IMG/VR virus record: IMGVR_UViG_3300042350_003822
Coordinates: 1-64,000 of that record
From: a virus
Length of the DNA: 64,000 bases
Strand: one strand, 5' to 3'
Shown piece by piece: positions 1 to 64,000 of this stretch (within the stretch, counting starts at the first letter, position 1; the number at the start of each line of letters is the position of its first letter). The notes below the pieces were generated by a model. It saw nothing but the letters and a program-made list of their open reading frames with translations. It was not told where the DNA came from and did not search any database. The translations under genes and the position numbers were made by a program.

Positions 1-494
1 GCCTTTGCTTTGGTTTTTGGCTTGAGCTTGCTTTCAAGATCTGCTAGCTTGTCTGAGTCGATAGCATGATATTGACTGAAGAACTTGCCTGTAGGATCGT
101 CGACGAGTTCGTTCATGATAGCAGAGTTCTCAAACGACTTAGCTTTGATATAGGCTTGCTTTTTTTCTTTCTGAATTCTCTGAAGGAAAGCGTAGTAGAT
201 GATCTGCGTGAAGTAGGCAAATGGATTATTAGACTTCTCTGGGTCGAAGTTGTGCAGATATCTAATACACACCTCAATACCATCAGAGATCATCTCATCC
301 TTATACGTGTAGGATGAGAAGTTGGGTTTGGTAGCCAACTTGACAGCAATCTTAAAGATACACTCTCCAATATATTCCGGAATCTTTGGGCGGTGTTCCT
401 CTTGGAGTTCGGCCGCTTTACAGCTATTGATGAAATGAATCATCTCTCCATAAAGACGCTTATTGTCGACATAATGTGCTCTTTGCTTTTTCAT
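1..494 (-). CDS. gp55: Late-transcription sigma factor (T4 gp55-like), 3' end truncated by window edge
   Basis: Not in ORF track. Manual translation from ATG at 494: MKKQRAHYVDNKRLYGEM...IPEYIGECIFKIAVKLATKPNFSSYTYKDEMISDGIE...NFDPEKSNNPFAYFTQIIYYAFLQRIQKEKKQ, typical gp55 motifs. ATGA overlap with the upstream stop. Confidence 0.93.
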   Translation of the reverse strand, partial: MKKQRAHYVDNKRLYGEMIHFINSCKAAELQEEHRPKIPEYIGECIFKIAVKLATKPNFSSYTYKDEMISDGIEVCIRYLHNFDPEKSNNPFAYFTQIIYYAFLQRIQKEKKQAYIKAKSFENSAIMNELVDDPTGKFFSQYHAIDSDKLADLESKLKPKTKAK

Positions 495-847
495 TGTATC
501 TTTGTTCTTCCACTCATCAAGGATAGGATCTCTTCTACGGTTACACGGCCACTAGTATCTGCATCTATTTCAGTAAAACCACCGTTATACATCTTATCCA
601 CTGCTTTCGTATAATAGTCAACAACTTTATGAGCACATTTTGAAGTAGCTATGACATGGCGCATGTAGAGAATGGTTTCCTCACCATCCTCGAGTGACAT
701 GAAGGGATTTAGTCTGGTTACCTGTCTATCACCCATTTCCACAGGCTCGACACGTAGAGGCCTTCTAACCCGTATTCCTACTTCGTCATGCCGAATCAAC
801 TCAGCGACGAGTTCTTCTCCCGAAGACAAAAGTAATGTAATAATCAT
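491..847 (-). CDS. Hypothetical protein, probable Sm-like fold, between uvsW and gp55
   Basis: N-terminal 'LLLSSGEELVAEL' resembles the small Sm-like proteins at this position in T4-like phages; overlaps both neighbours by 4 nt. Confidence 0.6.
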   Translation of the reverse strand: MIITLLLSSGEELVAELIRHDEVGIRVRRPLRVEPVEMGDRQVTRLNPFMSLEDGEETILYMRHVIATSKCAHKVVDYYTKAVDKMYNGGFTEIDADTSGRVTVEEILSLMSGRTKIQ

Positions 848-2301
848 TTCAATCCCACCGTGTATATCTTGTAGTCGAAGTTCTCTTTCTCATAGATCTT
901 CGTTCTATCAATGAAGTGTTTATATGTAAAGTTAGCCTGTCTTTTGTGCGTCATATCATCTACAATATCATATAGAACAGCCTCCTGTTTGGATTCATGT
1001 TGACGCAGCATACGACCAATCGACTGCAGCACCTTAATCTTTGACTTCGAAGGAGAGGCGGCAATCATATGATGTAGCTTATTAATACTTACCCCTGTCG
1101 ACGTCGTACCGAGTGAAGCCACAATGATAGCGTTTTCTTCATCCTCGACGGCAACTCGAATAGCTTCTCTATCCTGTCCGGACACACCACCATCAATATA
1201 GAATAGGTTAGTAATACCACTATCACGAAGGGAATCAGATATGGCTTGACCGTGAGAAATAACCCTAAAGAATACAAGTTTGTTTCCTTTCAATGACAAC
1301 GCCAGGTTTTTGATAAACTTAGTACGTTCCTCGTTGGAGATAATGTAGTCAATTTCTTCCTGGTAAGTCTTGCCCCGCATATCCTTACACGCCTGCTCTG
1401 GATACTTGAGGACGATGCATTTGATCCTAAGGTTGGCAACATGACCACTTTCCATCAGATCCTTGGTAGTGACAACCTGATATTGTGGTCCGAATAGACC
1501 TTCGATTGTGATTCTGTTTAGTGGCAGATCATCTAGCGTCCCTGTCGTGCCGAAGCGATACTGGCAGTTGTCAAGGTTTGACAGGATCTTGACCAAGGTC
1601 GCCGCCTTGCAGGTATGCGCCTCATCTCCAACAACAACTTCGAACTGCTGATACCACTGCTTTGGCATCTTCGTCTTGCCATTGTCCATACTCTGCCAGG
1701 TGGTGATGACAATGTCTTCTTCGATTGTATTCGACTTCGAAAGACCATCTGTAGAGACGTGCATAGTCCCCTTATAGCCATAGGCTCTGAAGTCATTTGC
1801 CATCTGTGTGACAAGACCAATAGTAGGAACGACGATCAGAGTCTTCTTCTTATACCACTGAGAGATCATATAGATCATTAGTGACTTACCAGAAGACGTG
1901 GGAGAGAGAAGTGTTCTGCGCTTAGAGCGGAGGCACTTAATAACGCTCTTGATCTGATAGTCTCTGGGTTGGATGTGTTCAGGAAGGTTTAAGGATTCGA
2001 TGAAATCCATAGTCTCACTTACTGAAACATTGTCATGCTGAAACTGAGGATCGTAAGTAAATCCATAGCCACGCTCGTCACAGAACTTCTTAATGTGTCT
2101 TGCAAGTCCTGCGTACACTGTAGCAGTCAATCTGTTGATCAGACGGATCTTACCGTCCCACATCCGAGACTTATACTTCGGACTGAACCTGTAGTTCTCT
2201 GCGAAGAATGTAAAATGATCCGCCAGCTCCATCAGAATAGATGTGTCTGTGATCACTTTACAGTGAACAGAGTTGATATGCTGTAAGTGTACGGTTTCCA
2301 A
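844..2301 (-). CDS. uvsW: UvsW DNA/RNA helicase (SF2)
   Basis: WDGKIRL, PRDYQ, Walker A SPTSSGKS, DEAH, GTTGT, QSIGR motifs; follows uvsY. Confidence 0.95.
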   Translation of the reverse strand: METVHLQHINSVHCKVITDTSILMELADHFTFFAENYRFSPKYKSRMWDGKIRLINRLTATVYAGLARHIKKFCDERGYGFTYDPQFQHDNVSVSETMDFIESLNLPEHIQPRDYQIKSVIKCLRSKRRTLLSPTSSGKSLMIYMISQWYKKKTLIVVPTIGLVTQMANDFRAYGYKGTMHVSTDGLSKSNTIEEDIVITTWQSMDNGKTKMPKQWYQQFEVVVGDEAHTCKAATLVKILSNLDNCQYRFGTTGTLDDLPLNRITIEGLFGPQYQVVTTKDLMESGHVANLRIKCIVLKYPEQACKDMRGKTYQEEIDYIISNEERTKFIKNLALSLKGNKLVFFRVISHGQAISDSLRDSGITNLFYIDGGVSGQDREAIRVAVEDEENAIIVASLGTTSTGVSINKLHHMIAASPSKSKIKVLQSIGRMLRQHESKQEAVLYDIVDDMTHKRQANFTYKHFIDRTKIYEKENFDYKIYTVGLK

Positions 2302-2736
2302 TTACATTCCTACCTTAAATTTTTCAAAGTCGATAGCAGACTTGATCAGGAATCCTCTATTGATCAATGAGCGAATAATGGAGTCAAGCATATCAACCTT
2401 CTCCTGCTGAATACCAATCTTCAGTGTCAGGGTGATGATCTCGTCATCTGCATCGATGTAGTTGTTGACTTCTGACTTAATAACCCGACCAACAGGAGGC
2501 AGCTTCCAACCCCTTTCGTGTGTTTCGGGTGTGGGTCCTTGTGTAAAAAACTCATACTTTTCTAGCTTGAGCTTCTTGAGCTCGGTCTCAAACTTACGGA
2601 GACGGAGACGCTCTTGGCTAAAGATATTGTAATACTTACTATGCAATGAGGGAATGCGCAGCGCCTCATGCGAAAGCTCGGTATGGTCGATCTTAACATC
2701 TTGCGACCACAGACCTTGGATATCTTCAATCTTCAT
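2302..2736 (-). CDS. uvsY: UvsY recombination mediator
   Basis: W..D.KID..EL..E...IP.LHSKY and 'F.IKSAIDF.KF..G' C-terminus. Start moved to ATG 2736 because the longer ORF runs through the promoter. Confidence 0.9.
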   Translation of the reverse strand: MKIEDIQGLWSQDVKIDHTELSHEALRIPSLHSKYYNIFSQERLRLRKFETELKKLKLEKYEFFTQGPTPETHERGWKLPPVGRVIKSEVNNYIDADDEIITLTLKIGIQQEKVDMLDSIIRSLINRGFLIKSAIDFEKFKVGM

Positions 2737-2767
2737 AACAAACCTTATCTTCCTTAAACTACATATC

Positions 2768-2796
2768 ATCATACTAGATAATTGTACAAAGGTCAA
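2768..2796 (-). promoter_or_regulatory. Sigma70-type (early/middle) promoter for uvsY-uvsW-gp55
   Basis: Minus strand TTGACC-N17-TATGAT, ending 32 nt upstream of the uvsY ATG. Confidence 0.75.
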
Positions 2797-3324
2797 CTAG
2801 ATTTCGTTGATTATATAATCTCTGACAGCAAATGTAGCCGTGGCGGTAATGTATTCAATATCTGATACTGTTGAATCGACTTCTAGATCCGTCAGGTTAG
2901 TAGGGAAGCAATCACGCATTGTGAATTCAATGTTACCATTCATTGCGCTCGTAAGGAACGTCAAAGTAATGTCTGATACGGTAGTATCTTTCTGTTCGTC
3001 AGTGGCTTTGAAGGGTCTATCCTCTAACGTATACTGATTGAAGCTCTGAGGCCTACCAAGTGCAACTAGCCAGTTGTAAATCTCTCGATAATTATCAAGG
3101 TTTTCGTTTACCTTGAAAGTGACTGTTAGATTACCAAACTCGAGGCGATTGCCAGGCTTGGGTACGGAGACGAATGGGGTCGACTGAGTAGCCACGGGTA
3201 GATCAAGAGAAGGTAGTGACACTCTCTGAACGAAGAACTCTACATTGGGAGCACGCGACAGCAGGAACTTATACCCTACCGGCGATAGGAAGTTCATGTT
3301 TGTTGGTTGATTGTTTACCGACAT
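2797..3324 (-). CDS. gp3: Tail tube terminator / tail completion protein gp3
   Basis: NFLSPVGYKF...PNVEFF.Q.V.LP, F.V.E.L.NY.EIYNW, FPT.L; directly after gp23. Confidence 0.88.
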   Translation of the reverse strand: MSVNNQPTNMNFLSPVGYKFLLSRAPNVEFFVQRVSLPSLDLPVATQSTPFVSVPKPGNRLEFGNLTVTFKVNENLDNYREIYNWLVALGRPQSFNQYTLEDRPFKATDEQKDTTVSDITLTFLTSAMNGNIEFTMRDCFPTNLTDLEVDSTVSDIEYITATATFAVRDYIINEI

Positions 3325-3342
3325 ATTATACTCCTTGTCCTA

Positions 3343-3350
3343 TATTTATC
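3343..3350 (-). promoter_or_regulatory. gp55-type late promoter (GATAAATA) for gp3
   Basis: NATAAATA box just downstream of the gp23 terminator and upstream of an AAGGAG RBS. Confidence 0.65.
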
Positions 3351-3353
3351 AAC

Positions 3354-3384
3354 AAAAAAAGAGGGGGATCTTTCGACCCCCCTC
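3354..3384 (-). terminator. Rho-independent terminator after major capsid gene
   Basis: Minus strand GAGGGGGGTC-GAAA-GATCCCCCTC followed by T7. Confidence 0.92.
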
Positions 3385-3416
3385 CCTTAGTTTGGTTGGT
3401 TACCCAACTCTTATGA

Positions 3417-4736
3417 TTACATAAGGTTGTTAACAATCATACGACGATAGTACTTGTTCGAATCCTTGGTAAGAGCACCAAGACCTTCTGAAGTACCGTC
3501 TGCGAATGGATTCGCGACCATGCCGTAGCGGGTCTTGAAGCCAATCTTTGGCTGGAAGTTGTCTTGATCGACTGCACGAACCATTTGTAGTGGAACGTAT
3601 GGGCAGTAGAACAGACCGGCGTCGAACGCTGACGAACCCTTGTAGCCTACAGTGATGTAGTTACCAGTTACGTATGGATCGATGTAAACGCGCATACGGC
3701 CATTCAGAACACCAGCGAAGGTGTTGCCTGTGTCGTCGATGTTCAGGTTGTTCGAGTTAAGAGCAGGAGCGTAGTCAAGAACACCGGCCATCTGCAGAGC
3801 GGAAGCAACGTCCGACGAGCAGATTACGATGTTACCCTTACCACGACGGGTGCCCTTGGCGATCTGGTTGGCTTCACGCTCGAGCTGGAACATCAGACCC
3901 TTGAACTTTTCAACTGACCAACGGCCGTTTGAATCGGTGTCAAGATCGAAGATACCTGCTGTGGTTGTGCCTTCTGAAGCACCACGCTCAGCTGTTACGT
4001 TGATCGTGCGAACAACTTCACGGTTGATTTCCGAAAGGATTTCAGCCGAAAGAATGTTTGCAAGTTCTGTCTCAGCGTCAAGACCGTGAATTGCCTTCAG
4101 ATCTTGTGCAAGCTCGAGTGAGTATTCTGCCTTCAGAGCGCGTGAGCGAGCTGTAACAGTTACCTTCTCGATCGAGAATGCCATTTCAGGAATGGCTACA
4201 GATGAGTTGCCCCAACCTTCTGCGTATGCTGTGTTAACACCACGAACGTAGTTGTAGGTGTTTGATTCGGCGTTGTTTGCAGTACCTGGAACAGTACCAA
4301 CGTTACGGAAACCAGGAAGGTTAACGGTTGTGTTGCCTTCTGGGTTTGCCGAGAAGCCTGTGTTCGACTCATTGTAGAATGCTTCTGTTCCACCTTGTGT
4401 TGCGTAACGAGCACGCATTGCGAAGATAAGACCAGTTGGACCTGTCATTGGCTGAACGCCGCAGATGTCGTAAGCTACGAGGTTTGGCATTGAACGACGA
4501 ACCAGTGAGATAAGAACTGGATCGAAGTTATCAACGGCCGAACCGGTTGCGTTGACTGGTGTAGCTTCTGCAAGCAGATTCTGGCCACCAAAAGCCTGTG
4601 TTGATTCACGGAGAGCAATTTCGGTGTTCTCGAGAATCTGAGCTGTTACCGCACGGCGGTGTGAGTCTCTAATTGGGTCAAGGTCAGCGTGTTCTAGAAC
4701 AGGCTTCCACTTGTTTTGTACTTCCTCAGCTAGCAT
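3417..4736 (-). CDS. gp23: Major capsid protein
   Basis: KWKPVL, DPVLISLVRRSMPNL, GVQPMTGPTGLIFAMR, SRALKAEYS.ELAQDLKAIHGLDAE, FQPKIGFKTRYG. Confidence 0.98.
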   Translation of the reverse strand: MLAEEVQNKWKPVLEHADLDPIRDSHRRAVTAQILENTEIALRESTQAFGGQNLLAEATPVNATGSAVDNFDPVLISLVRRSMPNLVAYDICGVQPMTGPTGLIFAMRARYATQGGTEAFYNESNTGFSANPEGNTTVNLPGFRNVGTVPGTANNAESNTYNYVRGVNTAYAEGWGNSSVAIPEMAFSIEKVTVTARSRALKAEYSLELAQDLKAIHGLDAETELANILSAEILSEINREVVRTINVTAERGASEGTTTAGIFDLDTDSNGRWSVEKFKGLMFQLEREANQIAKGTRRGKGNIVICSSDVASALQMAGVLDYAPALNSNNLNIDDTGNTFAGVLNGRMRVYIDPYVTGNYITVGYKGSSAFDAGLFYCPYVPLQMVRAVDQDNFQPKIGFKTRYGMVANPFADGTSEGLGALTKDSNKYYRRMIVNNLM

Positions 4737-4771
4737 GTAATCCCTCCTTTGGATTTTTTTAATTGCTTAAT

Positions 4772-4779
4772 TATTTATA
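4772..4779 (-). promoter_or_regulatory. Late promoter TATAAATA for gp23
   Basis: Exact T4 late consensus upstream of an AAGGAGG RBS. Confidence 0.85.
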
Positions 4780-4783
4780 ATAA

Positions 4784-5794
4784 TTATTTCTTTGTGGTCT
4801 TTGCGATTGCGGAAACATACTTTTGCATGCCCGAATCAACGCGTACGAGAGCTTCTTCAGTTAGTTCTTCAACAGAAGAAGCTGTGGTTTCTTCAACTAC
4901 AAGCGAAGAAGTAGCAGTCTTCTTCGGGGCAAAGTAGTTTTCTTTGACCAATTCGACCTTCCGACGGAATGCATCGGCGTCTGAATACTCTAGGCCTTCA
5001 GCAAGAGTGCGAAGCTTTTCTACCTGAGTAGCGGCTAGGCCTTCCGCAACTTCATCGAAGATAGCTTCTTTTTCAGCTTCTTCAACTAGCTTTGTGAGCT
5101 CAATCTTTTCGTTGATTTCCTCATTTAGCTGTTCCTCAAGTTCAAGAACACGAGCTTCAAGAGACTCTACCATGTCCACTGTTTCTTCAGAAACTTCTAC
5201 CATGTGCTCTGCAAATAGAGCCTTAACACCATCGATGAACTTGTCTGCAGCTTCGACCTTCATTGAAGATTCGATAGCAATTTGGTTGTCTTCGAACCAC
5301 TGCTCTGCAACATAGTCGAGGTATGTGTCTACCTTAGCAGTTAGATCTTCTTCGATGCGCTCTGCAACTTCTTGCACAGCTTCTTCGAATTCTTCTTCAA
5401 GGCGAGCTACTTCAAGACCTACGCGTGCATTAACAGCAGCTTCGAAAAGAGTCGATGCCTTTTCGCGGAACTCTTCTGAAAGATCGTCGTTAGCAAAAAG
5501 CTCTTCAACGTCTTCCTTCATTGCACCCTTAGCAGCGATCGATGCCTTGTTTGCAGCTGACTTGTCAACTGTGCCACCAGGTGTCTTGTTCTTGCCATAT
5601 TGAGCAAGCACAGCCTGGAACTTGTTAATTTCTTCTTTCGACATACCGCCCATTGTAGCAACAACAGATGCCATAAGCTCTGTCTTGCCAACGTCACCAG
5701 CAACCGAGCCAGCGCCTGGCTTCAGTGTATCGGCTGCAGCTGTTTCGTCGAGAACATTGTTCTCTTCGATTTCAGATGATTCTTTAATTGCCAT
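4784..5794 (-). CDS. gp22: Prohead core scaffold protein
   Basis: LSEEF.EKA.T.FEAAV, VD.YLDYV.E.W; acidic coiled coil. Start set at ATG 5794 (AAGGAG RBS). Confidence 0.93.
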   Translation of the reverse strand: MAIKESSEIEENNVLDETAAADTLKPGAGSVAGDVGKTELMASVVATMGGMSKEEINKFQAVLAQYGKNKTPGGTVDKSAANKASIAAKGAMKEDVEELFANDDLSEEFREKASTLFEAAVNARVGLEVARLEEEFEEAVQEVAERIEEDLTAKVDTYLDYVAEQWFEDNQIAIESSMKVEAADKFIDGVKALFAEHMVEVSEETVDMVESLEARVLELEEQLNEEINEKIELTKLVEEAEKEAIFDEVAEGLAATQVEKLRTLAEGLEYSDADAFRRKVELVKENYFAPKKTATSSLVVEETTASSVEELTEEALVRVDSGMQKYVSAIAKTTKK

Positions 5795-5831
5795 TCTCTG
5801 ACTCCTTTTAGATACATTTAATCTAGTTGTA

Positions 5832-5839
5832 TATTTATT
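5832..5839 (-). promoter_or_regulatory. Probable late promoter (AATAAATA) for gp22
   Basis: NATAAATA box in the gap between gp21 stop and gp22 start. Confidence 0.6.
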
Positions 5840-5843
5840 GTAC

Positions 5844-6497
5844 TTAACTTTTTGATATTGAATTGATGAAATTCTCAAAAACTTTTAACTTTTGGGTCTC
5901 AAGATTACGTGAGCGAACTGCTTGTTCAACTTGTAACTTAGCACGGTGAGCGATGAGCATGTTGTTTTCCCAAATCCACTCAACACCTTCCATGATACCG
6001 TTCACAAATGCATCAGGAGCCGAAGGATCGGCAACAATATCTGCGGCTGTCGCAAGGTGGAAGTCGTCTTGAACTTCATTCACACCTTCTTTATTTAGCT
6101 TAATTGAACCCATACCACGAGTCGATACACCTAGCTGGCCACCTGACTCAATAATACCACGAGCGATGTTACCCATAGGAGTGTCGGTGATCTTTGCGCG
6201 GCCAATGAAGTTGGATCCGTCTTGCTTCAGAGATTCAATAATGTGAGAGATACGATCGAGGTTGATCTGAGGACCATCTGGATGTCCTAGCTCACCGAAC
6301 GCGCGGCCTTTCTGAACGAACTGCTCGTTATATCTATTGACTTCTCTTTCGAGAACTGCCTTAGGATAAACGCGGCCGTTGCGGTTCTTGATTTCTGACT
6401 GAAGGAATACACCTTCAATGTACATAGTCTTCTTGCCGCTTTCCGTCTTTTCGGTAACGTACTTGATAGACTCGTTCAGTTCAGTGATCAGTTTCAT
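5844..6497 (-). CDS. gp21: Prohead maturation protease
   Basis: MKLITE, YIEGVFLQSEIKNRNGRVYP, GELGHP, GVSTRGMGS, DIVADPSAPDAFV. Start at ATG 6497. Confidence 0.95.
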   Translation of the reverse strand: MKLITELNESIKYVTEKTESGKKTMYIEGVFLQSEIKNRNGRVYPKAVLEREVNRYNEQFVQKGRAFGELGHPDGPQINLDRISHIIESLKQDGSNFIGRAKITDTPMGNIARGIIESGGQLGVSTRGMGSIKLNKEGVNEVQDDFHLATAADIVADPSAPDAFVNGIMEGVEWIWENNMLIAHRAKLQVEQAVRSRNLETQKLKVFENFINSISKS

Positions 6498-6507
6498 TGA
6501 TTGGTCC

Positions 6508-6909
6508 TTAGCTCTGCATGTATTCTGATGTGAAGGCGCCAGTCTTCTGCAGCTCAAAAGTAATGAAACTATTTGCTGAACCGATCAGATTCACTACAAC
6601 GTTAGCTGTAGGATAAAGGTTGATGGGCATGCCTGTACCAGCATATTCGTGTTGACCTGTCGAGTCATACACAGCTACCAAGTTAGCACCGCGAAGAATC
6701 TGAATGTGGCCCGTGCCGTCACATCCCCAGACAGCTTGGGTGATATAAGCACCTGTCAATACTTCGTCACTAACAGCTACGCATACGCTTGTACCGTTGA
6801 CATTTGTAGTAGAAGAGTTACCAGCAACAATAATGTTACCGCTGTTAGAAGAAGCAACGTGAACAACAAGTGATGTGTTCTTCTTGTTAGATGTGATGAC
6901 TGCTGGCAT
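6508..6909 (-). CDS. Hypothetical Asn-rich beta-strand protein in head cluster
   Basis: 133 aa ORF coupled to the upstream gene; no recognised family. Confidence 0.6.
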   Translation of the reverse strand: MPAVITSNKKNTSLVVHVASSNSGNIIVAGNSSTTNVNGTSVCVAVSDEVLTGAYITQAVWGCDGTGHIQILRGANLVAVYDSTGQHEYAGTGMPINLYPTANVVVNLIGSANSFITFELQKTGAFTSEYMQS

Positions 6910-7667
6910 TATTCACCTCTATTTTCAATAGCGAAGGCAACCATCTTTTCGAGGCCTTCTTCTGTGGCACATGCTGCAGCAAACTTAACTTGGTTGTCTT
7001 CGTGCAACTTGTCGAATGCTGTCTTCATTGTTTCTTGAAGACGTGGCGAAAGACCGCTGATAGCAGCTTCGAGATCCTCTGCAACCTTCTTAGCTGTTGC
7101 AGTTGCAATAGCCATCTTTTTACCCATTGGCATCTTTGGATTCTCGCGCTTGATAGCCTTGGCTACTTCTTCGCGCTTCTTCATTTCTGCAGGAGTCAAC
7201 GTCTTTTCATCAAGCTCTACATCCTCATGCATCTTATACTCGCCGGTGCGAGCAAGGCTATCGTGGATGTTGCTAAGCTGAGTTGCAATGTGCTCCATCG
7301 AGCCAGTATGACCCCAATGAGGACCCTTACGACCCTTATGATCTTTATGAGCAGCAGCTTCAGCGGCATGAGTCTTTAGGTGCTGAGAGATCGACTTGAG
7401 AAGATCCTTGGCATGGCGATGGTGGTGGTCAAAACGACCAGCAGCATCCATGGCTTCGTAAACCTTTTCGTCGTCTCCCGCATCATACCCCTTGCGATCT
7501 TTTTTGCGTTCGACCGTCTTGATATTAGTTGCCTTAAAGACATCGTCCTTGTTACCCGCACGGTCGGCCTTAACTTCGGCTTCGTGCTTGTCGACAAAGC
7601 GCTGCTCATCAGGCGACTTAACCTTACGATAGCCTGTCTGTTCAGCAAATTGTTTAAGCGTCTTCAT
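6909..7667 (-). CDS. Probable prohead core / internal head protein
   Basis: Lies between gp67-like gene and gp21; charged; N-terminus MKTLKQFAE resembles the T4 capsid-targeting sequence. Confidence 0.6.
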   Translation of the reverse strand: MKTLKQFAEQTGYRKVKSPDEQRFVDKHEAEVKADRAGNKDDVFKATNIKTVERKKDRKGYDAGDDEKVYEAMDAAGRFDHHHRHAKDLLKSISQHLKTHAAEAAAHKDHKGRKGPHWGHTGSMEHIATQLSNIHDSLARTGEYKMHEDVELDEKTLTPAEMKKREEVAKAIKRENPKMPMGKKMAIATATAKKVAEDLEAAISGLSPRLQETMKTAFDKLHEDNQVKFAAACATEEGLEKMVAFAIENRGE

Positions 7668-7950
7668 CGGTGTCGTCCCCGTCTAAGTCTAAGTCGTCGA
7701 GATCTTCTAGGTCAACATCGTCTAAGTCAAGATCATCGAGATCAACATCGTCCAGGTCTAAATCATCATCTTGCGGATCAAATTCTTCATCGTCAGGTTT
7801 TGCAAAGACACTTTGCTCAAAGTTAGCACGAACACTGTCCATTTGAGCTTCGATCTTTGCGCGTAAAACTGAATCAAAAGCATCTGCAACCTTTAGAGGC
7901 TGTGATGCCGCACTAAAATCTAGAATGTCTGCTGTTGTATAGTCTGTCAT
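7654..7950 (-). CDS. Prohead core protein, gp67-like, with acidic tail
   Basis: Small protein directly after portal; helical N-half and Asp/Leu repeat tail (DLDLDDVDLDDLDLDD). Confidence 0.65.
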   Translation of the reverse strand: MTDYTTADILDFSAASQPLKVADAFDSVLRAKIEAQMDSVRANFEQSVFAKPDDEEFDPQDDDLDLDDVDLDDLDLDDVDLEDLDDLDLDGDDTDEDA

Positions 7951-7970
7951 AAAAACTCCATTCTAACTAT

Positions 7971-9494
7971 TTATGTTCCTCTAGGTTGCGTCTGTGAAGC
8001 CTGCTCTTCATCATCTGGTTGGATAATTCCAGCAGCCTTCTCTGCATCAACCTGAGTGTTAATGTCTTTGATCTCTTCTTCTGTCTGATGAAGAACGTGT
8101 TTACGAACCCACTCATTAGAGTAGTACTTGCCTACGTAATCGTCAATGTCTCTAAGCATGGAAACGCGATCACGAAGAATTTCTGTTTCCTTGAGTTCTG
8201 CAAAGTAATTGTCAATAGAGTAATCGTATCTAATAGCACGAGCAAACTCTGGCCACTCTTCTAACGTCACTATACCTTTGAGCACAAGCTGACGCTCTAG
8301 GATCTTTGTAAAGATCTGTGAGAACCTCATTCTCAGACGCTCTACAAACTTAGAAAACTTGATTTCGTCTCTGGAGATTTCAGTAGACCGGCCAAGATTA
8401 AATGTTGTCTCTGGCTCCAGTCTGCCGATAGGAACATTCAGTGACTTGTATAGCTTCTTTTGGAAGTACACAATATCATCAATCTGGCTGAGATTCTGAC
8501 CACCTGGCAGGGTAGTAATTTCTGTTCCCTTACCACCTTCACGACGCGGAAGCCAGAAGTCTTCAAGCATCGTCATGAACTTACGGTCGTCTCTGATCTC
8601 GCCCGTGTCAGAGTTGTAAACAACTTTGTTCTTGAAACGAACCATCATGTCACGAACGTACTGCTCTGCCTTCATCTTAGGAAGATTGCCGACATCAATG
8701 TAGAAGATGCGGCGTTCTGGAGCACGAGAGATACGATAAATGACTAGCGAATCTTCAAGCGAACGTAGTTGGTTTAGTGGCTTGATTGCTTTATGAAGAT
8801 AAGAAAGAACGAGGTCTCCGTTAGGATTGGTCAATCCACTCATCACATTAACAATCGAGTCCTTAGCAATCTTGATCCCTTGAGCATTTGATGTAGTAGC
8901 TCCTGGGGCCTTTACAAAGCCTTTGTCACTATAGATGTAATACTCTGCACCATCTTGAATAACAGGAACACCGTTTTCGGTTTTCTTTTTATTCTGCTCG
9001 CGAATCTTACGGATGTTCTTAGGATCAAGATAGCGAAGCTCTTTGATACCTTCTCTTGGATTCTTGTTATCAATAATCACATGATAGTATAATCTTCCAT
9101 CAATGTACCACTTCCGGAAGGTATCATAGCTGTATTCGTTAAAATGCAGTAGTCCTAAAACTGTCTTGAATTCTTCAGCAATAAGATTCTTGATTCTATC
9201 TGGTTGATCGAGATCGTCAAGATTGATTTCGACGGGTTCCTTTTCAGGGTTCCCGACAATGGCTTCGTTTACAATATCATCAATAGCTGTTTCGATCTCG
9301 GGATGCATAGACATCTCACGATATCTTGTAACGAGTTCGGTTTCGGTTCTAATAGAACCATCAAGATCGACGTATGTACCATAGACACCGCCACCTTGAA
9401 CAACCATCGCCCCGTCATCACTTTGCTTAGGAGCAAAGGAGACGGAGGCTGGTTCTTCTACTTTTTTCTTAAATTCAAAGCCAAATAACTGCAT
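7971..9494 (-). CDS. gp20: Portal protein
   Basis: MQLFGF, WYIDGRLYYH, LSYLHKAIKPLNQLR, YRISRAPERRIFYIDVGNLPK.KAEQY, EDFWLPRREGGKGTEITTLPGG. Confidence 0.98.
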   Translation of the reverse strand: MQLFGFEFKKKVEEPASVSFAPKQSDDGAMVVQGGGVYGTYVDLDGSIRTETELVTRYREMSMHPEIETAIDDIVNEAIVGNPEKEPVEINLDDLDQPDRIKNLIAEEFKTVLGLLHFNEYSYDTFRKWYIDGRLYYHVIIDNKNPREGIKELRYLDPKNIRKIREQNKKKTENGVPVIQDGAEYYIYSDKGFVKAPGATTSNAQGIKIAKDSIVNVMSGLTNPNGDLVLSYLHKAIKPLNQLRSLEDSLVIYRISRAPERRIFYIDVGNLPKMKAEQYVRDMMVRFKNKVVYNSDTGEIRDDRKFMTMLEDFWLPRREGGKGTEITTLPGGQNLSQIDDIVYFQKKLYKSLNVPIGRLEPETTFNLGRSTEISRDEIKFSKFVERLRMRFSQIFTKILERQLVLKGIVTLEEWPEFARAIRYDYSIDNYFAELKETEILRDRVSMLRDIDDYVGKYYSNEWVRKHVLHQTEEEIKDINTQVDAEKAAGIIQPDDEEQASQTQPRGT

Positions 9495-9524
9495 GCTTCA
9501 CTTTCTTATAATATTATATAGTAA

Positions 9525-10070
9525 TTAGCCCAATAGACCGGTATTACCACCATCCACATCGAACCAATCATATGCAAACGTGACCGAGAAAGTTTCTACT
9601 GCGTCTGTCGTATCCCAATCAAGATCGATGGTTGAGATTTCTGTTGGGAAAATGCCATTGAATCTGTATCTACGAAGCTGGTCGCCAGATTTACCAAACT
9701 GGGTAACAAGAGCTGTTGACTTGTAGTTAGCAGGGGATGAATCTGCATTCAGGTTAAGGTTGGTTTGTAGCGAGTTAATTTGGTTGTGCCACAATTCCAT
9801 GGTGTGACGAATTCTAAAGTCTTCGTCGTTCATGACTGTAACTGCCCATGTATCAAACGTGCGATCTCCGGCAATCTTAATCTTACGACCGAAATATGGA
9901 ATTTCGATTGCGTTGATTGTCGAGCTAGGAAGAGTGGTTGCACGAATCAAGAACGGTGCAATTGCATCCGATACATTGCTAACAGGGTTAGTGAGTTCGA
10001 CTTGGAACAGGGTGGGACGAGCCCCACCCAGCGCCAGACCTGCTCTCATCTCGTTGATATTAAAAGCCAT
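9525..10070 (-). CDS. gp19: Tail tube protein
   Basis: GGARPTLF.V, PYFGRKIKIAGDRTF..W..TV.NDEDF, FPT.IS.IDL.W. Confidence 0.96.
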   Translation of the reverse strand: MAFNINEMRAGLALGGARPTLFQVELTNPVSNVSDAIAPFLIRATTLPSSTINAIEIPYFGRKIKIAGDRTFDTWAVTVMNDEDFRIRHTMELWHNQINSLQTNLNLNADSSPANYKSTALVTQFGKSGDQLRRYRFNGIFPTEISTIDLDWDTTDAVETFSVTFAYDWFDVDGGNTGLLG

Positions 10071-10091
10071 TTATTGATCTCCTTGTATCTT

Positions 10092-10099
10092 TATTTATC
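10092..10099 (-). promoter_or_regulatory. Late promoter (GATAAATA) for gp19
   Basis: Box in the gp18-gp19 gap ahead of an AAGGAG RBS. Confidence 0.7.
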
Positions 10100-10101
10100 T
10101 C

Positions 10102-12207
10102 TTAGCCAACGATCTCGGAGAATTCAATACCACTTCTTACAGCAACAAAGTTTAGCTGGATGAAGTTGATCGAACGAGCTGGTTTGACATAAATGTCACC
10201 AACAAAGCGGTTGGAATCAATAACTTCTGCTGTATTGTTTGTTGCGTCGCAAACAACCTTGAAGTCTGTGATACCGCGGCGGCCTTGAACATCCCGTAGG
10301 AATGGCTCTACAAGATTACGGAACTGAGTGCGTGTGAATTCGTCATTGAATTCGAACATCAGTGACTTAGCAGCACGAGCAATCGACTTTTCAAGAACGA
10401 TGAAGAGACGACGAACATTGATGCGATCGAATGCTGATGGCTTAGCAAGTAGCGTCTTATCACCAAACAGAATCGTACCTTCACCAGGCGAAGAGATTAC
10501 AGGATTGATGCCGTTCTTGTAAAGAAGATCTCTTTCGGCCTTTGCAGGGTTGAAAGCTAGCTTGATTGAGTTACGGATTTGACCGCGGCTTGTGCCTGCT
10601 GGCGAATACCATGGATCACGTGAGTTGTCTGTAACAACACAGAGACCTGCAATATCACCGTTCAGTGGAACGTAGCGGTTAACATCGTTGTACTTGTCAT
10701 ACATGTACTTATAGCCCGAATCCATCACCGCAAACGATGAAGAGCGAACTGAGTTACGGAAGTCGACAATGTTCTGAGCCGCTGCAGTTGTCTGGTTAAC
10801 AACGTCTGCTCTCTGAGGTGATACGAACACAACACAGTCCTTACGAACTTCAGCAATATTGTCGATCAGATAGTTAGCTTGCTGCTCTCCGTTTGTACCA
10901 CCATCACGTGAGGATCCTGTCAGAAGTAGGGAAATGTCTACTTCTTCTGCCGAAGCAAACAGGTCGTATGCACGAGCTGTATCAGCAAATGGAATAGTCG
11001 ATTCATCGTTATCAACACCACCAGCGAATGAAAGCGTTAATGGCTTTGTGTTTGTCGATGAAGTCAAAGACGCCGCATTTGCTGAAGCAGCGTTTGTACG
11101 ATCCGATGCCCACCAAACATATTGTGACTGCTCATTAAGAACGTTCTTGTAGTAGTTTGTGGAACCATCAGAATTCTTAGCGTCTGTAGCACGTGACATT
11201 CCCTTGTAAACTTCAAGTACGGAACCAGGTGCGCCTGTGAATTCACCATCCTCATCTACAACGACAACATGAAGTTCATCACGTGCTGATGTATTACCAG
11301 TGGCTGTTTGGGACTGGAACGTTGATGTGCCCGGAGCCTGATCAACTTGGTTGAAATATTCCCAGTAGCGCGCAACAGTGTTTGAGCTAATGTTTGTCGA
11401 TAGCTTAAGAGGATCTGCAAGCGACAGTGTAATGTCACATGTGCCTTCAACCGCGGCGCTAGCTGCGTTCGCAGTTGTAATCGCTGTAATCTTTAGCGAC
11501 TGCTTGCCAATCGATGTGTTACCGACTTCAATGAAGTCACCAACCGTGAACAGAGCTGAAACAGATGTAGCAAATGTCTGTGCCTGTGTGTTTGTAACAC
11601 CAACAGCGTTCGTGTTAGCTATGCGAAGTCTCGCCGTGTTGGATGATACGTTTATAGTCAGAAGCGAGTTTTGAAACTGGGTGTTACCGTCGCCAACTGT
11701 GTTTGACTGAAGGTCGATTGTATTGGTGTAGGCATTCGCTGAGTCGCAAACAGAAATCTTAAGCGAGTTGCCTAGAGCTCCTGGACACTTTGCAATGTAC
11801 TCGAGGTCGCCGTTGAATGCAGCTTTCGAATCATAGTCGTCTCGGTTTTTAACAGTATTGGTAGCACTAGCAGTAGCACCCGCTCCTGTGTTTGCAATAG
11901 CCGCAAACACAGTAGATGTGTTTGCAGCGCGCGAAACATAAAGAGCATTTGAGTAGCCAAGGAAGCTAGCTGCTGTGAAGAATGTTTCTGGGTTAACAGA
12001 GCTTGGCTTACCAAACTTTCTTACCAGATCGTTTTCTGAAGTTACGAGTGTACGAACACCAACTGGACCCCAGCGGAATACACCAGCAATAGCGCCTACA
12101 GTGGTGGATGTTGGTGGAACAACCGTTGTAAGATCAATTTCTGAAATATTAATGCCTGGGCTTACTTGGTATCCGCCACCGCCTGAACCAAAATTTTGTA
12201 CCGCCAT
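10102..12207 (-). CDS. gp18: Contractile tail sheath protein
   Basis: SPGI...EIDLT, F.WGP, YDKYND..RYVPLNGDIAG, SAFDRINVRRLF, FEFND.FTR, KPARSINFI.LNFVA. Confidence 0.98.
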   Translation of the reverse strand: MAVQNFGSGGGGYQVSPGINISEIDLTTVVPPTSTTVGAIAGVFRWGPVGVRTLVTSENDLVRKFGKPSSVNPETFFTAASFLGYSNALYVSRAANTSTVFAAIANTGAGATASATNTVKNRDDYDSKAAFNGDLEYIAKCPGALGNSLKISVCDSANAYTNTIDLQSNTVGDGNTQFQNSLLTINVSSNTARLRIANTNAVGVTNTQAQTFATSVSALFTVGDFIEVGNTSIGKQSLKITAITTANAASAAVEGTCDITLSLADPLKLSTNISSNTVARYWEYFNQVDQAPGTSTFQSQTATGNTSARDELHVVVVDEDGEFTGAPGSVLEVYKGMSRATDAKNSDGSTNYYKNVLNEQSQYVWWASDRTNAASANAASLTSSTNTKPLTLSFAGGVDNDESTIPFADTARAYDLFASAEEVDISLLLTGSSRDGGTNGEQQANYLIDNIAEVRKDCVVFVSPQRADVVNQTTAAAQNIVDFRNSVRSSSFAVMDSGYKYMYDKYNDVNRYVPLNGDIAGLCVVTDNSRDPWYSPAGTSRGQIRNSIKLAFNPAKAERDLLYKNGINPVISSPGEGTILFGDKTLLAKPSAFDRINVRRLFIVLEKSIARAAKSLMFEFNDEFTRTQFRNLVEPFLRDVQGRRGITDFKVVCDATNNTAEVIDSNRFVGDIYVKPARSINFIQLNFVAVRSGIEFSEIVG

Positions 12208-12249
12208 GTTAATCTCCCTTAAGAGGCTTTATAGTTTAATTAGCTATCA

Positions 12250-12257
12250 TATTTATA
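12250..12257 (-). promoter_or_regulatory. Late promoter TATAAATA for gp18
   Basis: Exact consensus in the gp17-gp18 gap. Confidence 0.82.
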
Positions 12258-12267
12258 ATTTAGTAGA

Positions 12268-13920
12268 CTACAGTGTCATGAGTTGCTCAAACGAGGCTGT
12301 CTCCGGAGAGACCTCTAGCACCTGTGTAAAATCATTATCATGGCCTGTATCGAGAAACCCGAAAGGTGTCAATTCATTTTCCATATCTTGCTCAGATTTC
12401 TCTCTCAGCTTGAGTAGTGTATTAATGTCAGTCAAATCTTTGAAGTACTGCTGATCCGACATCCATGCGAACAACACGAGACCCATTACAAGGTCATCAT
12501 TGCATCCTGGCTCGGCTTCGTATGAGTAGCCCTTCTTTGAAAACCTTGACAATTCGTAAATAGTATTGTGATCGTTAATAATTAACTGGTGTTGTTCAAC
12601 AAGCAACTTCAACATTGAGCAGCCAATTGCCTTGACTGTCTTTGTTGTTCTTACACCTCGCTCAGAGTTCTTGAACCCACTAGAGATTCTCTTTCCTCTT
12701 GCACCAGCATTCTCTGTGTATACTAGCAACTCACTTTCATAGTCGTAATGAAGAGAATCTACTACTTGAGCTCCCACATCGTTCGTTTCGACTAGAATAA
12801 CTGCGTCGTTGTACATCTTAGATATATTATGTATAGTCCCCGCATAATCGAGAGGAGTAATCATGTTGTTTCTAAAGACACACGATTGTTGATATGGCAT
12901 TATAGTAGTATCGATAACCGAAAAGGCTGAATAGTCGAGACCCTTTCCCCTCGATACGTCAGCTATTATGACGTATTTATGATCCTTTTCAGGTCTGTAA
13001 TATTGAGTCAGTCCACCCTGATCCGCAATGGGGACTCTAGCAACAAGAGTCTTCAAGCAAGCACCAGAGATCAGCGTGCCAGATGAACCTTGGAACGCAC
13101 ATTCGAATTCCTGAGCGAACTTCTCGTAGTCAAAGTCCATCGCTCCAAGAGTTTCTTTGTACCAGGCCTCACCGCGCCCTGGAACCTCTTGCCAAGGCAC
13201 CTCAACATATTGATAGCCGTTGGTTCCTTGCTTGGCACCTTCACACGTCTTATAGAAGTGATTTAATCCATTAGGTGTTGATGTGAATAGAATCTTTGTC
13301 GTTTCACCAGATGAAATTGTAGGGAAAACCGAAGCGAAGAATTCGTCCCAGTTCTCAACGAACGCAGCTTCATCGATGTACAGTAAGGAGATAGACTTAC
13401 CACGAATAGCAGATGAGCTAGTCGCAGCAGCAATAACCTTACAACCGTTCTCGAGAGTGATCGAACCCTTGTTCCACTCATCAACACCTTGTTGTAGCCA
13501 ATCTGGCAGAGCTTCATAAGCCAGCTTAATACGATCGAGGATTTCCCGAGCAGCGTCGCCCTTGTTGGCAAGTAGCGCTACGGTCTTGTGGTCATTAAAG
13601 AGAATATAGTGTAATATAATCGCAGCCGCTGTAGTAGTCTTACCAGCCTGGCGACTGGTGACCACTGTAACCCGGCGGTTGTTAGAGAGCTTAACAATGA
13701 TTTCTTTTTGGTAGTCATACAATTTTATTGGAATGAATCCGTGATCAACATGAACAATTCTGATGTATTTCTCTGCGAAGTATATAGGATCCTGAGCGCA
13801 CTTAAGCCACTCCTGAAGCATCTCCTGCGTCCAGCTGATCTTCTTTCTTGACTTCTTCAGCAGGGGGTTGCCTAAATATCCGCCATCTGATCCTTTACCC
13901 ATCGATGCGGTTCCAGTCAT
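12268..13920 (-). CDS. gp17: Terminase large subunit
   Basis: YLGNP.LK, SRQAGKTT, YIDEAAF, STPNGLNHFY, F.QEFEC.F.GS, DVSRG.G.DYS, DDLVM. True start may be 13902. Confidence 0.97.
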   Translation of the reverse strand: MTGTASMGKGSDGGYLGNPLLKKSRKKISWTQEMLQEWLKCAQDPIYFAEKYIRIVHVDHGFIPIKLYDYQKEIIVKLSNNRRVTVVTSRQAGKTTTAAAIILHYILFNDHKTVALLANKGDAAREILDRIKLAYEALPDWLQQGVDEWNKGSITLENGCKVIAAATSSSAIRGKSISLLYIDEAAFVENWDEFFASVFPTISSGETTKILFTSTPNGLNHFYKTCEGAKQGTNGYQYVEVPWQEVPGRGEAWYKETLGAMDFDYEKFAQEFECAFQGSSGTLISGACLKTLVARVPIADQGGLTQYYRPEKDHKYVIIADVSRGKGLDYSAFSVIDTTIMPYQQSCVFRNNMITPLDYAGTIHNISKMYNDAVILVETNDVGAQVVDSLHYDYESELLVYTENAGARGKRISSGFKNSERGVRTTKTVKAIGCSMLKLLVEQHQLIINDHNTIYELSRFSKKGYSYEAEPGCNDDLVMGLVLFAWMSDQQYFKDLTDINTLLKLREKSEQDMENELTPFGFLDTGHDNDFTQVLEVSPETASFEQLMTL

Positions 13921-14530
13921 ATTTGGGGTTCTTAACCCTGTTGTATATTGTAGGCTCGGAGATGTTGAAAGTTTCCATTATAGCCTTATTACCAACGTAA
14001 ACTTCGCCGTCTATCAAATATCTACACCACGGCGATCTTTGCGCACTGATCTTGTTTTTTTCAATGTTTGTTCTATAGGTATCACGTTTCTTTTGTTGTG
14101 TGGCTTCGGATTGCCTTTTTCCTGTATTAACTGCGCATGCCTTCTGTAACGCTTTCAATGCAATTTCACGCTGTTTAGGATGATGCTTTTTATTCGAAGT
14201 TCTCTTGTAGATATGTTCTGAAGATTGCTGCTGGATAGCTGTTACACCACCTACTGATTGATTTAACCACTTTATCTCAGTAAGTATATTTAAACGTGTT
14301 AGTACTTTGTGCTCCCACAATATAGCCTGACCAGCTGTTTCGAACGTCTTGCGTACTTGAACAACATCGGGCTCGCCGTGTAACTCGCGCATATCCCTTA
14401 CTAACTTTGACGAGGTAAAGTACTTTACCCACAAATCAGAGGGATCACAATTCTTTGCGTAGCGAACCCCATAGTAGTATTTGCTATGAATAGACCAGCC
14501 AATCAGATAGGTATATGGTGTTGTTTTCAT
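13895..14530 (-). mobile_element. Free-standing GIY-YIG-type (Seg-like) homing endonuclease gene
   Basis: N-terminal YTY-x10-YYG variant of GIY-YIG, YFTSS, E...L, WLN; basic linker and C-terminal HTH-like segment; inserted between gp16 and gp17. Confidence 0.75.
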
Positions 14531-14535
14531 ACAAT

Positions 14536-14543
14536 TATTTATA
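14536..14543 (-). promoter_or_regulatory. Late promoter TATAAATA, 5 nt upstream of the endonuclease ATG
   Basis: Minus strand TATAAATA-ATTGT-ATG. Confidence 0.75.
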
Positions 14544-14575
14544 ACAACTCGTGTTTCGGTAATCCTCTACTCAAA

Positions 14576-14980
14576 TCAATCTTTGTTCTTCAGATCCTGT
14601 AGCATCTTCTGTAGATCAGCTGTCGATCCTACAAATAGGTTATTGTTCACTATCTTGTCTTGATCATCCTGAACTTTACCCTGGAGCCTCTGCTTCTTAA
14701 TTTGCAGATCAGCAATACCCGAACTCACATCAGCAAACGTTTTGATAAGAGAGTTAAGAACTTCATACGCTTTGGGATGCTGAGACTGCTGAGCAATCAG
14801 AATCATATCTTCGACTGCTGCTTGGCTCTTTACGACCGCATCATAAAGATTCTCTCTCGCGAAATCAAGGTCATTTTCCTGTTGACTATCATTGCGTTTC
14901 GCGGGATACTGATTTATATCCCTATAAGGAGTAACGTTACTTATGGGATTCAAGCCGAGAGCATCATCTATTTCGGACAT
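14576..14980 (-). CDS. gp16: Terminase small subunit
   Basis: D.DFARENL, HPKAYEV, NNNLFVGST.DLQKML. Confidence 0.92.
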   Translation of the reverse strand: MSEIDDALGLNPISNVTPYRDINQYPAKRNDSQQENDLDFARENLYDAVVKSQAAVEDMILIAQQSQHPKAYEVLNSLIKTFADVSSGIADLQIKKQRLQGKVQDDQDKIVNNNLFVGSTADLQKMLQDLKNKD

Positions 14981-15825
14981 CACATGTTCTCCGTAAAGTC
15001 AATCAGGAATCCATAGTTATCATCTTTATCGATGTCACTAAAGGGAACTGAAAGAGCGGCATTAGATGTCGGTGATCCATTAGCCTGCAATCCTGGCTGA
15101 ATATTGATTGTTACAGCTGGAGTAACTAAAGTATTAGCGACCATTGGGGTTGCATCAGAAGCAGGAATACGAATATTAACGTCTATATCCTTAATGATCT
15201 CTGCTCGACGAGTTGGGCCAAACAAGAAGCCTTTCACCGTAAATGTCAAAGTATGAATCAGAGCTCTGCGCTGAGTGAACTCTCCTTCATATGTATCTTC
15301 TGTTGAAATGTCGTTGAAGATGATGGGAATATCGTACGTGCCATTGATGTCTTCCATCAGGTTAACAGTGGCGGTCCATTCGGGAGTAAAGTATGGAAGA
15401 ATCTGTTCAATGATTTTCGTACCATCTTCAGCATTCTTCACCATCACATACAACTGAAAGGTGAAGTCATATGGAACAGGAGCATACTGGTATTGTAATT
15501 GGTTGTTGTCGGTGCTCGACTTCTTATGAATCTTATTGATGGTATTCAGCTTACGGTCTGGAGCATATGCCATTGTGGTAAGTTCGAACGCCATCCTTGG
15601 CAATACAGTTGCAATAGGCTGATTAAGAGCAGTGCTGTTGCTACCGACATCCATATTGACACGAGCAAGATACTTGTCCTTTGGCCCGTATGAGAGAGGA
15701 ATTCTTAGAGTCTGTACAACAGCTCCCGTCGAGTTCTCTCTGTTGATAAACACGTTATCAAACAATGTACCAAATAGAATGATGTATTTGCGAATTGTGT
15801 TATGTGACCATGTCTGACCGAACAT
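14980..15825 (-). CDS. gp15: Tail sheath stabiliser / tail terminator
   Basis: IRKYIILFGTLF, IPLSYGPK.K, LPRMAFE, IIEQILPYF.P, YEG.F..RR. Confidence 0.94.
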   Translation of the reverse strand: MFGQTWSHNTIRKYIILFGTLFDNVFINRENSTGAVVQTLRIPLSYGPKDKYLARVNMDVGSNSTALNQPIATVLPRMAFELTTMAYAPDRKLNTINKIHKKSSTDNNQLQYQYAPVPYDFTFQLYVMVKNAEDGTKIIEQILPYFTPEWTATVNLMEDINGTYDIPIIFNDISTEDTYEGEFTQRRALIHTLTFTVKGFLFGPTRRAEIIKDIDVNIRIPASDATPMVANTLVTPAVTINIQPGLQANGSPTSNAALSVPFSDIDKDDNYGFLIDFTENM

Positions 15826-16562
15826 TATGCTGTTCCTTCACTGAATGGATCAACTTCAGACCAATCAAAGATGTCATTAGCCTCGGCTTGAATTTCTAGG
15901 TTGTCGGAGTTGTAGTCGTGTGTTTGTGAGTCAAGATTATACGCGCCCTCGACAATATGGTATCCTTCTTGATCAGTAATAGCATAACCATCTTGAGTAA
16001 GGATGCTGAATGCAGACATGTTGGTTGTGTATTCGCGCTCGATTGAATCTATCTCGGTAATACCTGTTGAAAGTCTTTCGCCCGAATACTCATACACTTC
16101 ACATACCATATCATAAACTTGAAGTCCACCAAGCTGGAAGAATATAGCTCTGTCGCTCACATACTTAACTTGATATAGTTGAGGTCTACCAGGATTCAAT
16201 GTGAAGTAGATTAGATCCCCTTCGTTGGGAACTTCTTTACCAATATAGCTACCAATCTCATCACTAAAAGTTCTCTTTGCAATAGAGAACGTTACTTGAT
16301 CGCGGATCTGCAAACCAAATTTGGACAGGAAGATACCGTCCCCCTCATACCCATCAACAGACTTTATGTATACATCAACAAGATACGCAGAGTTATAGAT
16401 CGACAGGGAATCCTCACCGTAGATCTCATCTAGATCTTCGATCTGTCTCGGGCAATAGTAGACATCGTTGCCGTACATTCTAACAGATTCAACAACTAGA
16501 TCCTGGATCAGCTGCTGTTCGTTAGATGCGCCAAAGTTGTTGAAGTATACCGAAGCTACCAT
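15825..16562 (-). CDS. gp14: Neck protein gp14
   Basis: EQ.LI.DLV.ES...YG.DVYY.PR, SKFGL.IRD, P.EGDLIYF, DPFSE. Confidence 0.93.
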   Translation of the reverse strand: MVASVYFNNFGASNEQQLIQDLVVESVRMYGNDVYYCPRQIEDLDEIYGEDSLSIYNSAYLVDVYIKSVDGYEGDGIFLSKFGLQIRDQVTFSIAKRTFSDEIGSYIGKEVPNEGDLIYFTLNPGRPQLYQVKYVSDRAIFFQLGGLQVYDMVCEVYEYSGERLSTGITEIDSIEREYTTNMSAFSILTQDGYAITDQEGYHIVEGAYNLDSQTHDYNSDNLEIQAEANDIFDWSEVDPFSEGTA

Positions 16563-16574
16563 AAAGTGGGACCT

Positions 16575-17318
16575 TTAGCCGATCATGTCAGTGACAGGAA
16601 GACTGAAGGAAGAGATCATTTCATCTTCCATCTTCTGAAGCTCAACAGTTGCATCGTCGTAAATCTTCTCGCCATTGAACTGGACGCCGCCTGGAAGTTG
16701 CATACCAGTGAACTTTGTTAGGTTAGAACCCCACTGTCTCTTAATCAGAGTAGTGGTGTAGTTCTGAAGCCATCTATCGCCCCATGCATCTGTATACGTA
16801 TTAGGATCTACAACTTCATACGCTTCGATCAACAGAAAGACTCCAATGTCCAGTGAGCCCCAATCCATGTCAATATACAATTTGTTTGTGTGACGGTTGA
16901 ACCGTAGAGGCTGCTTACCAACAAGAAGCTCGGTGATAAGACCGAGATGTTCCATTACCATATAGTATGGAACCATGGAAACAGATGTCAGTGTATAGAG
17001 ATCGTTCAATGCAATCTGATAACGGATATTGAACATATCATCAGACGTCATTGATGGATCGCCAATAGAAAACACGTTTACCGCCCCCAGAACGTTCTCT
17101 GGCAGCGTAATGTACTTGTTGTTCATGTCTTGCTGAGTGACCTGATGCTTGTAGTAGATCTTCTCGGTGCCATCAAAGTGGTAGTCCCAGTAGTACTTCA
17201 AAGCCTCGTCGATGCGATCTTCGACTTGATCGTCGTCGACGTTGATTTCGATTACGGGTTTACCTAGCTTACGAAGGCAATATTCTTTGAAAGCAGCTCT
17301 TGTTGTAGGTACAGCCAT
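16575..17318 (-). CDS. gp13: Neck protein gp13
   Basis: YCLRKLG.PVIEINVDDDQ.EDRIDEAL, KRQWG.NL.KF.G.QLPGGV..NG. Confidence 0.95.
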   Translation of the reverse strand: MAVPTTRAAFKEYCLRKLGKPVIEINVDDDQVEDRIDEALKYYWDYHFDGTEKIYYKHQVTQQDMNNKYITLPENVLGAVNVFSIGDPSMTSDDMFNIRYQIALNDLYTLTSVSMVPYYMVMEHLGLITELLVGKQPLRFNRHTNKLYIDMDWGSLDIGVFLLIEAYEVVDPNTYTDAWGDRWLQNYTTTLIKRQWGSNLTKFTGMQLPGGVQFNGEKIYDDATVELQKMEDEMISSFSLPVTDMIG

Positions 17319-17349
17319 TTTGATACATTCCTAGATTCGTTTCGTCTAT

Positions 17350-17919
17350 TTATCGAAACTTAGGACCTTGAATCCACGATACCAGTGACCTACGCACGCC
17401 TTTAGTTACAGGAGTCACTCTATGAGTAAGAAACGAAGGGAAGACAACCACGGAGCCTTTTGCTCTAATCTGATCTACAGGAAGCTGAGGGTGTTGAGGA
17501 TCGAATTCGAAATTACCTCCCTCATAGTCGGAAGGATCAGACAGCTGAATCACAATTGAAAGTTTACGATCAAACGCTGTTGGGTTCGCCCAGAACGTAT
17601 CGTGGTGCCAATCGTATTTGCCATTCTGCTCTGCAGTATACTTTGTGTACTGAATGTCTGGTAGATATGTGATGTCAAATCCAAAAGCATTCCTATTGGC
17701 TTCGTTTGCATAATACCACAACACATCTGTGACAAACTTGCTCGGTCCATCATTGGGATTGATCCACCTGATCTCACTGGATCTGGCTCCCTCATTGTGT
17801 GTGGATCCATCAAACCCGAGGCCTGCATTGGCTGTAGGATATTGATCTCCAATATCTATAATGCTTTTTATTTGATCATCTCTTAAAGATGCGTGCCAAA
17901 ATTGCCATAACTGATTCAT
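17350..17919 (-). CDS. 2OG-Fe(II) dioxygenase, prolyl-4-hydroxylase-like (PKHD type)
   Basis: HxD (WHHD), RKLS, YEGG.F, distal His in FPSFLTHRVTPVTKGVRRSLVSW (H...RxS). Confidence 0.88.
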   Translation of the reverse strand: MNQLWQFWHASLRDDQIKSIIDIGDQYPTANAGLGFDGSTHNEGARSSEIRWINPNDGPSKFVTDVLWYYANEANRNAFGFDITYLPDIQYTKYTAEQNGKYDWHHDTFWANPTAFDRKLSIVIQLSDPSDYEGGNFEFDPQHPQLPVDQIRAKGSVVVFPSFLTHRVTPVTKGVRRSLVSWIQGPKFR

Positions 17920-17937
17920 AATATACTTTCTTTATGA

Positions 17938-18399
17938 TTAGATATCAATCGACTCGAAGTCTACTTGTATATCTGCGGATGCCGTAACACCACCACTTGT
18001 TACGGTACAACGATAGATGCCGCTCTTCAATTGGCCGTTAGCAAGCGTGGTAGTGAAAGTAGTGGAGGCAGATGTTGAACTATTAATTGTATAACTATCG
18101 CCCGAGACAAGTGTCCAAGCGTAAGTATATCCCCCAGCACCTCCGGAGGCAGTCGCGGTTGCTGTCTCACTAGTAGCGCTACCGGCACCTGATCTAAGTG
18201 TATACAAGCTCCCCGGGCTAATAGATATAGTCGGGGCATTAGATTTACCGCGCAGATCAGATAATGAAATAGTACCGGACGCTATACCAGCCAGCGTACG
18301 TACATTTGCTTGATTCAAGGATATAGTCGCAGTTGACGATAATCCAAGCTCAACGTTGACGTTAGCTAGTGATATAGGTCCGGTAGTGGGTAATGTCAT
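17938..18399 (-). CDS. Small Ser/Thr/Gly-rich virion protein with Ig-like C-domain; candidate fibre-tip adhesin
   Basis: MTLPTTGPISL..VN.ELG...GTISLSDLRGKS N-terminus; YTYAW...YRCTVT beta-sandwich; downstream of S74 fibre. Confidence 0.55.
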   Translation of the reverse strand: MTLPTTGPISLANVNVELGLSSTATISLNQANVRTLAGIASGTISLSDLRGKSNAPTISISPGSLYTLRSGAGSATSETATATASGGAGGYTYAWTLVSGDSYTINSSTSASTTFTTTLANGQLKSGIYRCTVTSGGVTASADIQVDFESIDI

Positions 18400-18402
18400 C
18401 TA

Positions 18403-18606
18403 TTAACCTTGTGGTTGTCCTAGCTGTGCTTGTGCCTGCTGGAACAACTTCTTAAGCATTGGATCCACCACACGGTGCGGAAGTTCTTGTAGTGCACCCA
18501 TGATGATGTTCAATTCATTGACCTCTACAGTAAGATTTACAGTAGGAGCCTGAGGAGCCTGCTGGTTTTCAACAAGCTTCGGGTCGAGTTCTGGATTAGT
18601 AGCCAT
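18403..18606 (-). CDS. Hypothetical protein (67 aa), fibre-associated
   Basis: AAGGAG RBS; in operon with fibre genes. Confidence 0.6.
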   Translation of the reverse strand: MATNPELDPKLVENQQAPQAPTVNLTVEVNELNIIMGALQELPHRVVDPMLKKLFQQAQAQLGQPQG

Positions 18607-18623
18607 AATATATTCTCCTTAAA

Positions 18624-19010
18624 TTATGTATTGGCGGTTGTTGTTGAATTAGCATTTGGTTCGGCCCATGGTAGGGCACCGGCATTGACTTCAATCATTG
18701 GTTTGACGATTGCATCAATTTGTTTCTGAATCTGCTCATCAATGTGAGCCTTATAGCCAGGATTGCCGTTGACAACAGCTTGGATCCAGCTGAGAACTTG
18801 AACTTCGGTCAGATCTTCGTATGATGTAAAGTTATCAGCATCGACCTGATCTGGTTCAAAAGGTGTTGCCCCGTTAAATGTTCCGCTATTATTAGCTGTG
18901 TCTGTTCCTGTGCATTCCCAATATGTTTGGACGATGATGTCGTTGAGTTCTGCAGAAGGATCATCCTGCTTCTTTAGACTCTTAATCTTCCAAGTATATG
19001 TAAGTGTCAT
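18624..19010 (-). CDS. Small acidic fibre-associated protein (paralogue family copy 1)
   Basis: TW.I...W...GTD...G...FT.Y.DLTE.QV..W...LPW, shared with 25576-25899 and 25902-26234. Confidence 0.7.
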   Translation of the reverse strand: MTLTYTWKIKSLKKQDDPSAELNDIIVQTYWECTGTDTANNSGTFNGATPFEPDQVDADNFTSYEDLTEVQVLSWIQAVVNGNPGYKAHIDEQIQKQIDAIVKPMIEVNAGALPWAEPNANSTTTANT

Positions 19011-19012
19011 AA

Positions 19013-22000
19013 TTATTTATTCTCCAAAGAGTTGATTTTTTGTTCTAGTCTATTTATGTGCGCTTGCTGTTCCTTGATTGCTTCAATCAGAAGGCCAACC
19101 ATATTGCCGTAGCGAACCGCTTTGAAGTTTTCGGTGCCTTCTACATCTGTAGCAGTATATATCACCTCAGGTAGAACCTTTTCTACTTCTTGGGCAATCA
19201 CCCCAGTAGAACGGCTGCCATCCTTCTTATAGTTAAAGTTTACACCGTTGAGTGTAAGTAGCTTCTCAAGAGCGTTTGGAATGTTCTCTATATTATATTT
19301 TAGATTTATATCGGATGGAGAACCATATGCTGTAATGTTACCCGAAGCAATAATGTCGCCGCCGTTTGTCAATGCACTAACAGCACTACCGCTTCTATTT
19401 CCAGCGTGAACACGGACACCATTTGAGAATCGCATTGCGCAATAACCATCATTCAAGTCAACAATGTCACCATCGTCAGCAAGAATAATTCCATTGCCAC
19501 CAACGTTACCACCTGAAACATGTATGCCGCCAGCAACATACATTGCGTTACTAGCCGTACTTGCAGGATCAAGATAATAAGCAGTGTTATTACTATCGTA
19601 AAAAATAGGTGCTCGTGTGTCCCCTGCTGCACTTAAAATACCACCAGTTGTGAGTGATGCGGTGGTAGCATATCCAGTTTGATTACGGAAAAGTATAGTG
19701 CCGGTATGATCAATATAATTGGTACCAGATGCGCTTAGGTTCAATTCAGCAAAAAGAGTAAGAGTACTTAAAACGCTTTCTGAGTCAGCATCGACGTAAT
19801 ATCCGGTATTATTATTGTCTTTAAAAACTGTTGCTCTTAATTCCGCGCCGTATGCATTGTCATAAAGTGCAATTCTGCTCCATGCAGTCGAGCCAGATCC
19901 ACTTGTAGATCTGTAGAATACTCCTTGGTCATAAAAAGTAGACGCAAATTGCATTGAATAGTAGTTGGCATCATTGGAGTGAGTTGTGGCAAGTAAATGG
20001 TGCCAGCTACCAGAATTCGTAGGCCATCCTTCAGCAAGAGTGCCACTATCGTGTTCGTAGAAGCCCGAGTCTACTCGGGTTGTAATGTCGGCTCTACTGG
20101 TAGCATCCCCAGCGAATGTTGGAGTGATAGCTGATGTAGCAGTGGTGGCAGATGTCGCGGAACCACTAATGTTCATTGTCTGACCGCTGATAAACGTAGC
20201 TATGGATGCGGCTGTACCCGAGCGGTAATAATTGTCGCCAGCCTTAACCATTACAGCGCTTACGCCAGAGCTCACACTATTATCGGTAGAATTAAAATAG
20301 TTATTGAAGATGTATCCGTTACCATCGGCCGCCACAACTCGGTTAGCTACAGCCGCACTTGCAGATGGTGTTAGCCCCCCAACCGTTGCAGCATTGCCAG
20401 TAACACTAATACCCCAAGTACCGGATGCACCAGTACCTGTTAGAGTTGGTGCATAGCTATTGTAGTTAGCATTGGTTAATACAGTTTTAAATGCGGTCCA
20501 TGTTGAGCTATCAGTCTTGTTTCTAAACTGCATTGACCCACCATAGGTAAATGTCATTTGAAGCGGACCTAGAGAACCTCCTGCATTAAATACGAGTATT
20601 CCCTGACTATCTGAAGGATTAATCTGAGTATAAAAACCATTCAAAGTAGCAGTATCTATACTAGCCTGAAGTACACTACCCCTATTAACCATGTAACTAC
20701 TAAAGTCAGATAGACTACCAGCGCTACCGGTAACATTAATTGCCCAATTGCCAGATGCGTCTCCACCTGTGCGTGTTGGTACGTTTAACGATGCTCTGAA
20801 ACCAGTAGCATCGTTTTTACGTATGTAATTGTCAGAAGAAGAATAGAAAACTGAATCCGTTGTAGCTCCTGACGCGCCGTGAGACATATTGAAATATTCG
20901 GCAAACCCATATCGTCTATAATCATCACCATTGCTATCTCTCTGCACAATATGGTTAGCTGTAGCAGCTGTGCCAATATTACCCGCAGATAGCGAACCTG
21001 GGAAAGTGGTATTACCACTACCATCTAGTAAAGTAGCCGTGCGAATAAGTGTAGAGAATACACCAGTGTACTGTCTTACGTAGATAGGCTCAGTACCATC
21101 ATCAGCAGTCGCAATTTCAAGATATCCAGCATTCGTACCAGTAGCACCAATAAGAATACGAGCTTGGTCGTTGTCGCCCATATTTCCGCGTACAAGCTCA
21201 GCAGATGTAGTTCCTGTTACTGTTTTAACAACAGCTGCTGCTGATAATGTAGCAACGTTGGCAGACAGCGTGCTGTTCAATTGATATGATGCAGCTGCAG
21301 TACCACCTAGGAAAGAAGCATTGTTAGCACTGATGGTAGCAATATAAGCGCTGTTGACAGTAATCGTGCCGCTAGTGTCAGTTAAGCCTGTGCTGAAAGT
21401 ATAGGTTGTGTCATTATCAGCAGCCCAATATGCAGCTGTACCATTGGAGTGTAGAACTTGCCCAGCAGTTCCAAATCCACCATTTGCAGAAAGTCCTACC
21501 GACCCGAAAACCACGTTGCCAGAAAATGTGGTGATGCCAGCTACCGCAAGGGTTGAAGAGACGTTAGCAAACCCAGTAATCGTGGTATTGCCGGCAGCAA
21601 GAGTAGTAATACCCGATGCTGCACCAGCAGCTACAAGCGATGAGATAGCAAGTGGCTGGCTATTGGTAGACCAGCGATCGTTTGTTTCATCCCAGATGAA
21701 TTGAACGTTAGCAGACGTCCCACGCATGATCTCGATGCCAGCATTCTCGGATGGAGCTGCTTCACCCAGATCTGCATTCAGAGTAAGTATATTATCACCA
21801 ACGTCAATTGTTGTGGTGTTAACATACGTTCTAGTTCCTGAAACAGTCAGGTTGCCAGATAGCGTCAGGTCTGTAATTGAAAGCGCAGAGTTAACATGAA
21901 TGCCAGCTGTGTTGACAGTCAGTGTCGAACCAGTTGTGACTCCGAGAGTTCCTGTCGATGTAATAGGTCCACCAGAAAGTCCATTTGCAGTGGCAATAGA

Positions 22001-24343
22001 GGTGACTGTACCAAGATACTGATCCGCCGAGCTAATAATAATGTGAGTAGCATTTGACGATATATTAGAAGTACCTGACCCCGTAAACGTCACATCATCG
22101 TTTGCGTTACTCGAGTCTTTCAATCTCAGTATGCCGGCGTTGACTGCAGTGTTAGCTACAGCAAGAAGGTCGTATGTTGTATCCCCATCTGTGTCCCAAT
22201 AAATGGTCGTGCCATTAGAATGTAGTACTTGGCCAGCAGTCCCAATTCCGCCATTAGCATCCAATCCAACTGCAGTTCCGACAACTAAACGCGTAGTATT
22301 GGCAATAAACGATGTGCCCACAGAAAGAGTAGCTGAGTTGACAGATGATGTCGCATTGACAAAACCCGTAACAGTAGTATTAGCAAAAAGAGTTGTACCG
22401 GATGTTCCGTATCTTGCAAAATAAGACGCGCCTGAACCGATAGCAACGCCACCATTATTCCCTGGTGGGTTAAACTCGACGAATCCTTGCTGAGTAGAAT
22501 CTGTTACAAGACCCAAGCGTGATGATGCAGTTGTCCAGTCGAGTGTAGCGCTTGTTGTATTACTTCTATACGAAAGTACTTTTATTTTGTTAGAGTTGCT
22601 ATTAATACCAATAAAATCTGCATAGGAATGCGCTGGTAAAATAAAAATATTGCCCGTTCCCGCAGAAGTAATATTAACATTACTTGTTCCAGCGAGAGCT
22701 GCAGATATTGATGTATGCAGCGTTACAGAGTTTACAGTTCGAGCATTCACGTAGTATGATATAGAAGTAGAAGTACCCCCGGGAGATGTACCATCAGTAC
22801 GAAGAACGACAAATTGACCATTGCTCCATCCGTGATTTGATGCAGTAGATATTATATCTGTTATAGTATCCACAGCGGAAACGTTAGCCACCGCTCCAAG
22901 CGCGCCGAGTGTTGTACTGGTTTGTACTGTAAAAATAGACTCTGAATTAGCTGTTGAACCAACAGCAACTTTATTAGAACCTGAATCTACAAAAAGCGTG
23001 CCCGAGTCTACGTTTAATGCGTTAAGAACAGAAGTAGAAGCAGGATCAATATAAAACGAAGTATCTGCGCTGTCGTAGAAGATTGGCGCGCGCATATCAT
23101 TAGCAGCAATAACAGCACCAGCAGAAGTAATGCGCATACGCTCAGTTAGGGTGCCGGTCGTAGCGGCGGATGTATTGAACACCATCGACATTCGCCCACC
23201 ATTGGCGATGTCAGAAATTGCGTCAATAGAACCTTGAATTTTTGGACCAACGTCTGATGTGTCGGCAGAATAAAAACTAAAACGACCCCAAGGCGAGGTG
23301 GTCGAAAAATCGCTCGCAACAGTAGTAGTAGAAATCCGCATTTCTGTTGGCGTCGGCGTAGCCGAACCGGTGGCACTTGAAACTTCAAAATTAACAGCTG
23401 GTGTTGTTGTGTTAACACCGACTCTATTATTTGTACCATCAACAAAAAGGAGACCCGAATCAAAGTTTGCATTAGCAGCAAATGTTGCAACACCGCCAAC
23501 CTGCAACGTTGTTGATACGTTAGCAAAACCTGTGATGGAAGTATTGCCAGCAGCAAGGGTGGTAACGCCGGATAGAGAACCAGCCATTGTAATAGTACCG
23601 GCATTGATATCCCACCTTCTAGTAGTAGCACCGAAGGACTTGCCTTCATTATTTGATGCGGGGAATATACCGGATGTATTACCGATAAAGAAATTAGTCG
23701 TATTACCTACTCTAAGCTGTGCTGAGTCCGATACAACATTAACAAAACCTGTGATGGAAGTATTGCCAAGACTCAATGAACGAGCGGTTATTGTTAATGA
23801 TCCATTTCCCGATACACCCGAACCCCCGCTGGCGGCAATACGCGCATCAAAATCAACGGCGGTCGCGCCAGTGTTGAAATCTATGTAAGGAAAAGTGGCA
23901 GTACCACTAGTATTACCCAATGATATTGAACCACCAGAATCGGTTGCTATTACTACTTTACCAGAACCTGACGCAGTAGTAATATTGCCGGTAGTGTTGA
24001 TAAATCCAGTAATCGTAGTATTGCCAGCTGCGAGCGTAGTAATACCAGACGCTGCTCCAGCAAGAGCAAGCGATGTAATCGATAATGCAGAGTTGACATG
24101 AATACCTTGAGTGTTAACTGTCAGTGTCGAACCCGATACAACACCAATCGTGCCGGTTGTGGTAATAGGTCCACCCGAAAGTCCATTTGCTGTTGCAATA
24201 GATGTTACGCCTTGGTCGTCTGTTGACCAATATGTAGCAGTTCCATTACTGTGAAGTGTTTCACCTGCAGATCCAATTAGGCCATTAGCAATAAGGCCTT
24301 TTACACTAATAGGGTTGAAGAAATGCTTTGTATCTTTAGCCAT
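19013..24343 (-). CDS. Long tail fibre (1776 aa) with C-terminal S74 intramolecular chaperone
   Basis: G/T/A/N-rich repeats; AY..PSD.NLK.NI..I.NAL, GVIAQEVEKVLPEV, V.YGNMVGLLIEAIKE coiled coil. Confidence 0.88.
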   Translation of the reverse strand: MAKDTKHFFNPISVKGLIANGLIGSAGETLHSNGTATYWSTDDQGVTSIATANGLSGGPITTTGTIGVVSGSTLTVNTQGIHVNSALSITSLALAGAASGITTLAAGNTTITGFINTTGNITTASGSGKVVIATDSGGSISLGNTSGTATFPYIDFNTGATAVDFDARIAASGGSGVSGNGSLTITARSLSLGNTSITGFVNVVSDSAQLRVGNTTNFFIGNTSGIFPASNNEGKSFGATTRRWDINAGTITMAGSLSGVTTLAAGNTSITGFANVSTTLQVGGVATFAANANFDSGLLFVDGTNNRVGVNTTTPAVNFEVSSATGSATPTPTEMRISTTTVASDFSTTSPWGRFSFYSADTSDVGPKIQGSIDAISDIANGGRMSMVFNTSAATTGTLTERMRITSAGAVIAANDMRAPIFYDSADTSFYIDPASTSVLNALNVDSGTLFVDSGSNKVAVGSTANSESIFTVQTSTTLGALGAVANVSAVDTITDIISTASNHGWSNGQFVVLRTDGTSPGGTSTSISYYVNARTVNSVTLHTSISAALAGTSNVNITSAGTGNIFILPAHSYADFIGINSNSNKIKVLSYRSNTTSATLDWTTASSRLGLVTDSTQQGFVEFNPPGNNGGVAIGSGASYFARYGTSGTTLFANTTVTGFVNATSSVNSATLSVGTSFIANTTRLVVGTAVGLDANGGIGTAGQVLHSNGTTIYWDTDGDTTYDLLAVANTAVNAGILRLKDSSNANDDVTFTGSGTSNISSNATHIIISSADQYLGTVTSIATANGLSGGPITSTGTLGVTTGSTLTVNTAGIHVNSALSITDLTLSGNLTVSGTRTYVNTTTIDVGDNILTLNADLGEAAPSENAGIEIMRGTSANVQFIWDETNDRWSTNSQPLAISSLVAAGAASGITTLAAGNTTITGFANVSSTLAVAGITTFSGNVVFGSVGLSANGGFGTAGQVLHSNGTAAYWAADNDTTYTFSTGLTDTSGTITVNSAYIATISANNASFLGGTAAASYQLNSTLSANVATLSAAAVVKTVTGTTSAELVRGNMGDNDQARILIGATGTNAGYLEIATADDGTEPIYVRQYTGVFSTLIRTATLLDGSGNTTFPGSLSAGNIGTAATANHIVQRDSNGDDYRRYGFAEYFNMSHGASGATTDSVFYSSSDNYIRKNDATGFRASLNVPTRTGGDASGNWAINVTGSAGSLSDFSSYMVNRGSVLQASIDTATLNGFYTQINPSDSQGILVFNAGGSLGPLQMTFTYGGSMQFRNKTDSSTWTAFKTVLTNANYNSYAPTLTGTGASGTWGISVTGNAATVGGLTPSASAAVANRVVAADGNGYIFNNYFNSTDNSVSSGVSAVMVKAGDNYYRSGTAASIATFISGQTMNISGSATSATTATSAITPTFAGDATSRADITTRVDSGFYEHDSGTLAEGWPTNSGSWHHLLATTHSNDANYYSMQFASTFYDQGVFYRSTSGSGSTAWSRIALYDNAYGAELRATVFKDNNNTGYYVDADSESVLSTLTLFAELNLSASGTNYIDHTGTILFRNQTGYATTASLTTGGILSAAGDTRAPIFYDSNNTAYYLDPASTASNAMYVAGGIHVSGGNVGGNGIILADDGDIVDLNDGYCAMRFSNGVRVHAGNRSGSAVSALTNGGDIIASGNITAYGSPSDINLKYNIENIPNALEKLLTLNGVNFNYKKDGSRSTGVIAQEVEKVLPEVIYTATDVEGTENFKAVRYGNMVGLLIEAIKEQQAHINRLEQKINSLENK

Positions 24344-25562
24344 TTGTTAACTCAATCAGTGTTGTGTTGCTTACTGGAACGGGAACGTAGCTAAACTCAA
24401 ATGGTATAGTCTGAAAGTCGATCTCTGATACTTCGGTATAATAGACAGCGGTCTGTTGAACAGCAGCAGCTCCATTATAGCTATATATCGTTACACCAGA
24501 AGTATATGAATATGCTAGTTTATTTGTTAGCTGCTGAGGCCCAACGTTTACTGTGTTTATGAAAACGTTATTGGACGCGTCTACGTGGACTCTATTAGAG
24601 TTCATCACAGCAACATTGGATCCTGCAGCGACACTTGACCACTTAAAGTAGAATGTGCCGTTAGACTGATTATAGGTCTCGAACGGATTAAACTGCTTAA
24701 TAGAAGGTGTTCTATACTGTAGTTCAGTTCCTACAACACCAAAGCCATATGAAACATACACTGTGTTGGATGTGGCTGTAAAGTCAATATTGTAAGTAGT
24801 CTCTGTCGTAGTGACTTCCTGAATAGCAATGTCTTCAGCAGCAATGGAAGTTCCAATCGAGATCGCAGCTGCCTGTCCTCTAACCGCACTACCACTATAA
24901 ACAACTGTAGAAGGAACAAAGAAAGCGCTCGCCTGCACTCTGTAGCGCTGGTTCGGAACAACGTCTAATTCAAGGTACTGAGAATTTCTGTGTTGACCTG
25001 ACGACCTTATTACTGTATAATCTCCATTGGATTCTTTCGAGGAACCATTGTAAGAGATAAGACTGTTTGCGCTATACAACTCAGCTCCAGTCATTTCAGG
25101 GCCTAGAACATCGGTCGTGACATATTCAGATGTGTTGCCAAAGAAGTTGTTATTGGCAGCTCTGATAGTCATGTTGTTTGCGCCGCCCTGGAAGTAGATT
25201 CCTACCCCTTCGGTGTGCCTGATATTCTTTCCACTGACTGTATGCTCTGCATAGAGATTAGCAGGTGTAATTGTTTTCACCATAGTGAAAGTGGTAGGAT
25301 ATACTGTAGGGGTACACTTTATCTCCCCAACATAGTTGTTGATAGATGTTGTAATCTCGTCTGGTCTAGTACCACTTACAGAAATACTATCCTGAGTCTC
25401 GGAGGTAGTAATCCCATCTGTAGTAATTACCATCTGCGATACAGAAGAGTCACTCCCAGACACCACATGAATGTCCAGGGTGACCATCTTCTCTGTGGCA
25501 AGATCAAAAGTATCTAGCACATGAGCTGATAATGAATTTGCTACGTAGGTTATAGTTGTCAT
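24336..25562 (-). CDS. Virion structural protein, probable fibre adaptor with carbohydrate-binding-like domain
   Basis: Beta-rich; N-terminal domain resembles the C-terminal domains of 32885-33448 and 41385-43619. Confidence 0.55.
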   Translation of the reverse strand: MTTITYVANSLSAHVLDTFDLATEKMVTLDIHVVSGSDSSVSQMVITTDGITTSETQDSISVSGTRPDEITTSINNYVGEIKCTPTVYPTTFTMVKTITPANLYAEHTVSGKNIRHTEGVGIYFQGGANNMTIRAANNNFFGNTSEYVTTDVLGPEMTGAELYSANSLISYNGSSKESNGDYTVIRSSGQHRNSQYLELDVVPNQRYRVQASAFFVPSTVVYSGSAVRGQAAAISIGTSIAAEDIAIQEVTTTETTYNIDFTATSNTVYVSYGFGVVGTELQYRTPSIKQFNPFETYNQSNGTFYFKWSSVAAGSNVAVMNSNRVHVDASNNVFINTVNVGPQQLTNKLAYSYTSGVTIYSYNGAAAVQQTAVYYTEVSEIDFQTIPFEFSYVPVPVSNTTLIELTNG

Positions 25563-25575
25563 CTAATTAGATTCT

Positions 25576-25899
25576 TTACCATGGTAACGCCGGCGTTATA
25601 ACAGTGGGGTAGATCTGGCTTGTGATCTGCCCAGCGATATCGGCTTCATATGCCACAATTTTTTCCTCTCCTAAGGTGCTCTGCACCCACTCAATTACTT
25701 GGGTCTCTGTAAGATCTGCATAGGGAGTAAAGGGGCTACCTTCGACCAATGACACGCCTGTCGAGTCGTATACCGATCCAATATATGTGCCGTCGATACC
25801 AGTCAGTGTCCAGTGAACGTTGAAGACCACATCGGTCATACCATCGAGTTCGGGGTAGGCGTCCATCTGCAAAATAGCCCAAGTGTTAGTAATAGTCAT
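25576..25899 (-). CDS. Small acidic fibre-associated protein (copy 2)
   Basis: Start moved to ATG 25899; FTPYADLTETQVIEWV...LPW. Confidence 0.7.
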   Translation of the reverse strand: MTITNTWAILQMDAYPELDGMTDVVFNVHWTLTGIDGTYIGSVYDSTGVSLVEGSPFTPYADLTETQVIEWVQSTLGEEKIVAYEADIAGQITSQIYPTVITPALPW

Positions 25900-25901
25900 T
25901 G

Positions 25902-26234
25902 TTAGGAGCTCCATGGTAAAGGAGGAGTGGTAGTTGGTGGGTTGGCGAGGTTCTGAATCTGAAGAGTTAAGTTGGATTCGTATGCCGCGGCCTGCTCTGC
26001 TCTCAGCGCGCTCTTGACCCACTCGATCACCTGCTCTTGCGTCAGGTCAGCATAAGGAGTAAACGGGGTGCTTGAATTGATGGGGATGTTTACTGTGCCA
26101 TGTATAGAAGCCAAATGCACATTGTCCGTTCCAGTTAAAAGCCAACCAATGGTATACACCACGTTTTGCTCACCAGCTACCTCTGAGTAGCACTCGAGAT
26201 TAGTAATTGACCACGTCTTTGTAATTTGTGTCAT
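25902..26234 (-). CDS. Small acidic fibre-associated protein (copy 3)
   Basis: GGAGG RBS before ATG 26234; FTPYADLTQEQVIEWV...LPW. Confidence 0.7.
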   Translation of the reverse strand: MTQITKTWSITNLECYSEVAGEQNVVYTIGWLLTGTDNVHLASIHGTVNIPINSSTPFTPYADLTQEQVIEWVKSALRAEQAAAYESNLTLQIQNLANPPTTTPPLPWSS

Positions 26235-26246
26235 TTTGACCTCCAA

Positions 26247-28931
26247 TTAAAGTCTGCTAGTCGAATAGCAATATTGACGCCAAAACCCACCACCGTCGCA
26301 GAACGCAAAAAACGATCCGTGGTGAGGAAGCGTGGTGCCTATATCACTGCCACCGGGGAATGCAAGTGTAACGTTGTTGCCGCTGACATTTGAGATAGCA
26401 AAACCTTCCCCAGAGGCAAATCCCGTCGATGGAAACGTGATCGTAATGCCTGATGTGGTAATAAGAATGTTTGTACCGCTGTCAGCAGCTCCAAGAGTTT
26501 TTGTCGCGTCAATAACATTCTGACCACTTGAGCGAATACCGTGAGTTGCCCACGTTGGCGCGGCGCCCGAGCCGCCAGACCGTAACACTTGACCTGCAGT
26601 GCCGTAGTTAGCGCCACCAATTCCCAACTGCCCAACAGAACCAATTCTGAAACGCTCGGCAGTTGTTGTGCCGGTCGTAAAAATCATATTGTTGTCGTCG
26701 TTGTAAATTTGACTGTCGCCACCGGAAGTCGTTGTACCAGTCGCGGAGCCGATACGAACATCGCCGCCGCCAGTAAGTCGCATATCTCCCGCAAGAGTTA
26801 ATTTGTACGCTGGAGAAGTGTCCCCAATCCCGACGTTGCCCGAGCTGGTGATGCGCATTACCTCCGTACCACCTTCACTGAAAGCAATAGTGTCCGCAGC
26901 AGGGGACCACATCCCTGTGTCCGTATCGCCAGTAAACGTATGAGACGGCGTTCCGGTGGCCCCTAAGCCAGCGCTAAGGCGTGTAGTGTGGAATGCTCCC
27001 GTAGTGTTGGCAATGAATGAAGTGCCGACTGTTATAAGGGCAGAGTTGACGCTGGTACTTACATTAGCTGTACCTAAAACTGTGAGTTTAGCATTTAAGT
27101 CGGTTGTACCGATACCCAAACTACCATTCATGTAGTTGTTTGCTGTACCCGAACCATAAAACCCCCATTTGTTTGCACCAGCAGTAATTTGACTCCAAAA
27201 TCCATACACATTTGAAATAGCAGTAGCGTTAAAGGCAGTATACTGGAAAACATTACTTGGTGCGGTCGCACTAGCCCATGACGGTGTACCAGCACTAAAT
27301 GTATAAATTGCATTAACAGTTCCAGTATAACTTACTAAAGAGTCTGCTCTTGCAAAAACACCGTTAAGGTTTGTTATATTGTTTGCCGATGATACAATAG
27401 TTGGTAGGAATAACAGACCATATAATGCAGTAAGTGTTCCTGCCCCTTGCGGAGAAACTTGAGATTGCATCGTGAACATATTCTGCTGGCCAGTTTGGGT
27501 AGAATTTATCTGACCACTTAAACTTATATAACCACCAGCATCCGTAACAGTACCAGTTTGGTTGATACGGTTAGATAGGGATAGAGATCCAGTAATCGTT
27601 GTATTACCCACTGCTGCAGTAGTTACGCCAGATAGAGCCCCTGCAAACGAGCCGGTTGTTGCATTCAAAGCCCAGCGGGCCGTTGTATTACCTAAAGCAT
27701 TGCCAACAGTATTTGATGTGGGAAAAACACCTGTGGTATTTGCTCTAAAGTTTGTTGTAGTAAATGATGCAGCGTTTACAGTACCTGTATGATATGCACC
27801 TGTAGTGTTGGCAATGAATGAAGTGCCGACAGTTAACAAAGCAGAGTTTACAGATACAGAAGCATTAGCAAAACCAGTAATCGTGGTATTGCCGGCGGAG
27901 ACTGCGTTTGAAAATGTTGCTGCCCCACCACTATTTAACGTCAAGTGTGTTGTCATGACACTATTGTTGCCACCCTGAAATAATAAATCTCCGGTTGAGC
28001 GATTGTAGTTAATTCGTTTTATTCCACCAGTCTGGTCAAACGGCTGGCCAAAGCTAACAATAGAATTTGCGCCGATGTTGCCAAGGCCAATTTGGTCAGT
28101 CCCGTTGCCAGCCGCCAGTGCCTGTTGTGGAGTAGATGTTCCGATACCAACATTACCATTTGCTACGATAAAAGCAGCAGTACCAAACGTTGCGGTATTG
28201 GTCCCTACTTGTAGGGTGGTTGATACGTTAGCAAAACCAGTAATCGTGGTATTGCCGGCAGCAAGAGTGGTGATGCCGGAGACTGCGCCAGCAAAGCCTA
28301 CTGCACTTGTTGTCTTATTAAATGTGAAGCTTGAAGATCCGTTTGCCCCACCAGAGTCATTAAATAAAACTTGTGTGTTGGATCCACCTATAACCGCAGC
28401 TGCACCTACCGAACCAGTGAATCCTACTGAACCAGTGAAGCCAGTAGTTCCTTGAGGGCCCTGGGCCCCTACTGACCCCGTGAATCCAATTGGTCCCTGT
28501 GCACCTTGAGGACCGGTCGAACCAGTGAAACCAATTGGTCCTTGTGCACCCTGAGGCCCGGTTGAACCAGTAAAACCAATCGGGCCTTGTGGTCCTGTTG
28601 CACCAGTAGAACCAGTAAAGCCTGTTGTTCCTTGAGGGCCCTGGGCACCAATAGAACCTGTAAAGCCAGTAGTTCCTTGGGCACCAATAGAACCTGTAAA
28701 GCCAGTAGTTCCTTGGGCACCAATAGAACCTGTAAAGCCGGTAGTTCCTTGGGCACCGGTAGATCCAGTGAATCCCACCGAACCAGTGAAGCCAGTAGTT
28801 CCCTGAGCACCAGTAGATCCGGTGAAGCCAGTTGCACCTACTGAACCTGTGAAGCCTGTGTTTCCTTGCTCACCAACAATTATAGCTTCCCACTGAGCAG
28901 TGTTAGCGTTATATACTTTTGCTACGCCCAT
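26247..28931 (-). CDS. Collagen-like tail fibre protein (894 aa)
   Basis: About 52 Gly-X-Y triplets near the N-terminus, then fibre repeats (GNVGIGT, ERFRI). Confidence 0.85.
28400..28874 (-). repeat. Collagen Gly-X-Y repeat, including near-identical 36-nt tandem units
   Basis: [12 protein letters not shown] units; DNA unit gggcaccaatagaacctgtaaagccagtagttcctt repeated in tandem. Confidence 0.9.
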
Positions 28932-28984
28932 CTTTTATACCTTAATTCGTTTACCTGTAGAATTTTATATACCTTATTTATTTA

Positions 28985-30025
28985 CTAAAAGAACATCATT
29001 AACATATTTCCACCCGCTGTTAGAGCGGGAGAATTAGTAAAAATGACGTTTAAGTTATTGCCGCCATCTGTCGAGTTTGCGCCAACATAGAAGCGATTTG
29101 CTTCGGTTACGCCAATGTCAGTGACATTTAAGTAGTCAATACCGGAGGTAACATTAGTAATGTCGAACGTGCGACGGGTGCCTGCCGTTGCGCTGTTTAC
29201 CGTAACTATATTGCCGGCAGAACCAGTAATGCTCCATATACCAACAACCATTGTGCCTCCGGCATTATGCCTAATTGTATGAGCAACGGTCTTTGTTGAG
29301 GCAAGTTCAGTAAAGGTGTTTATTCCTCCAATACTGGTTGTAGAAATACCGGTTGTGCCTCCCATAGTCAATTTATTAAAAGAAAGCCCGCCCGCATTAA
29401 ACGCCCTTGTAGTTGTTGTATTGTTAGAAAGCAGAATATCTGCCGTGTCTTTGTTAAACGTAAGATTCGTCGTTACTTGAGTATTCCAGATCGTACTAAT
29501 ACCAGTTATTGTCCACAACCCAGACCCCATTGTTATGGTTCTGACATTGCTATTGCTTGAAGAAACAGAGTTACAAGTTACGTTATAATTATTTGCGTTA
29601 AAAGTTCCTTGTGTAATAGTTAAGACGGTTGCTGTTAACGCATCTCCAAGAGTTACTGTAATGCCAGAACCATTAATTGTTATGCTGCCAAAGCCTTTAC
29701 CCGCAGTCGTTAGCGTTCCTGTGCCGGTAAACGTCATAGCGCCAGCATAAGGAAAGGACATACCCGCAACAAGCGTGACGCTGCCGGCTACAGTGATTCC
29801 TGCAGAACCAGAGATTGTTCCGGCAAACCCAGTACAGTTGATTGACTTTGCGCCGGTATTGCCCGTAGAAATTATGCAATTGCCTGTGGACAAGTTTGTA
29901 AAAAACACGTCGTCAGCAGTGGTAGGAACCGACGCGCCGCCAGCACCACCAGAACTAGTTGACCACTTAGTCCCTGCCGTACCGTCCCAAGACGCCGAAC
30001 CGCCTACCCAATAACGGTCAGCCAT
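28985..30025 (-). CDS. Putative beta-helical adhesin-like virion protein
   Basis: RYWVGG...W.....W..SSGG.GGASVPT..DDVFF N-terminus and passenger-like T/G/N repeats. Confidence 0.55.
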   Translation of the reverse strand: MADRYWVGGSASWDGTAGTKWSTSSGGAGGASVPTTADDVFFTNLSTGNCIISTGNTGAKSINCTGFAGTISGSAGITVAGSVTLVAGMSFPYAGAMTFTGTGTLTTAGKGFGSITINGSGITVTLGDALTATVLTITQGTFNANNYNVTCNSVSSSNSNVRTITMGSGLWTITGISTIWNTQVTTNLTFNKDTADILLSNNTTTTRAFNAGGLSFNKLTMGGTTGISTTSIGGINTFTELASTKTVAHTIRHNAGGTMVVGIWSITGSAGNIVTVNSATAGTRRTFDITNVTSGIDYLNVTDIGVTEANRFYVGANSTDGGNNLNVIFTNSPALTAGGNMLMMFF

Positions 30026-30026
30026 A

Positions 30027-30266
30027 TTAGCTCTCTACAGGCTTCAGGTCAACTTGACTATCAATCTCAACTTGCTCATAAGTTATATCGTCAACTTCAA
30101 CATACTCAGGCGTTGGTGGATTCTCAACAGCAAACAACCAGTTGTTTAGACGCTCGGTCTTCATTTCTGTGATCTGTTCTTCTGTATGCGAGGAATCTTC
30201 TGGGAGATATAGAGCATCCCGAAATGTACCATATTGTGTTTCAAATTCAAAATCAATCTTAATCAT
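30027..30266 (-). CDS. Hypothetical acidic protein (79 aa)
   Basis: GAGGAG RBS; tightly packed in the operon. Confidence 0.6.
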   Translation of the reverse strand: MIKIDFEFETQYGTFRDALYLPEDSSHTEEQITEMKTERLNNWLFAVENPPTPEYVEVDDITYEQVEIDSQVDLKPVES

Positions 30267-30278
30267 ATTTTACTCCTC

Positions 30279-31391
30279 TTATGCTTGTGTCGTTACAGCT
30301 ATGACGTCCCAAAAAACATCAGTAGTGTTATAGATGCAACCAACATATGTTATCTTTGTTGCAACCGTGGTGGTTGGCAAAGTAACACCTACTGCTCTAA
30401 ACGCCCCGCTACTCGTGGTCCAAGTAATACCTCTTCCGGTGCCATTATCCTCAAATCTCAATATTAATCTTTGGCCATCTACCGGTGTGCCGCTGGGTGT
30501 TAAGAGTGTGATTGCGCCGGTTAAACCAAAGGCATTGAGAACATCAGTAGTGTCTCCATTTGGTGTTATGTTACCTGAAGTTACACCAGCAGAGACAACT
30601 CTAGGATTTATTCTTTTGTTTGTTAATGTTTGTGTGCCGTTTAAATTAACAAAGGTCCCTTCAGCTCCGAGCACAGAAGTATCCACCCAAAGAACATCTG
30701 TTGCAACTGGAGCAGTGTTGGAGATTTCGACACCGGTTTCGCCTTGAGATCCCGTAAACCCATTAGACCCAGTAAAGCCTGTTGCACCACGTGACCCCGT
30801 GAATCCGATTGGACCTTGAGATCCTGTAAACCCAATCGAACCAGTAAAGCCAGTTGTTCCTTGTGGTCCTTGAGCACCAATAGACCCAGTAAAGCCAATA
30901 GGTCCTTGAGCACCTACTGAACCTGTAAAGCCTGTTGATCCTGTATATCCTGGATTGTTTGACCAGTATGCAACAGATCCGTTTGAGATTAATGCCTGGC
31001 CGGCAGTACCAATTGAACCATTTGCTATGATGCCTCCGGTTAAAGTGATGTTACCATTTGCAAGAGTATTACCCTGAATAAACAGCCGCGCCGAACTTGT
31101 GTTGGCAGAGCCAATAGCAACGTTACCACTAAATTCGGCTAAGCGAATATTACCAACATCGAATACTTCGATTGATGGAATCCCGGAAATATCATTGACC
31201 GAAAATATTGTTCCGGTCAATGAATCCACAATACTGAATAGCTGCCCACTTTGGCCACTGAACGATAGTGTGCCTAGAGTGTCGAGGAAAGTTGCAGTAA
31301 TACTATTCGCAAATGCGCTATTCGATGAGCTAAAGCTAATATTAGGCGCCTGCAGACCATTCTTGGTCAGAAATCTTTTATCATTTGCCAA
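30279..31391 (-). CDS. Collagen-like fibre protein (370 aa), TTG start
   Basis: About 24 Gly-X-Y triplets with GFTGS; TQTLTNK motif; C-terminal beta domain; GGGAGA RBS. Confidence 0.8.
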   Translation of the reverse strand: MANDKRFLTKNGLQAPNISFSSSNSAFANSITATFLDTLGTLSFSGQSGQLFSIVDSLTGTIFSVNDISGIPSIEVFDVGNIRLAEFSGNVAIGSANTSSARLFIQGNTLANGNITLTGGIIANGSIGTAGQALISNGSVAYWSNNPGYTGSTGFTGSVGAQGPIGFTGSIGAQGPQGTTGFTGSIGFTGSQGPIGFTGSRGATGFTGSNGFTGSQGETGVEISNTAPVATDVLWVDTSVLGAEGTFVNLNGTQTLTNKRINPRVVSAGVTSGNITPNGDTTDVLNAFGLTGAITLLTPSGTPVDGQRLILRFEDNGTGRGITWTTSSGAFRAVGVTLPTTTVATKITYVGCIYNTTDVFWDVIAVTTQA

Positions 31392-31420
31392 CGTTCAATC
31401 TCCCAATTGGCGATATGTTT

Positions 31421-31428
31421 TATTTATG
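31421..31428 (-). promoter_or_regulatory. Probable late promoter (CATAAATA)
   Basis: NATAAATA box in intergenic gap upstream of 31391. Confidence 0.6.
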
Positions 31429-31455
31429 TTAACTTTGTGAGTCTGGCATATGTTA

Positions 31456-32145
31456 TTAGATTCCGAACCTTCCTCTTACAGCATTAAAGTTCTGTGAGAC
31501 TTCTGCTGCTGTGAGTGTTCTGTTGTAAATTGATAAAATTGCAAAATCACCATCTAAGTTTTGCGCTGGATCAAATCCAGCTCCAGGCGCATCTGCTTCT
31601 TGTCCAATAATTAAATATCCACCCGATGTAGGTCCAGAACCTGCATTTATAGTTTGTGTTCCAACATATACACCATTCATGTAATATAAACTAACACCTG
31701 TTGTTCTTGTTCTAACCCACGTAAAATTACACCACACATCTTTCATGTCTGGAACAGTGACTTGATATCTGTTACCCAAATCATGTGGGACAATGATGGT
31801 AGAGCTATCAGTATATAACAAATATGTGTTATCGCCAGCGACGCTATATGTAAATGGGGTTTGGCTGGCGCCAGCAAAATTTGACCTAAACCAACAACTA
31901 AACGATATATCATCAGTAGGAATACTATAATTATCATTCATTATGTATTGAGTGGTTTGATTATTTGAAAAAGTAAAATAACCCGCACTGTTAAAAGCAG
32001 GGCCGCCATATATAGTAAGATTTGTGTTATTACCACTTACATCATTCCATGTAGTACCACTACCAGGATACGACTTTACGTTAGCCGCATCCAGACACAG
32101 TACTAGACCATTACGAACGATACTAGGACCATGACCTAAACTCAT
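31456..32145 (-). CDS. LamG / concanavalin A-like lectin domain protein
   Basis: GLVLCLDAAN.KSYPGSGTTW.D.SGN, Y.NG, IYNR.LTA.EV.QNF.A.RGRFG. Confidence 0.85.
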   Translation of the reverse strand: MSLGHGPSIVRNGLVLCLDAANVKSYPGSGTTWNDVSGNNTNLTIYGGPAFNSAGYFTFSNNQTTQYIMNDNYSIPTDDISFSCWFRSNFAGASQTPFTYSVAGDNTYLLYTDSSTIIVPHDLGNRYQVTVPDMKDVWCNFTWVRTRTTGVSLYYMNGVYVGTQTINAGSGPTSGGYLIIGQEADAPGAGFDPAQNLDGDFAILSIYNRTLTAAEVSQNFNAVRGRFGI

Positions 32146-32876
32146 ACACCGTACCTTCCACGAAGGGCATCAAAGTTCTGGGAGACTTCTGCTGCTGTGA
32201 GTGCTCTGTTGTATATTTTTATATTTCCAATTTTTCCATTTAAATATCCCGAGTAACTGGCCTGTCCATGAAGTGCTCCAAAATCAGTTTGACCATCTGT
32301 AAAGCTATTAGATACGTTTCCAGTCCCTATTAATGAGCCGTTGAGATACAAAGTTTCTGCATTGGATGCAGAACGAACTAAAACTATTTGATACCATCTT
32401 TCATTGGACATTAAAGAAGAGACATTAATATTTAAAGAACCAGTAGTTCCTCCGCCGCCTCTACTAACGACAATAGTATTTGGAGTAAATGAAGTATTAT
32501 TTGCCGATAAAACTCCAAATTCTATTTGACCAGCTCCTGTTCCTGTTCCCCCAGCAAATAACCAGGCACATTTGTTAAAACCTCCAAAGTTTCCAGTTAT
32601 GCTTGTAAAATTTACCCAAATTTCATAAGAAAATAATTGAGTTCCAGAAAGAGGAGAAGGTGATGAGATGCTAGAATAATCATTAGTGCCATCAAAAACA
32701 ATTGAACCCATATCTGCACTAGTATAAGTCGGGCCACCTGTAAGTGTGCCATTTTTTCCATTGCCACTTAGATCGGTCCATGTAGTACCACTACCAGGAT
32801 ATGACTTTACATTAGCCGCATCCAGACACAGGATTAAACCACTTCGAACTATACTTGTATTATAGGCAATTGCCAT
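32142..32876 (-). CDS. LamG / concanavalin A-like lectin domain protein (tandem paralogue)
   Basis: Same terminal motifs; FDGTNDY, WYQIV, LYLNG, IYNRAL. Confidence 0.85.
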   Translation of the reverse strand: MAIAYNTSIVRSGLILCLDAANVKSYPGSGTTWTDLSGNGKNGTLTGGPTYTSADMGSIVFDGTNDYSSISSPSPLSGTQLFSYEIWVNFTSITGNFGGFNKCAWLFAGGTGTGAGQIEFGVLSANNTSFTPNTIVVSRGGGGTTGSLNINVSSLMSNERWYQIVLVRSASNAETLYLNGSLIGTGNVSNSFTDGQTDFGALHGQASYSGYLNGKIGNIKIYNRALTAAEVSQNFDALRGRYGV

Positions 32877-32884
32877 TACTCACC

Positions 32885-33448
32885 TCACGCTGTAATTAAT
32901 TCATACGACGCTTTAAATGTCGTAGATGTTGCAGATGCAGGTGTAATTCGTATTCTTGTATTAGCAGCTGAAATATCACAATCAACGGAGAACAATGAAC
33001 TGCCTGTCAACAGAGACGCAAATTCAGTCGCGATTGCCGTGGTTGTATTGCATACGACGAGCATCTTAGTTGTATGAATAACACCAGAGGATACTGCTTG
33101 GATTACAAACTCACCCGTATTATAAGTTGCTGTAGGATATTGAATGAGGGTAGTTTGTGTAGTCGCGGTTGTAGTTGTTGTTGCAGTATCACGGACTGAG
33201 ATACCATCGAGATTAATGTCGCCAGTAACGCTTATTGTACCATTGGCTACAATAGATCCTACACTTAGAGAGACAAGATTCGCACCAACTTCAAATGAGA
33301 CAGTTCCGTTTGATGAGTATACTTTTTGATCGGTAAGATTGACAGCAAGCTCCCCAGCATCAATAAAGGCTGTGTTACCGGAGTTAGTCGTGTTAGGAGT
33401 GCGACCAGATATAGTGGTACGCTTGAGCTGAATCTTATTATTAGCCAT
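32885..33448 (-). CDS. Virion fibre / adaptor protein with IQLKR...GELA N-terminal attachment domain
   Basis: MANNKIQLKRT...P.......GELAVN..D.K.Y; start set at ATG 33448 after GGAGAG. Confidence 0.65.
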   Translation of the reverse strand: MANNKIQLKRTTISGRTPNTTNSGNTAFIDAGELAVNLTDQKVYSSNGTVSFEVGANLVSLSVGSIVANGTISVTGDINLDGISVRDTATTTTTATTQTTLIQYPTATYNTGEFVIQAVSSGVIHTTKMLVVCNTTTAIATEFASLLTGSSLFSVDCDISAANTRIRITPASATSTTFKASYELITA

Positions 33449-33493
33449 ATGGCTCTCCAAGGCAGATATATATCTTATAGGCCAACTATATAG

Positions 33494-33521
33494 TTGACTT
33501 TATTACAATTGTATTTATAAT
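33494..33521 (+). promoter_or_regulatory. Sigma70-type promoter of the glycosyltransferase operon
   Basis: TTGACT-N16-TATAAT, ending 6 nt before ATG 33528. Confidence 0.75.
33512..33519 (-). promoter_or_regulatory. Late promoter TATAAATA for the downstream fibre genes, overlapping the opposite-strand -10 box
   Basis: Exact consensus on the minus strand. Confidence 0.75.
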
Positions 33522-33527
33522 GGGAAC

Positions 33528-35576
33528 ATGATGAAGATTGCTTTTATTGACACACTTGGTTTGACATATGATGGATCCACTCTCTCGAAGAGAGGTCTCG
33601 GTGGTTCAGAGTCAGCCGTCATCCGCATGTCCGAAGAACTAGCCAAGATCGGTTTCGACGTCACAGTCTACAACGACTGTACTTCTGATGATTCCAGGCC
33701 TGGTATCTACAATGATGTAAAATACTCGCCAGTTGAGAATGCCAAAACACATTGTCTGAAATACGATGTAGTTGTGGTTTCTCGTTCGATTAAGCCAATT
33801 GCAGAAGACTGGGGTATCGTGCTCGAAGCAAAGCATGTTTGTCTATGGATGCACGACACGTTTTGCGAAGGCGACGATCAGATTGAGTATCTGATTAACG
33901 TTGGCAAGCTCAACGAGATCTTCACACTCTCTGACTGGCATACTGGCTATGTCACTCATTGTGACCATGGTTTCCGCCGTAACTATGATGTTCTGAAGAA
34001 CCACATCTTCATGACCCGTAATGGTATCAATGCTACTCCCAAAGAGTGGGTCAATATCCGCGATAAGGATCCTAACCTTTTTGTCTTCAATGCTTCTGTT
34101 ACAAAGGGAATGATTCCTCTTGTCAAGCAGATCTGGCCTCAAGTGAAACGTAATATTCCTGAAGCTAAGCTGAAGATAATCGGCGGCTTCTATAAGTTCC
34201 GTGAAGCAGCAGGACCAGATCAGCAGCAGAAAGACTGGGCTGAGCTGCAGCTGCAGTATGGTGGAGACATCGAATTTACTGGTGTAATTACTCAGCAAGA
34301 GATCTCAGATATCCTCCGCAAAGCCTCCTACATGATCTATCCTGTAGGGTTCCCAGAGACGTTTGGCATCTCTACACTTGAGGCACTTGCTCATAATGTA
34401 CCACTGATTACTTGTCAGTTCGGAGCTCTTGAAGAGACTGCAATCGATCTGGCATCATGGAAGATTAAGTATCCTGTCGAACCAAACTGGGCTATGCAAT
34501 GGCTGAACCAGGAACAACAGGTTAACATCTTTGTTAACAAGGTTATAGAAGCATACAATACTCCTTATCTGCATCAACAGAAGATGTATGCTTGTAATCA
34601 GGTCAAGGACATCAGCACATGGGATACGGTTGCTCTTCAGTGGAAACAACATCTGTATAAGAAGCTCAGTGAGTTCTTGCCCATTGATGAATACCGTAAG
34701 GTATCTAAGATCAACGATAGGGTACACAAGGTCTTCGGTCGTCGCTGGACGAATCCAGAAGAGTTAGCTGTTCCTCGTCAGACATGGCAGAATAATATTC
34801 ACGTTATCACACCTGTCTACAACGCAGAGAAGTACATCGAGCGCTGCATTCGGTCAGTAGCTCAGCAAGATTATTTTGACTATCGTATGGTTATTACCGA
34901 TGATGCATCGACTGACAATACTGTTCAAGTAGCGTTAGATACAATCAACTCTCTACCCGAGCGCATTAGATATAAGTTTAAGCTAGTACATAATGACGAA
35001 AACCTCGGAGCTGTGCACAACCAGGTAATGGCAATCATAGACGAAGAGTGTGAATCGGGTATTGTTATGCTACTCGACGGGGACGATTGGTTGGTAAACG
35101 ATCCTAACATCTTCCACATGTACAACAATCTGTACAATGAGGGCGCAGAGTTTACTTATGGGTCATGTTGGTCTCTTGCTGATAACATTCCCTTGGTTGC
35201 ACAAGAGTATCCACCAGAGGTCAAGGCTAACAAGTCATATCGTGACTATAAGTTCAACTGGAACATGCCTTATACACATCTGCGTACGTTCAAACAGTAT
35301 ATGATGAGCAATTATTTGGCCACGCGTGGTAACCATGCTTTTAGAGACGAGAACGGCTGGTTGAAGGCTGGTGGTGATACTGCTATATTCTACGCTATGA
35401 TTGAGGAAGCTAATCCCGACAACGTTGTCTGCGTAACAGATATCGTGTATAACTACAATGATCTCAATCCACTGAACGACTACAAAGTAAACTCAGAAGA
35501 GCAGACCAAGACTGCTAACAGAGTGCTCGCGGCCTCTCCCTTTCCTCCTGGACAATATGACCTGAGACCCCTATGA
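33528..35576 (+). CDS. Bifunctional glycosyltransferase: GT-B (GT4-like) fused to GT-A (GT2-like)
   Basis: GLGGSE, WMHD, ETFGISTLEA (GT4-type E-x7-E); then VITPVYNAEKYIERCIRSV, DDASTD, LDGDD (GT2 DxD). Confidence 0.9.
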   Translation: MMKIAFIDTLGLTYDGSTLSKRGLGGSESAVIRMSEELAKIGFDVTVYNDCTSDDSRPGIYNDVKYSPVENAKTHCLKYDVVVVSRSIKPIAEDWGIVLEAKHVCLWMHDTFCEGDDQIEYLINVGKLNEIFTLSDWHTGYVTHCDHGFRRNYDVLKNHIFMTRNGINATPKEWVNIRDKDPNLFVFNASVTKGMIPLVKQIWPQVKRNIPEAKLKIIGGFYKFREAAGPDQQQKDWAELQLQYGGDIEFTGVITQQEISDILRKASYMIYPVGFPETFGISTLEALAHNVPLITCQFGALEETAIDLASWKIKYPVEPNWAMQWLNQEQQVNIFVNKVIEAYNTPYLHQQKMYACNQVKDISTWDTVALQWKQHLYKKLSEFLPIDEYRKVSKINDRVHKVFGRRWTNPEELAVPRQTWQNNIHVITPVYNAEKYIERCIRSVAQQDYFDYRMVITDDASTDNTVQVALDTINSLPERIRYKFKLVHNDENLGAVHNQVMAIIDEECESGIVMLLDGDDWLVNDPNIFHMYNNLYNEGAEFTYGSCWSLADNIPLVAQEYPPEVKANKSYRDYKFNWNMPYTHLRTFKQYMMSNYLATRGNHAFRDENGWLKAGGDTAIFYAMIEEANPDNVVCVTDIVYNYNDLNPLNDYKVNSEEQTKTANRVLAASPFPPGQYDLRPL

Positions 35577-36862
35577 TAAAAATTCTAATTGCTATTCCAA
35601 CTGCTCGTTATATTGAGCCCGACACTTTCAAGTCAATCTACGACCTTGACATTCCAGAAGGTTATCATGTCGACTTTCAGTACTTCTACGGATACAGAGT
35701 CGATCAAGTTCGTAACCTAATTGCAGACTGGGTCGTACGTGGATTTGATTATCTGTTTGCTGTTGATCACGACGTCACGTTTGCACCCGACACTCTTAGG
35801 AAGATGCTCGATCATAACAAAGATCTCGTAACTGGTGTCTATCGTCAGAGGCTAGAACCACAGGCGATCGAGGTGTACGATTTAAACCAGCATCGGATGA
35901 GCGTCGACCAACTCTATGGAGGTCAATCTGACCTTGTTCAAATAGGAGGATGTGGGTTTGGCTGTGTTCTTGTGAAGAAAAAGGTCATGACTGGTATTGG
36001 TTACCCACAGTTTGAATATCACGTAGCCTTAGATCACGCTAATACTGTCAGCGAAGATACAGATTTCTGTCGTAAGGCGATGCAAAAAGGATTCACATTA
36101 TGGTGTGATCGTACTATCTTATGTGGACATATTGGTTCGACTACGATGCAAGTATCTATCCCGGCAACGAATCCAATTGAACGCAGGTTACGCGAGTTGC
36201 ACGATCAAAGACTATTGCCAAAAGATCATATTGACTATTTGTATGATCTCCGGGATGATGGATTGAGACCAAAAGTGATCTATGATATCGGTGCTTGTGT
36301 GCTCCATTGGACTAACGAAGCGAGGCAAGTCTGGCCCGCAGCCGAATTCATTCCATTTGAAGCTATGAAAGAAGTAGATTTCCTTTATCGCGAAGCAGGG
36401 TTTAAGAACTTCGCTAGCGGTTGCTTATTATCTGATACTATAGAAGAAATTGAGTTCTACGAGAACCTCGAGCATCCGGGTGGTAATTCTATGTACAGGG
36501 AAAACGAAGAACTATCGCCGCTAGCTAGTGTGTTGTTTCCAGACAATAAAAAAGTCAAGCGTAAGACAAATACACTCGACGAAATTGTTAAGCTGAATCA
36601 ACTCCCGCTACCAGATCTTATTAAGATGGATATTCAAGGGGCTGAGTTGAAAGCGCTCAAAGGAGCTGTGGAGACGCTTAAGAGTTGTAACCATCTTATT
36701 CTCGAACTTCAACACAAAGACTACAATTTAGGCGCACCCAAATCACAAGAGGTTATTGAGTATCTCGAATCAATTGGATTTGTCTTGCATGGGGGTAAAA
36801 TGTTTTGTGGAAGCGATAAGGGAGTTGATGGCGACTATCACTTCATACGTCAGAGGACTTAG
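35573..36862 (+). CDS. GT2-like glycosyltransferase fused to FkbM-family SAM methyltransferase
   Basis: ILIAIPT, VDHD (DxD), GCGFGCVLV, SED..FC; then IYDIGA, TLD, LIKMDIQGAEL..LKGA; ATGA-coupled to the upstream GT. Confidence 0.88.
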   Translation: MIKILIAIPTARYIEPDTFKSIYDLDIPEGYHVDFQYFYGYRVDQVRNLIADWVVRGFDYLFAVDHDVTFAPDTLRKMLDHNKDLVTGVYRQRLEPQAIEVYDLNQHRMSVDQLYGGQSDLVQIGGCGFGCVLVKKKVMTGIGYPQFEYHVALDHANTVSEDTDFCRKAMQKGFTLWCDRTILCGHIGSTTMQVSIPATNPIERRLRELHDQRLLPKDHIDYLYDLRDDGLRPKVIYDIGACVLHWTNEARQVWPAAEFIPFEAMKEVDFLYREAGFKNFASGCLLSDTIEEIEFYENLEHPGGNSMYRENEELSPLASVLFPDNKKVKRKTNTLDEIVKLNQLPLPDLIKMDIQGAELKALKGAVETLKSCNHLILELQHKDYNLGAPKSQEVIEYLESIGFVLHGGKMFCGSDKGVDGDYHFIRQRT

Positions 36863-37037
36863 TTCTCTTCTTCAGACGTTCTAAGTCTTGTAGAGCTTTT
36901 TCATGCTCGACTTGTAGGCTGGTGAGACTCTTTTCGAGGACCGCCAGCCTTGTTTCTAGTAGAACATTCTTACTTACAGTATCATGTAGATTCGATGTCA
37001 GTCTACTAATATATTCATTAACAAATTCAGCTTCCAT
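36843..37037 (-). CDS. Small coiled-coil protein (64 aa)
   Basis: Heptad pattern; follows fibre gene; convergent 20-nt overlap with the GT-MTase gene. Confidence 0.65.
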   Translation of the reverse strand: MEAEFVNEYISRLTSNLHDTVSKNVLLETRLAVLEKSLTSLQVEHEKALQDLERLKKRTKSSDV

Positions 37038-37039
37038 TA

Positions 37040-38458
37040 TTAAAATGTTCCCCCATCAAGGGTTTCGTAAATAAGAGCCGTGCCATTTGACTGTAAAACT
37101 TTACCATCAGTACCAAGAGCTAACTTTGCAAAACCATTGGTAGAATTAGCAACTAGAATATCTTGGCTAGTATATGATGCTAGTCCAGTACCACCAGATG
37201 TACCAGCAAGTGGTGTGGAAAGACTTAAAGTGTTTGCTGTCATACTTACAGCAACTGTGGCGTTAGCTGTCAGTGTAACTGCAGTCGAGTTAGACACAAG
37301 ACCACCAGATGTTAGGAACGCCTGTAGAGTGCCCTGTGTGTAACTCGTGTTAGCTGTATCAACTGTTGTTGAAGGTTCGACCGTCAGACCCGAGTACAGC
37401 TTATAGATGCCACTGTCAGATGCATCACGGAACATACCTGTGAACTTGGCGCCTGTTGCACCATACTGACCGTAAAAACCAATATCAATTGAGTCTGTAG
37501 AAACGTTACCGTTTGCAAGCTCGATCATCGAGTCTTTAACGGTGAGGTTAACTGTGTCAATGGTTGTCAGCGTACCAGATACTGTCAGGTTACCTGAAAG
37601 CGAAAGGTCTGTAATAGAAAGCGCACTGTTAACATGAACACCAGTAGCATTGACAGTGAGTGTGGATCCAGCTAGGACACCTACTGTATCTGCTGCAACT
37701 GTAATACCGTTCGCCGTACCAACATGCACACCTGTTGCGTTAGCTACAAGACCGCTACCAGCAGTAACAAACACACCAGTTGAGTTTGAAACAAGGCCAC
37801 CGTTCGTACCTGCAACGACCGCAATAGTCGCTGCACCACCTTCAGACGAAGATGATCCGGAAATACCGTTACCAGCAGCAATTGTGGCTACGTAGTTACC
37901 AGATGTACCAGTTCCAAGAGCAACATCACCAGTCAGCTGAGAAGTAGCAACAACTAGGTTTGCACTATTGACATGAATACCGGTTGCATTAACTGTTAGA
38001 GTTGAGCCAGTGTCGACGCTGAAGGCTACTTGGTTATTTGTAACAGTTGTTGTCACACCATTTGCAGCAGCAAATGTTAGTGTTTCTCCAGTGTTAAACG
38101 TATCGGTGCCAGTTTCACCAGCAATTGTAAATGAGCTCGGTGCTGGAGATGCCCAATAAGCAACTGTTCCATTAGAAACCAGTACTTGTCCTACAGTACC
38201 GGTAGTACCATTAGCTGTAAGCGTTGTTACGATAGCATTCGATGTAATGATTCTGTCGATGCCAGAGGTCGCGTTGGCCACCAGGGCCTGATTTGCTGTT
38301 AGTGTACCTGGGATACGCCCGCCCGCAATAGGAATAACGCTACTACCTGAACCAATAAACAGTACATTTCCGTTACCAGAGAAAGCTAGCTCACCATTAG
38401 CCAATGATGCGGGGGTAGCTGTGGCCAGTGATCTTTTAATCTGAATCAGATTAGCCAT
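37040..38458 (-). CDS. Fibre-like virion protein (472 aa)
   Basis: IQIKRS...P..L..GELA N-terminus, GNLTVSGT.TT...V.D..I.L shaft module, LDGGTF C-terminus. Confidence 0.75.
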   Translation of the reverse strand: MANLIQIKRSLATATPASLANGELAFSGNGNVLFIGSGSSVIPIAGGRIPGTLTANQALVANATSGIDRIITSNAIVTTLTANGTTGTVGQVLVSNGTVAYWASPAPSSFTIAGETGTDTFNTGETLTFAAANGVTTTVTNNQVAFSVDTGSTLTVNATGIHVNSANLVVATSQLTGDVALGTGTSGNYVATIAAGNGISGSSSSEGGAATIAVVAGTNGGLVSNSTGVFVTAGSGLVANATGVHVGTANGITVAADTVGVLAGSTLTVNATGVHVNSALSITDLSLSGNLTVSGTLTTIDTVNLTVKDSMIELANGNVSTDSIDIGFYGQYGATGAKFTGMFRDASDSGIYKLYSGLTVEPSTTVDTANTSYTQGTLQAFLTSGGLVSNSTAVTLTANATVAVSMTANTLSLSTPLAGTSGGTGLASYTSQDILVANSTNGFAKLALGTDGKVLQSNGTALIYETLDGGTF

Positions 38459-38468
38459 TTTTTATCCT

Positions 38469-38735
38469 TTAAAAAGTTCCGCCATCTAAGGCGCCGAGGT
38501 CTTCGATTGCGAGTAGTCTAACTTCGTATTTATCTAAACTCGCATTGTAGACTAGGGTTGCTCCCTCTACAACGTTCACCTCAGCCACATCAGCAATGTC
38601 TTCGATGGATCGGATCTCACTTATTTGATTCTTAAGAGTCACGCCAGGAGCAGATGAGCTCAGTCGGCCATCACTCCTCGCAACTGCTATTATGCTGTTA
38701 CTGATTCTTCCTGTCAGAGAAGCTCTTAGTGCCAT
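38469..38735 (-). CDS. Small virion protein ending LDGGTF
   Basis: I.D+.DV......GATLVYN....KY motif; C-terminus identical to that of the next gene. Confidence 0.65.
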   Translation of the reverse strand: MALRASLTGRISNSIIAVARSDGRLSSSAPGVTLKNQISEIRSIEDIADVAEVNVVEGATLVYNASLDKYEVRLLAIEDLGALDGGTF

Positions 38736-38737
38736 CG

Positions 38738-39067
38738 TTACCTCGTTACTTGAGGAGTTACTGTGACAATGCCTTCGACCAATCTCGATACAGTACCGGC
38801 AGCGTCAGTTAGCTCACAATCGTATACATATCTTCCCGGAGTAACATTACCACTCACAGCAGCGTTCATCGAGAGAGTAACAACGCCCGTGACGTTAGCA
38901 ATAGATACACTGAAGGCATGAGCGTTGGTTGACGTATAGTGCTTACGCATCTGCGCAGCACCGGTGTAACCAGTCAGATCAACTGCATCGCCGGCGTCAT
39001 CTGTGACGTCGATAGATGTAGAGTAGCTAGCTCCCTGATCGATTACAATGTTTGCTTTGATTGCCAT
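38738..39067 (-). CDS. Conserved small Ig-like (BppU-N-like) virion protein
   Basis: NIVIDQGA, DLTGYT..AQMRK, GRYVYD, R.VEG.VTVTP.VTR. Confidence 0.7.
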   Translation of the reverse strand: MAIKANIVIDQGASYSTSIDVTDDAGDAVDLTGYTGAAQMRKHYTSTNAHAFSVSIANVTGVVTLSMNAAVSGNVTPGRYVYDCELTDAAGTVSRLVEGIVTVTPQVTR

Positions 39068-39079
39068 TAGTATTTAACC

Positions 39080-39784
39080 TTATGGTTCTTCGCCAGATTG
39101 AGTTGTTGATGATGCAGACAATTGCATTGTAGCAGAAGCAAGAACGGTCGATGTATCTGAAGTAAGAGCTAATTGTAGAGTAAAACTAAATATTTTACTT
39201 CTTGAACGTTGGGATGAGTTTGATGCCGCTGTTACACTCCAAAGACGATTGGAAGACATGGATAACCACGTATTTGTTGCAGCGCTGCCGGCATCGGGTG
39301 TTCCACTTATAGGAACTGCTTGACATGACCACAGAGAAACATCGCCGCCTGCTGACAACCAATTTTGGACAGCTATGTATCCAGAAGTGCCTGAAGGGTT
39401 GGCATAGTCAGTGCCGTCGATAATCATTGTGTTATCGTCGCCGTTAGCATTAGCTAGCCCATACAATGCTCTATCATTTCTAATCTCTAGGGCTGTAAGA
39501 GCAGAACAAGCTACGTCATTATATGCCAATGCTGTAGCAGAAAGAGTGTGTGCGCTTAGGGATGCAGTTCCACTCGGGCTCGGTACAACAAACCCATTAA
39601 ACTGACTTAGTTGTAGTGGATCGCCGCCAGTACCTGCACCAATCGCATTAAATGGAGATGTCGCGGGCACAATTCCTCCGCCTTGTCTATATGCAAAGAA
39701 GCTAGTAGATAAACCATATCCCTCGGCATTGAATGCCGTTCTCACAGAACTAAAACTTGCGGGGTTTGAAATAGTTGTTGCCAC
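39080..39784 (-). CDS. Hypothetical virion protein, candidate fibre-tip adhesin
   Basis: Directly downstream of the S74-bearing collagen fibre; Ser/Ala-rich beta protein with several Trp. Confidence 0.5.
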   Translation of the reverse strand: MATTISNPASFSSVRTAFNAEGYGLSTSFFAYRQGGGIVPATSPFNAIGAGTGGDPLQLSQFNGFVVPSPSGTASLSAHTLSATALAYNDVACSALTALEIRNDRALYGLANANGDDNTMIIDGTDYANPSGTSGYIAVQNWLSAGGDVSLWSCQAVPISGTPDAGSAATNTWLSMSSNRLWSVTAASNSSQRSRSKIFSFTLQLALTSDTSTVLASATMQLSASSTTQSGEEP

Positions 39785-41373
39785 TATTTGTTCTCCAGCG
39801 CATCAACTTTAACACTCAACTCTTTAACCGCTTCAATAAGAACAGCAACCAGTCTTGCATATGCAACCATCTTATAATCGCCGTCCGCGCTTATTGCAAT
39901 AAGCTCTGGCAACTGCTTTTCGACTTGTTGAGCAAGAACCCCTAGTTCAACTCTATCTGCACTGTATCCGAAGAGTTCCTGACCAAGCTCGTTCCAGGTA
40001 TACTTAATACCGTCTAAACCATTAATAATCTCTAGAGCGTTATCGATCTTACCTATAACATCTTTTAGTGTAGCATCAGAGGCAATAACAAAGTCAGCAG
40101 CCTGCATATTACCAACAGCTGTAAGGTTTCCACCTGTTGTCAGAGATGCGGTACTTGCAAATCCTGTTTGGTTACGAAATTGAATAGTTCCTGTGTGATC
40201 GACATAGTTTATACCAGAAGCACTCAAATTTATTTCACCGGTAGCGGTAATAGTTCCGAACGTGACATCGCTACCTACGTTCAGAGTTTGATTTGCACCA
40301 GGACCAGCCGAACCGGTAAATCCTATTGGACCTTGGGCACCTTGGGGTCCCTGAGGACCGGCTGGTCCTTGGGCGCCCTGCGCACCTTGTGCTCCTTGTG
40401 CTCCTAGGGAACCAGTAAATCCAGTTGGTCCTTGAGCCCCCTGAGGACCTTGAGCCCCCTGAAGACCTTGAGCCCCCTGAGGACCTTGGGGACCAAGTGA
40501 TCCCGTATCCCCACGTGATCCTGTAAAGCCAATGGGGCCCTGTGCACCCTGAGGACCGGGTGGTCCTTGAATACCTTGGGCACCTTGTGGTCCCTGTGCA
40601 CCAGTAGAACCTTGCGATCCTGTAAACCCAACGGGGCCCTGAGGGCCGGGTGGGCCTGCGGATCCTTGAGGACCTTGAATACCCTGGGGACCCTGTGCAC
40701 CAGTAGAACCTTGTGATCCAGTAAAGCCAATGGGGCCTTGAGGACCCTGAGGACCGGCTGGTCCTTGAATACCTTGAGCACCTTGTGGTCCTTGCGATCC
40801 TTGTGTCCCTTGAGGACCCACTGAACCTGTGAAGCCAATCGGGCCTTGTGGTCCTTGAGCACCTACAGATCCGGTAAAGCCAACAGATCCTTGAGGACCG
40901 GTAGAACCTTGTAGTCCTTGCGGTCCTTGTGCACCTAGGGAACCAGTAAATCCTGTAGTACCGCGCGATCCAGTAAATCCTATAGGACCCTGAGGTCCAG
41001 TGGGCCCAACTGCTGTCGATGCCGATCCTGTAAAACCTGTTGATCCTTGAGGGCCTGTTGGACCAACTGATCCTGTAAAACCTGTTTCCCCCTGAGCGCC
41101 TACAGGACCCACATATGTGGTCCAATATAGACCAGCAGCATTAGAAGCCAGAACCTGGCCGACTGTTCCAATTTCCCCATTAGCAACGATACCGCCGCTA
41201 AAGATAGCATTGCCCGATACGTTGACAGCAGCGGCAGTGATCGTGTTAGTAACGCTAAGGTTTGCCCCTACCGCTACGTTTGCAGTCATAGAAACATCAT
41301 GCCCGAAGATCGAGTTGGTGCCGGCACCGACAACAGCAATACCATTTTCTACTTTAAATCTTGTATTAGCCAT
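39784..41373 (-). CDS. Collagen-like fibre (529 aa) with C-terminal S74 chaperone
   Basis: About 89 Gly-X-Y triplets; SD.TLK...[30 protein letters not shown]. Confidence 0.88.
40300..41109 (-). repeat. Long collagen Gly-X-Y repeat (GPQ, GAQ, GFTGS)
   Basis: Continuous triplets with one short interruption (GSASTAVG). Confidence 0.92.
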
Positions 41374-41384
41374 TTGTTCCTACT

Positions 41385-43619
41385 TTACTTAATCAGATGT
41401 GCAACAATTTTGACCGCTGTGTTGTTCACTAGCTGAGCCATTGTAATTTCGACGTTTGCGTTATTGACTGCTGCGGTGAATGTACCGAGAGGAGCTGTTG
41501 TGTTTGCCCCACCTGAGGCTGGAGGAGAAGCCACAACGCCATAGACAGCAACATATGCGTTCGTACCGTCATGAGCGACAACCATTTCAGCAATCTGGTT
41601 GTTACCAGCATTTGTTGCTTGAACCATCAGCTTACCTGTTCTGTAAGTAGTCTTAGGGAAGCTATAGATTAGCCTTGGGGACGCTGTTGATCCGATATCG
41701 CCATTAGCAACTACATCAATGACATAGTCTGTGTTGATTGTTACATTACCACCAACCGAAACGTTACCTACGAGGTTTGATGTGGATCCTACTCTTAATG
41801 TTGTACCCACATTAGCTGAACCAGCAACGTTGGCAAAACCACCGATAGTAGCATTCGTACCAACAGTAAGAGTGGTTCCTACGTTTGCGTATGACGAAGC
41901 ATCCACAAACCCTGTAATTGTTGTGTTGCCTGTTGCAAGTGTATTAGCAATTGTAACAGCACCATTAACTGCTAGAGTGCTCCTTAGATTAGTAGCTCCT
42001 CCAACGTTAGCTGTGGATGATACATTAATGAAACCAGTGACTGTTGTGTTACCAAGTGAAGCGGTGTTAGCCACAATCAGCTGACCGTTTGCTACAACAT
42101 TAGCCCGGAAGGATGCCACACCACCAACGTTTGCTGTGCTCGTTACATTAATAAATCCACCTATTGACGCATCGGTACCAACACCCAGTGTAGTTCCTAC
42201 GTTTGCTGTAGCCGATATATTAATGAAACCTGTAACAGATGTATTGCCAGTCGCGAGCGTATTGGCAATTGTAACGGCACCATTAACCGCTAGTGTGCTT
42301 CTTAGATTTGTTGCCCCACCAACATTAGCTGTGGACGACACATTAATGAAACCAGTGACTGTTGTGTTACCAAGTGAAGCAGTATTAGCTACCGTGAGCT
42401 GACCGTTTGCTACGACATCAGAACGGAAGGATGCAATGCCACCAACATTAGCTGTGGATGATACGTTGATAAAGCCTGTAACGGTTGAGTTGCCAACACT
42501 AATTGTGTTGGCTACCGTGAGCTGACCGTTTGCTACGACATCAGAACGGAAATTAGCAACGCCGCCGACATTAGCTGTAGACGATACGTTGATGAAGCCC
42601 GTGAGTGTAGTGTTACCCCCGGCAATCGTTGTTCCCACCTGCAAAGAACCAGCAACGTTTGCAGAAGATGAAACGTTAATAAAGCCCGTTACGGTAGTGT
42701 TACCTGTTGCAAGCGTATTAGCAATTGTTGTTGCGCCGTTTGCAATAAACGTCCCACCTACACGAGCGTTGCTCGATACGTTTGCTGTTCCTGTAACACC
42801 AACCGTAGCATCGGGGGCAGTCGTTCCCACACCAAGTCTGTTATTAGTTGCATCTACAAATACAGTGCCTGAGTCAAAGTTAACATTACCGGCGATTGTG
42901 TGCACGCCAGTGCCTGTAAAATTGACATTACCAGAAACGTTTGCAGTTCCCACAACAGCAAGCGATGCATCCGGAGTAATAGTATTAACCCCTACTCTAT
43001 TGTTGGTTGCATCTACAAATACTGTACCTGAGTCGAAGTTAACGTTACCGGCGATTGTGTGACTAATGCCCGAGATAGTAACGTTAGCAGACATGACAGC
43101 ATTAGCCGTGATCGTCACTAAATTGCCCGCAAGTGTCGTGTTGGATGTTGTTCCGTTACCACTGATGGCAAGCACTGTAATGTTAGAGTTAGACTTGAAT
43201 GACTGAGTGTTCGATGTCACAGTAACAACTGTCGCATTTGCAATGACATTAGATGTAATGTTCAATTGCGTGCCGTTGATGAAAACGTTTGCGCCAGTAG
43301 CTGCAATGTTGGCTGTGAAGGTAGTGTTAGAAGCAACGTTTACCGAAGCTCCTGTGAATAAAGCATTGGAAGTAATGTTTAGATTAGCCGCAGTGCCTGT
43401 GTTTCCCCCACGAAGCGCGGTTTCCGCCACAAGTGTGTTTGCAGTAAAGCCACCGTATAGTCTCGCATTACGCTGAGCTGCTGTTGTACCCGTATTCGCA
43501 AAGGTAGCATTAGCAGTGATTACTTCTGTCGATAAGGCATCAAGCAACTGGTTGGTACGGATGACCCACGTACCAAACGTTTCTGTAGTTGTGTCAACAT
43601 TAGCTACATATCTAGCCAT
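41385..43619 (-). CDS. Repetitive fibre / structural protein (744 aa)
   Basis: N-terminal TF..W...TNQL baseplate-attachment-like motif; repeated GNTTVTGFINVSSTANVGG units. Confidence 0.78.
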   Translation of the reverse strand: MARYVANVDTTTETFGTWVIRTNQLLDALSTEVITANATFANTGTTAAQRNARLYGGFTANTLVAETALRGGNTGTAANLNITSNALFTGASVNVASNTTFTANIAATGANVFINGTQLNITSNVIANATVVTVTSNTQSFKSNSNITVLAISGNGTTSNTTLAGNLVTITANAVMSANVTISGISHTIAGNVNFDSGTVFVDATNNRVGVNTITPDASLAVVGTANVSGNVNFTGTGVHTIAGNVNFDSGTVFVDATNNRLGVGTTAPDATVGVTGTANVSSNARVGGTFIANGATTIANTLATGNTTVTGFINVSSSANVAGSLQVGTTIAGGNTTLTGFINVSSTANVGGVANFRSDVVANGQLTVANTISVGNSTVTGFINVSSTANVGGIASFRSDVVANGQLTVANTASLGNTTVTGFINVSSTANVGGATNLRSTLAVNGAVTIANTLATGNTSVTGFINISATANVGTTLGVGTDASIGGFINVTSTANVGGVASFRANVVANGQLIVANTASLGNTTVTGFINVSSTANVGGATNLRSTLAVNGAVTIANTLATGNTTITGFVDASSYANVGTTLTVGTNATIGGFANVAGSANVGTTLRVGSTSNLVGNVSVGGNVTINTDYVIDVVANGDIGSTASPRLIYSFPKTTYRTGKLMVQATNAGNNQIAEMVVAHDGTNAYVAVYGVVASPPASGGANTTAPLGTFTAAVNNANVEITMAQLVNNTAVKIVAHLIK
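41900..42710 (-). repeat. Imperfect ~28-34 aa tandem repeats (GNTTVTGFINVSSTANVGG...)
   Basis: About 8 copies visible in translation, with recognisable DNA-level duplication. Confidence 0.8.
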
Positions 43620-43620
43620 C

Positions 43621-43803
43621 TTAATTCCTGTTAATTACTTGAGCCAAAAGGGCTTTGATTTGTGTTAGCTCATCTTTGAGGGTGTTTACTTCCTCCGAAA
43701 TTTGTCGAGACCTTTTGTCAGACTCACGTTGCCCGACAATAGCCTTATAGTAGCTATCATCAGTATTTATAATGATACCACGTGAGTCTCTGACATAAGA
43801 CAT
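43621..43803 (-). CDS. Small protein (60 aa) with C-terminal coiled coil
   Basis: VRD....IINTD...Y, LKDEL..IK.LL; coupled to both neighbours. Confidence 0.7.
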   Translation of the reverse strand: MSYVRDSRGIIINTDDSYYKAIVGQRESDKRSRQISEEVNTLKDELTQIKALLAQVINRN

Positions 43804-45968
43804 TATGCAGACACTCCGATAACCGAAATCTGATCAATTTTAGGAGCAAGATAAGTGTTATCTCCTAGAAAGACAATCTTAACCTGCATAGCATTAAATT
43901 TATCAAACGTTACAAGTGAAGAATTGTAGTAGCGACACACATTGTCATTAGTGATGTTGTTGAAAGCGGCGTTGTAGTACTTCAATCTATCGACTTTAAA
44001 TCCTGTTCCAACAACATTGTTATTAGATACAGCTGTCTCGAGTTGAATAGCACTAGAGTTAACTACCGAAACTACATCTACAATATAGTCCTCAGGAATC
44101 AGAGGGTTGTAGAGTTTAACAACATCACCCGCAGCGAGATAACTCGACGGGTTGACGCCCGCTGCAACAAGAGTATTGCTGGTCAGGGTAGTCGTGAATG
44201 TTCCAGGAAGAACGTTTGCACTATCTGAATAAAGAGGTAAGCCAAGCTCGTATTCAACATAATCCGACTCATCATCTTTTGAGCTGAACCGTTCAGCGTT
44301 CTCTTTATATTGAAGAGGAGACCAGGCGCGATCATCAAAGGCATCCGGATCAGCTGAGTTGTGAACACGAGCGTATACCAGGATGTCTGTGTTGGCGGGT
44401 CTGTAGGCGGTCATGTAGACACGAACATCTTCTGCGAATCTATTATTAGCAAACGATACCTTAGTGGTAATGTGCTTGCTTTCCGCATTGTAAGGACCTC
44501 CAACTTCTGAATCAATTACAACGCTGTTTGCGTCAGTAGTAGTATATGTGTTCGAGATCAAATTAGTGATAACAAACATATCTAGCTGGGATTGATCCAT
44601 AGAAGGAGCAACATAGAGCTCTACGTTCGACGCATTAACCGTCAACGTTGTGTTAGCAACTACCGAAGGTCTATTGATACGGTTGCCACCCCCATCCAGC
44701 GGATCTGACTCAGGTAAGTTCGAGTTATCAATTTCCAGCGAGCGAGATTGAATAAACGCATCATATTGATTGATGTTGCGTATGAGACTCTCGTTGAGAC
44801 CTACCTTAATTTGGTTGTTGTATGTAAACAAGAAAGATGCACCAGACTTATACGCAAAGGTCAATCTCTTATCAATTACGCCCTTCGAAGGCAACGTAAG
44901 ATCGGTGTTGAGTTTTATGCGGTCGGCTGAAATGCTATCTACAGAGGATATCTTACAGTTGGCAAGAGAATCTTCTCCATAGAGAAGATTGTTGTTTGCT
45001 TGGAATTTAAATGCTGTGTTGGCAGCATTGGAACCCTTGAGATATAGCTTTCTACGAGTAGAGCTGTAATAGTGAACCTGGCCAACAGGCGGCTTCATCC
45101 AATTGGTGCCTGTATTAGAATGCACAATTGTAGATGTGGTTTCAAGATAGGATGTGTTAACAACGTTAAGAACTTCCACCACATCTTTGTAGGATGAATT
45201 AGACCACAACACCAGCTGGTCGCCGGCAACCACACCTGCAGTATTAAAATCAGCACCACCAGAGGTTGTAGATCTCAGAGCGGTGGTTCCTGCTGTAAAC
45301 TGTACGTTACCAGAGGAGTTAGCTACTTGTTGGAATACATATTCGCCTCCAACAAATCTTCCATTTGTATTGGTAATGGTAAAGAATTCATAGTTGTTGG
45401 GGATATAAACTTCTGTAACCGTGTTAGCTACATATTGAGCGCATTTAAGAGCAAACTTAAGATCCGAGTCAGACTGAGGTCTATACGAACCTGCGTTGGT
45501 TGATAGATATAGCTTACCATCTTTAACTAAGTTAGATCCAGGCGAAGCATTGTTGGTTCCAATTAGCTTGTCCCCCAGTCTGTTAGTCCAAAGCTCGAAT
45601 GCAGGGTCCTCAAACGTTATGACAATACCATAAAACCGACCGGTCGGAACAATTAGTGGCTTGTTAAAACCAAAAGTAACAGAGCTAGACGCATCGCTAA
45701 ATCCTGGAGCAATTTCGTTATATGACTTAATGGCATACACACCCGAAAATACCTTCGAAAGATCGGGGTCATTCTCAGTGAGCTCACATATACGCACGAT
45801 GACGCTAGGGTTTGCTTTACCAGTAACACCAGGAACGGTGAACAGAGGCTTAAAGAATAAATCAACAGACGTCAGCGTTACCGTACCGCTGTTGTTAACG
45901 ATATCCGGATCTGCATAAAACGTCTGAATCATGCTAAAATTTGTAATAGTTTCAAATGAGTTATTCAT
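43803..45968 (-). CDS. Virion structural protein resembling the C-terminal part of VrlC/DUF4815-like proteins
   Basis: QTFY, LTSVDLFF, DLKF.L..A.Y, SKHITTKV, EDVRVY.TAYRP, EYE, P.I......VSA. Confidence 0.7.
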   Translation of the reverse strand: MNNSFETITNFSMIQTFYADPDIVNNSGTVTLTSVDLFFKPLFTVPGVTGKANPSVIVRICELTENDPDLSKVFSGVYAIKSYNEIAPGFSDASSSVTFGFNKPLIVPTGRFYGIVITFEDPAFELWTNRLGDKLIGTNNASPGSNLVKDGKLYLSTNAGSYRPQSDSDLKFALKCAQYVANTVTEVYIPNNYEFFTITNTNGRFVGGEYVFQQVANSSGNVQFTAGTTALRSTTSGGADFNTAGVVAGDQLVLWSNSSYKDVVEVLNVVNTSYLETTSTIVHSNTGTNWMKPPVGQVHYYSSTRRKLYLKGSNAANTAFKFQANNNLLYGEDSLANCKISSVDSISADRIKLNTDLTLPSKGVIDKRLTFAYKSGASFLFTYNNQIKVGLNESLIRNINQYDAFIQSRSLEIDNSNLPESDPLDGGGNRINRPSVVANTTLTVNASNVELYVAPSMDQSQLDMFVITNLISNTYTTTDANSVVIDSEVGGPYNAESKHITTKVSFANNRFAEDVRVYMTAYRPANTDILVYARVHNSADPDAFDDRAWSPLQYKENAERFSSKDDESDYVEYELGLPLYSDSANVLPGTFTTTLTSNTLVAAGVNPSSYLAAGDVVKLYNPLIPEDYIVDVVSVVNSSAIQLETAVSNNNVVGTGFKVDRLKYYNAAFNNITNDNVCRYYNSSLVTFDKFNAMQVKIVFLGDNTYLAPKIDQISVIGVSA

Positions 45969-45996
45969 TAGAATCCTCTGTCTCTGTCTGCTTCGT

Positions 45997-46004
45997 TATT
46001 TATC
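45997..46004 (-). promoter_or_regulatory. Probable late promoter (GATAAATA)
   Basis: Box in the 46-nt gap between the two VrlC-like genes. Confidence 0.6.
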
Positions 46005-46014
46005 GTGTTTTGTA

Positions 46015-49000
46015 TCATACTTCTTTTACATTGTCTTGAGATAGAAAATCACGACCTCCCCCAACAGTAACACGATCCGTCAGTACCGTTTCTCCTCCTG
46101 GGCCTCCAAAAGATGGAATTGCTGCTGGTTGAGGTGGTGCGTTGAACACTCTCTTAATATAGTTCTTAACCTGAATCACAGAATCTGAGAACGATGAGGC
46201 GTCTGTATTAACGACTCTCACAGCCTTACTTGCTACAACCATTTCTGTTGCAGCCGCTGCTTCGGAGGTAACATCGACCGATTGGATTGCAGGGAAATAA
46301 TAATAGATGAACTCGAGGTCACCATTGCTATCTGATTGCAGACCTCCACCGAGGATTCTACCAACTTGCTTACAAGAGGCGCTCTTATCCGTTCCCTCAA
46401 TGAAGAACTTATGGTCGGTGTTAGGTCTCAGACCAGTCACTCGAATCTCAAATGCTTGCTCGCTAGCAATCACCCCAGGATCGCTTGGGTTGATACCCGG
46501 ACTTCCTGGGTTGAAGCCAGAGAAGTTGAAGTTAATAGGAGACATAGCAGGAGCGCCAATGAAGCCCCACGATCCGCTCCAATAAGACATATCGAAGTTG
46601 ATTGTAGGAGAAAACCCGTTAACATAATCCTGCTGCGATTCTAGCACATCGGCAGGATAATATAGCTTGAAGCCATACGTGCCGCTCTTACCTTGACCAC
46701 CAAACAGACCACCATGCTTCTTGCCCTTATAGACACGAATCATGTAATAGCGGCCAGCGTCTGGGTTGTGATTCCAGAGCAGTTTAAGCTGATCTTCGTG
46801 CCAAACACTTGTTCCCGTAAAGTAGTAACCCTTAGTGTCAAGCGAGCCTGGATGCTCAATGCTTCGGCCGCCATTCAGTACTCTTAGACCGTTAGAATCA
46901 ATATCCGGGGTAGTAATAGCCTGAGCATCTGAACCAGAATTTCTGACAACATTTGTAAACGGCCCATTTTCTGTTTGGCTCTGGTAAACAATAACACCAA
47001 TGTTGTTGTCTCTGCTATTGATATAGAACTGAGCCGTACCTGCGGATTCACTGAATGTGTAAAAATATTCATCATAGAAAACACCGCTGTCGGAATTCAG
47101 CGTATTCTTCTCGCTCTCAATAACCGAGATAGTTTTCGTCACTGTCGCCGAGGCTGTGTTTTGCTGTACAACAGGTGTTATAACAATAGTGCCTGTTAAT
47201 GTATTTGTTATGCCAAGGTCCGGTGCGACCGCATCCGGCTGTACAATAGGACCGTTGGTTGCATCTGGTTGAGACAGGAACGACTTCTCAATATATGGAA
47301 GGGAAACATTTGTGCCTCCGCTAACAGGTGAAAGCGGTAAATTAATTTCTTCCACTTTTGGTGAAAGGAATCCATCAACAATAGCTGCATTATATTGTGG
47401 GTTTGATGTCTCAGCATAGCTGTAATTATTGAAGCCATCAACGAAGAAGCCAAATTTGAATCTATCAATATTAGAGTTGGCAGAGCTTGGAATAACTTTC
47501 TTTTGGGTTTGAGCCTCAACAAGAGTGTAGGCTACATAACGTTCAAGAGTCTGTATTCTTCTATCCAATGCACCAATATCAACCATGGTATAACCACGAG
47601 GCTGTTCGATGGTGCGCTGTGCATCGTTGAATGGAGCTTCTACACGATATGCAAGCATTCTACGATTGCTATATGTTTCATTAGCGATCTTGTTGTTGAA
47701 GAAAGCTACTGTGCCGGCTGACAGTCTCTTAGGATGAGAAGGATAGGGAGCAATTTGCAAAAGATTGATTGTCATTGCGTCTGAAGGCGCAGCTGGTGCA
47801 TCGGCAGACCCAGGGGTGCCCTTCATGATGCTAAAGTTACCTTGCTCATCAATGATCACACGATCGGTGCGGCCGAGATAGTATTCAACAATACCTGTCA
47901 GGTTTGAGTCAGGAGCAGGGAACTTCTTATCTGTTGTTCCAAACTTATCCGCTGTTGCCTTTTCCTCTGGGTTGATAGGAGCAGAGGCCACGGACGCGAG
48001 TACCACGGGCGTTGCGTTAGCTACAGAGACAGGGCGGAAGTCGAACTGATCACGCAGATCGTAGTATTCCCCCTTTGTACCATACACTTCAGGGATTTCC
48101 ATTGTGTTAATAGTAGAAGATGATGAAGCTAGAGCAAGAGTATCATTAATTTGATATGAACCGGCGGAACCAGGAGCCTTTAGTCCTTCACCAGAGCTGG
48201 TGAAGTGATCAAACTTGACCAAAAGGAAGTTAGATGTGGTGATGGCTGTGTTAGCGTCCGTCTTTCTATAGAGATAAGACATATCATAGAAGTTTTCGTT
48301 CTGATTGTGGTCAATGTAGTATTCATTTGTTATATCTTGAACACCAGCCTCTGTCGGCGTGAATGAAGCGTTAGAAGCAAGGAACACACCCTTAAGATGG
48401 AAGATATCAGGAACACCAAGAGCCCATGGTCCAGTATTCGTCGTAGCGTTGTTGGAAAGCTGTAGACGGATGAATTTGTCGCGGTTAACTGTCTTTACTA
48501 TCGGTGTTGTTCCTGACGAACGAACGTTGTATGCAATAGAGACCTTCGTGGCAACATTAACTGATGAACCCAGGTTGACTACTAGATTGTTTGCGTTGGC
48601 GTCAACATTGGCTGATCTTCCAGCTCTGAGAGAGATTGGAACATACTGAGGGAAATACATTACTGTATTGCCGTTAGTAACCGCCGATGATGGATTAGCT
48701 GTTGTTGTCATAATTGTGGTATTGACAACAGTTGCAATCTGAACAATTGTTGAGTGCGAAGCGTTTGCAATCTTAACGAAGTCACCCGCTTCGAAAACTG
48801 AAGTGAAAGACGTGCTCGAACCACCGGTAATGGTAGTGCTACCAGCAGTACAGTTTACCGTACCAGCTGCATTCGCCGCAAACTGAACATTGGCCATAGG
48901 AGCGACAATCAGATCTTGCTCCTGAGCTGGTGACAGAGTGGCCCCAGCTGTATATGGGAACGTTTCATTGCCTGTCGCAGCAACTGTAATAGTACCACCA

Positions 49001-51108
49001 GTCGTAACTTCGAAGCTATTGGCTGTGTCGATCGTTCTGTACACATATGAGAAAGTGTTACCAGTCTTAACAGCAGGTCGGCCGGCATAATAAAGAAGTG
49101 ACGATAGATTGCTATCCTTTAACACAGCCTTGCCATCTTCGAGTACTGCATCGCAAACACCCTTATACGCCCCATCATAGTAAACAGACTTGATAAGAGA
49201 GAAGTTGCGGGCTGTTGCGAGCTGAATGTCGAACAGATACAATCTGTATACACACGATGAAGTACCAGGAACGCCCGACTCGACTACCAGGGAACGGATG
49301 CGAGCTGTTCCGAGCGATGTTCCCAGACTTGTTGGGCTGCTTGTCGAAGGCACGCCACCCGCAAGTCCACCTGAGATAAAATCTCGTGGGTTAGGATAAA
49401 GAATTACCTGATCACCGGTGTTAAACTTAAACAGACCCCCAAGCTCATTTACGCGGATGTAATTACCATAGTTTAGTGAGATGTTGGCATTATTGGCAAC
49501 GAAAGTATCTATGCCCTTGCTAACATCAGCTGTGAAAGATCTAACAGTTTCCAGACGTGTACCATTGAGATATGCTACGCCCGGATCAATGCTAACGCGG
49601 AATGTGGTAGCTTCCGTAGCTAGAGAAGAGGCATTAATAGTGTTGAGAATGAATGGATCGATAACATAATTGCCCGATTCTTCTCTTGTTCTTCTCGCTA
49701 ACTCTTTGCCAAGAATGTTGTATTGAGTCTGTTGGACCTGCTTGTATGGGTTGCCTTCAGAAAATTCGACAATCGAGAAGAAATCTGAGTTAGCATCTGC
49801 CTGCGCTTTAGTTTTTACGACAAGCGTTGGTGTGAGCTTTAGACGATTAGCGCCCGGAGCTGTTGCGTTAGGCTCCCCAGTAGCGTTATCAAGAAGCGAA
49901 GGATCCTGGTTTGAATTCAGAATATACTCGGTGGTATCAAAACCTACAGCCTTGTTGAAGTTATTATTCGTATACTTCTCTACAAGTACCATGTGCTCGT
50001 TGACACGGGTAAAGTAACCTTTTTGATAGATCACACCCTTACCAACAGTGACACCATATCCTGCCCCTACGGGATCGAACGATGTATTAGCAATCCTTAC
50101 CTGAGTCAAGAATGATTGAGCTGCAAGACTTGCAGCATTGATCTGATTGGTTGTAGCTCCTACCGACTGAACTGACACGGTTGGGAGTACATAATATCCC
50201 GAACCTTTTTGAGTCACTGTCAGTGAGCTGATCTCACCATTGATAGTGCCCGTTCTCATAGTAACAGCTGCACCAGAACCGACAATACCAACGATTTTAA
50301 CCATATCGGATGGGTTTGTGTTTAGACTCTGTACATTTGTATTAACAGCGAGAGTCCACTTTTGATTGTTAGCAGCCTTAAGATCTACGGGCTTAGGTTT
50401 AATACGAAGAACCACAGCTTGTGTATTAGAAGTAGTGTCGACGGCCACAATCTGAACATTGGCGGTGCCGTCTGTCAGGTAGTCTTGAGCATAGAAGTTA
50501 TTAGCAAAGGTAGTACCACCGCTTGAGTTTTGAACAGCAATAGCACTCAGAACAACAATCGAATCAGCGTTCGAGAAGCCGGCTGAGTCGTTAGTGGAGA
50601 TGATCTTTTCAATGGGGTTAGAAGGCTTATATACAGTCAGTACATCGTTAGCAATAAACTGCTGACGTTCAGTTCTGACAGTTGCGACATTAGCGTAGCC
50701 AGAATTGACATACTTGACATAAACGGTCTTAAGGTCCGGTGATCTCGACTCGAATCCATCTACTGCAGTTTGAATAGAAGCCACAAGAGGAGATACGTTC
50801 GCGGTATCCTTCACGTAATAACCAATAAGCTGGTTAACGTTAACAGGTGCACCGTCTGTTTGGTTATCCAGGAGCTTAACATACTGTAGGGCTGACTGGA
50901 ACGTAATGTCGCAACCATCAACTACAGTACCACGCTTGAACACGTGATCGCCAAAGCGCTCAATTTGCTTTTGAAGAATAGTCTGGAACTGATTAAGCTC
51001 GCGAGCCTGCACAGCCACACCAGGGCGGAACAGAATCTTGTAGTAATCTTTGTTCTCATCAAAATCGTCAAAATATGGAGAGACGCTTAGATCGGTCTGA
51101 ATAGGCAT
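46015..51108 (-). CDS. Large VrlC/DUF4815-like baseplate-associated structural protein (1697 aa)
   Basis: SPYFDDFD..K.YYKILFRPG.AVQARELNQ.QTILQ.QIERFG, APGA.RLK, YTM.DIG.L..RI..LE.Y, RFK.GFFVD.F. Confidence 0.85.
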   Translation of the reverse strand: MPIQTDLSVSPYFDDFDENKDYYKILFRPGVAVQARELNQFQTILQKQIERFGDHVFKRGTVVDGCDITFQSALQYVKLLDNQTDGAPVNVNQLIGYYVKDTANVSPLVASIQTAVDGFESRSPDLKTVYVKYVNSGYANVATVRTERQQFIANDVLTVYKPSNPIEKIISTNDSAGFSNADSIVVLSAIAVQNSSGGTTFANNFYAQDYLTDGTANVQIVAVDTTSNTQAVVLRIKPKPVDLKAANNQKWTLAVNTNVQSLNTNPSDMVKIVGIVGSGAAVTMRTGTINGEISSLTVTQKGSGYYVLPTVSVQSVGATTNQINAASLAAQSFLTQVRIANTSFDPVGAGYGVTVGKGVIYQKGYFTRVNEHMVLVEKYTNNNFNKAVGFDTTEYILNSNQDPSLLDNATGEPNATAPGANRLKLTPTLVVKTKAQADANSDFFSIVEFSEGNPYKQVQQTQYNILGKELARRTREESGNYVIDPFILNTINASSLATEATTFRVSIDPGVAYLNGTRLETVRSFTADVSKGIDTFVANNANISLNYGNYIRVNELGGLFKFNTGDQVILYPNPRDFISGGLAGGVPSTSSPTSLGTSLGTARIRSLVVESGVPGTSSCVYRLYLFDIQLATARNFSLIKSVYYDGAYKGVCDAVLEDGKAVLKDSNLSSLLYYAGRPAVKTGNTFSYVYRTIDTANSFEVTTGGTITVAATGNETFPYTAGATLSPAQEQDLIVAPMANVQFAANAAGTVNCTAGSTTITGGSSTSFTSVFEAGDFVKIANASHSTIVQIATVVNTTIMTTTANPSSAVTNGNTVMYFPQYVPISLRAGRSANVDANANNLVVNLGSSVNVATKVSIAYNVRSSGTTPIVKTVNRDKFIRLQLSNNATTNTGPWALGVPDIFHLKGVFLASNASFTPTEAGVQDITNEYYIDHNQNENFYDMSYLYRKTDANTAITTSNFLLVKFDHFTSSGEGLKAPGSAGSYQINDTLALASSSSTINTMEIPEVYGTKGEYYDLRDQFDFRPVSVANATPVVLASVASAPINPEEKATADKFGTTDKKFPAPDSNLTGIVEYYLGRTDRVIIDEQGNFSIMKGTPGSADAPAAPSDAMTINLLQIAPYPSHPKRLSAGTVAFFNNKIANETYSNRRMLAYRVEAPFNDAQRTIEQPRGYTMVDIGALDRRIQTLERYVAYTLVEAQTQKKVIPSSANSNIDRFKFGFFVDGFNNYSYAETSNPQYNAAIVDGFLSPKVEEINLPLSPVSGGTNVSLPYIEKSFLSQPDATNGPIVQPDAVAPDLGITNTLTGTIVITPVVQQNTASATVTKTISVIESEKNTLNSDSGVFYDEYFYTFSESAGTAQFYINSRDNNIGVIVYQSQTENGPFTNVVRNSGSDAQAITTPDIDSNGLRVLNGGRSIEHPGSLDTKGYYFTGTSVWHEDQLKLLWNHNPDAGRYYMIRVYKGKKHGGLFGGQGKSGTYGFKLYYPADVLESQQDYVNGFSPTINFDMSYWSGSWGFIGAPAMSPINFNFSGFNPGSPGINPSDPGVIASEQAFEIRVTGLRPNTDHKFFIEGTDKSASCKQVGRILGGGLQSDSNGDLEFIYYYFPAIQSVDVTSEAAAATEMVVASKAVRVVNTDASSFSDSVIQVKNYIKRVFNAPPQPAAIPSFGGPGGETVLTDRVTVGGGRDFLSQDNVKEV

Positions 51109-51113
51109 TTAAC

Positions 51114-53177
51114 TTAGAACTCCAGAATCAATTTGATAGTTTCAGTCTGAGAATTTGATCTCGCAATTGGCGGAAGGTTCTCAATGTATACAACCTCCCC
51201 GCTACCCGGTACAAGCTCACCCTCGTATTTAGCTGTAACAGTAAACTGGGCATCACTACTGGCGCCGGTTGATACACCAGCAGCTGCTCCTGTCTGCCAA
51301 GTGTTCTGAACATTCGTCACGTACAGGTAATCAAGAGCTCCGTCCTCGATAGCTGCATAAACTTTAGCTGATGGAGTATCGTACGGGGCAACAGCGGAGT
51401 CTTGAGTAACAGTTTCATCAGGAGTGAATGTACCATCATCGATAGTTCCAGCAAACTTAGTTAGCTGCGAGAATGTCGAATAGTTATTCGTTACTCTTAC
51501 ATCCGGAGTAGCTCCCCCCCGACTAATTTTGATAGTATCGGCTACGGTTGTACAAAACGATTCTTCTCCAACAAATCTCATACTCTGAGAGACAGTGGAC
51601 ACGTTTACATTAGCGAGATAAATTACACCAGCCGAGTTGGCACTAATGATTCCATAAGAAAACGCATTCACAAGGGAGATATTACAAGATACAGATGTAA
51701 AACTAGCGTTTACATCTAGTGTAATGTGAGTGTTACTAACAATAGACAAGACGTTGCCATATACATTATTAAGACCATCTGAAACAAGCAGTCGATCACC
51801 AATAGCTATACTGTCTTGAAAAAGAGTGCTGACACCCTTAATTGTCGAGTTGGTAAATGTATTAGCCGTTCCTTGCAAACGAACGCTCGTGTATTGGGAC
51901 ACGTGCTCGTTAGGAAGGAAGGCTCCTATTGTATTACCTGCAGAATATTTAATCTCTACGTTAGCAAACAGAGGATTTTTTAGAAGACCAACTTGTCTAT
52001 AGTCATTCTCTGTTCTTAGCTCACCGCCAGGCGCTACGCCTTCATTTTCGACAAACTTAACTGCGACGCCAGCATAGTTTGCTCCTAGCTCTGAGAAGCA
52101 GTTAGCTCCATGACCATTAGGGGGAGACATAATAGCTCTAAGAGAAGCACTAGCAGTTACCCCGACTGTACTGGCCGGTCTTACCACCACAGTAGCAGAC
52201 TTATATCCCGAACCAGGATCTAGTACCTCAACCTTGGTGATTGTGTTGCTCGACGCCCCCGTGATAATAGCTCTTGCGATACAGTTTGTGAACTTGGATC
52301 CGCCAGTGTCAAATACGTCGACAAACGGATATACTTCAAATGTATCGTTTACCTCAATTGCTCCATCAAACGGATCCTTAAGAACAGCAATCTTTTGGGC
52401 ACCAACAACGTATCCTGTAATGACTCTATACTCGTCTTTTGCGTTACCAGATGTTATTCTGATAAGACAGTTTGTATAAAAGTCTGGAACAGTACTCGCA
52501 GTGGAACCCAAGGCATATCGGTATTCATCACCCAATACTCGTATGTCTTCTGCTTTTTCAAAGTAACCCACAAGATAGTTTGCATAACCAACGCCCCCAT
52601 CTTCAACCTTAATCACTTCAATTGATCCAGGGGTGGCGTTAGCAGTAGCGGATGTGTTACTTGCAACAGGCATATACTCCGTTGTTGCAAATTTACTCAT
52701 AAGGGTATTATTGGCGGAGTACATGTACTTCCAAAGATAGCCATCCGACGTCTCAAATGTATCGTTGTCTGTTCCTGAAGGCTCAACAGTAGATGCAGTG
52801 CCGTAGTCGTTGAATAGACATTTATATACGTGATATTGAGCCCCCGCATTCACGGTTGCGTAGAATTGCTTTGTATACAGTACAGGATCAATATCATCAT
52901 ACATTGCGTATGTGGTACCAGCCGTCCAATCATATCTTGGAATCATTGGCTTGATGTCTGTATTACCAACTCTCTTACCAAACAGCATATCATTATAGAT
53001 GTTGATATAGTTGTTTACTACAGTATCATTAGGCGCCGGGATAGTTGTATCCCCACCGCTGTATTGTGTATGCTTTGCCGCAAAGACATAATAAGCTGAG
53101 CCAACAGAGACCTGATCGACAAAGTCGAGTGCCGTAGCTACGTTAAGTCTTTTGGATACGATTTGTGTAGTGCTCAT
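51114..53177 (-). CDS. gp8: Baseplate wedge protein gp8-like
   Basis: PRYDW..GT.Y.MYD, VYKCL.N, DGY.WKYMY, PP.GHG, DYRQVGL.KNP, SGEV.YIEN..PI.R...Q.E.IKLILEF. Confidence 0.88.
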   Translation of the reverse strand: MSTTQIVSKRLNVATALDFVDQVSVGSAYYVFAAKHTQYSGGDTTIPAPNDTVVNNYINIYNDMLFGKRVGNTDIKPMIPRYDWTAGTTYAMYDDIDPVLYTKQFYATVNAGAQYHVYKCLFNDYGTASTVEPSGTDNDTFETSDGYLWKYMYSANNTLMSKFATTEYMPVASNTSATANATPGSIEVIKVEDGGVGYANYLVGYFEKAEDIRVLGDEYRYALGSTASTVPDFYTNCLIRITSGNAKDEYRVITGYVVGAQKIAVLKDPFDGAIEVNDTFEVYPFVDVFDTGGSKFTNCIARAIITGASSNTITKVEVLDPGSGYKSATVVVRPASTVGVTASASLRAIMSPPNGHGANCFSELGANYAGVAVKFVENEGVAPGGELRTENDYRQVGLLKNPLFANVEIKYSAGNTIGAFLPNEHVSQYTSVRLQGTANTFTNSTIKGVSTLFQDSIAIGDRLLVSDGLNNVYGNVLSIVSNTHITLDVNASFTSVSCNISLVNAFSYGIISANSAGVIYLANVNVSTVSQSMRFVGEESFCTTVADTIKISRGGATPDVRVTNNYSTFSQLTKFAGTIDDGTFTPDETVTQDSAVAPYDTPSAKVYAAIEDGALDYLYVTNVQNTWQTGAAAGVSTGASSDAQFTVTAKYEGELVPGSGEVVYIENLPPIARSNSQTETIKLILEF

Positions 53178-53186
53178 AGGATATAT

Positions 53187-56100
53187 TTATGCCTCGTTTA
53201 CCTGGGCGATGTTGTGGCCAGACTCGTTTAATCCGTCTGTTATATTTATTGTTGTAGTAGTAAGGAAGTGACCATTCTCTGAAAGAGATTTGACAATATT
53301 GATTGCCGCTGCACCTCTAGTGGCTGCCAACTTTACGCCAGTGTTATTTGCGCTCACAATATAGTACTGACCGTTGTTTGCAAGACCTGTGACAGCAGTA
53401 TTACCAACTGCTGTGGAATATTTGACAATATCATTGTTCTGCAGCATGTGGCGCGTCAGAGTGATGAAGTCGTTTGCAGCTGGGTTAGCAACAGAGTCTA
53501 CACTAATATTAGTATTACTATTAAACGAATATGTAAAGATTCTTGGGTTTGATGTCAGCTTGATAGTATTGGTAGTAGTGTTGGCTACATAATACACATT
53601 GTTGTTACCAAGTTCTGTGAGAGCTGTATTACCAATAGCTGTGTAATAGTTCACCTTCATACCATTTGCAAACGCATGCGCTGTCAGCGTAATAGTATCT
53701 CCCGCTACATCAGATAGGGCATTGAACGAGTCAGCGTCTACAGGATTGAATGTGGTGGTTGATGAGTCACCATAGGCAACGTTTGCAACAAACTTGTCCT
53801 CCAGTACAACTCCACCAAAGAATCTTGTGCCGGCGGTGTGCATGACCTTCTTGAACATCTCTGAGTATCGATCGAGAGGAATTCTCGAAAGAACCTCATA
53901 AGAATATTCCTGATAGTAATCGCCATCTTGAACCTTGGCTGTTGAGCTCAATTGTCCCTTTGTATCCTTATAGTATCCTGCACCGGTGCCAATACCGAAT
54001 ACATTAGCAATAGCCGTGCCACTTCTCGTACCATCTGCAGATACGTAAGTGATTTCCTCACCGTTCTTATATCCAAGGCCAGAATCGAATATTTGAATTC
54101 CGGTAACAGATCCGTTTGCTGTGACAGTGTTGGCTGTAATATTTGCATTTAGTCCAATTGGAAGTAATGTGTTGTCTTCTTCTACACCGACAATTGTAGC
54201 AACAGTACCTGTTAGCTGTCCGGTGACTTCTAATGTCGGTTGGAATAGATTATCAAATTGAATACGCTTAACCATTAAATGTGTCGTATTTGAGCCCTTG
54301 ACAATGCCTTTTGCTGTTGACGTAATCGATGAATTGATAGATACTGAACTTATTGTTCCAGTGAAGGAACCATTCGAAGCAGACGTAATTGGGGTGGCGT
54401 TGACTTGGAATACGCCCGCAACATCCTTTACAATTATGGTATTAGCTGTCGCTTGAATAGTATCAATGATTCCATTAGCAGAACCTTGAATCACTCTCTC
54501 TCCAACAGCAAGGCCGGTCTCATCGTTCAATACAAGAGTAGTCTTTGTTAACAGTGTGTTGGTCTGCAGAAGGCGTTCACCTGTCCGGAACGTTCCTGTT
54601 GCACCACTAATCTCTATAATATAGTCTTCCCTACCAAACCCACTCAGGAATGGTTGTTCGACTAGCACATAAGGATCGACAGTATAGCCTGTTCCTGGGT
54701 TGATCTCTGTAATTCTTCCGATCGTGCCAATGGTAAAGGCGTCAAAGCTCAAGCAGTTAAAAATTACCGCGGCTGAGTTCCCTGCTGGGTTCTTGAAGAA
54801 CCCGTATTCGGGATTATTAATAGGAATGGTCATGAACAATTGACTTACAGCATTCGTAAATGTTCCATTGCCAGCTAATCTATCTGTATTGAGATAGATT
54901 GTTTCTGAATCAGTAATTGATCCAACTTCAAAGTTAGCGCCACTCCCTGCAGAGACTGCAACAACATTAGCTAACGTTGCTGTATTGCTAGTGAAGATAG
55001 GAACACTAAAGGTATTGGTAAATGTGTTCGAAACTTGATATAGACCTACAGTGAGATCTATATTGATAATAGTTGCGAGACTTCCATTAGATCTAACTCT
55101 CAAAGGAAGAGTGGGGCTTGCTTTAAACACACCCTTCAGGTTATGAACCTCAATTCTACCACTAACACCGGAAATAGATGTGGAAACAATATCACCATTA
55201 GCTACCTCAACACCCTGAGCATCTAGCTGAAATACCACATCATCTTTGGCAAAGGCCCCGCTTATACTAGAGAGGGCTAGGTTGGCAGAATATGGCACAC
55301 CCATTACAGTAGCGGTTGCGGATGTATTAGTAATAGCTGCCACATTTGCTGTCACTGCAATATTTGATGCTAATACTATAGTATTTGATGTTCCGAACAG
55401 TCCATTGTTTGAAACAGAAATAGTCAGAACCCCGTTAGTACTCGAACCGACAGTGTTGTCTATAATGGTTCCGAACGCAAGATTTGCTGATCCATTGCTA
55501 ACATAGATGTGTTCGCCAGCAAGAAATGCATTTTTATTAACAGCTGTATCATATTCTACAGTAGCTAGTCTTTGGGTCAGTTTCTCTAAATACTTAAAGT
55601 ATGATGTGAATGCCTTAGTAGTAGCTTGAATTGATGCGCTAGTCCCTCCGGATGTAGCAATAGAAACAGTTGGACTGGAAGTGAAAAATCCTGTGCCTGG
55701 ATTAGTAATATGAATGTTAGTAATTACACCCGAGCCATTAGTATTCACTGTAGCAACACAGTTAGTATATGCTGACTGTACTGTAATGATATCGGCGTTA
55801 CTGTACCCCGTACCTCCGCTCGTGATAGTAAAGCCCGCAATTGTATTAGATGTAACAACGTTTGAGAGCGTCAACACTTTTGTAGACACAATCACCTGCG
55901 ATCGTTTAGCTAGTTCAGATTCTGAGAAGTCAGCTGTCGGAGCTGATACAGTATACCCCCATCCACCATCTAACAATTCGAAGTCTACAACACCTGTCTC
56001 GTTTGAGATGCTCGAGATTCTACCCGTTGCTTCAGCACCTCGAGTAGAAGTGAAATTTACTAAATCACCAACAGCAAACAGCTTCGACCCGCCAGTCACA

Positions 56101-56966
56101 GTGAGACCGGTCAGCGATCCTACCACTCTTGGTAGATCAAACAATACCCGATCACTTCTTAGTGGTTCATTATTAATGAACTGCCCCGAAACGTTAGAAA
56201 TATAAAGAACATAGACAAACCCGTCTTTGATTCTTCTTTTAATAAACTTTTCTACGAATGCTATTGCACCAGACTGAACACCAGTGATCTGCTTACCGAC
56301 AAGGTCAATTGTTCTAGGTGAGCTGGTAATTTCAATGTACTGTGGTTTATACCATTGCGAACCTGACAGACGCATAAGGTCTTCGCCAGGATAATATACA
56401 GTAGCCGAAGCACCATAGATCAGTCTGAAGAACAAATCAACAGAACGTTCTGTGCCCTTCGATCTATACAGGTCAAATGAATTCTTTACCAGAAGTCTTT
56501 TGTTTGTATTGGTATCAAATTCAATATTCTTGAGATACTGTTCTTTAAAGTGAACAATAAACTGATCAAGAGTTCTGTCGATATCTCTGATATCAAACAA
56601 CTTACGGGCATAGTAGATAGGATTCAGCTTATATTGCTTCTCGATGAATGTATTACCACCCGAAGAAGAACTAATGGTAACATATTCATCACATTGGATA
56701 TTACATCTGAATGCGTCAAAATTATCTACACTGACTAGAATATTATTACCCTGTACAGAGACAATAGTTCCTGTAGTGTTTCCTTGCACTACAGTATCAC
56801 CTGCAACAAAGTTTGTGTTTGACGTCAGCTCGAGCTGTTGGTGATTGGATTCAAGCCACTCATAGTAGGCTTCGACAAACGCAACAAAGTCCTCTCCCTC
56901 GTCCAAATAGAACGAAGGAAAGAGCGACTTGATTAGCGGAGAAATTTTAGCTTGAATGTCTCTCAT
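53187..56966 (-). CDS. gp7: Baseplate wedge protein gp7-like (1259 aa)
   Basis: FV.F.EAYYEWLE, RDID.T...F, LY.SKGT..S...FFR..YG, QD.DYYQEYSY, H.AGT.FFG; between gp6 and gp8. Confidence 0.8.
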   Translation of the reverse strand: MRDIQAKISPLIKSLFPSFYLDEGEDFVAFVEAYYEWLESNHQQLELTSNTNFVAGDTVVQGNTTGTIVSVQGNNILVSVDNFDAFRCNIQCDEYVTISSSSGGNTFIEKQYKLNPIYYARKLFDIRDIDRTLDQFIVHFKEQYLKNIEFDTNTNKRLLVKNSFDLYRSKGTERSVDLFFRLIYGASATVYYPGEDLMRLSGSQWYKPQYIEITSSPRTIDLVGKQITGVQSGAIAFVEKFIKRRIKDGFVYVLYISNVSGQFINNEPLRSDRVLFDLPRVVGSLTGLTVTGGSKLFAVGDLVNFTSTRGAEATGRISSISNETGVVDFELLDGGWGYTVSAPTADFSESELAKRSQVIVSTKVLTLSNVVTSNTIAGFTITSGGTGYSNADIITVQSAYTNCVATVNTNGSGVITNIHITNPGTGFFTSSPTVSIATSGGTSASIQATTKAFTSYFKYLEKLTQRLATVEYDTAVNKNAFLAGEHIYVSNGSANLAFGTIIDNTVGSSTNGVLTISVSNNGLFGTSNTIVLASNIAVTANVAAITNTSATATVMGVPYSANLALSSISGAFAKDDVVFQLDAQGVEVANGDIVSTSISGVSGRIEVHNLKGVFKASPTLPLRVRSNGSLATIINIDLTVGLYQVSNTFTNTFSVPIFTSNTATLANVVAVSAGSGANFEVGSITDSETIYLNTDRLAGNGTFTNAVSQLFMTIPINNPEYGFFKNPAGNSAAVIFNCLSFDAFTIGTIGRITEINPGTGYTVDPYVLVEQPFLSGFGREDYIIEISGATGTFRTGERLLQTNTLLTKTTLVLNDETGLAVGERVIQGSANGIIDTIQATANTIIVKDVAGVFQVNATPITSASNGSFTGTISSVSINSSITSTAKGIVKGSNTTHLMVKRIQFDNLFQPTLEVTGQLTGTVATIVGVEEDNTLLPIGLNANITANTVTANGSVTGIQIFDSGLGYKNGEEITYVSADGTRSGTAIANVFGIGTGAGYYKDTKGQLSSTAKVQDGDYYQEYSYEVLSRIPLDRYSEMFKKVMHTAGTRFFGGVVLEDKFVANVAYGDSSTTTFNPVDADSFNALSDVAGDTITLTAHAFANGMKVNYYTAIGNTALTELGNNNVYYVANTTTNTIKLTSNPRIFTYSFNSNTNISVDSVANPAANDFITLTRHMLQNNDIVKYSTAVGNTAVTGLANNGQYYIVSANNTGVKLAATRGAAAINIVKSLSENGHFLTTTTINITDGLNESGHNIAQVNEA

Positions 56967-56969
56967 TTA

Positions 56970-58751
56970 TTAACCGCTTACGCCTTGAATAGTAAGAGTA
57001 ATATCATCTTCTACAATATTAATAATATTGTTGTTAATAACACTAATGTCTCTGTTACGTGGTTCAGCTTTAATCTTAATACCAGGACCTTCATATGAAG
57101 TAATGTTAAAGTTTGAAAGCTGAACTTGTCCAGTTTCATAATTAACAGTGCCGATATTGGTAATTACACTACCAGTAGAAGATACTATATTTACCGTTCC
57201 TAATCCATCGTCCTGGAGTGTTGCGCGCTCTCCGTTAAACAAGAACCTGGTCGAGGTAATTGAATATCCACCTCTGGCAACTGATTGGGTGGTGTCCAGA
57301 GGGACCTGGAAGTTGACATCAATTGTATTGTTTACGCCAAGGGCAGGGGTGATAATCTTGATCACCTTAACAAATGTTTCGTTAGAGATAATAGCTACCT
57401 GAGCATTGTCAATGGCTTCTACGACATTTGAATAGCGGAACACTCTATTGAAGTTATTGAGATTTGTCAGGGCATACTTGGTCACTGCTGCAGTGACAAG
57501 GGTTCTAATATCTTCTGACGACAGCTTTGTGACATTGATGTTATATTTCACAATAGCATTCAATCCGATATATGTGTAGTCTGGGTTGACAAACACAGGA
57601 TCGATGGACACTGGCGATCTTGGCTTGAGGAATCTGTAGTATTGATCCTTCTTAACTTCCGGAATGCCGTCTACTTCTTTGAGGTCAACAGCAACAAACA
57701 CCTTACCGTATTGAGGAGGATCAAGATCTTCTCCCCCATATGCAGAAACAGCGTTGACTTCCGAGAAGTTTAGCTTTAAAAGGTTCTCATAGTCTTCTGT
57801 CGTAACAGCGCGCTCTTGAGTCGTGAAGTGACGAGGAGCATTGTACTTAATCTCTTCGATAGATTCTGAAACAGAACCCTGAGCGGCCGCACTGTTAACA
57901 GAGACAATAATCGCAGACTCACCATCAATAGTTGAATCTGCTCTGAACGTATTGCAACCGTTTGGAAGTTGTCCGTTTGATACTCTATACTCTATAGAGA
58001 TAATAGAGTTGTCTTTGGGAGCTCTGCCAGTTACTCCATCGCCAAAAACAATTTCGTATGAATCATTCTCGCAGGCTTGTACGAAGAATATCTTGGAATT
58101 GGAGTCGATGTTGAATAGCGATGTGGCTCTTGAGTATGTGAAAAGTGTAGCCCCAACATCCTCAATTACAGTTACAGCAATAGATGAAATATCACAGTTC
58201 TTGTTTGAGATAATGAATCTCTGATTCCGATCTGCTGTATAGGTAAAGCTATCGTTAACGAAGTACCCCTCAAAAAGAGTAATGTTTGAACCGAGAAACG
58301 AGATAGTATTATTTGGGTTGATTGTATAGTCTGTGACGATCACACTGTCGCCCACAGAGAAAGTATAGTTTCTGTTGTTAAACCTAGATGTGAATGTAGT
58401 GCCACGCGGAATAGCAATTGATCTTTTATTCAGAACATTGGAAGTAATTGTAATGTTGACGTTTGCTTCTGCCGACTTGAATGACCGTGGCGTATAGTTT
58501 AGCTCCTTGGCATGGGACATCACAGAGTCACGAATCTGCGCTGTATCAAGGAACATTTCCGATCCTACCATATTCAAATAGAACATATTGTGGAAAGTGT
58601 TATAGGATAAAACGTCCAGAAGGACGTTCATATTTGAACCTTCGAAGTCATAGTCCTGGAAACGCGTCTGCGACTTCAGATACTGCTTAAGAGTATTCTT
58701 ATGAGTGTCGAAGTCGATATTCGATAGGATGATTGATGAATTGGCGGCCAT
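56970..58751 (-). CDS. gp6: Baseplate wedge subunit gp6
   Basis: DFD..K..LK.YL..Q..F.DYDFEGS, E.FLD.A..R.SV.SHAK.L.Y.PRS, FGDGV.G, Q.RAVT..DY, PPQYGKVF. Confidence 0.95.
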   Translation of the reverse strand: MAANSSIILSNIDFDTHKNTLKQYLKSQTRFQDYDFEGSNMNVLLDVLSYNTFHNMFYLNMVGSEMFLDTAQIRDSVMSHAKELNYTPRSFKSAEANVNITITSNVLNKRSIAIPRGTTFTSRFNNRNYTFSVGDSVIVTDYTINPNNTISFLGSNITLFEGYFVNDSFTYTADRNQRFIISNKNCDISSIAVTVIEDVGATLFTYSRATSLFNIDSNSKIFFVQACENDSYEIVFGDGVTGRAPKDNSIISIEYRVSNGQLPNGCNTFRADSTIDGESAIIVSVNSAAAQGSVSESIEEIKYNAPRHFTTQERAVTTEDYENLLKLNFSEVNAVSAYGGEDLDPPQYGKVFVAVDLKEVDGIPEVKKDQYYRFLKPRSPVSIDPVFVNPDYTYIGLNAIVKYNINVTKLSSEDIRTLVTAAVTKYALTNLNNFNRVFRYSNVVEAIDNAQVAIISNETFVKVIKIITPALGVNNTIDVNFQVPLDTTQSVARGGYSITSTRFLFNGERATLQDDGLGTVNIVSSTGSVITNIGTVNYETGQVQLSNFNITSYEGPGIKIKAEPRNRDISVINNNIINIVEDDITLTIQGVSG

Positions 58752-59170
58752 TATCGTACTCTTTGAAGTGTGACACTAACTGATATAGGGTCTGGTTTAT
58801 TTATCAACATATACACAATCGTTATAACATAGCGATTTTGTTCTTCGTATGGAATGACCTCGACCCTCATGATCTTTGCTCTTGGTTCATACTGCGTTAT
58901 AGCATCCTCAATAATCTTTCTTAGCGCATTAGCTGTGAAAGCTGACATAGGCTCAAATAGCATAGCTTTGATATCCGAACCTACATCTGGCTGATAAAGG
59001 CGCTCGCCCTTATTAGTCAATATGATGTTGCGGATAGATCTTGTCACAGCCTTCTCGTTTGCAAAACGCAGTAGGACGCCAGACACTGGATGGTGGTTAA
59101 GATTGACGAGAAAATCTGAGTAGATCTCATCCTTATTCGTTAATTCTGTGAACCTATCGGCACGTGCCAT
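58751..59170 (-). CDS. gp25: Baseplate wedge subunit gp25
   Basis: AV.RSIRNI.LT.KGER...P..GS....LFEP, I..YEPR. Confidence 0.93.
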   Translation of the reverse strand: MARADRFTELTNKDEIYSDFLVNLNHHPVSGVLLRFANEKAVTRSIRNIILTNKGERLYQPDVGSDIKAMLFEPMSAFTANALRKIIEDAITQYEPRAKIMRVEVIPYEEQNRYVITIVYMLINKPDPISVSVTLQRVR

Positions 59171-59193
59171 TTACTTTATCCTATTATTGAATC

Positions 59194-59799
59194 TTATGGT
59201 TCATTCTTATAAACGTTTGCAGCCGCATCGATCGCCGCCGCCGCGCTATCGACTGTAGCTAAAAATGCCTCGGGCGAGGATGTATCAATTTTACTGATAG
59301 TATTCCCTGCATCGATAATAGCAAGAAGGCCTACTTGCGACCCTTCGATTTCCTGTAATGCAGTATTGATCAAACCAACTACTTCGCTTCTTATTTGATC
59401 GAGAGTTTCGTTTTTAATATCAACAGCACACTGAGGTAGATTTCTTGCCGCTTCTTCAATAGCCGCAATCACATTGAGAATGGCTCCGGCAAGTTTAATT
59501 AGCTTCTTGGTATACTTAATGTGAGCCTGTAGCTGAGGAGTGACTAATCCTGTAACGAACTTGGATATCCACTTGACAATAGCAATAGGGTTGGGCCCGG
59601 GTAGTTGAAGTATCGGTAGTATCTTTGCAAGCAGTTCTTTTTGTTCTTCTTGAATGTCTTTGAATAGATCCTGAATGCTACCAAGATGCTCTTCAATAAC
59701 CAGCTTTATAACTTCACAGTCGGTGTTATAACGAATCTGATCGGCCAGTTCGTTAATGTGTCTTGTATTGACGTCTAGTTCTTTTGCCGAAATTCCCAT
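59194..59799 (-). CDS. Hypothetical alpha-helical protein between gp5 and gp25
   Basis: 201 aa ORF with AAGGA RBS; no recognised family. Confidence 0.65.
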   Translation of the reverse strand: MGISAKELDVNTRHINELADQIRYNTDCEVIKLVIEEHLGSIQDLFKDIQEEQKELLAKILPILQLPGPNPIAIVKWISKFVTGLVTPQLQAHIKYTKKLIKLAGAILNVIAAIEEAARNLPQCAVDIKNETLDQIRSEVVGLINTALQEIEGSQVGLLAIIDAGNTISKIDTSSPEAFLATVDSAAAAIDAAANVYKNEP

Positions 59800-59809
59800 A
59801 ATATTTTCC

Positions 59810-60616
59810 TTAAGATATGTTTACCACAACGCCATTGAGCACCTCAACAACTTTGCCTGTCGGTGTTGTGAACGTTCCTGACACACCAACTGCAGAAGAA
59901 ATAGCACCCTTGACCGTCAAGCTACCTTCCGTGATAGTCACACCACCAGGAGCTCCCATTTTGATACCATTGCGAGCTGCAATGGTGACGTTCTTTTCAG
60001 AAACAATATCGATATCGCCCTTGGCATATACTGTCTTCACTCCTCCAACAACATCGATTGAATCAGAGGCAGCCTTAATAACCATCCGTCCATCGTTATT
60101 TATTTCGATATAGGCACCGGAGCTATGATGAATATTGATTCGAGCATTCTGGGGAGTATCATCTAATTCGATGATGTGGCCGCCTCTGGTAGTAATTGTT
60201 CTATTGAACGGATATTGCGCAGCATACGACGCCTCGGGCTCGGGACCTATAGTACTCCGAGAGATAGTATTCTTGCCTCTATGGAGCCAAGAGAGAGAAT
60301 GCCTGTTTGTATCGTTACCAGGAATCGTGGGAAAGGATCCCATAATCATTGGCATCTGCTTCTCATTACCATCCATGAAGAAACCAACAACTCGCGATCC
60401 AATTGCAAGATTGGGTGAATCTCCTACGCCATCAACACATGCAGATGTGTTCGGCATCAGGATATGGGCCCATTCCATATCTTCTGTAGTCACACCCTCA
60501 TCATGCTCATTAATAATACGAACCTTTACCCGGCCCAGTTGCTTGGGATCTTGGACATCCTCAACTACACCTATGAACCAACGGAAGCCCTCTTCCCCCA
60601 TCTGTTTAGTTGTCAT
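59810..60616 (-). CDS. gp5: Baseplate central spike gp5 (OB fold plus beta-helix, no lysozyme domain)
   Basis: WFIGVVED..DP..LGRVKVR, V.GFF.DG...Q.P...G, YP.N....T..GH..E.DDTP...RI...H.SG. Confidence 0.9.
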   Translation of the reverse strand: MTTKQMGEEGFRWFIGVVEDVQDPKQLGRVKVRIINEHDEGVTTEDMEWAHILMPNTSACVDGVGDSPNLAIGSRVVGFFMDGNEKQMPMIMGSFPTIPGNDTNRHSLSWLHRGKNTISRSTIGPEPEASYAAQYPFNRTITTRGGHIIELDDTPQNARINIHHSSGAYIEINNDGRMVIKAASDSIDVVGGVKTVYAKGDIDIVSEKNVTIAARNGIKMGAPGGVTITEGSLTVKGAISSAVGVSGTFTTPTGKVVEVLNGVVVNIS

Positions 60617-61980
60617 GATGTAACCTCTTGCAGATCTGTTTTAATTAATTCGAGCGCCTGAGTATATTGAGGACGGTCGCTATTCAATACAATATGTCTT
60701 ACCTTGGCAACCAGATAGTTACCACTATCGAGTCTCGACTCCCCAGCAATACTTTTTGCGTCAGAACCTGCAGGTAGTCGACACTCAATCATGTCCCCAA
60801 TGTTAATAGTAGAATCCCCATAGATATGAATCTGTATAATGTTCTGCGAAAGTTTCTGAGCGAACGCTCTTACCTTTGCCATCTTGCCGGCCATATCTAT
60901 TTCGGGTTTATCAGATCTCATAGGGAATACTGTAGCTACTGTTGTCGATCTACCATGATTGCTGGTAAATGATGTAGTCTTGCCCGAAGCTCCAGATGAA
61001 GAAGAAGACTTAAACCTGTCGGCTCCTTCATTATCGGTATACGTTACCTTTGTGACATCGCCGGTGATTAAATCAAACTGCTGGACCTGGTTATTGAGAC
61101 CCCCCGACTTGATCTGGGAAATTGTATCACCAAATTGTATTTGATTGTATGCGATAATATTTCTCGTCGTGACATTCTTTGCATTATCTTTTCTCGATGC
61201 ATCAAAGAAAAAGATCTTGTCACTATTTCCAGCTTCGATTGTCTTGGCTCCTTGTTCCATCAATTGCTCAATGGTAACAAAGTTGAATCCGTTTCTATTC
61301 TCATAAAAACAAAATGAAGACGATTCGTATCTTGACGAAATTGCCTTTTGCCTGACATAGTCGATTGCCTGGAGTGGTGCATATCTCGTTATCAGAACGT
61401 CCAGGATACCACTAGTGGAAGCAATATTCAGCTGCTTCTGAGATGGGAGAAACTCTTCGAATATTCTTTTGATAATATTATCTGCAGTGTTGCTCTCTTT
61501 GATGTTGACAAGCTGCTTGGAATTGTGTATAAGCTCAGCAGAGACACATTGAAGAGTATAGGTAATTTTATTAGTGGACTCGGTAACTTTCTTATCTTTG
61601 ACGCTATTGACTCTAAACAAAAACGTCGCCGGTGCACCTTTTAGTTTGGGAGTGCTAAACGATATCTTAATATATTCTTCGCCAATGATAGGGAAAGACT
61701 GTAGTAGACCCATACTATCAGAGATAACAACCTCTGCAAACATTACAGGAGACATAATACTCTCGTAGATATCAAACCCCACACACTGCTTCATGAGAGA
61801 ATATACACGGTCCTGGCCTTCAGACATCAGAACGATATCAGTCAGAGTCACATCCCCCGGCTGATAATCGGAAGGAGACTTTGCGTTGGCACCGTCTTGG
61901 AACGCACCAACCACTGCCGAAGCTACTGCTCCGAATAAAGATCTCTCTACACTTTCAAAAAGGTTTCTAATTAAACTCAT
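60613..61980 (-). CDS. Baseplate hub protein (gp27-like)
   Basis: IYES+..P, PIIGEE.I.ISF, F.FYEN..GFNF..I, GD.....G..I, SG.YLV..VRH; between gp53 and gp5. Confidence 0.7.
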   Translation of the reverse strand: MSLIRNLFESVERSLFGAVASAVVGAFQDGANAKSPSDYQPGDVTLTDIVLMSEGQDRVYSLMKQCVGFDIYESIMSPVMFAEVVISDSMGLLQSFPIIGEEYIKISFSTPKLKGAPATFLFRVNSVKDKKVTESTNKITYTLQCVSAELIHNSKQLVNIKESNTADNIIKRIFEEFLPSQKQLNIASTSGILDVLITRYAPLQAIDYVRQKAISSRYESSSFCFYENRNGFNFVTIEQLMEQGAKTIEAGNSDKIFFFDASRKDNAKNVTTRNIIAYNQIQFGDTISQIKSGGLNNQVQQFDLITGDVTKVTYTDNEGADRFKSSSSSGASGKTTSFTSNHGRSTTVATVFPMRSDKPEIDMAGKMAKVRAFAQKLSQNIIQIHIYGDSTINIGDMIECRLPAGSDAKSIAGESRLDSGNYLVAKVRHIVLNSDRPQYTQALELIKTDLQEVTS

Positions 61981-62819
61981 CTAGCACTCATAGTTCTCTT
62001 GAGATCATTAACTGCCTGAGAAGCGTATCTTACATCAAGTAATTTAATGACCTTCTTGGCTTCATTGAGGTCCTGTTCATATTCTAAAAATGTTACAGGA
62101 GACCAGAAAGGAGCATCCACCGCAGATATTGGTTGGAGGATTGTTGTGATCGTGCCCACTGTTGCAGTGGCGCCTGACTCTTGACCAGTAATAGTCCCTG
62201 ATAATGTTCCTGTAATATGCTGAACAGTTAAGGCAGTATTACTTACGTGCGTGACAAATGCATAGTTAGTGCCGTTGGTCTGAACTTCTTCGCCGACCTC
62301 GAATGTTCCTGTCACAGACGAGATAGCAATAGATTGAATCTTATTCGTGGCTATAATGTCGTCGTGTCTCTTACGGACATATCTTGCAACGTTTAAGACA
62401 TTGTCTAATATTGGTTCGTAATACTTCTGCGTGCCATTAGCCAGCGAATTAAACTGTGTGGGTGTAATTGAAACGTCTATATTGTCGTACCAGTTGTTTC
62501 TATATACCTTGATCTTACGAGCAGCTAGATCATAGGATCCATATTTGGATGTGATGTGATCGTTGAAGTCATCATCGTTTAATGTGAGGTCGAAATAAGG
62601 ATCAATAACGTCATTTGTGAGCCAAATTAGCCATGTATAGCCTGGATTCTCGTAATAGAGGTTGGATAGAGTGTCGATCCTATCGTCAGCGTCCATGGTA
62701 TACGGATAGAAGGCTGTTTGATTGCTTTTTATGCTATCAGAAAGGCGCGATCTAGACATAATGTTCTTGACTAGATTGTTTGCATATGTAATTGTGGGGA
62801 GCTTGTCGAAATAGTTCAT
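61977..62819 (-). CDS. gp53: Baseplate wedge protein gp53
   Basis: YF.K.P.I.Y, R.D.LS..YY......W.I.L.N...DP, EYE..LNE.K..IKLL. Confidence 0.88.
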   Translation of the reverse strand: MNYFDKLPTITYANNLVKNIMSRSRLSDSIKSNQTAFYPYTMDADDRIDTLSNLYYENPGYTWLIWLTNDVIDPYFDLTLNDDDFNDHITSKYGSYDLAARKIKVYRNNWYDNIDVSITPTQFNSLANGTQKYYEPILDNVLNVARYVRKRHDDIIATNKIQSIAISSVTGTFEVGEEVQTNGTNYAFVTHVSNTALTVQHITGTLSGTITGQESGATATVGTITTILQPISAVDAPFWSPVTFLEYEQDLNEAKKVIKLLDVRYASQAVNDLKRTMSAR

Positions 62820-63778
62820 GTGTCAGTGGCTCCGTCTGTTGGATTGCTATCGTCTGAAGAACCCGTCAGCAGATTCTGTACTCCTTCGGTCAAACTTCCA
62901 GCAATATCTAATACCGCTCCGTAAAAGTCAATAGCTCCCCCACCATTTTCTCCTCCGAAATCGTTAGAGAGAAAATACTCAATTTCCTTGAAGTTAATCG
63001 ATAGCTGCACTACAACAGGCTCATTGTGACCACCAGCAAAGAACGCCGGCGCACTTCCTGCAGTATAGTTAACATTGACAGATGCCATAAAGGCTCTTTT
63101 CATTTTGATAATAGAGTTATCACTCCACCCAAAGTCTCCGCGGCCGCCATTGTCCCAAGGATAGAAGTTAACCTGGCACAGGTATGGATAGTTAAGAATA
63201 GCAGCAGAATCGGTAACCTGATTGCCTGGCAACGCTCTCATTTTCAGGTGGTTGATTATAGCACGAATCTTTTTACTGTCTGTTTCATTAGTGGGCATCA
63301 AAGTCCAGGTAAGACTCATTTCTCTTAGCTGTGGGCCTTGAAATGCTACTGCTGGATTGGGGTTAGGAGCAACGCCGAGACCTTGTTGAATAGCAGATGA
63401 AAACGAATCAGCATTATCAGAGATTACACTTCCTGCTACACTCGCGAGCATACCGACACCTACGTTCGGGATTACCTGGGCAGCGGTCGACAAACTGGCA
63501 CCTAGCGCAGCAGGGGCTGCAGATGCTGAGCGTAGTACCTGGGCCATTGCTCCCGAACCAACATCATCGTTCATAAAGTCTCCGACAATTTTCATGTCGA
63601 TGTTGTTGTAAGAGACCGCAGTGTCGTCTCTCAGTTCTGCTGGCAGCGGGAGACGGATGATCTTGTCTAGTTCGTACTTAGGCTCATCGAAAGGCTCGGG
63701 CATCTCGTATTTCATAAGAGAAAGAGTGCAATAGTATTTCGCAGTATCGAGGATACCATACGCTGATAGTGCCGCCAT
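62816..63778 (-). CDS. Baseplate tail tube cap (gp48-like)
   Basis: I.LP.P..L.D...V.Y, NP.....FQGP.LR.....W...P....S..I..II, V.VNY, L...FKE.E. Confidence 0.72.
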   Translation of the reverse strand: MAALSAYGILDTAKYYCTLSLMKYEMPEPFDEPKYELDKIIRLPLPAELRDDTAVSYNNIDMKIVGDFMNDDVGSGAMAQVLRSASAAPAALGASLSTAAQVIPNVGVGMLASVAGSVISDNADSFSSAIQQGLGVAPNPNPAVAFQGPQLREMSLTWTLMPTNETDSKKIRAIINHLKMRALPGNQVTDSAAILNYPYLCQVNFYPWDNGGRGDFGWSDNSIIKMKRAFMASVNVNYTAGSAPAFFAGGHNEPVVVQLSINFKEIEYFLSNDFGGENGGGAIDFYGAVLDIAGSLTEGVQNLLTGSSDDSNPTDGATDT

Positions 63779-64000
63779 TAGATTGTCGCATCCAGAATCA
63801 TGCCAGCGTTTCTCTTCTTAGCGGCAATCTTAGTTGATGGGTTGATATCTGACAGATACGCATCAGTATTCTCGAGGCCTCTTCTTCTCAGCTTTTTGAG
63901 GTCAGCTCCTGCAACGCGGGCAGGATCTTTTCCGGCTAATGCATAGAACATATCTGAACCTTGGTTCACAATAGAGTCTGTCTTCTGTGAAGTAAAGGCA
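63778..64000 (-). CDS. 3' end of a hypothetical gene, truncated by window edge
   Basis: Frame stays open to the window end; its stop overlaps the start of the gp48-like gene. Confidence 0.5.
   Translation of the reverse strand, partial: AFTSQKTDSIVNQGSDMFYALAGKDPARVAGADLKKLRRRGLENTDAYLSDINPSTKIAAKKRNAGMILDATI

Follow-up and report, generated by a model that had tools for sequence, protein, structure and literature searches.

Glycosylation of virions by phage-encoded enzymes is, to our knowledge, described for few systems only, and we know of no acceptor rule for phage fibres. Examples of virion glycosylation are mycobacteriophage capsids and tails, chloroviruses and mimivirus fibrils. With regard to collagen-like chains, galactosylated Thr at the Y position reportedly replaces hydroxyproline (Hyp) in the cuticle collagen of Riftia pachyptila and stabilises the triple helix, and LH3, COLGALT1 and mimivirus L230 are dedicated enzymes which act on hydroxylysine at Y. 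In the glycosylation of serine-rich-repeat (SRR) adhesins, soluble cytoplasmic enzymes (GtfA/GtfB plus GT-A extenders such as GalT1) modify Ser of a repetitive fibre in an assembly line, with the GT-B enzyme initiating and GT-A enzymes extending. By analogy, Clostridioides difficile SgtA with BclA3 can be regarded as the closest known system to the locus presented here. SgtA, a GT-A glycosyltransferase (GT) whose gene adjoins bclA3, modifies the collagen repeats with O-GlcNAc, which it places on Thr and can also place on Ser (PMC7157674). In pelagimyophages and cyanomyophages, GT genes, mainly of family GT8, sit among the fibre genes and have been read as modifiers of host LPS (PMC7029224).

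The window analysed here comprises 64,000 nt (positions 1 to 64,000 of the 80,966-bp viral record IMGVR_UViG_3300042350_003822), stems from an uncultured T4-like phage and encodes three collagen-like tail-fibre proteins on the minus strand, of 894 aa (26247..28931), 370 aa (30279..31391) and 529 aa (39784..41373). They were recognised from their open reading frames, translations and motif counts, and by Pfam Collagen (PF01391), which all three match with 40-136 bits against a gathering cut-off of 27.2 (E 3e-22 for the 894-aa and 4e-40 for the 529-aa protein). The Gly-X-Y tracts, likewise on the minus strand, cover aa 20-178 of the 894-aa protein (about nt 28398-28874; 53 triplets), aa 148-222 of the 370-aa protein (about nt 30726-30950; 25 triplets) and aa 89-359 of the 529-aa protein (89-118 plus 123-359, about nt 40297-41109; 10 + 79 triplets). 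The 529-aa protein further carries a C-terminal Peptidase_S74 intramolecular chaperone domain (PF13884, E 2e-11; aa 432-491, about nt 39901-40080, minus strand), and such a trimerisation chaperone is consistent with the predicted formation of trimers. The C-terminal domain of the 370-aa protein is a mobile module, which in other phages is attached to non-aromatic collagens: it is common to the homologues P0009-P0014, P0017 and P0032, whose collagen is of the GPT/GPQ/GKD type.

The pentapeptide GFTGS occurs 13 times in the tract of the 894-aa protein, 7 times (plus one GYTGS) in that of the 370-aa and 11 times in that of the 529-aa protein. These 31 copies agree exactly with the first-pass annotation, which had also stated correctly that every Phe of the three tracts sits in the motif. 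Only about 2.7 copies would be expected from the tract residue frequencies under independence. At the DNA level, GGN TTY ACN GGN TCN has 31 matches in the 80,966-bp record, all on the coding strand of the three fibre genes, and the reversed control pattern gave 0 matches in the whole record. Counts over the 167 triplets of the three proteins bore out the compositional claims as well, with no Lys and with Pro almost confined to X (45 at X vs 2 at Y); Ser stands at X 40 times, 32 of them within the motif, and Thr at Y in 60 triplets (36%). The repeat types are GFT-GSx, GPQ and GAQ. As had been proposed, codons and spacing vary: synonymous codons differ at every motif position (four for the first Gly, three for the second, two for Phe, four each for Thr and Ser), and thus conservation acts at the protein level, while flanking residues differ and the motif recurs every 2-12 triplets along the tract. 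Some copies are recent tandem duplicates, built from a 36-nt unit (3.2 copies at 98% identity) or from 45-nt and 99-nt units. A feature absent from the first-pass annotation is the Y residue directly before the motif: 30 of the 32 copies have Ile, Thr or Val there, and these residues also predominate in relatives.

Among the fibre genes, on the opposite strand, stands a cassette (33528-36862) of GT-B, GT-A, a second GT-A fold and an FkbM methyltransferase, encoded here by two overlapping genes. The first one (33528..35576, plus strand) specifies a 682-aa fusion, identified by Pfam, NCBIfam and PDB sequence matches, with a Glycos_transf_1 domain (GT-B, GT4-like; about aa 179-309) and a Glycos_transf_2 domain (GT-A; aa 424-560) in Pfam. 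Its PDB sequence matches are GT-A enzymes, among them the Fap1-pathway enzyme GalT1 (5hea, E 3e-8, GT2 domain); the nearest named NCBIfam families of the GT2 domain are TuaG, EpsE and WcaA, with scores far below the cut-offs, and 154 relatives of the fusion were found in viral contigs. The second gene (35573..36862, plus strand) overlaps the stop of the first by 4 nt, which indicates one operon. In other phages the two proteins are joined as a single ORF of 1115-1580 aa. The C-terminal part of this 429-aa protein is an FkbM-family methyltransferase (Methyltransf_21, E 1e-15; TIGR01444), whereas its N-terminal half scores below threshold with sequence profiles and is predicted from an AlphaFold model (pLDDT 82) to adopt a GT-A glycosyltransferase fold over about 200 aa. 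The best Foldseek matches of the model were STIV A197 GT, chondroitin polymerase (K4CP), LH3, COLGALT1 and ppGalNAc-Ts (E-values 7e-9 to 2e-6 for STIV A197, K4CP, LH3 and ppGalNAc-Ts). D65 and D67, a candidate acidic DxD-type motif, are invariant in 14 homologues. Both cassette proteins lack a detectable transmembrane segment (maximum 19-residue Kyte-Doolittle windows of 1.06 for the 682-aa and 1.15 for the 429-aa protein) and are accordingly predicted to be soluble; a GT of the membrane-bound Gtr type, which modifies O-antigen, was rejected on the same values. A candidate sigma-70-like promoter (TTGACT-16-TATAAT; 33494..33521, plus strand), resting on a match to 11 of 12 consensus positions, lies in a 67-bp divergent intergenic region, 6 nt ahead of the GT start codon.

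BclA3 with SgtA, and also Bacillus BclA of the exosporium, resemble the phage locus in a Hyp-free, hydroxyl-rich Gly-X-Y region and in a GT gene adjoining the collagen gene, and the methylated sugars of BclA glycans find a parallel in the FkbM domain of the cassette. Still, BclA3 features a GPT repeat devoid of aromatic residues with Thr at Y as acceptor, while the phage element is aromatic-x-Gly-Ser with Ser at X, and the phage repeats are not of the GPT type. Moreover, BclA3 belongs to the spore surface and ends in a BclA C-terminal domain, and SgtA has TPR repeats, whereas the phage protein is a fibre with an S74 chaperone, its enzymes form a four-domain GT-B/GT-A/GT-A/methyltransferase cassette, and Pfam detected neither BclA-C nor TPR domains in the phage proteins. 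The Riftia collagen differs in being an animal extracellular protein without an aromatic element and with unrelated or unknown enzymes. The SRR system can be likened to the phage enzymes at the level of fold or family only, since its substrate is the SRR region instead of collagen and the phage has neither a GtfB-like partner nor an accessory Sec system.

In relatives, what is conserved is the core G-[F/Y]-x-G-S, of which GFTGS is the version of the studied phage. In cassette-bearing loci and records, Gly-Ser comes next after 2689 of 2699 aromatic X residues, with Ala occurring only once; invariance of the aromatic residue and of the Gly-Ser behind it amounts to about 99-99.6% in cassette-bearing phages. 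Thousands of copies retain the core at about 99%, although the GT proteins of these phages are only 48-81% identical. The codons of the motif Ser in carriers come from both families (TCN 2710, AGY 271), and although carriers often have Ala, Pro or Thr at other X positions, these hardly ever replace it, which indicates that this Ser is under selection at the amino-acid level. Cassette-free viral collagens include a class GFTG[A/S], in which the share of Ala reaches about 60%, and in a motif-blind sample of viral collagens Ser comes next after only 29% of the aromatic X residues. The Thr of the motif is merely the commonest residue at its position in cassette-bearing phages (74%) and is replaced by Val, Ile, Asn, Ala, Asp and even Trp. 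As Thr at Y is similarly common without the cassette (28% in cassette-free viral collagens vs 35%), it is not what tracks the cassette. Accordingly, of the two acceptor sites put forward in the first-pass annotation, the near-invariant Ser at X stands as the better candidate, and Thr at Y, a widely replaced majority residue, as the weaker one. G-[F/Y]-x-G-S marks a distinct class of Hyp-free collagen-like fibre proteins of uncultured aquatic T4-like and jumbo phages.

In viral metagenomes, this class was found almost only alongside the cassette. Among viral records of 25 kb or more, a cassette, defined as a full-length GT fusion homologue with E below 1e-100, was present in 26 of 44 records chosen by the motif but in just 1 of 35 collagen records chosen blind to it (p = 4e-8 in Fisher's test). 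G-[F/Y]-x-G-S collagens are therefore not equally common in viruses lacking these GTs; equal frequency in phages without GTs, which the first-pass annotation had named as speaking against a modification motif, was not seen. The sole cassette-positive motif-blind record is itself motif-rich, and the two motif-rich loci of the motif-blind sample, L151 (G056) and L226 (G080), are exactly those whose records hold the GT fusion. Within the locus itself, the cassette occurred in 36 of 120 motif-selected loci vs 1 of 118 controls (p = 3e-11). Among the 64 cassette loci containing collagen, 61 have at least three motifs, and adjacency of GT and collagen genes recurs in 61 of 64 related loci. No cassette-bearing locus with full collagen genes of another type was found. 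No cassette was seen in 18 of the 44 motif-selected records, most of which are 11-31% complete fragments with arrays reaching the contig end. However, G008 (116 kb, 64% complete, 46-49 motifs) and the complete G028 with 5-7 scattered copies are without the cassette too. Other GT2 genes are present in G028 and G041, and such genes are frequent regardless (14 of 35 collagen-bearing viral records). Shared ancestry, and transfer of a whole fibre module, confound this co-occurrence in part.

The adjacency recurs in three different gene contexts. The window belongs to the same supergroup as pelagimyophages and cyanomyophages, its capsid protein being 63-67% identical to those of Pelagibacter, Methylophilales and Synechococcus myophages. 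Five cultured relatives that were tested (capsid 64-72% identical) have neither cassette nor motif arrays, and the same applies to five gp6-selected uncultured relatives and to G028 (capsid 61% identical). In contrast, the jumbo phages G030 and G056 carry both with major capsid proteins only 39% and 37% identical to that of the window. In G030, motif collagens and cassette are the only elements of a 32-kb region shared with the window; G056 additionally shares the LamG, p191-like and p472-like parts. The presence of the pair in distant jumbo phages and its lack in nearer relatives indicate joint transfer, and these comparisons point to a motif class and cassette that were inherited and horizontally moved together.

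Since the motif class occurs almost exclusively together with one GT/methyltransferase cassette, it is probably a mark which tells the enzymes where to glycosylate the fibre. We give a probability of about 0.5 to the reading of G-[F/Y]-x-G-S as a recognition and acceptor motif for O-glycosylation, with Ser as a likelier acceptor than Thr. We infer three things here: an action of the enzymes on the fibres, its placement at the motif and the identity of the acceptor residue. The cassette would be produced in the cytoplasm and recognise the aromatic-x-Gly-Ser element on the fibre chains, the exposed aromatic ring serving as a handle and possibly stacking against the sugar. One GT would start an O-glycan at the invariant Ser of position X, with the frequent Thr of position Y as a possible further site; the remaining GT domains would extend the glycan and the FkbM domain would methylate a sugar. 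Such a glycan might stabilise or shield the Pro-poor, Hyp-free triple helix or help in host binding. More tentatively, and with odds somewhat short of even, the motif could be an undescribed O-glycosylation sequon on a collagen triple helix, read by a dedicated phage GT-B/GT-A/GT-A/methyltransferase assembly line; the fibres would then be ringed at regular intervals with methyl-capped glycans which replace Hyp as helix stabiliser and may have a host-recognition or protective role.

The main rival of the glycosylation reading is a purely structural clasp, akin to the register or bundling signal offered as an alternative in the first-pass annotation, in which [Ile/Thr/Val]-Gly-[Phe/Tyr]-x-Gly-Ser packs chains together and stabilises, registers or laterally bundles the Hyp-free helix, the Y residue contacting the next-triplet X of a neighbouring chain like the known Lys-Gly-Asp/Glu pairs. 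We regard it as unlikely but deserving of attention: aromatic residues promote self-association of collagen peptides, the motif rings the tract at short intervals, the beta-branched residue before it suits inter-chain packing without any sugar, and the GFTG[A/S] class of cassette-free viruses implies that the aromatic element need not depend on the cassette. Any action of the cassette on the fibres would then fall elsewhere, e.g., on the many Y-position Thr, a proven acceptor in BclA3; yet Thr at Y is about as common without the cassette. Besides, a clasp leaves unexplained why Ser never becomes Thr or Pro, and Ala just once, in carriers while Ala is frequent in cassette-free viruses, and why motif class and cassette travel together across capsid lineages.

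That the cassette instead modifies the host envelope (LPS or exopolysaccharide, with superinfection exclusion) or another substrate, the motif being a mere marker of the same mobile fibre module, corresponds to the published interpretation for GTs of the pelagimyophage tail-fibre hypervariable region (PMC7029224). The candidate promoter suggests expression of the GT operon by the host polymerase, independent of late fibre genes; TuaG, EpsE and WcaA are polysaccharide enzymes, all matched far below cut-offs; and hitch-hiking of the cassette is possible as G056 has the whole fibre module in common with the window. We nevertheless hold this to be improbable, given that the enzymes lack the membrane segment of Gtr-type modifiers, that only cassette and motif collagens are shared in G030, that cassette loci with full collagens of another type were not found and that the strict retention of Ser is not accounted for. 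A functionless by-product of repeat expansion, by slippage or recombination of a founder GFTGS unit, is disfavoured and very improbable: recent tandem duplicates do exist, but synonymous codons, flanks and spacing all vary, both Ser codon families are in use and the core has outlasted the divergence of the GT proteins.

If the motif is a sequon, tag and enzyme would be a simple pair that could be transplanted to glycosylate recombinant bacterial collagens at defined sites, and a third route to triple-helix stability would stand beside Hyp and glycosylated Thr/hydroxylysine. Likewise, abundant aquatic myophages encode GTs in their host-recognition regions, and the current reading of these GTs as host-modifying would have to change. 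That Ser is strictly kept only in the presence of the cassette makes this a hypothesis directly testable with three genes.

The hydroxylysine systems resemble the phage in dedicated collagen-glycosylating enzymes, an action that is only proposed for the phage, and the GT-A fold of the 429-aa model aligns with the GT domains of LH3 and COLGALT1, among many other GT-A enzymes. Linkage of the LH3/COLGALT1 or L230 type was ruled out by the Lys-free tracts, and Pfam found no lysyl hydroxylase domain fused to the phage GTs. The only 2OG-Fe(II) oxygenase of the record is a 189-aa prolyl-4-hydroxylase-like protein (17350..17919, minus strand; profile family PF13640), 16 kb from the cassette. It is possibly an accessory collagen-modifying enzyme of uncertain membership: its homologue is absent from G040, G030 and G056, and it abuts the GT cassette or lies at most 2.5 kb from it in G080, G001 and G039.

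The Gly-X-Y tracts of three collagen-like fibre proteins (Pfam PF01391) encoded on the minus strand, with 894 aa (26247-28931), 370 aa (30279-31391) and 529 aa (39784-41373; with a C-terminal Peptidase_S74 intramolecular chaperone domain), are punctuated by the motif GFTGS. The first-pass annotation had counted 13, 7 (plus one GYTGS) and 11 copies, which proved exact on recount, and its description of the tracts held as well: all Phe residues lie inside the motif, Lys is absent, Pro occurs 45 times at X and twice at Y, and differing codons are found at every motif position. The 31 copies of GFTGS, which like all motif copy counts here are not independent events, compare with an expectation of about 2.7 from tract composition. 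The corresponding DNA pattern matched the record 31 times, always within the three collagen genes, and a reversed control pattern gave no match in the record. Some copies are recent tandem duplicates, and in 30 of 32 the preceding Y residue is Ile, Thr or Val. Nothing on collagen or phages came up in literature searches for GFTGS and GYTGS. A non-collagen repeat, (A/L)[10 residues](A/I)NVS(S/T)TL, is common to the 894-aa protein and to fibre proteins of 1776 aa (19013-24343) and 744 aa (41385-43619), all on the minus strand.

Between these minus-strand fibre genes, a two-gene operon on the plus strand encodes a GT-B (Glycos_transf_1) and GT-A (Glycos_transf_2) glycosyltransferase (GT) fusion of 682 aa (33528-35576) and a 429-aa protein with a C-terminal FkbM methyltransferase (35573-36862). 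The N-terminal half of the latter scores below threshold in sequence profile searches, and its AlphaFold model (pLDDT 82) matches the GT-A enzymes STIV A197, chondroitin polymerase, LH3, COLGALT1 and ppGalNAc-transferases. No membrane segment was found in either protein, and a putative sigma-70-like site precedes the first start codon by 6 nt. Viral contigs contain 154 relatives of the GT fusion and cultured phages none, the best match there being 26% identical. In 79 of 79 loci the second cassette gene goes with the first, and in several phages both are joined in one frame of 1115-1580 aa (C1:45404-50143 in the jumbo phage G030, C1:216651-219995 in record G056 and C1:9677-13075 in record G080); in G030 the GT-B domain is doubled, so that the fused protein has five catalytic domains. 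On the minus strand, neighbouring genes for two Laminin_G_3 proteins (concanavalin-like lectin fold) lie between the operon and the 370-aa collagen gene (31456-32876), and G056 features three such genes at the matching relative place.

The outcome that the first-pass annotation had named as counting against its proposal, GFTGS collagens being equally common in phages lacking GTs, was not observed for the cassette enzymes. A scan for GFTGSxGFTGS matched more than 120 viral contigs, 44 of them searchable records of at least 25 kb, and a full-length homologue of the GT fusion was present in 26 of these 44 (48-79% identity, E < 1e-100); the other records are mostly 11-31% complete fragments with arrays running to the contig end. 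Among 35 motif-blind records, selected solely for a run of 14 GGN codons at 9-nt spacing, the fusion was detected in one, G056, which was also the only one with motif arrays (Fisher tests, p = 4e-8 for records and 3e-11 for loci). The record of the second motif-rich locus of this sample (L226) likewise carries the GT fusion. In the reverse direction, at least three motifs were present in 61 of the 64 fetched GT-fusion loci containing collagen. The presence of any GT2 gene discriminates weakly, because 14 of the 35 control records have one. Absences of the cassette are weak evidence since most records are fragments. G008 (64% complete, 46-49 motifs) shows no cassette in the part available.

Tract statistics in relatives were re-run on only those tracts whose collagen frame is the longest open frame at the site, and the conserved core is Gly-[Phe/Tyr]-x-Gly-Ser. 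In the 79 loci fetched via the GT fusion, Gly-Ser follows the aromatic X residue in 2971 of 3000 cases, and Thr accounts for 74% of the Y residues after the aromatic, the rest being Ser, Val, Asn, Ala, Asp, Trp and His. G030 uses GF[V/I/N]GSQ in 161 copies and one other locus the form GYWGS. The conserved Ser is written with TCN (2710) and AGY (271) codons; Ala, Thr and Pro, which a single nucleotide change in TCN would produce, are frequent at other X positions and essentially absent here. In cassette-bearing loci or records, 2689 of 2699 residues at this position are Ser and one is Ala. Among viral collagens without the cassette there is a GFTG[A/S] class, in which Ala reaches about 60%; its 40-60% Ala after the aromatic triplet was observed at the loci L034, L087, L094 and L127, whose records have no GT fusion. 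At a further locus (L125), a different aromatic collagen is paired with a distant GT-B gene (26% identical). Both Thr at Y and Ser at X had been proposed as acceptors; the near-invariant Ser in carriers is the likelier acceptor of the two, Thr being replaceable.

The full record (IMG/VR virus, 80,966 bp, estimated 47% complete) contains a T4-like structural module with major head protein, portal, sheath, large terminase and baseplate wedge proteins. Capsid protein identity amounts to 72% with Stenotrophomonas phage DLP6 and to 63-67% with myophages of Methylophilales, Pelagibacter, Sinorhizobium and Synechococcus. A nucleotide search of the entire region found no match among 50,697 phage records. 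Two cassette carriers are similarly close (G001, 72%; G040, 70%), and in the carriers G030 (353 kb) and G056 (292 kb) the capsid protein is only 39% and 37% identical. Cultured relatives with 64-72% capsid identity have neither cassette nor motif arrays, the same is true of five uncultured relatives chosen via a gp6-like baseplate gene, and the complete genome G028 (61%) lacks the cassette, with just 5-7 copies of the motif. The motif-cassette pair thus does not follow the capsid gene in its distribution, a discordance pointing to transfer or loss of the two together, and the association reflects one lineage only partly, not wholly. G056 shares a whole fibre module (the Laminin_G_3 proteins and parts resembling the window's 370-, 191- and 472-aa proteins), with collagen genes adjoining the cassette on the opposite strand as in the window; in a 32-kb region of G030, only motif collagens and cassette are common with the window. 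Relatives retrieved via the 191-aa neighbour gene were only contigs already known to have the cassette, with no cassette-loss relative among them.

The best-supported reading of these sequence patterns is that the cassette would O-glycosylate the fibres, with the motif serving both for recognition and as acceptor, and a probability of about 0.5 is assigned to this reading. The aromatic ring could act as recognition handle and possibly as stacking partner for the sugar. The closest characterized system is SgtA with BclA3: SgtA, a GT-A enzyme whose gene neighbours one for a collagen-like protein, attaches O-GlcNAc to Thr of the repeats and also takes Ser as acceptor (PMC7157674). The main rival explanation, a purely structural inter-chain clasp, would suit the beta-branched residue preceding the motif and the existence of aromatic collagens without cassette, but leaves both the strict Ser in carriers and the joint transfer unexplained. 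It is also possible that the GTs modify the host surface, as has been proposed for GTs encoded among the fibre genes of related myophages (PMC7029224); this nevertheless fits the data less well than glycosylation of the motif.

A 2OG-Fe(II) oxygenase of the prolyl-4-hydroxylase-like family PF13640 (189 aa; 17350-17919, minus strand) is encoded within the structural module. Homologues directly adjoin the cassette in G080, lie 0.8-2.5 kb away in G001 and G039, and are absent from the carriers G040, G030 and G056; an obligatory third partner was therefore rejected, and the enzyme could be an optional hydroxylase of collagen, perhaps with X-position Pro as substrate. A 1173-aa Gly/Asn-rich protein with GNAGNPGNNG-type repeats (L247:8725-12243, minus strand), about 6 kb or less from a cassette homologue, fits the Gly-x-x pattern but is not collagen-like.

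The C-terminal domain of the 370-aa protein (aa 223-370; 30279-30725, minus strand; TLTNKRINPRV...WDVIAVTTQA) is a mobile module, found with 78-91% identity in fibre proteins of other phages with GKD, GPT or GPQ collagen and no aromatic residue. As a within-lineage control it is not like-for-like, because of this mobility, the Lys-rich collagens and the contigs, mostly below 47 kb, on which relatives of one fibre protein sharing the domain occur. Searches by tblastn with the 529-aa protein matched mostly the S74 domain, since the low-complexity filter masks collagen, and the collagens of Roseobacter phage CRP-114 were discarded as motif relatives, being of GPT/GPQ type without aromatic residues. 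In bacterial genomes, the GFTGSxGFTGS DNA pattern gave 120 matches (loci L429-L548), only 11 with true collagen frames and 109 without a verified-frame collagen tract. Many of the tracts rejected arise where other repeat proteins are read on the opposite strand or out of frame; as the reverse complement of the pattern reads [D/E]-P-V-[K/N]-P, opposite-strand readings are a likely source of these matches and a trap for pattern-based collagen surveys. The sole motif-rich bacterial locus (L441, 77 motifs) lies with a cassette on a 201-kb contig binned as Cellvibrionaceae, which is probably a mis-binned phage genome.
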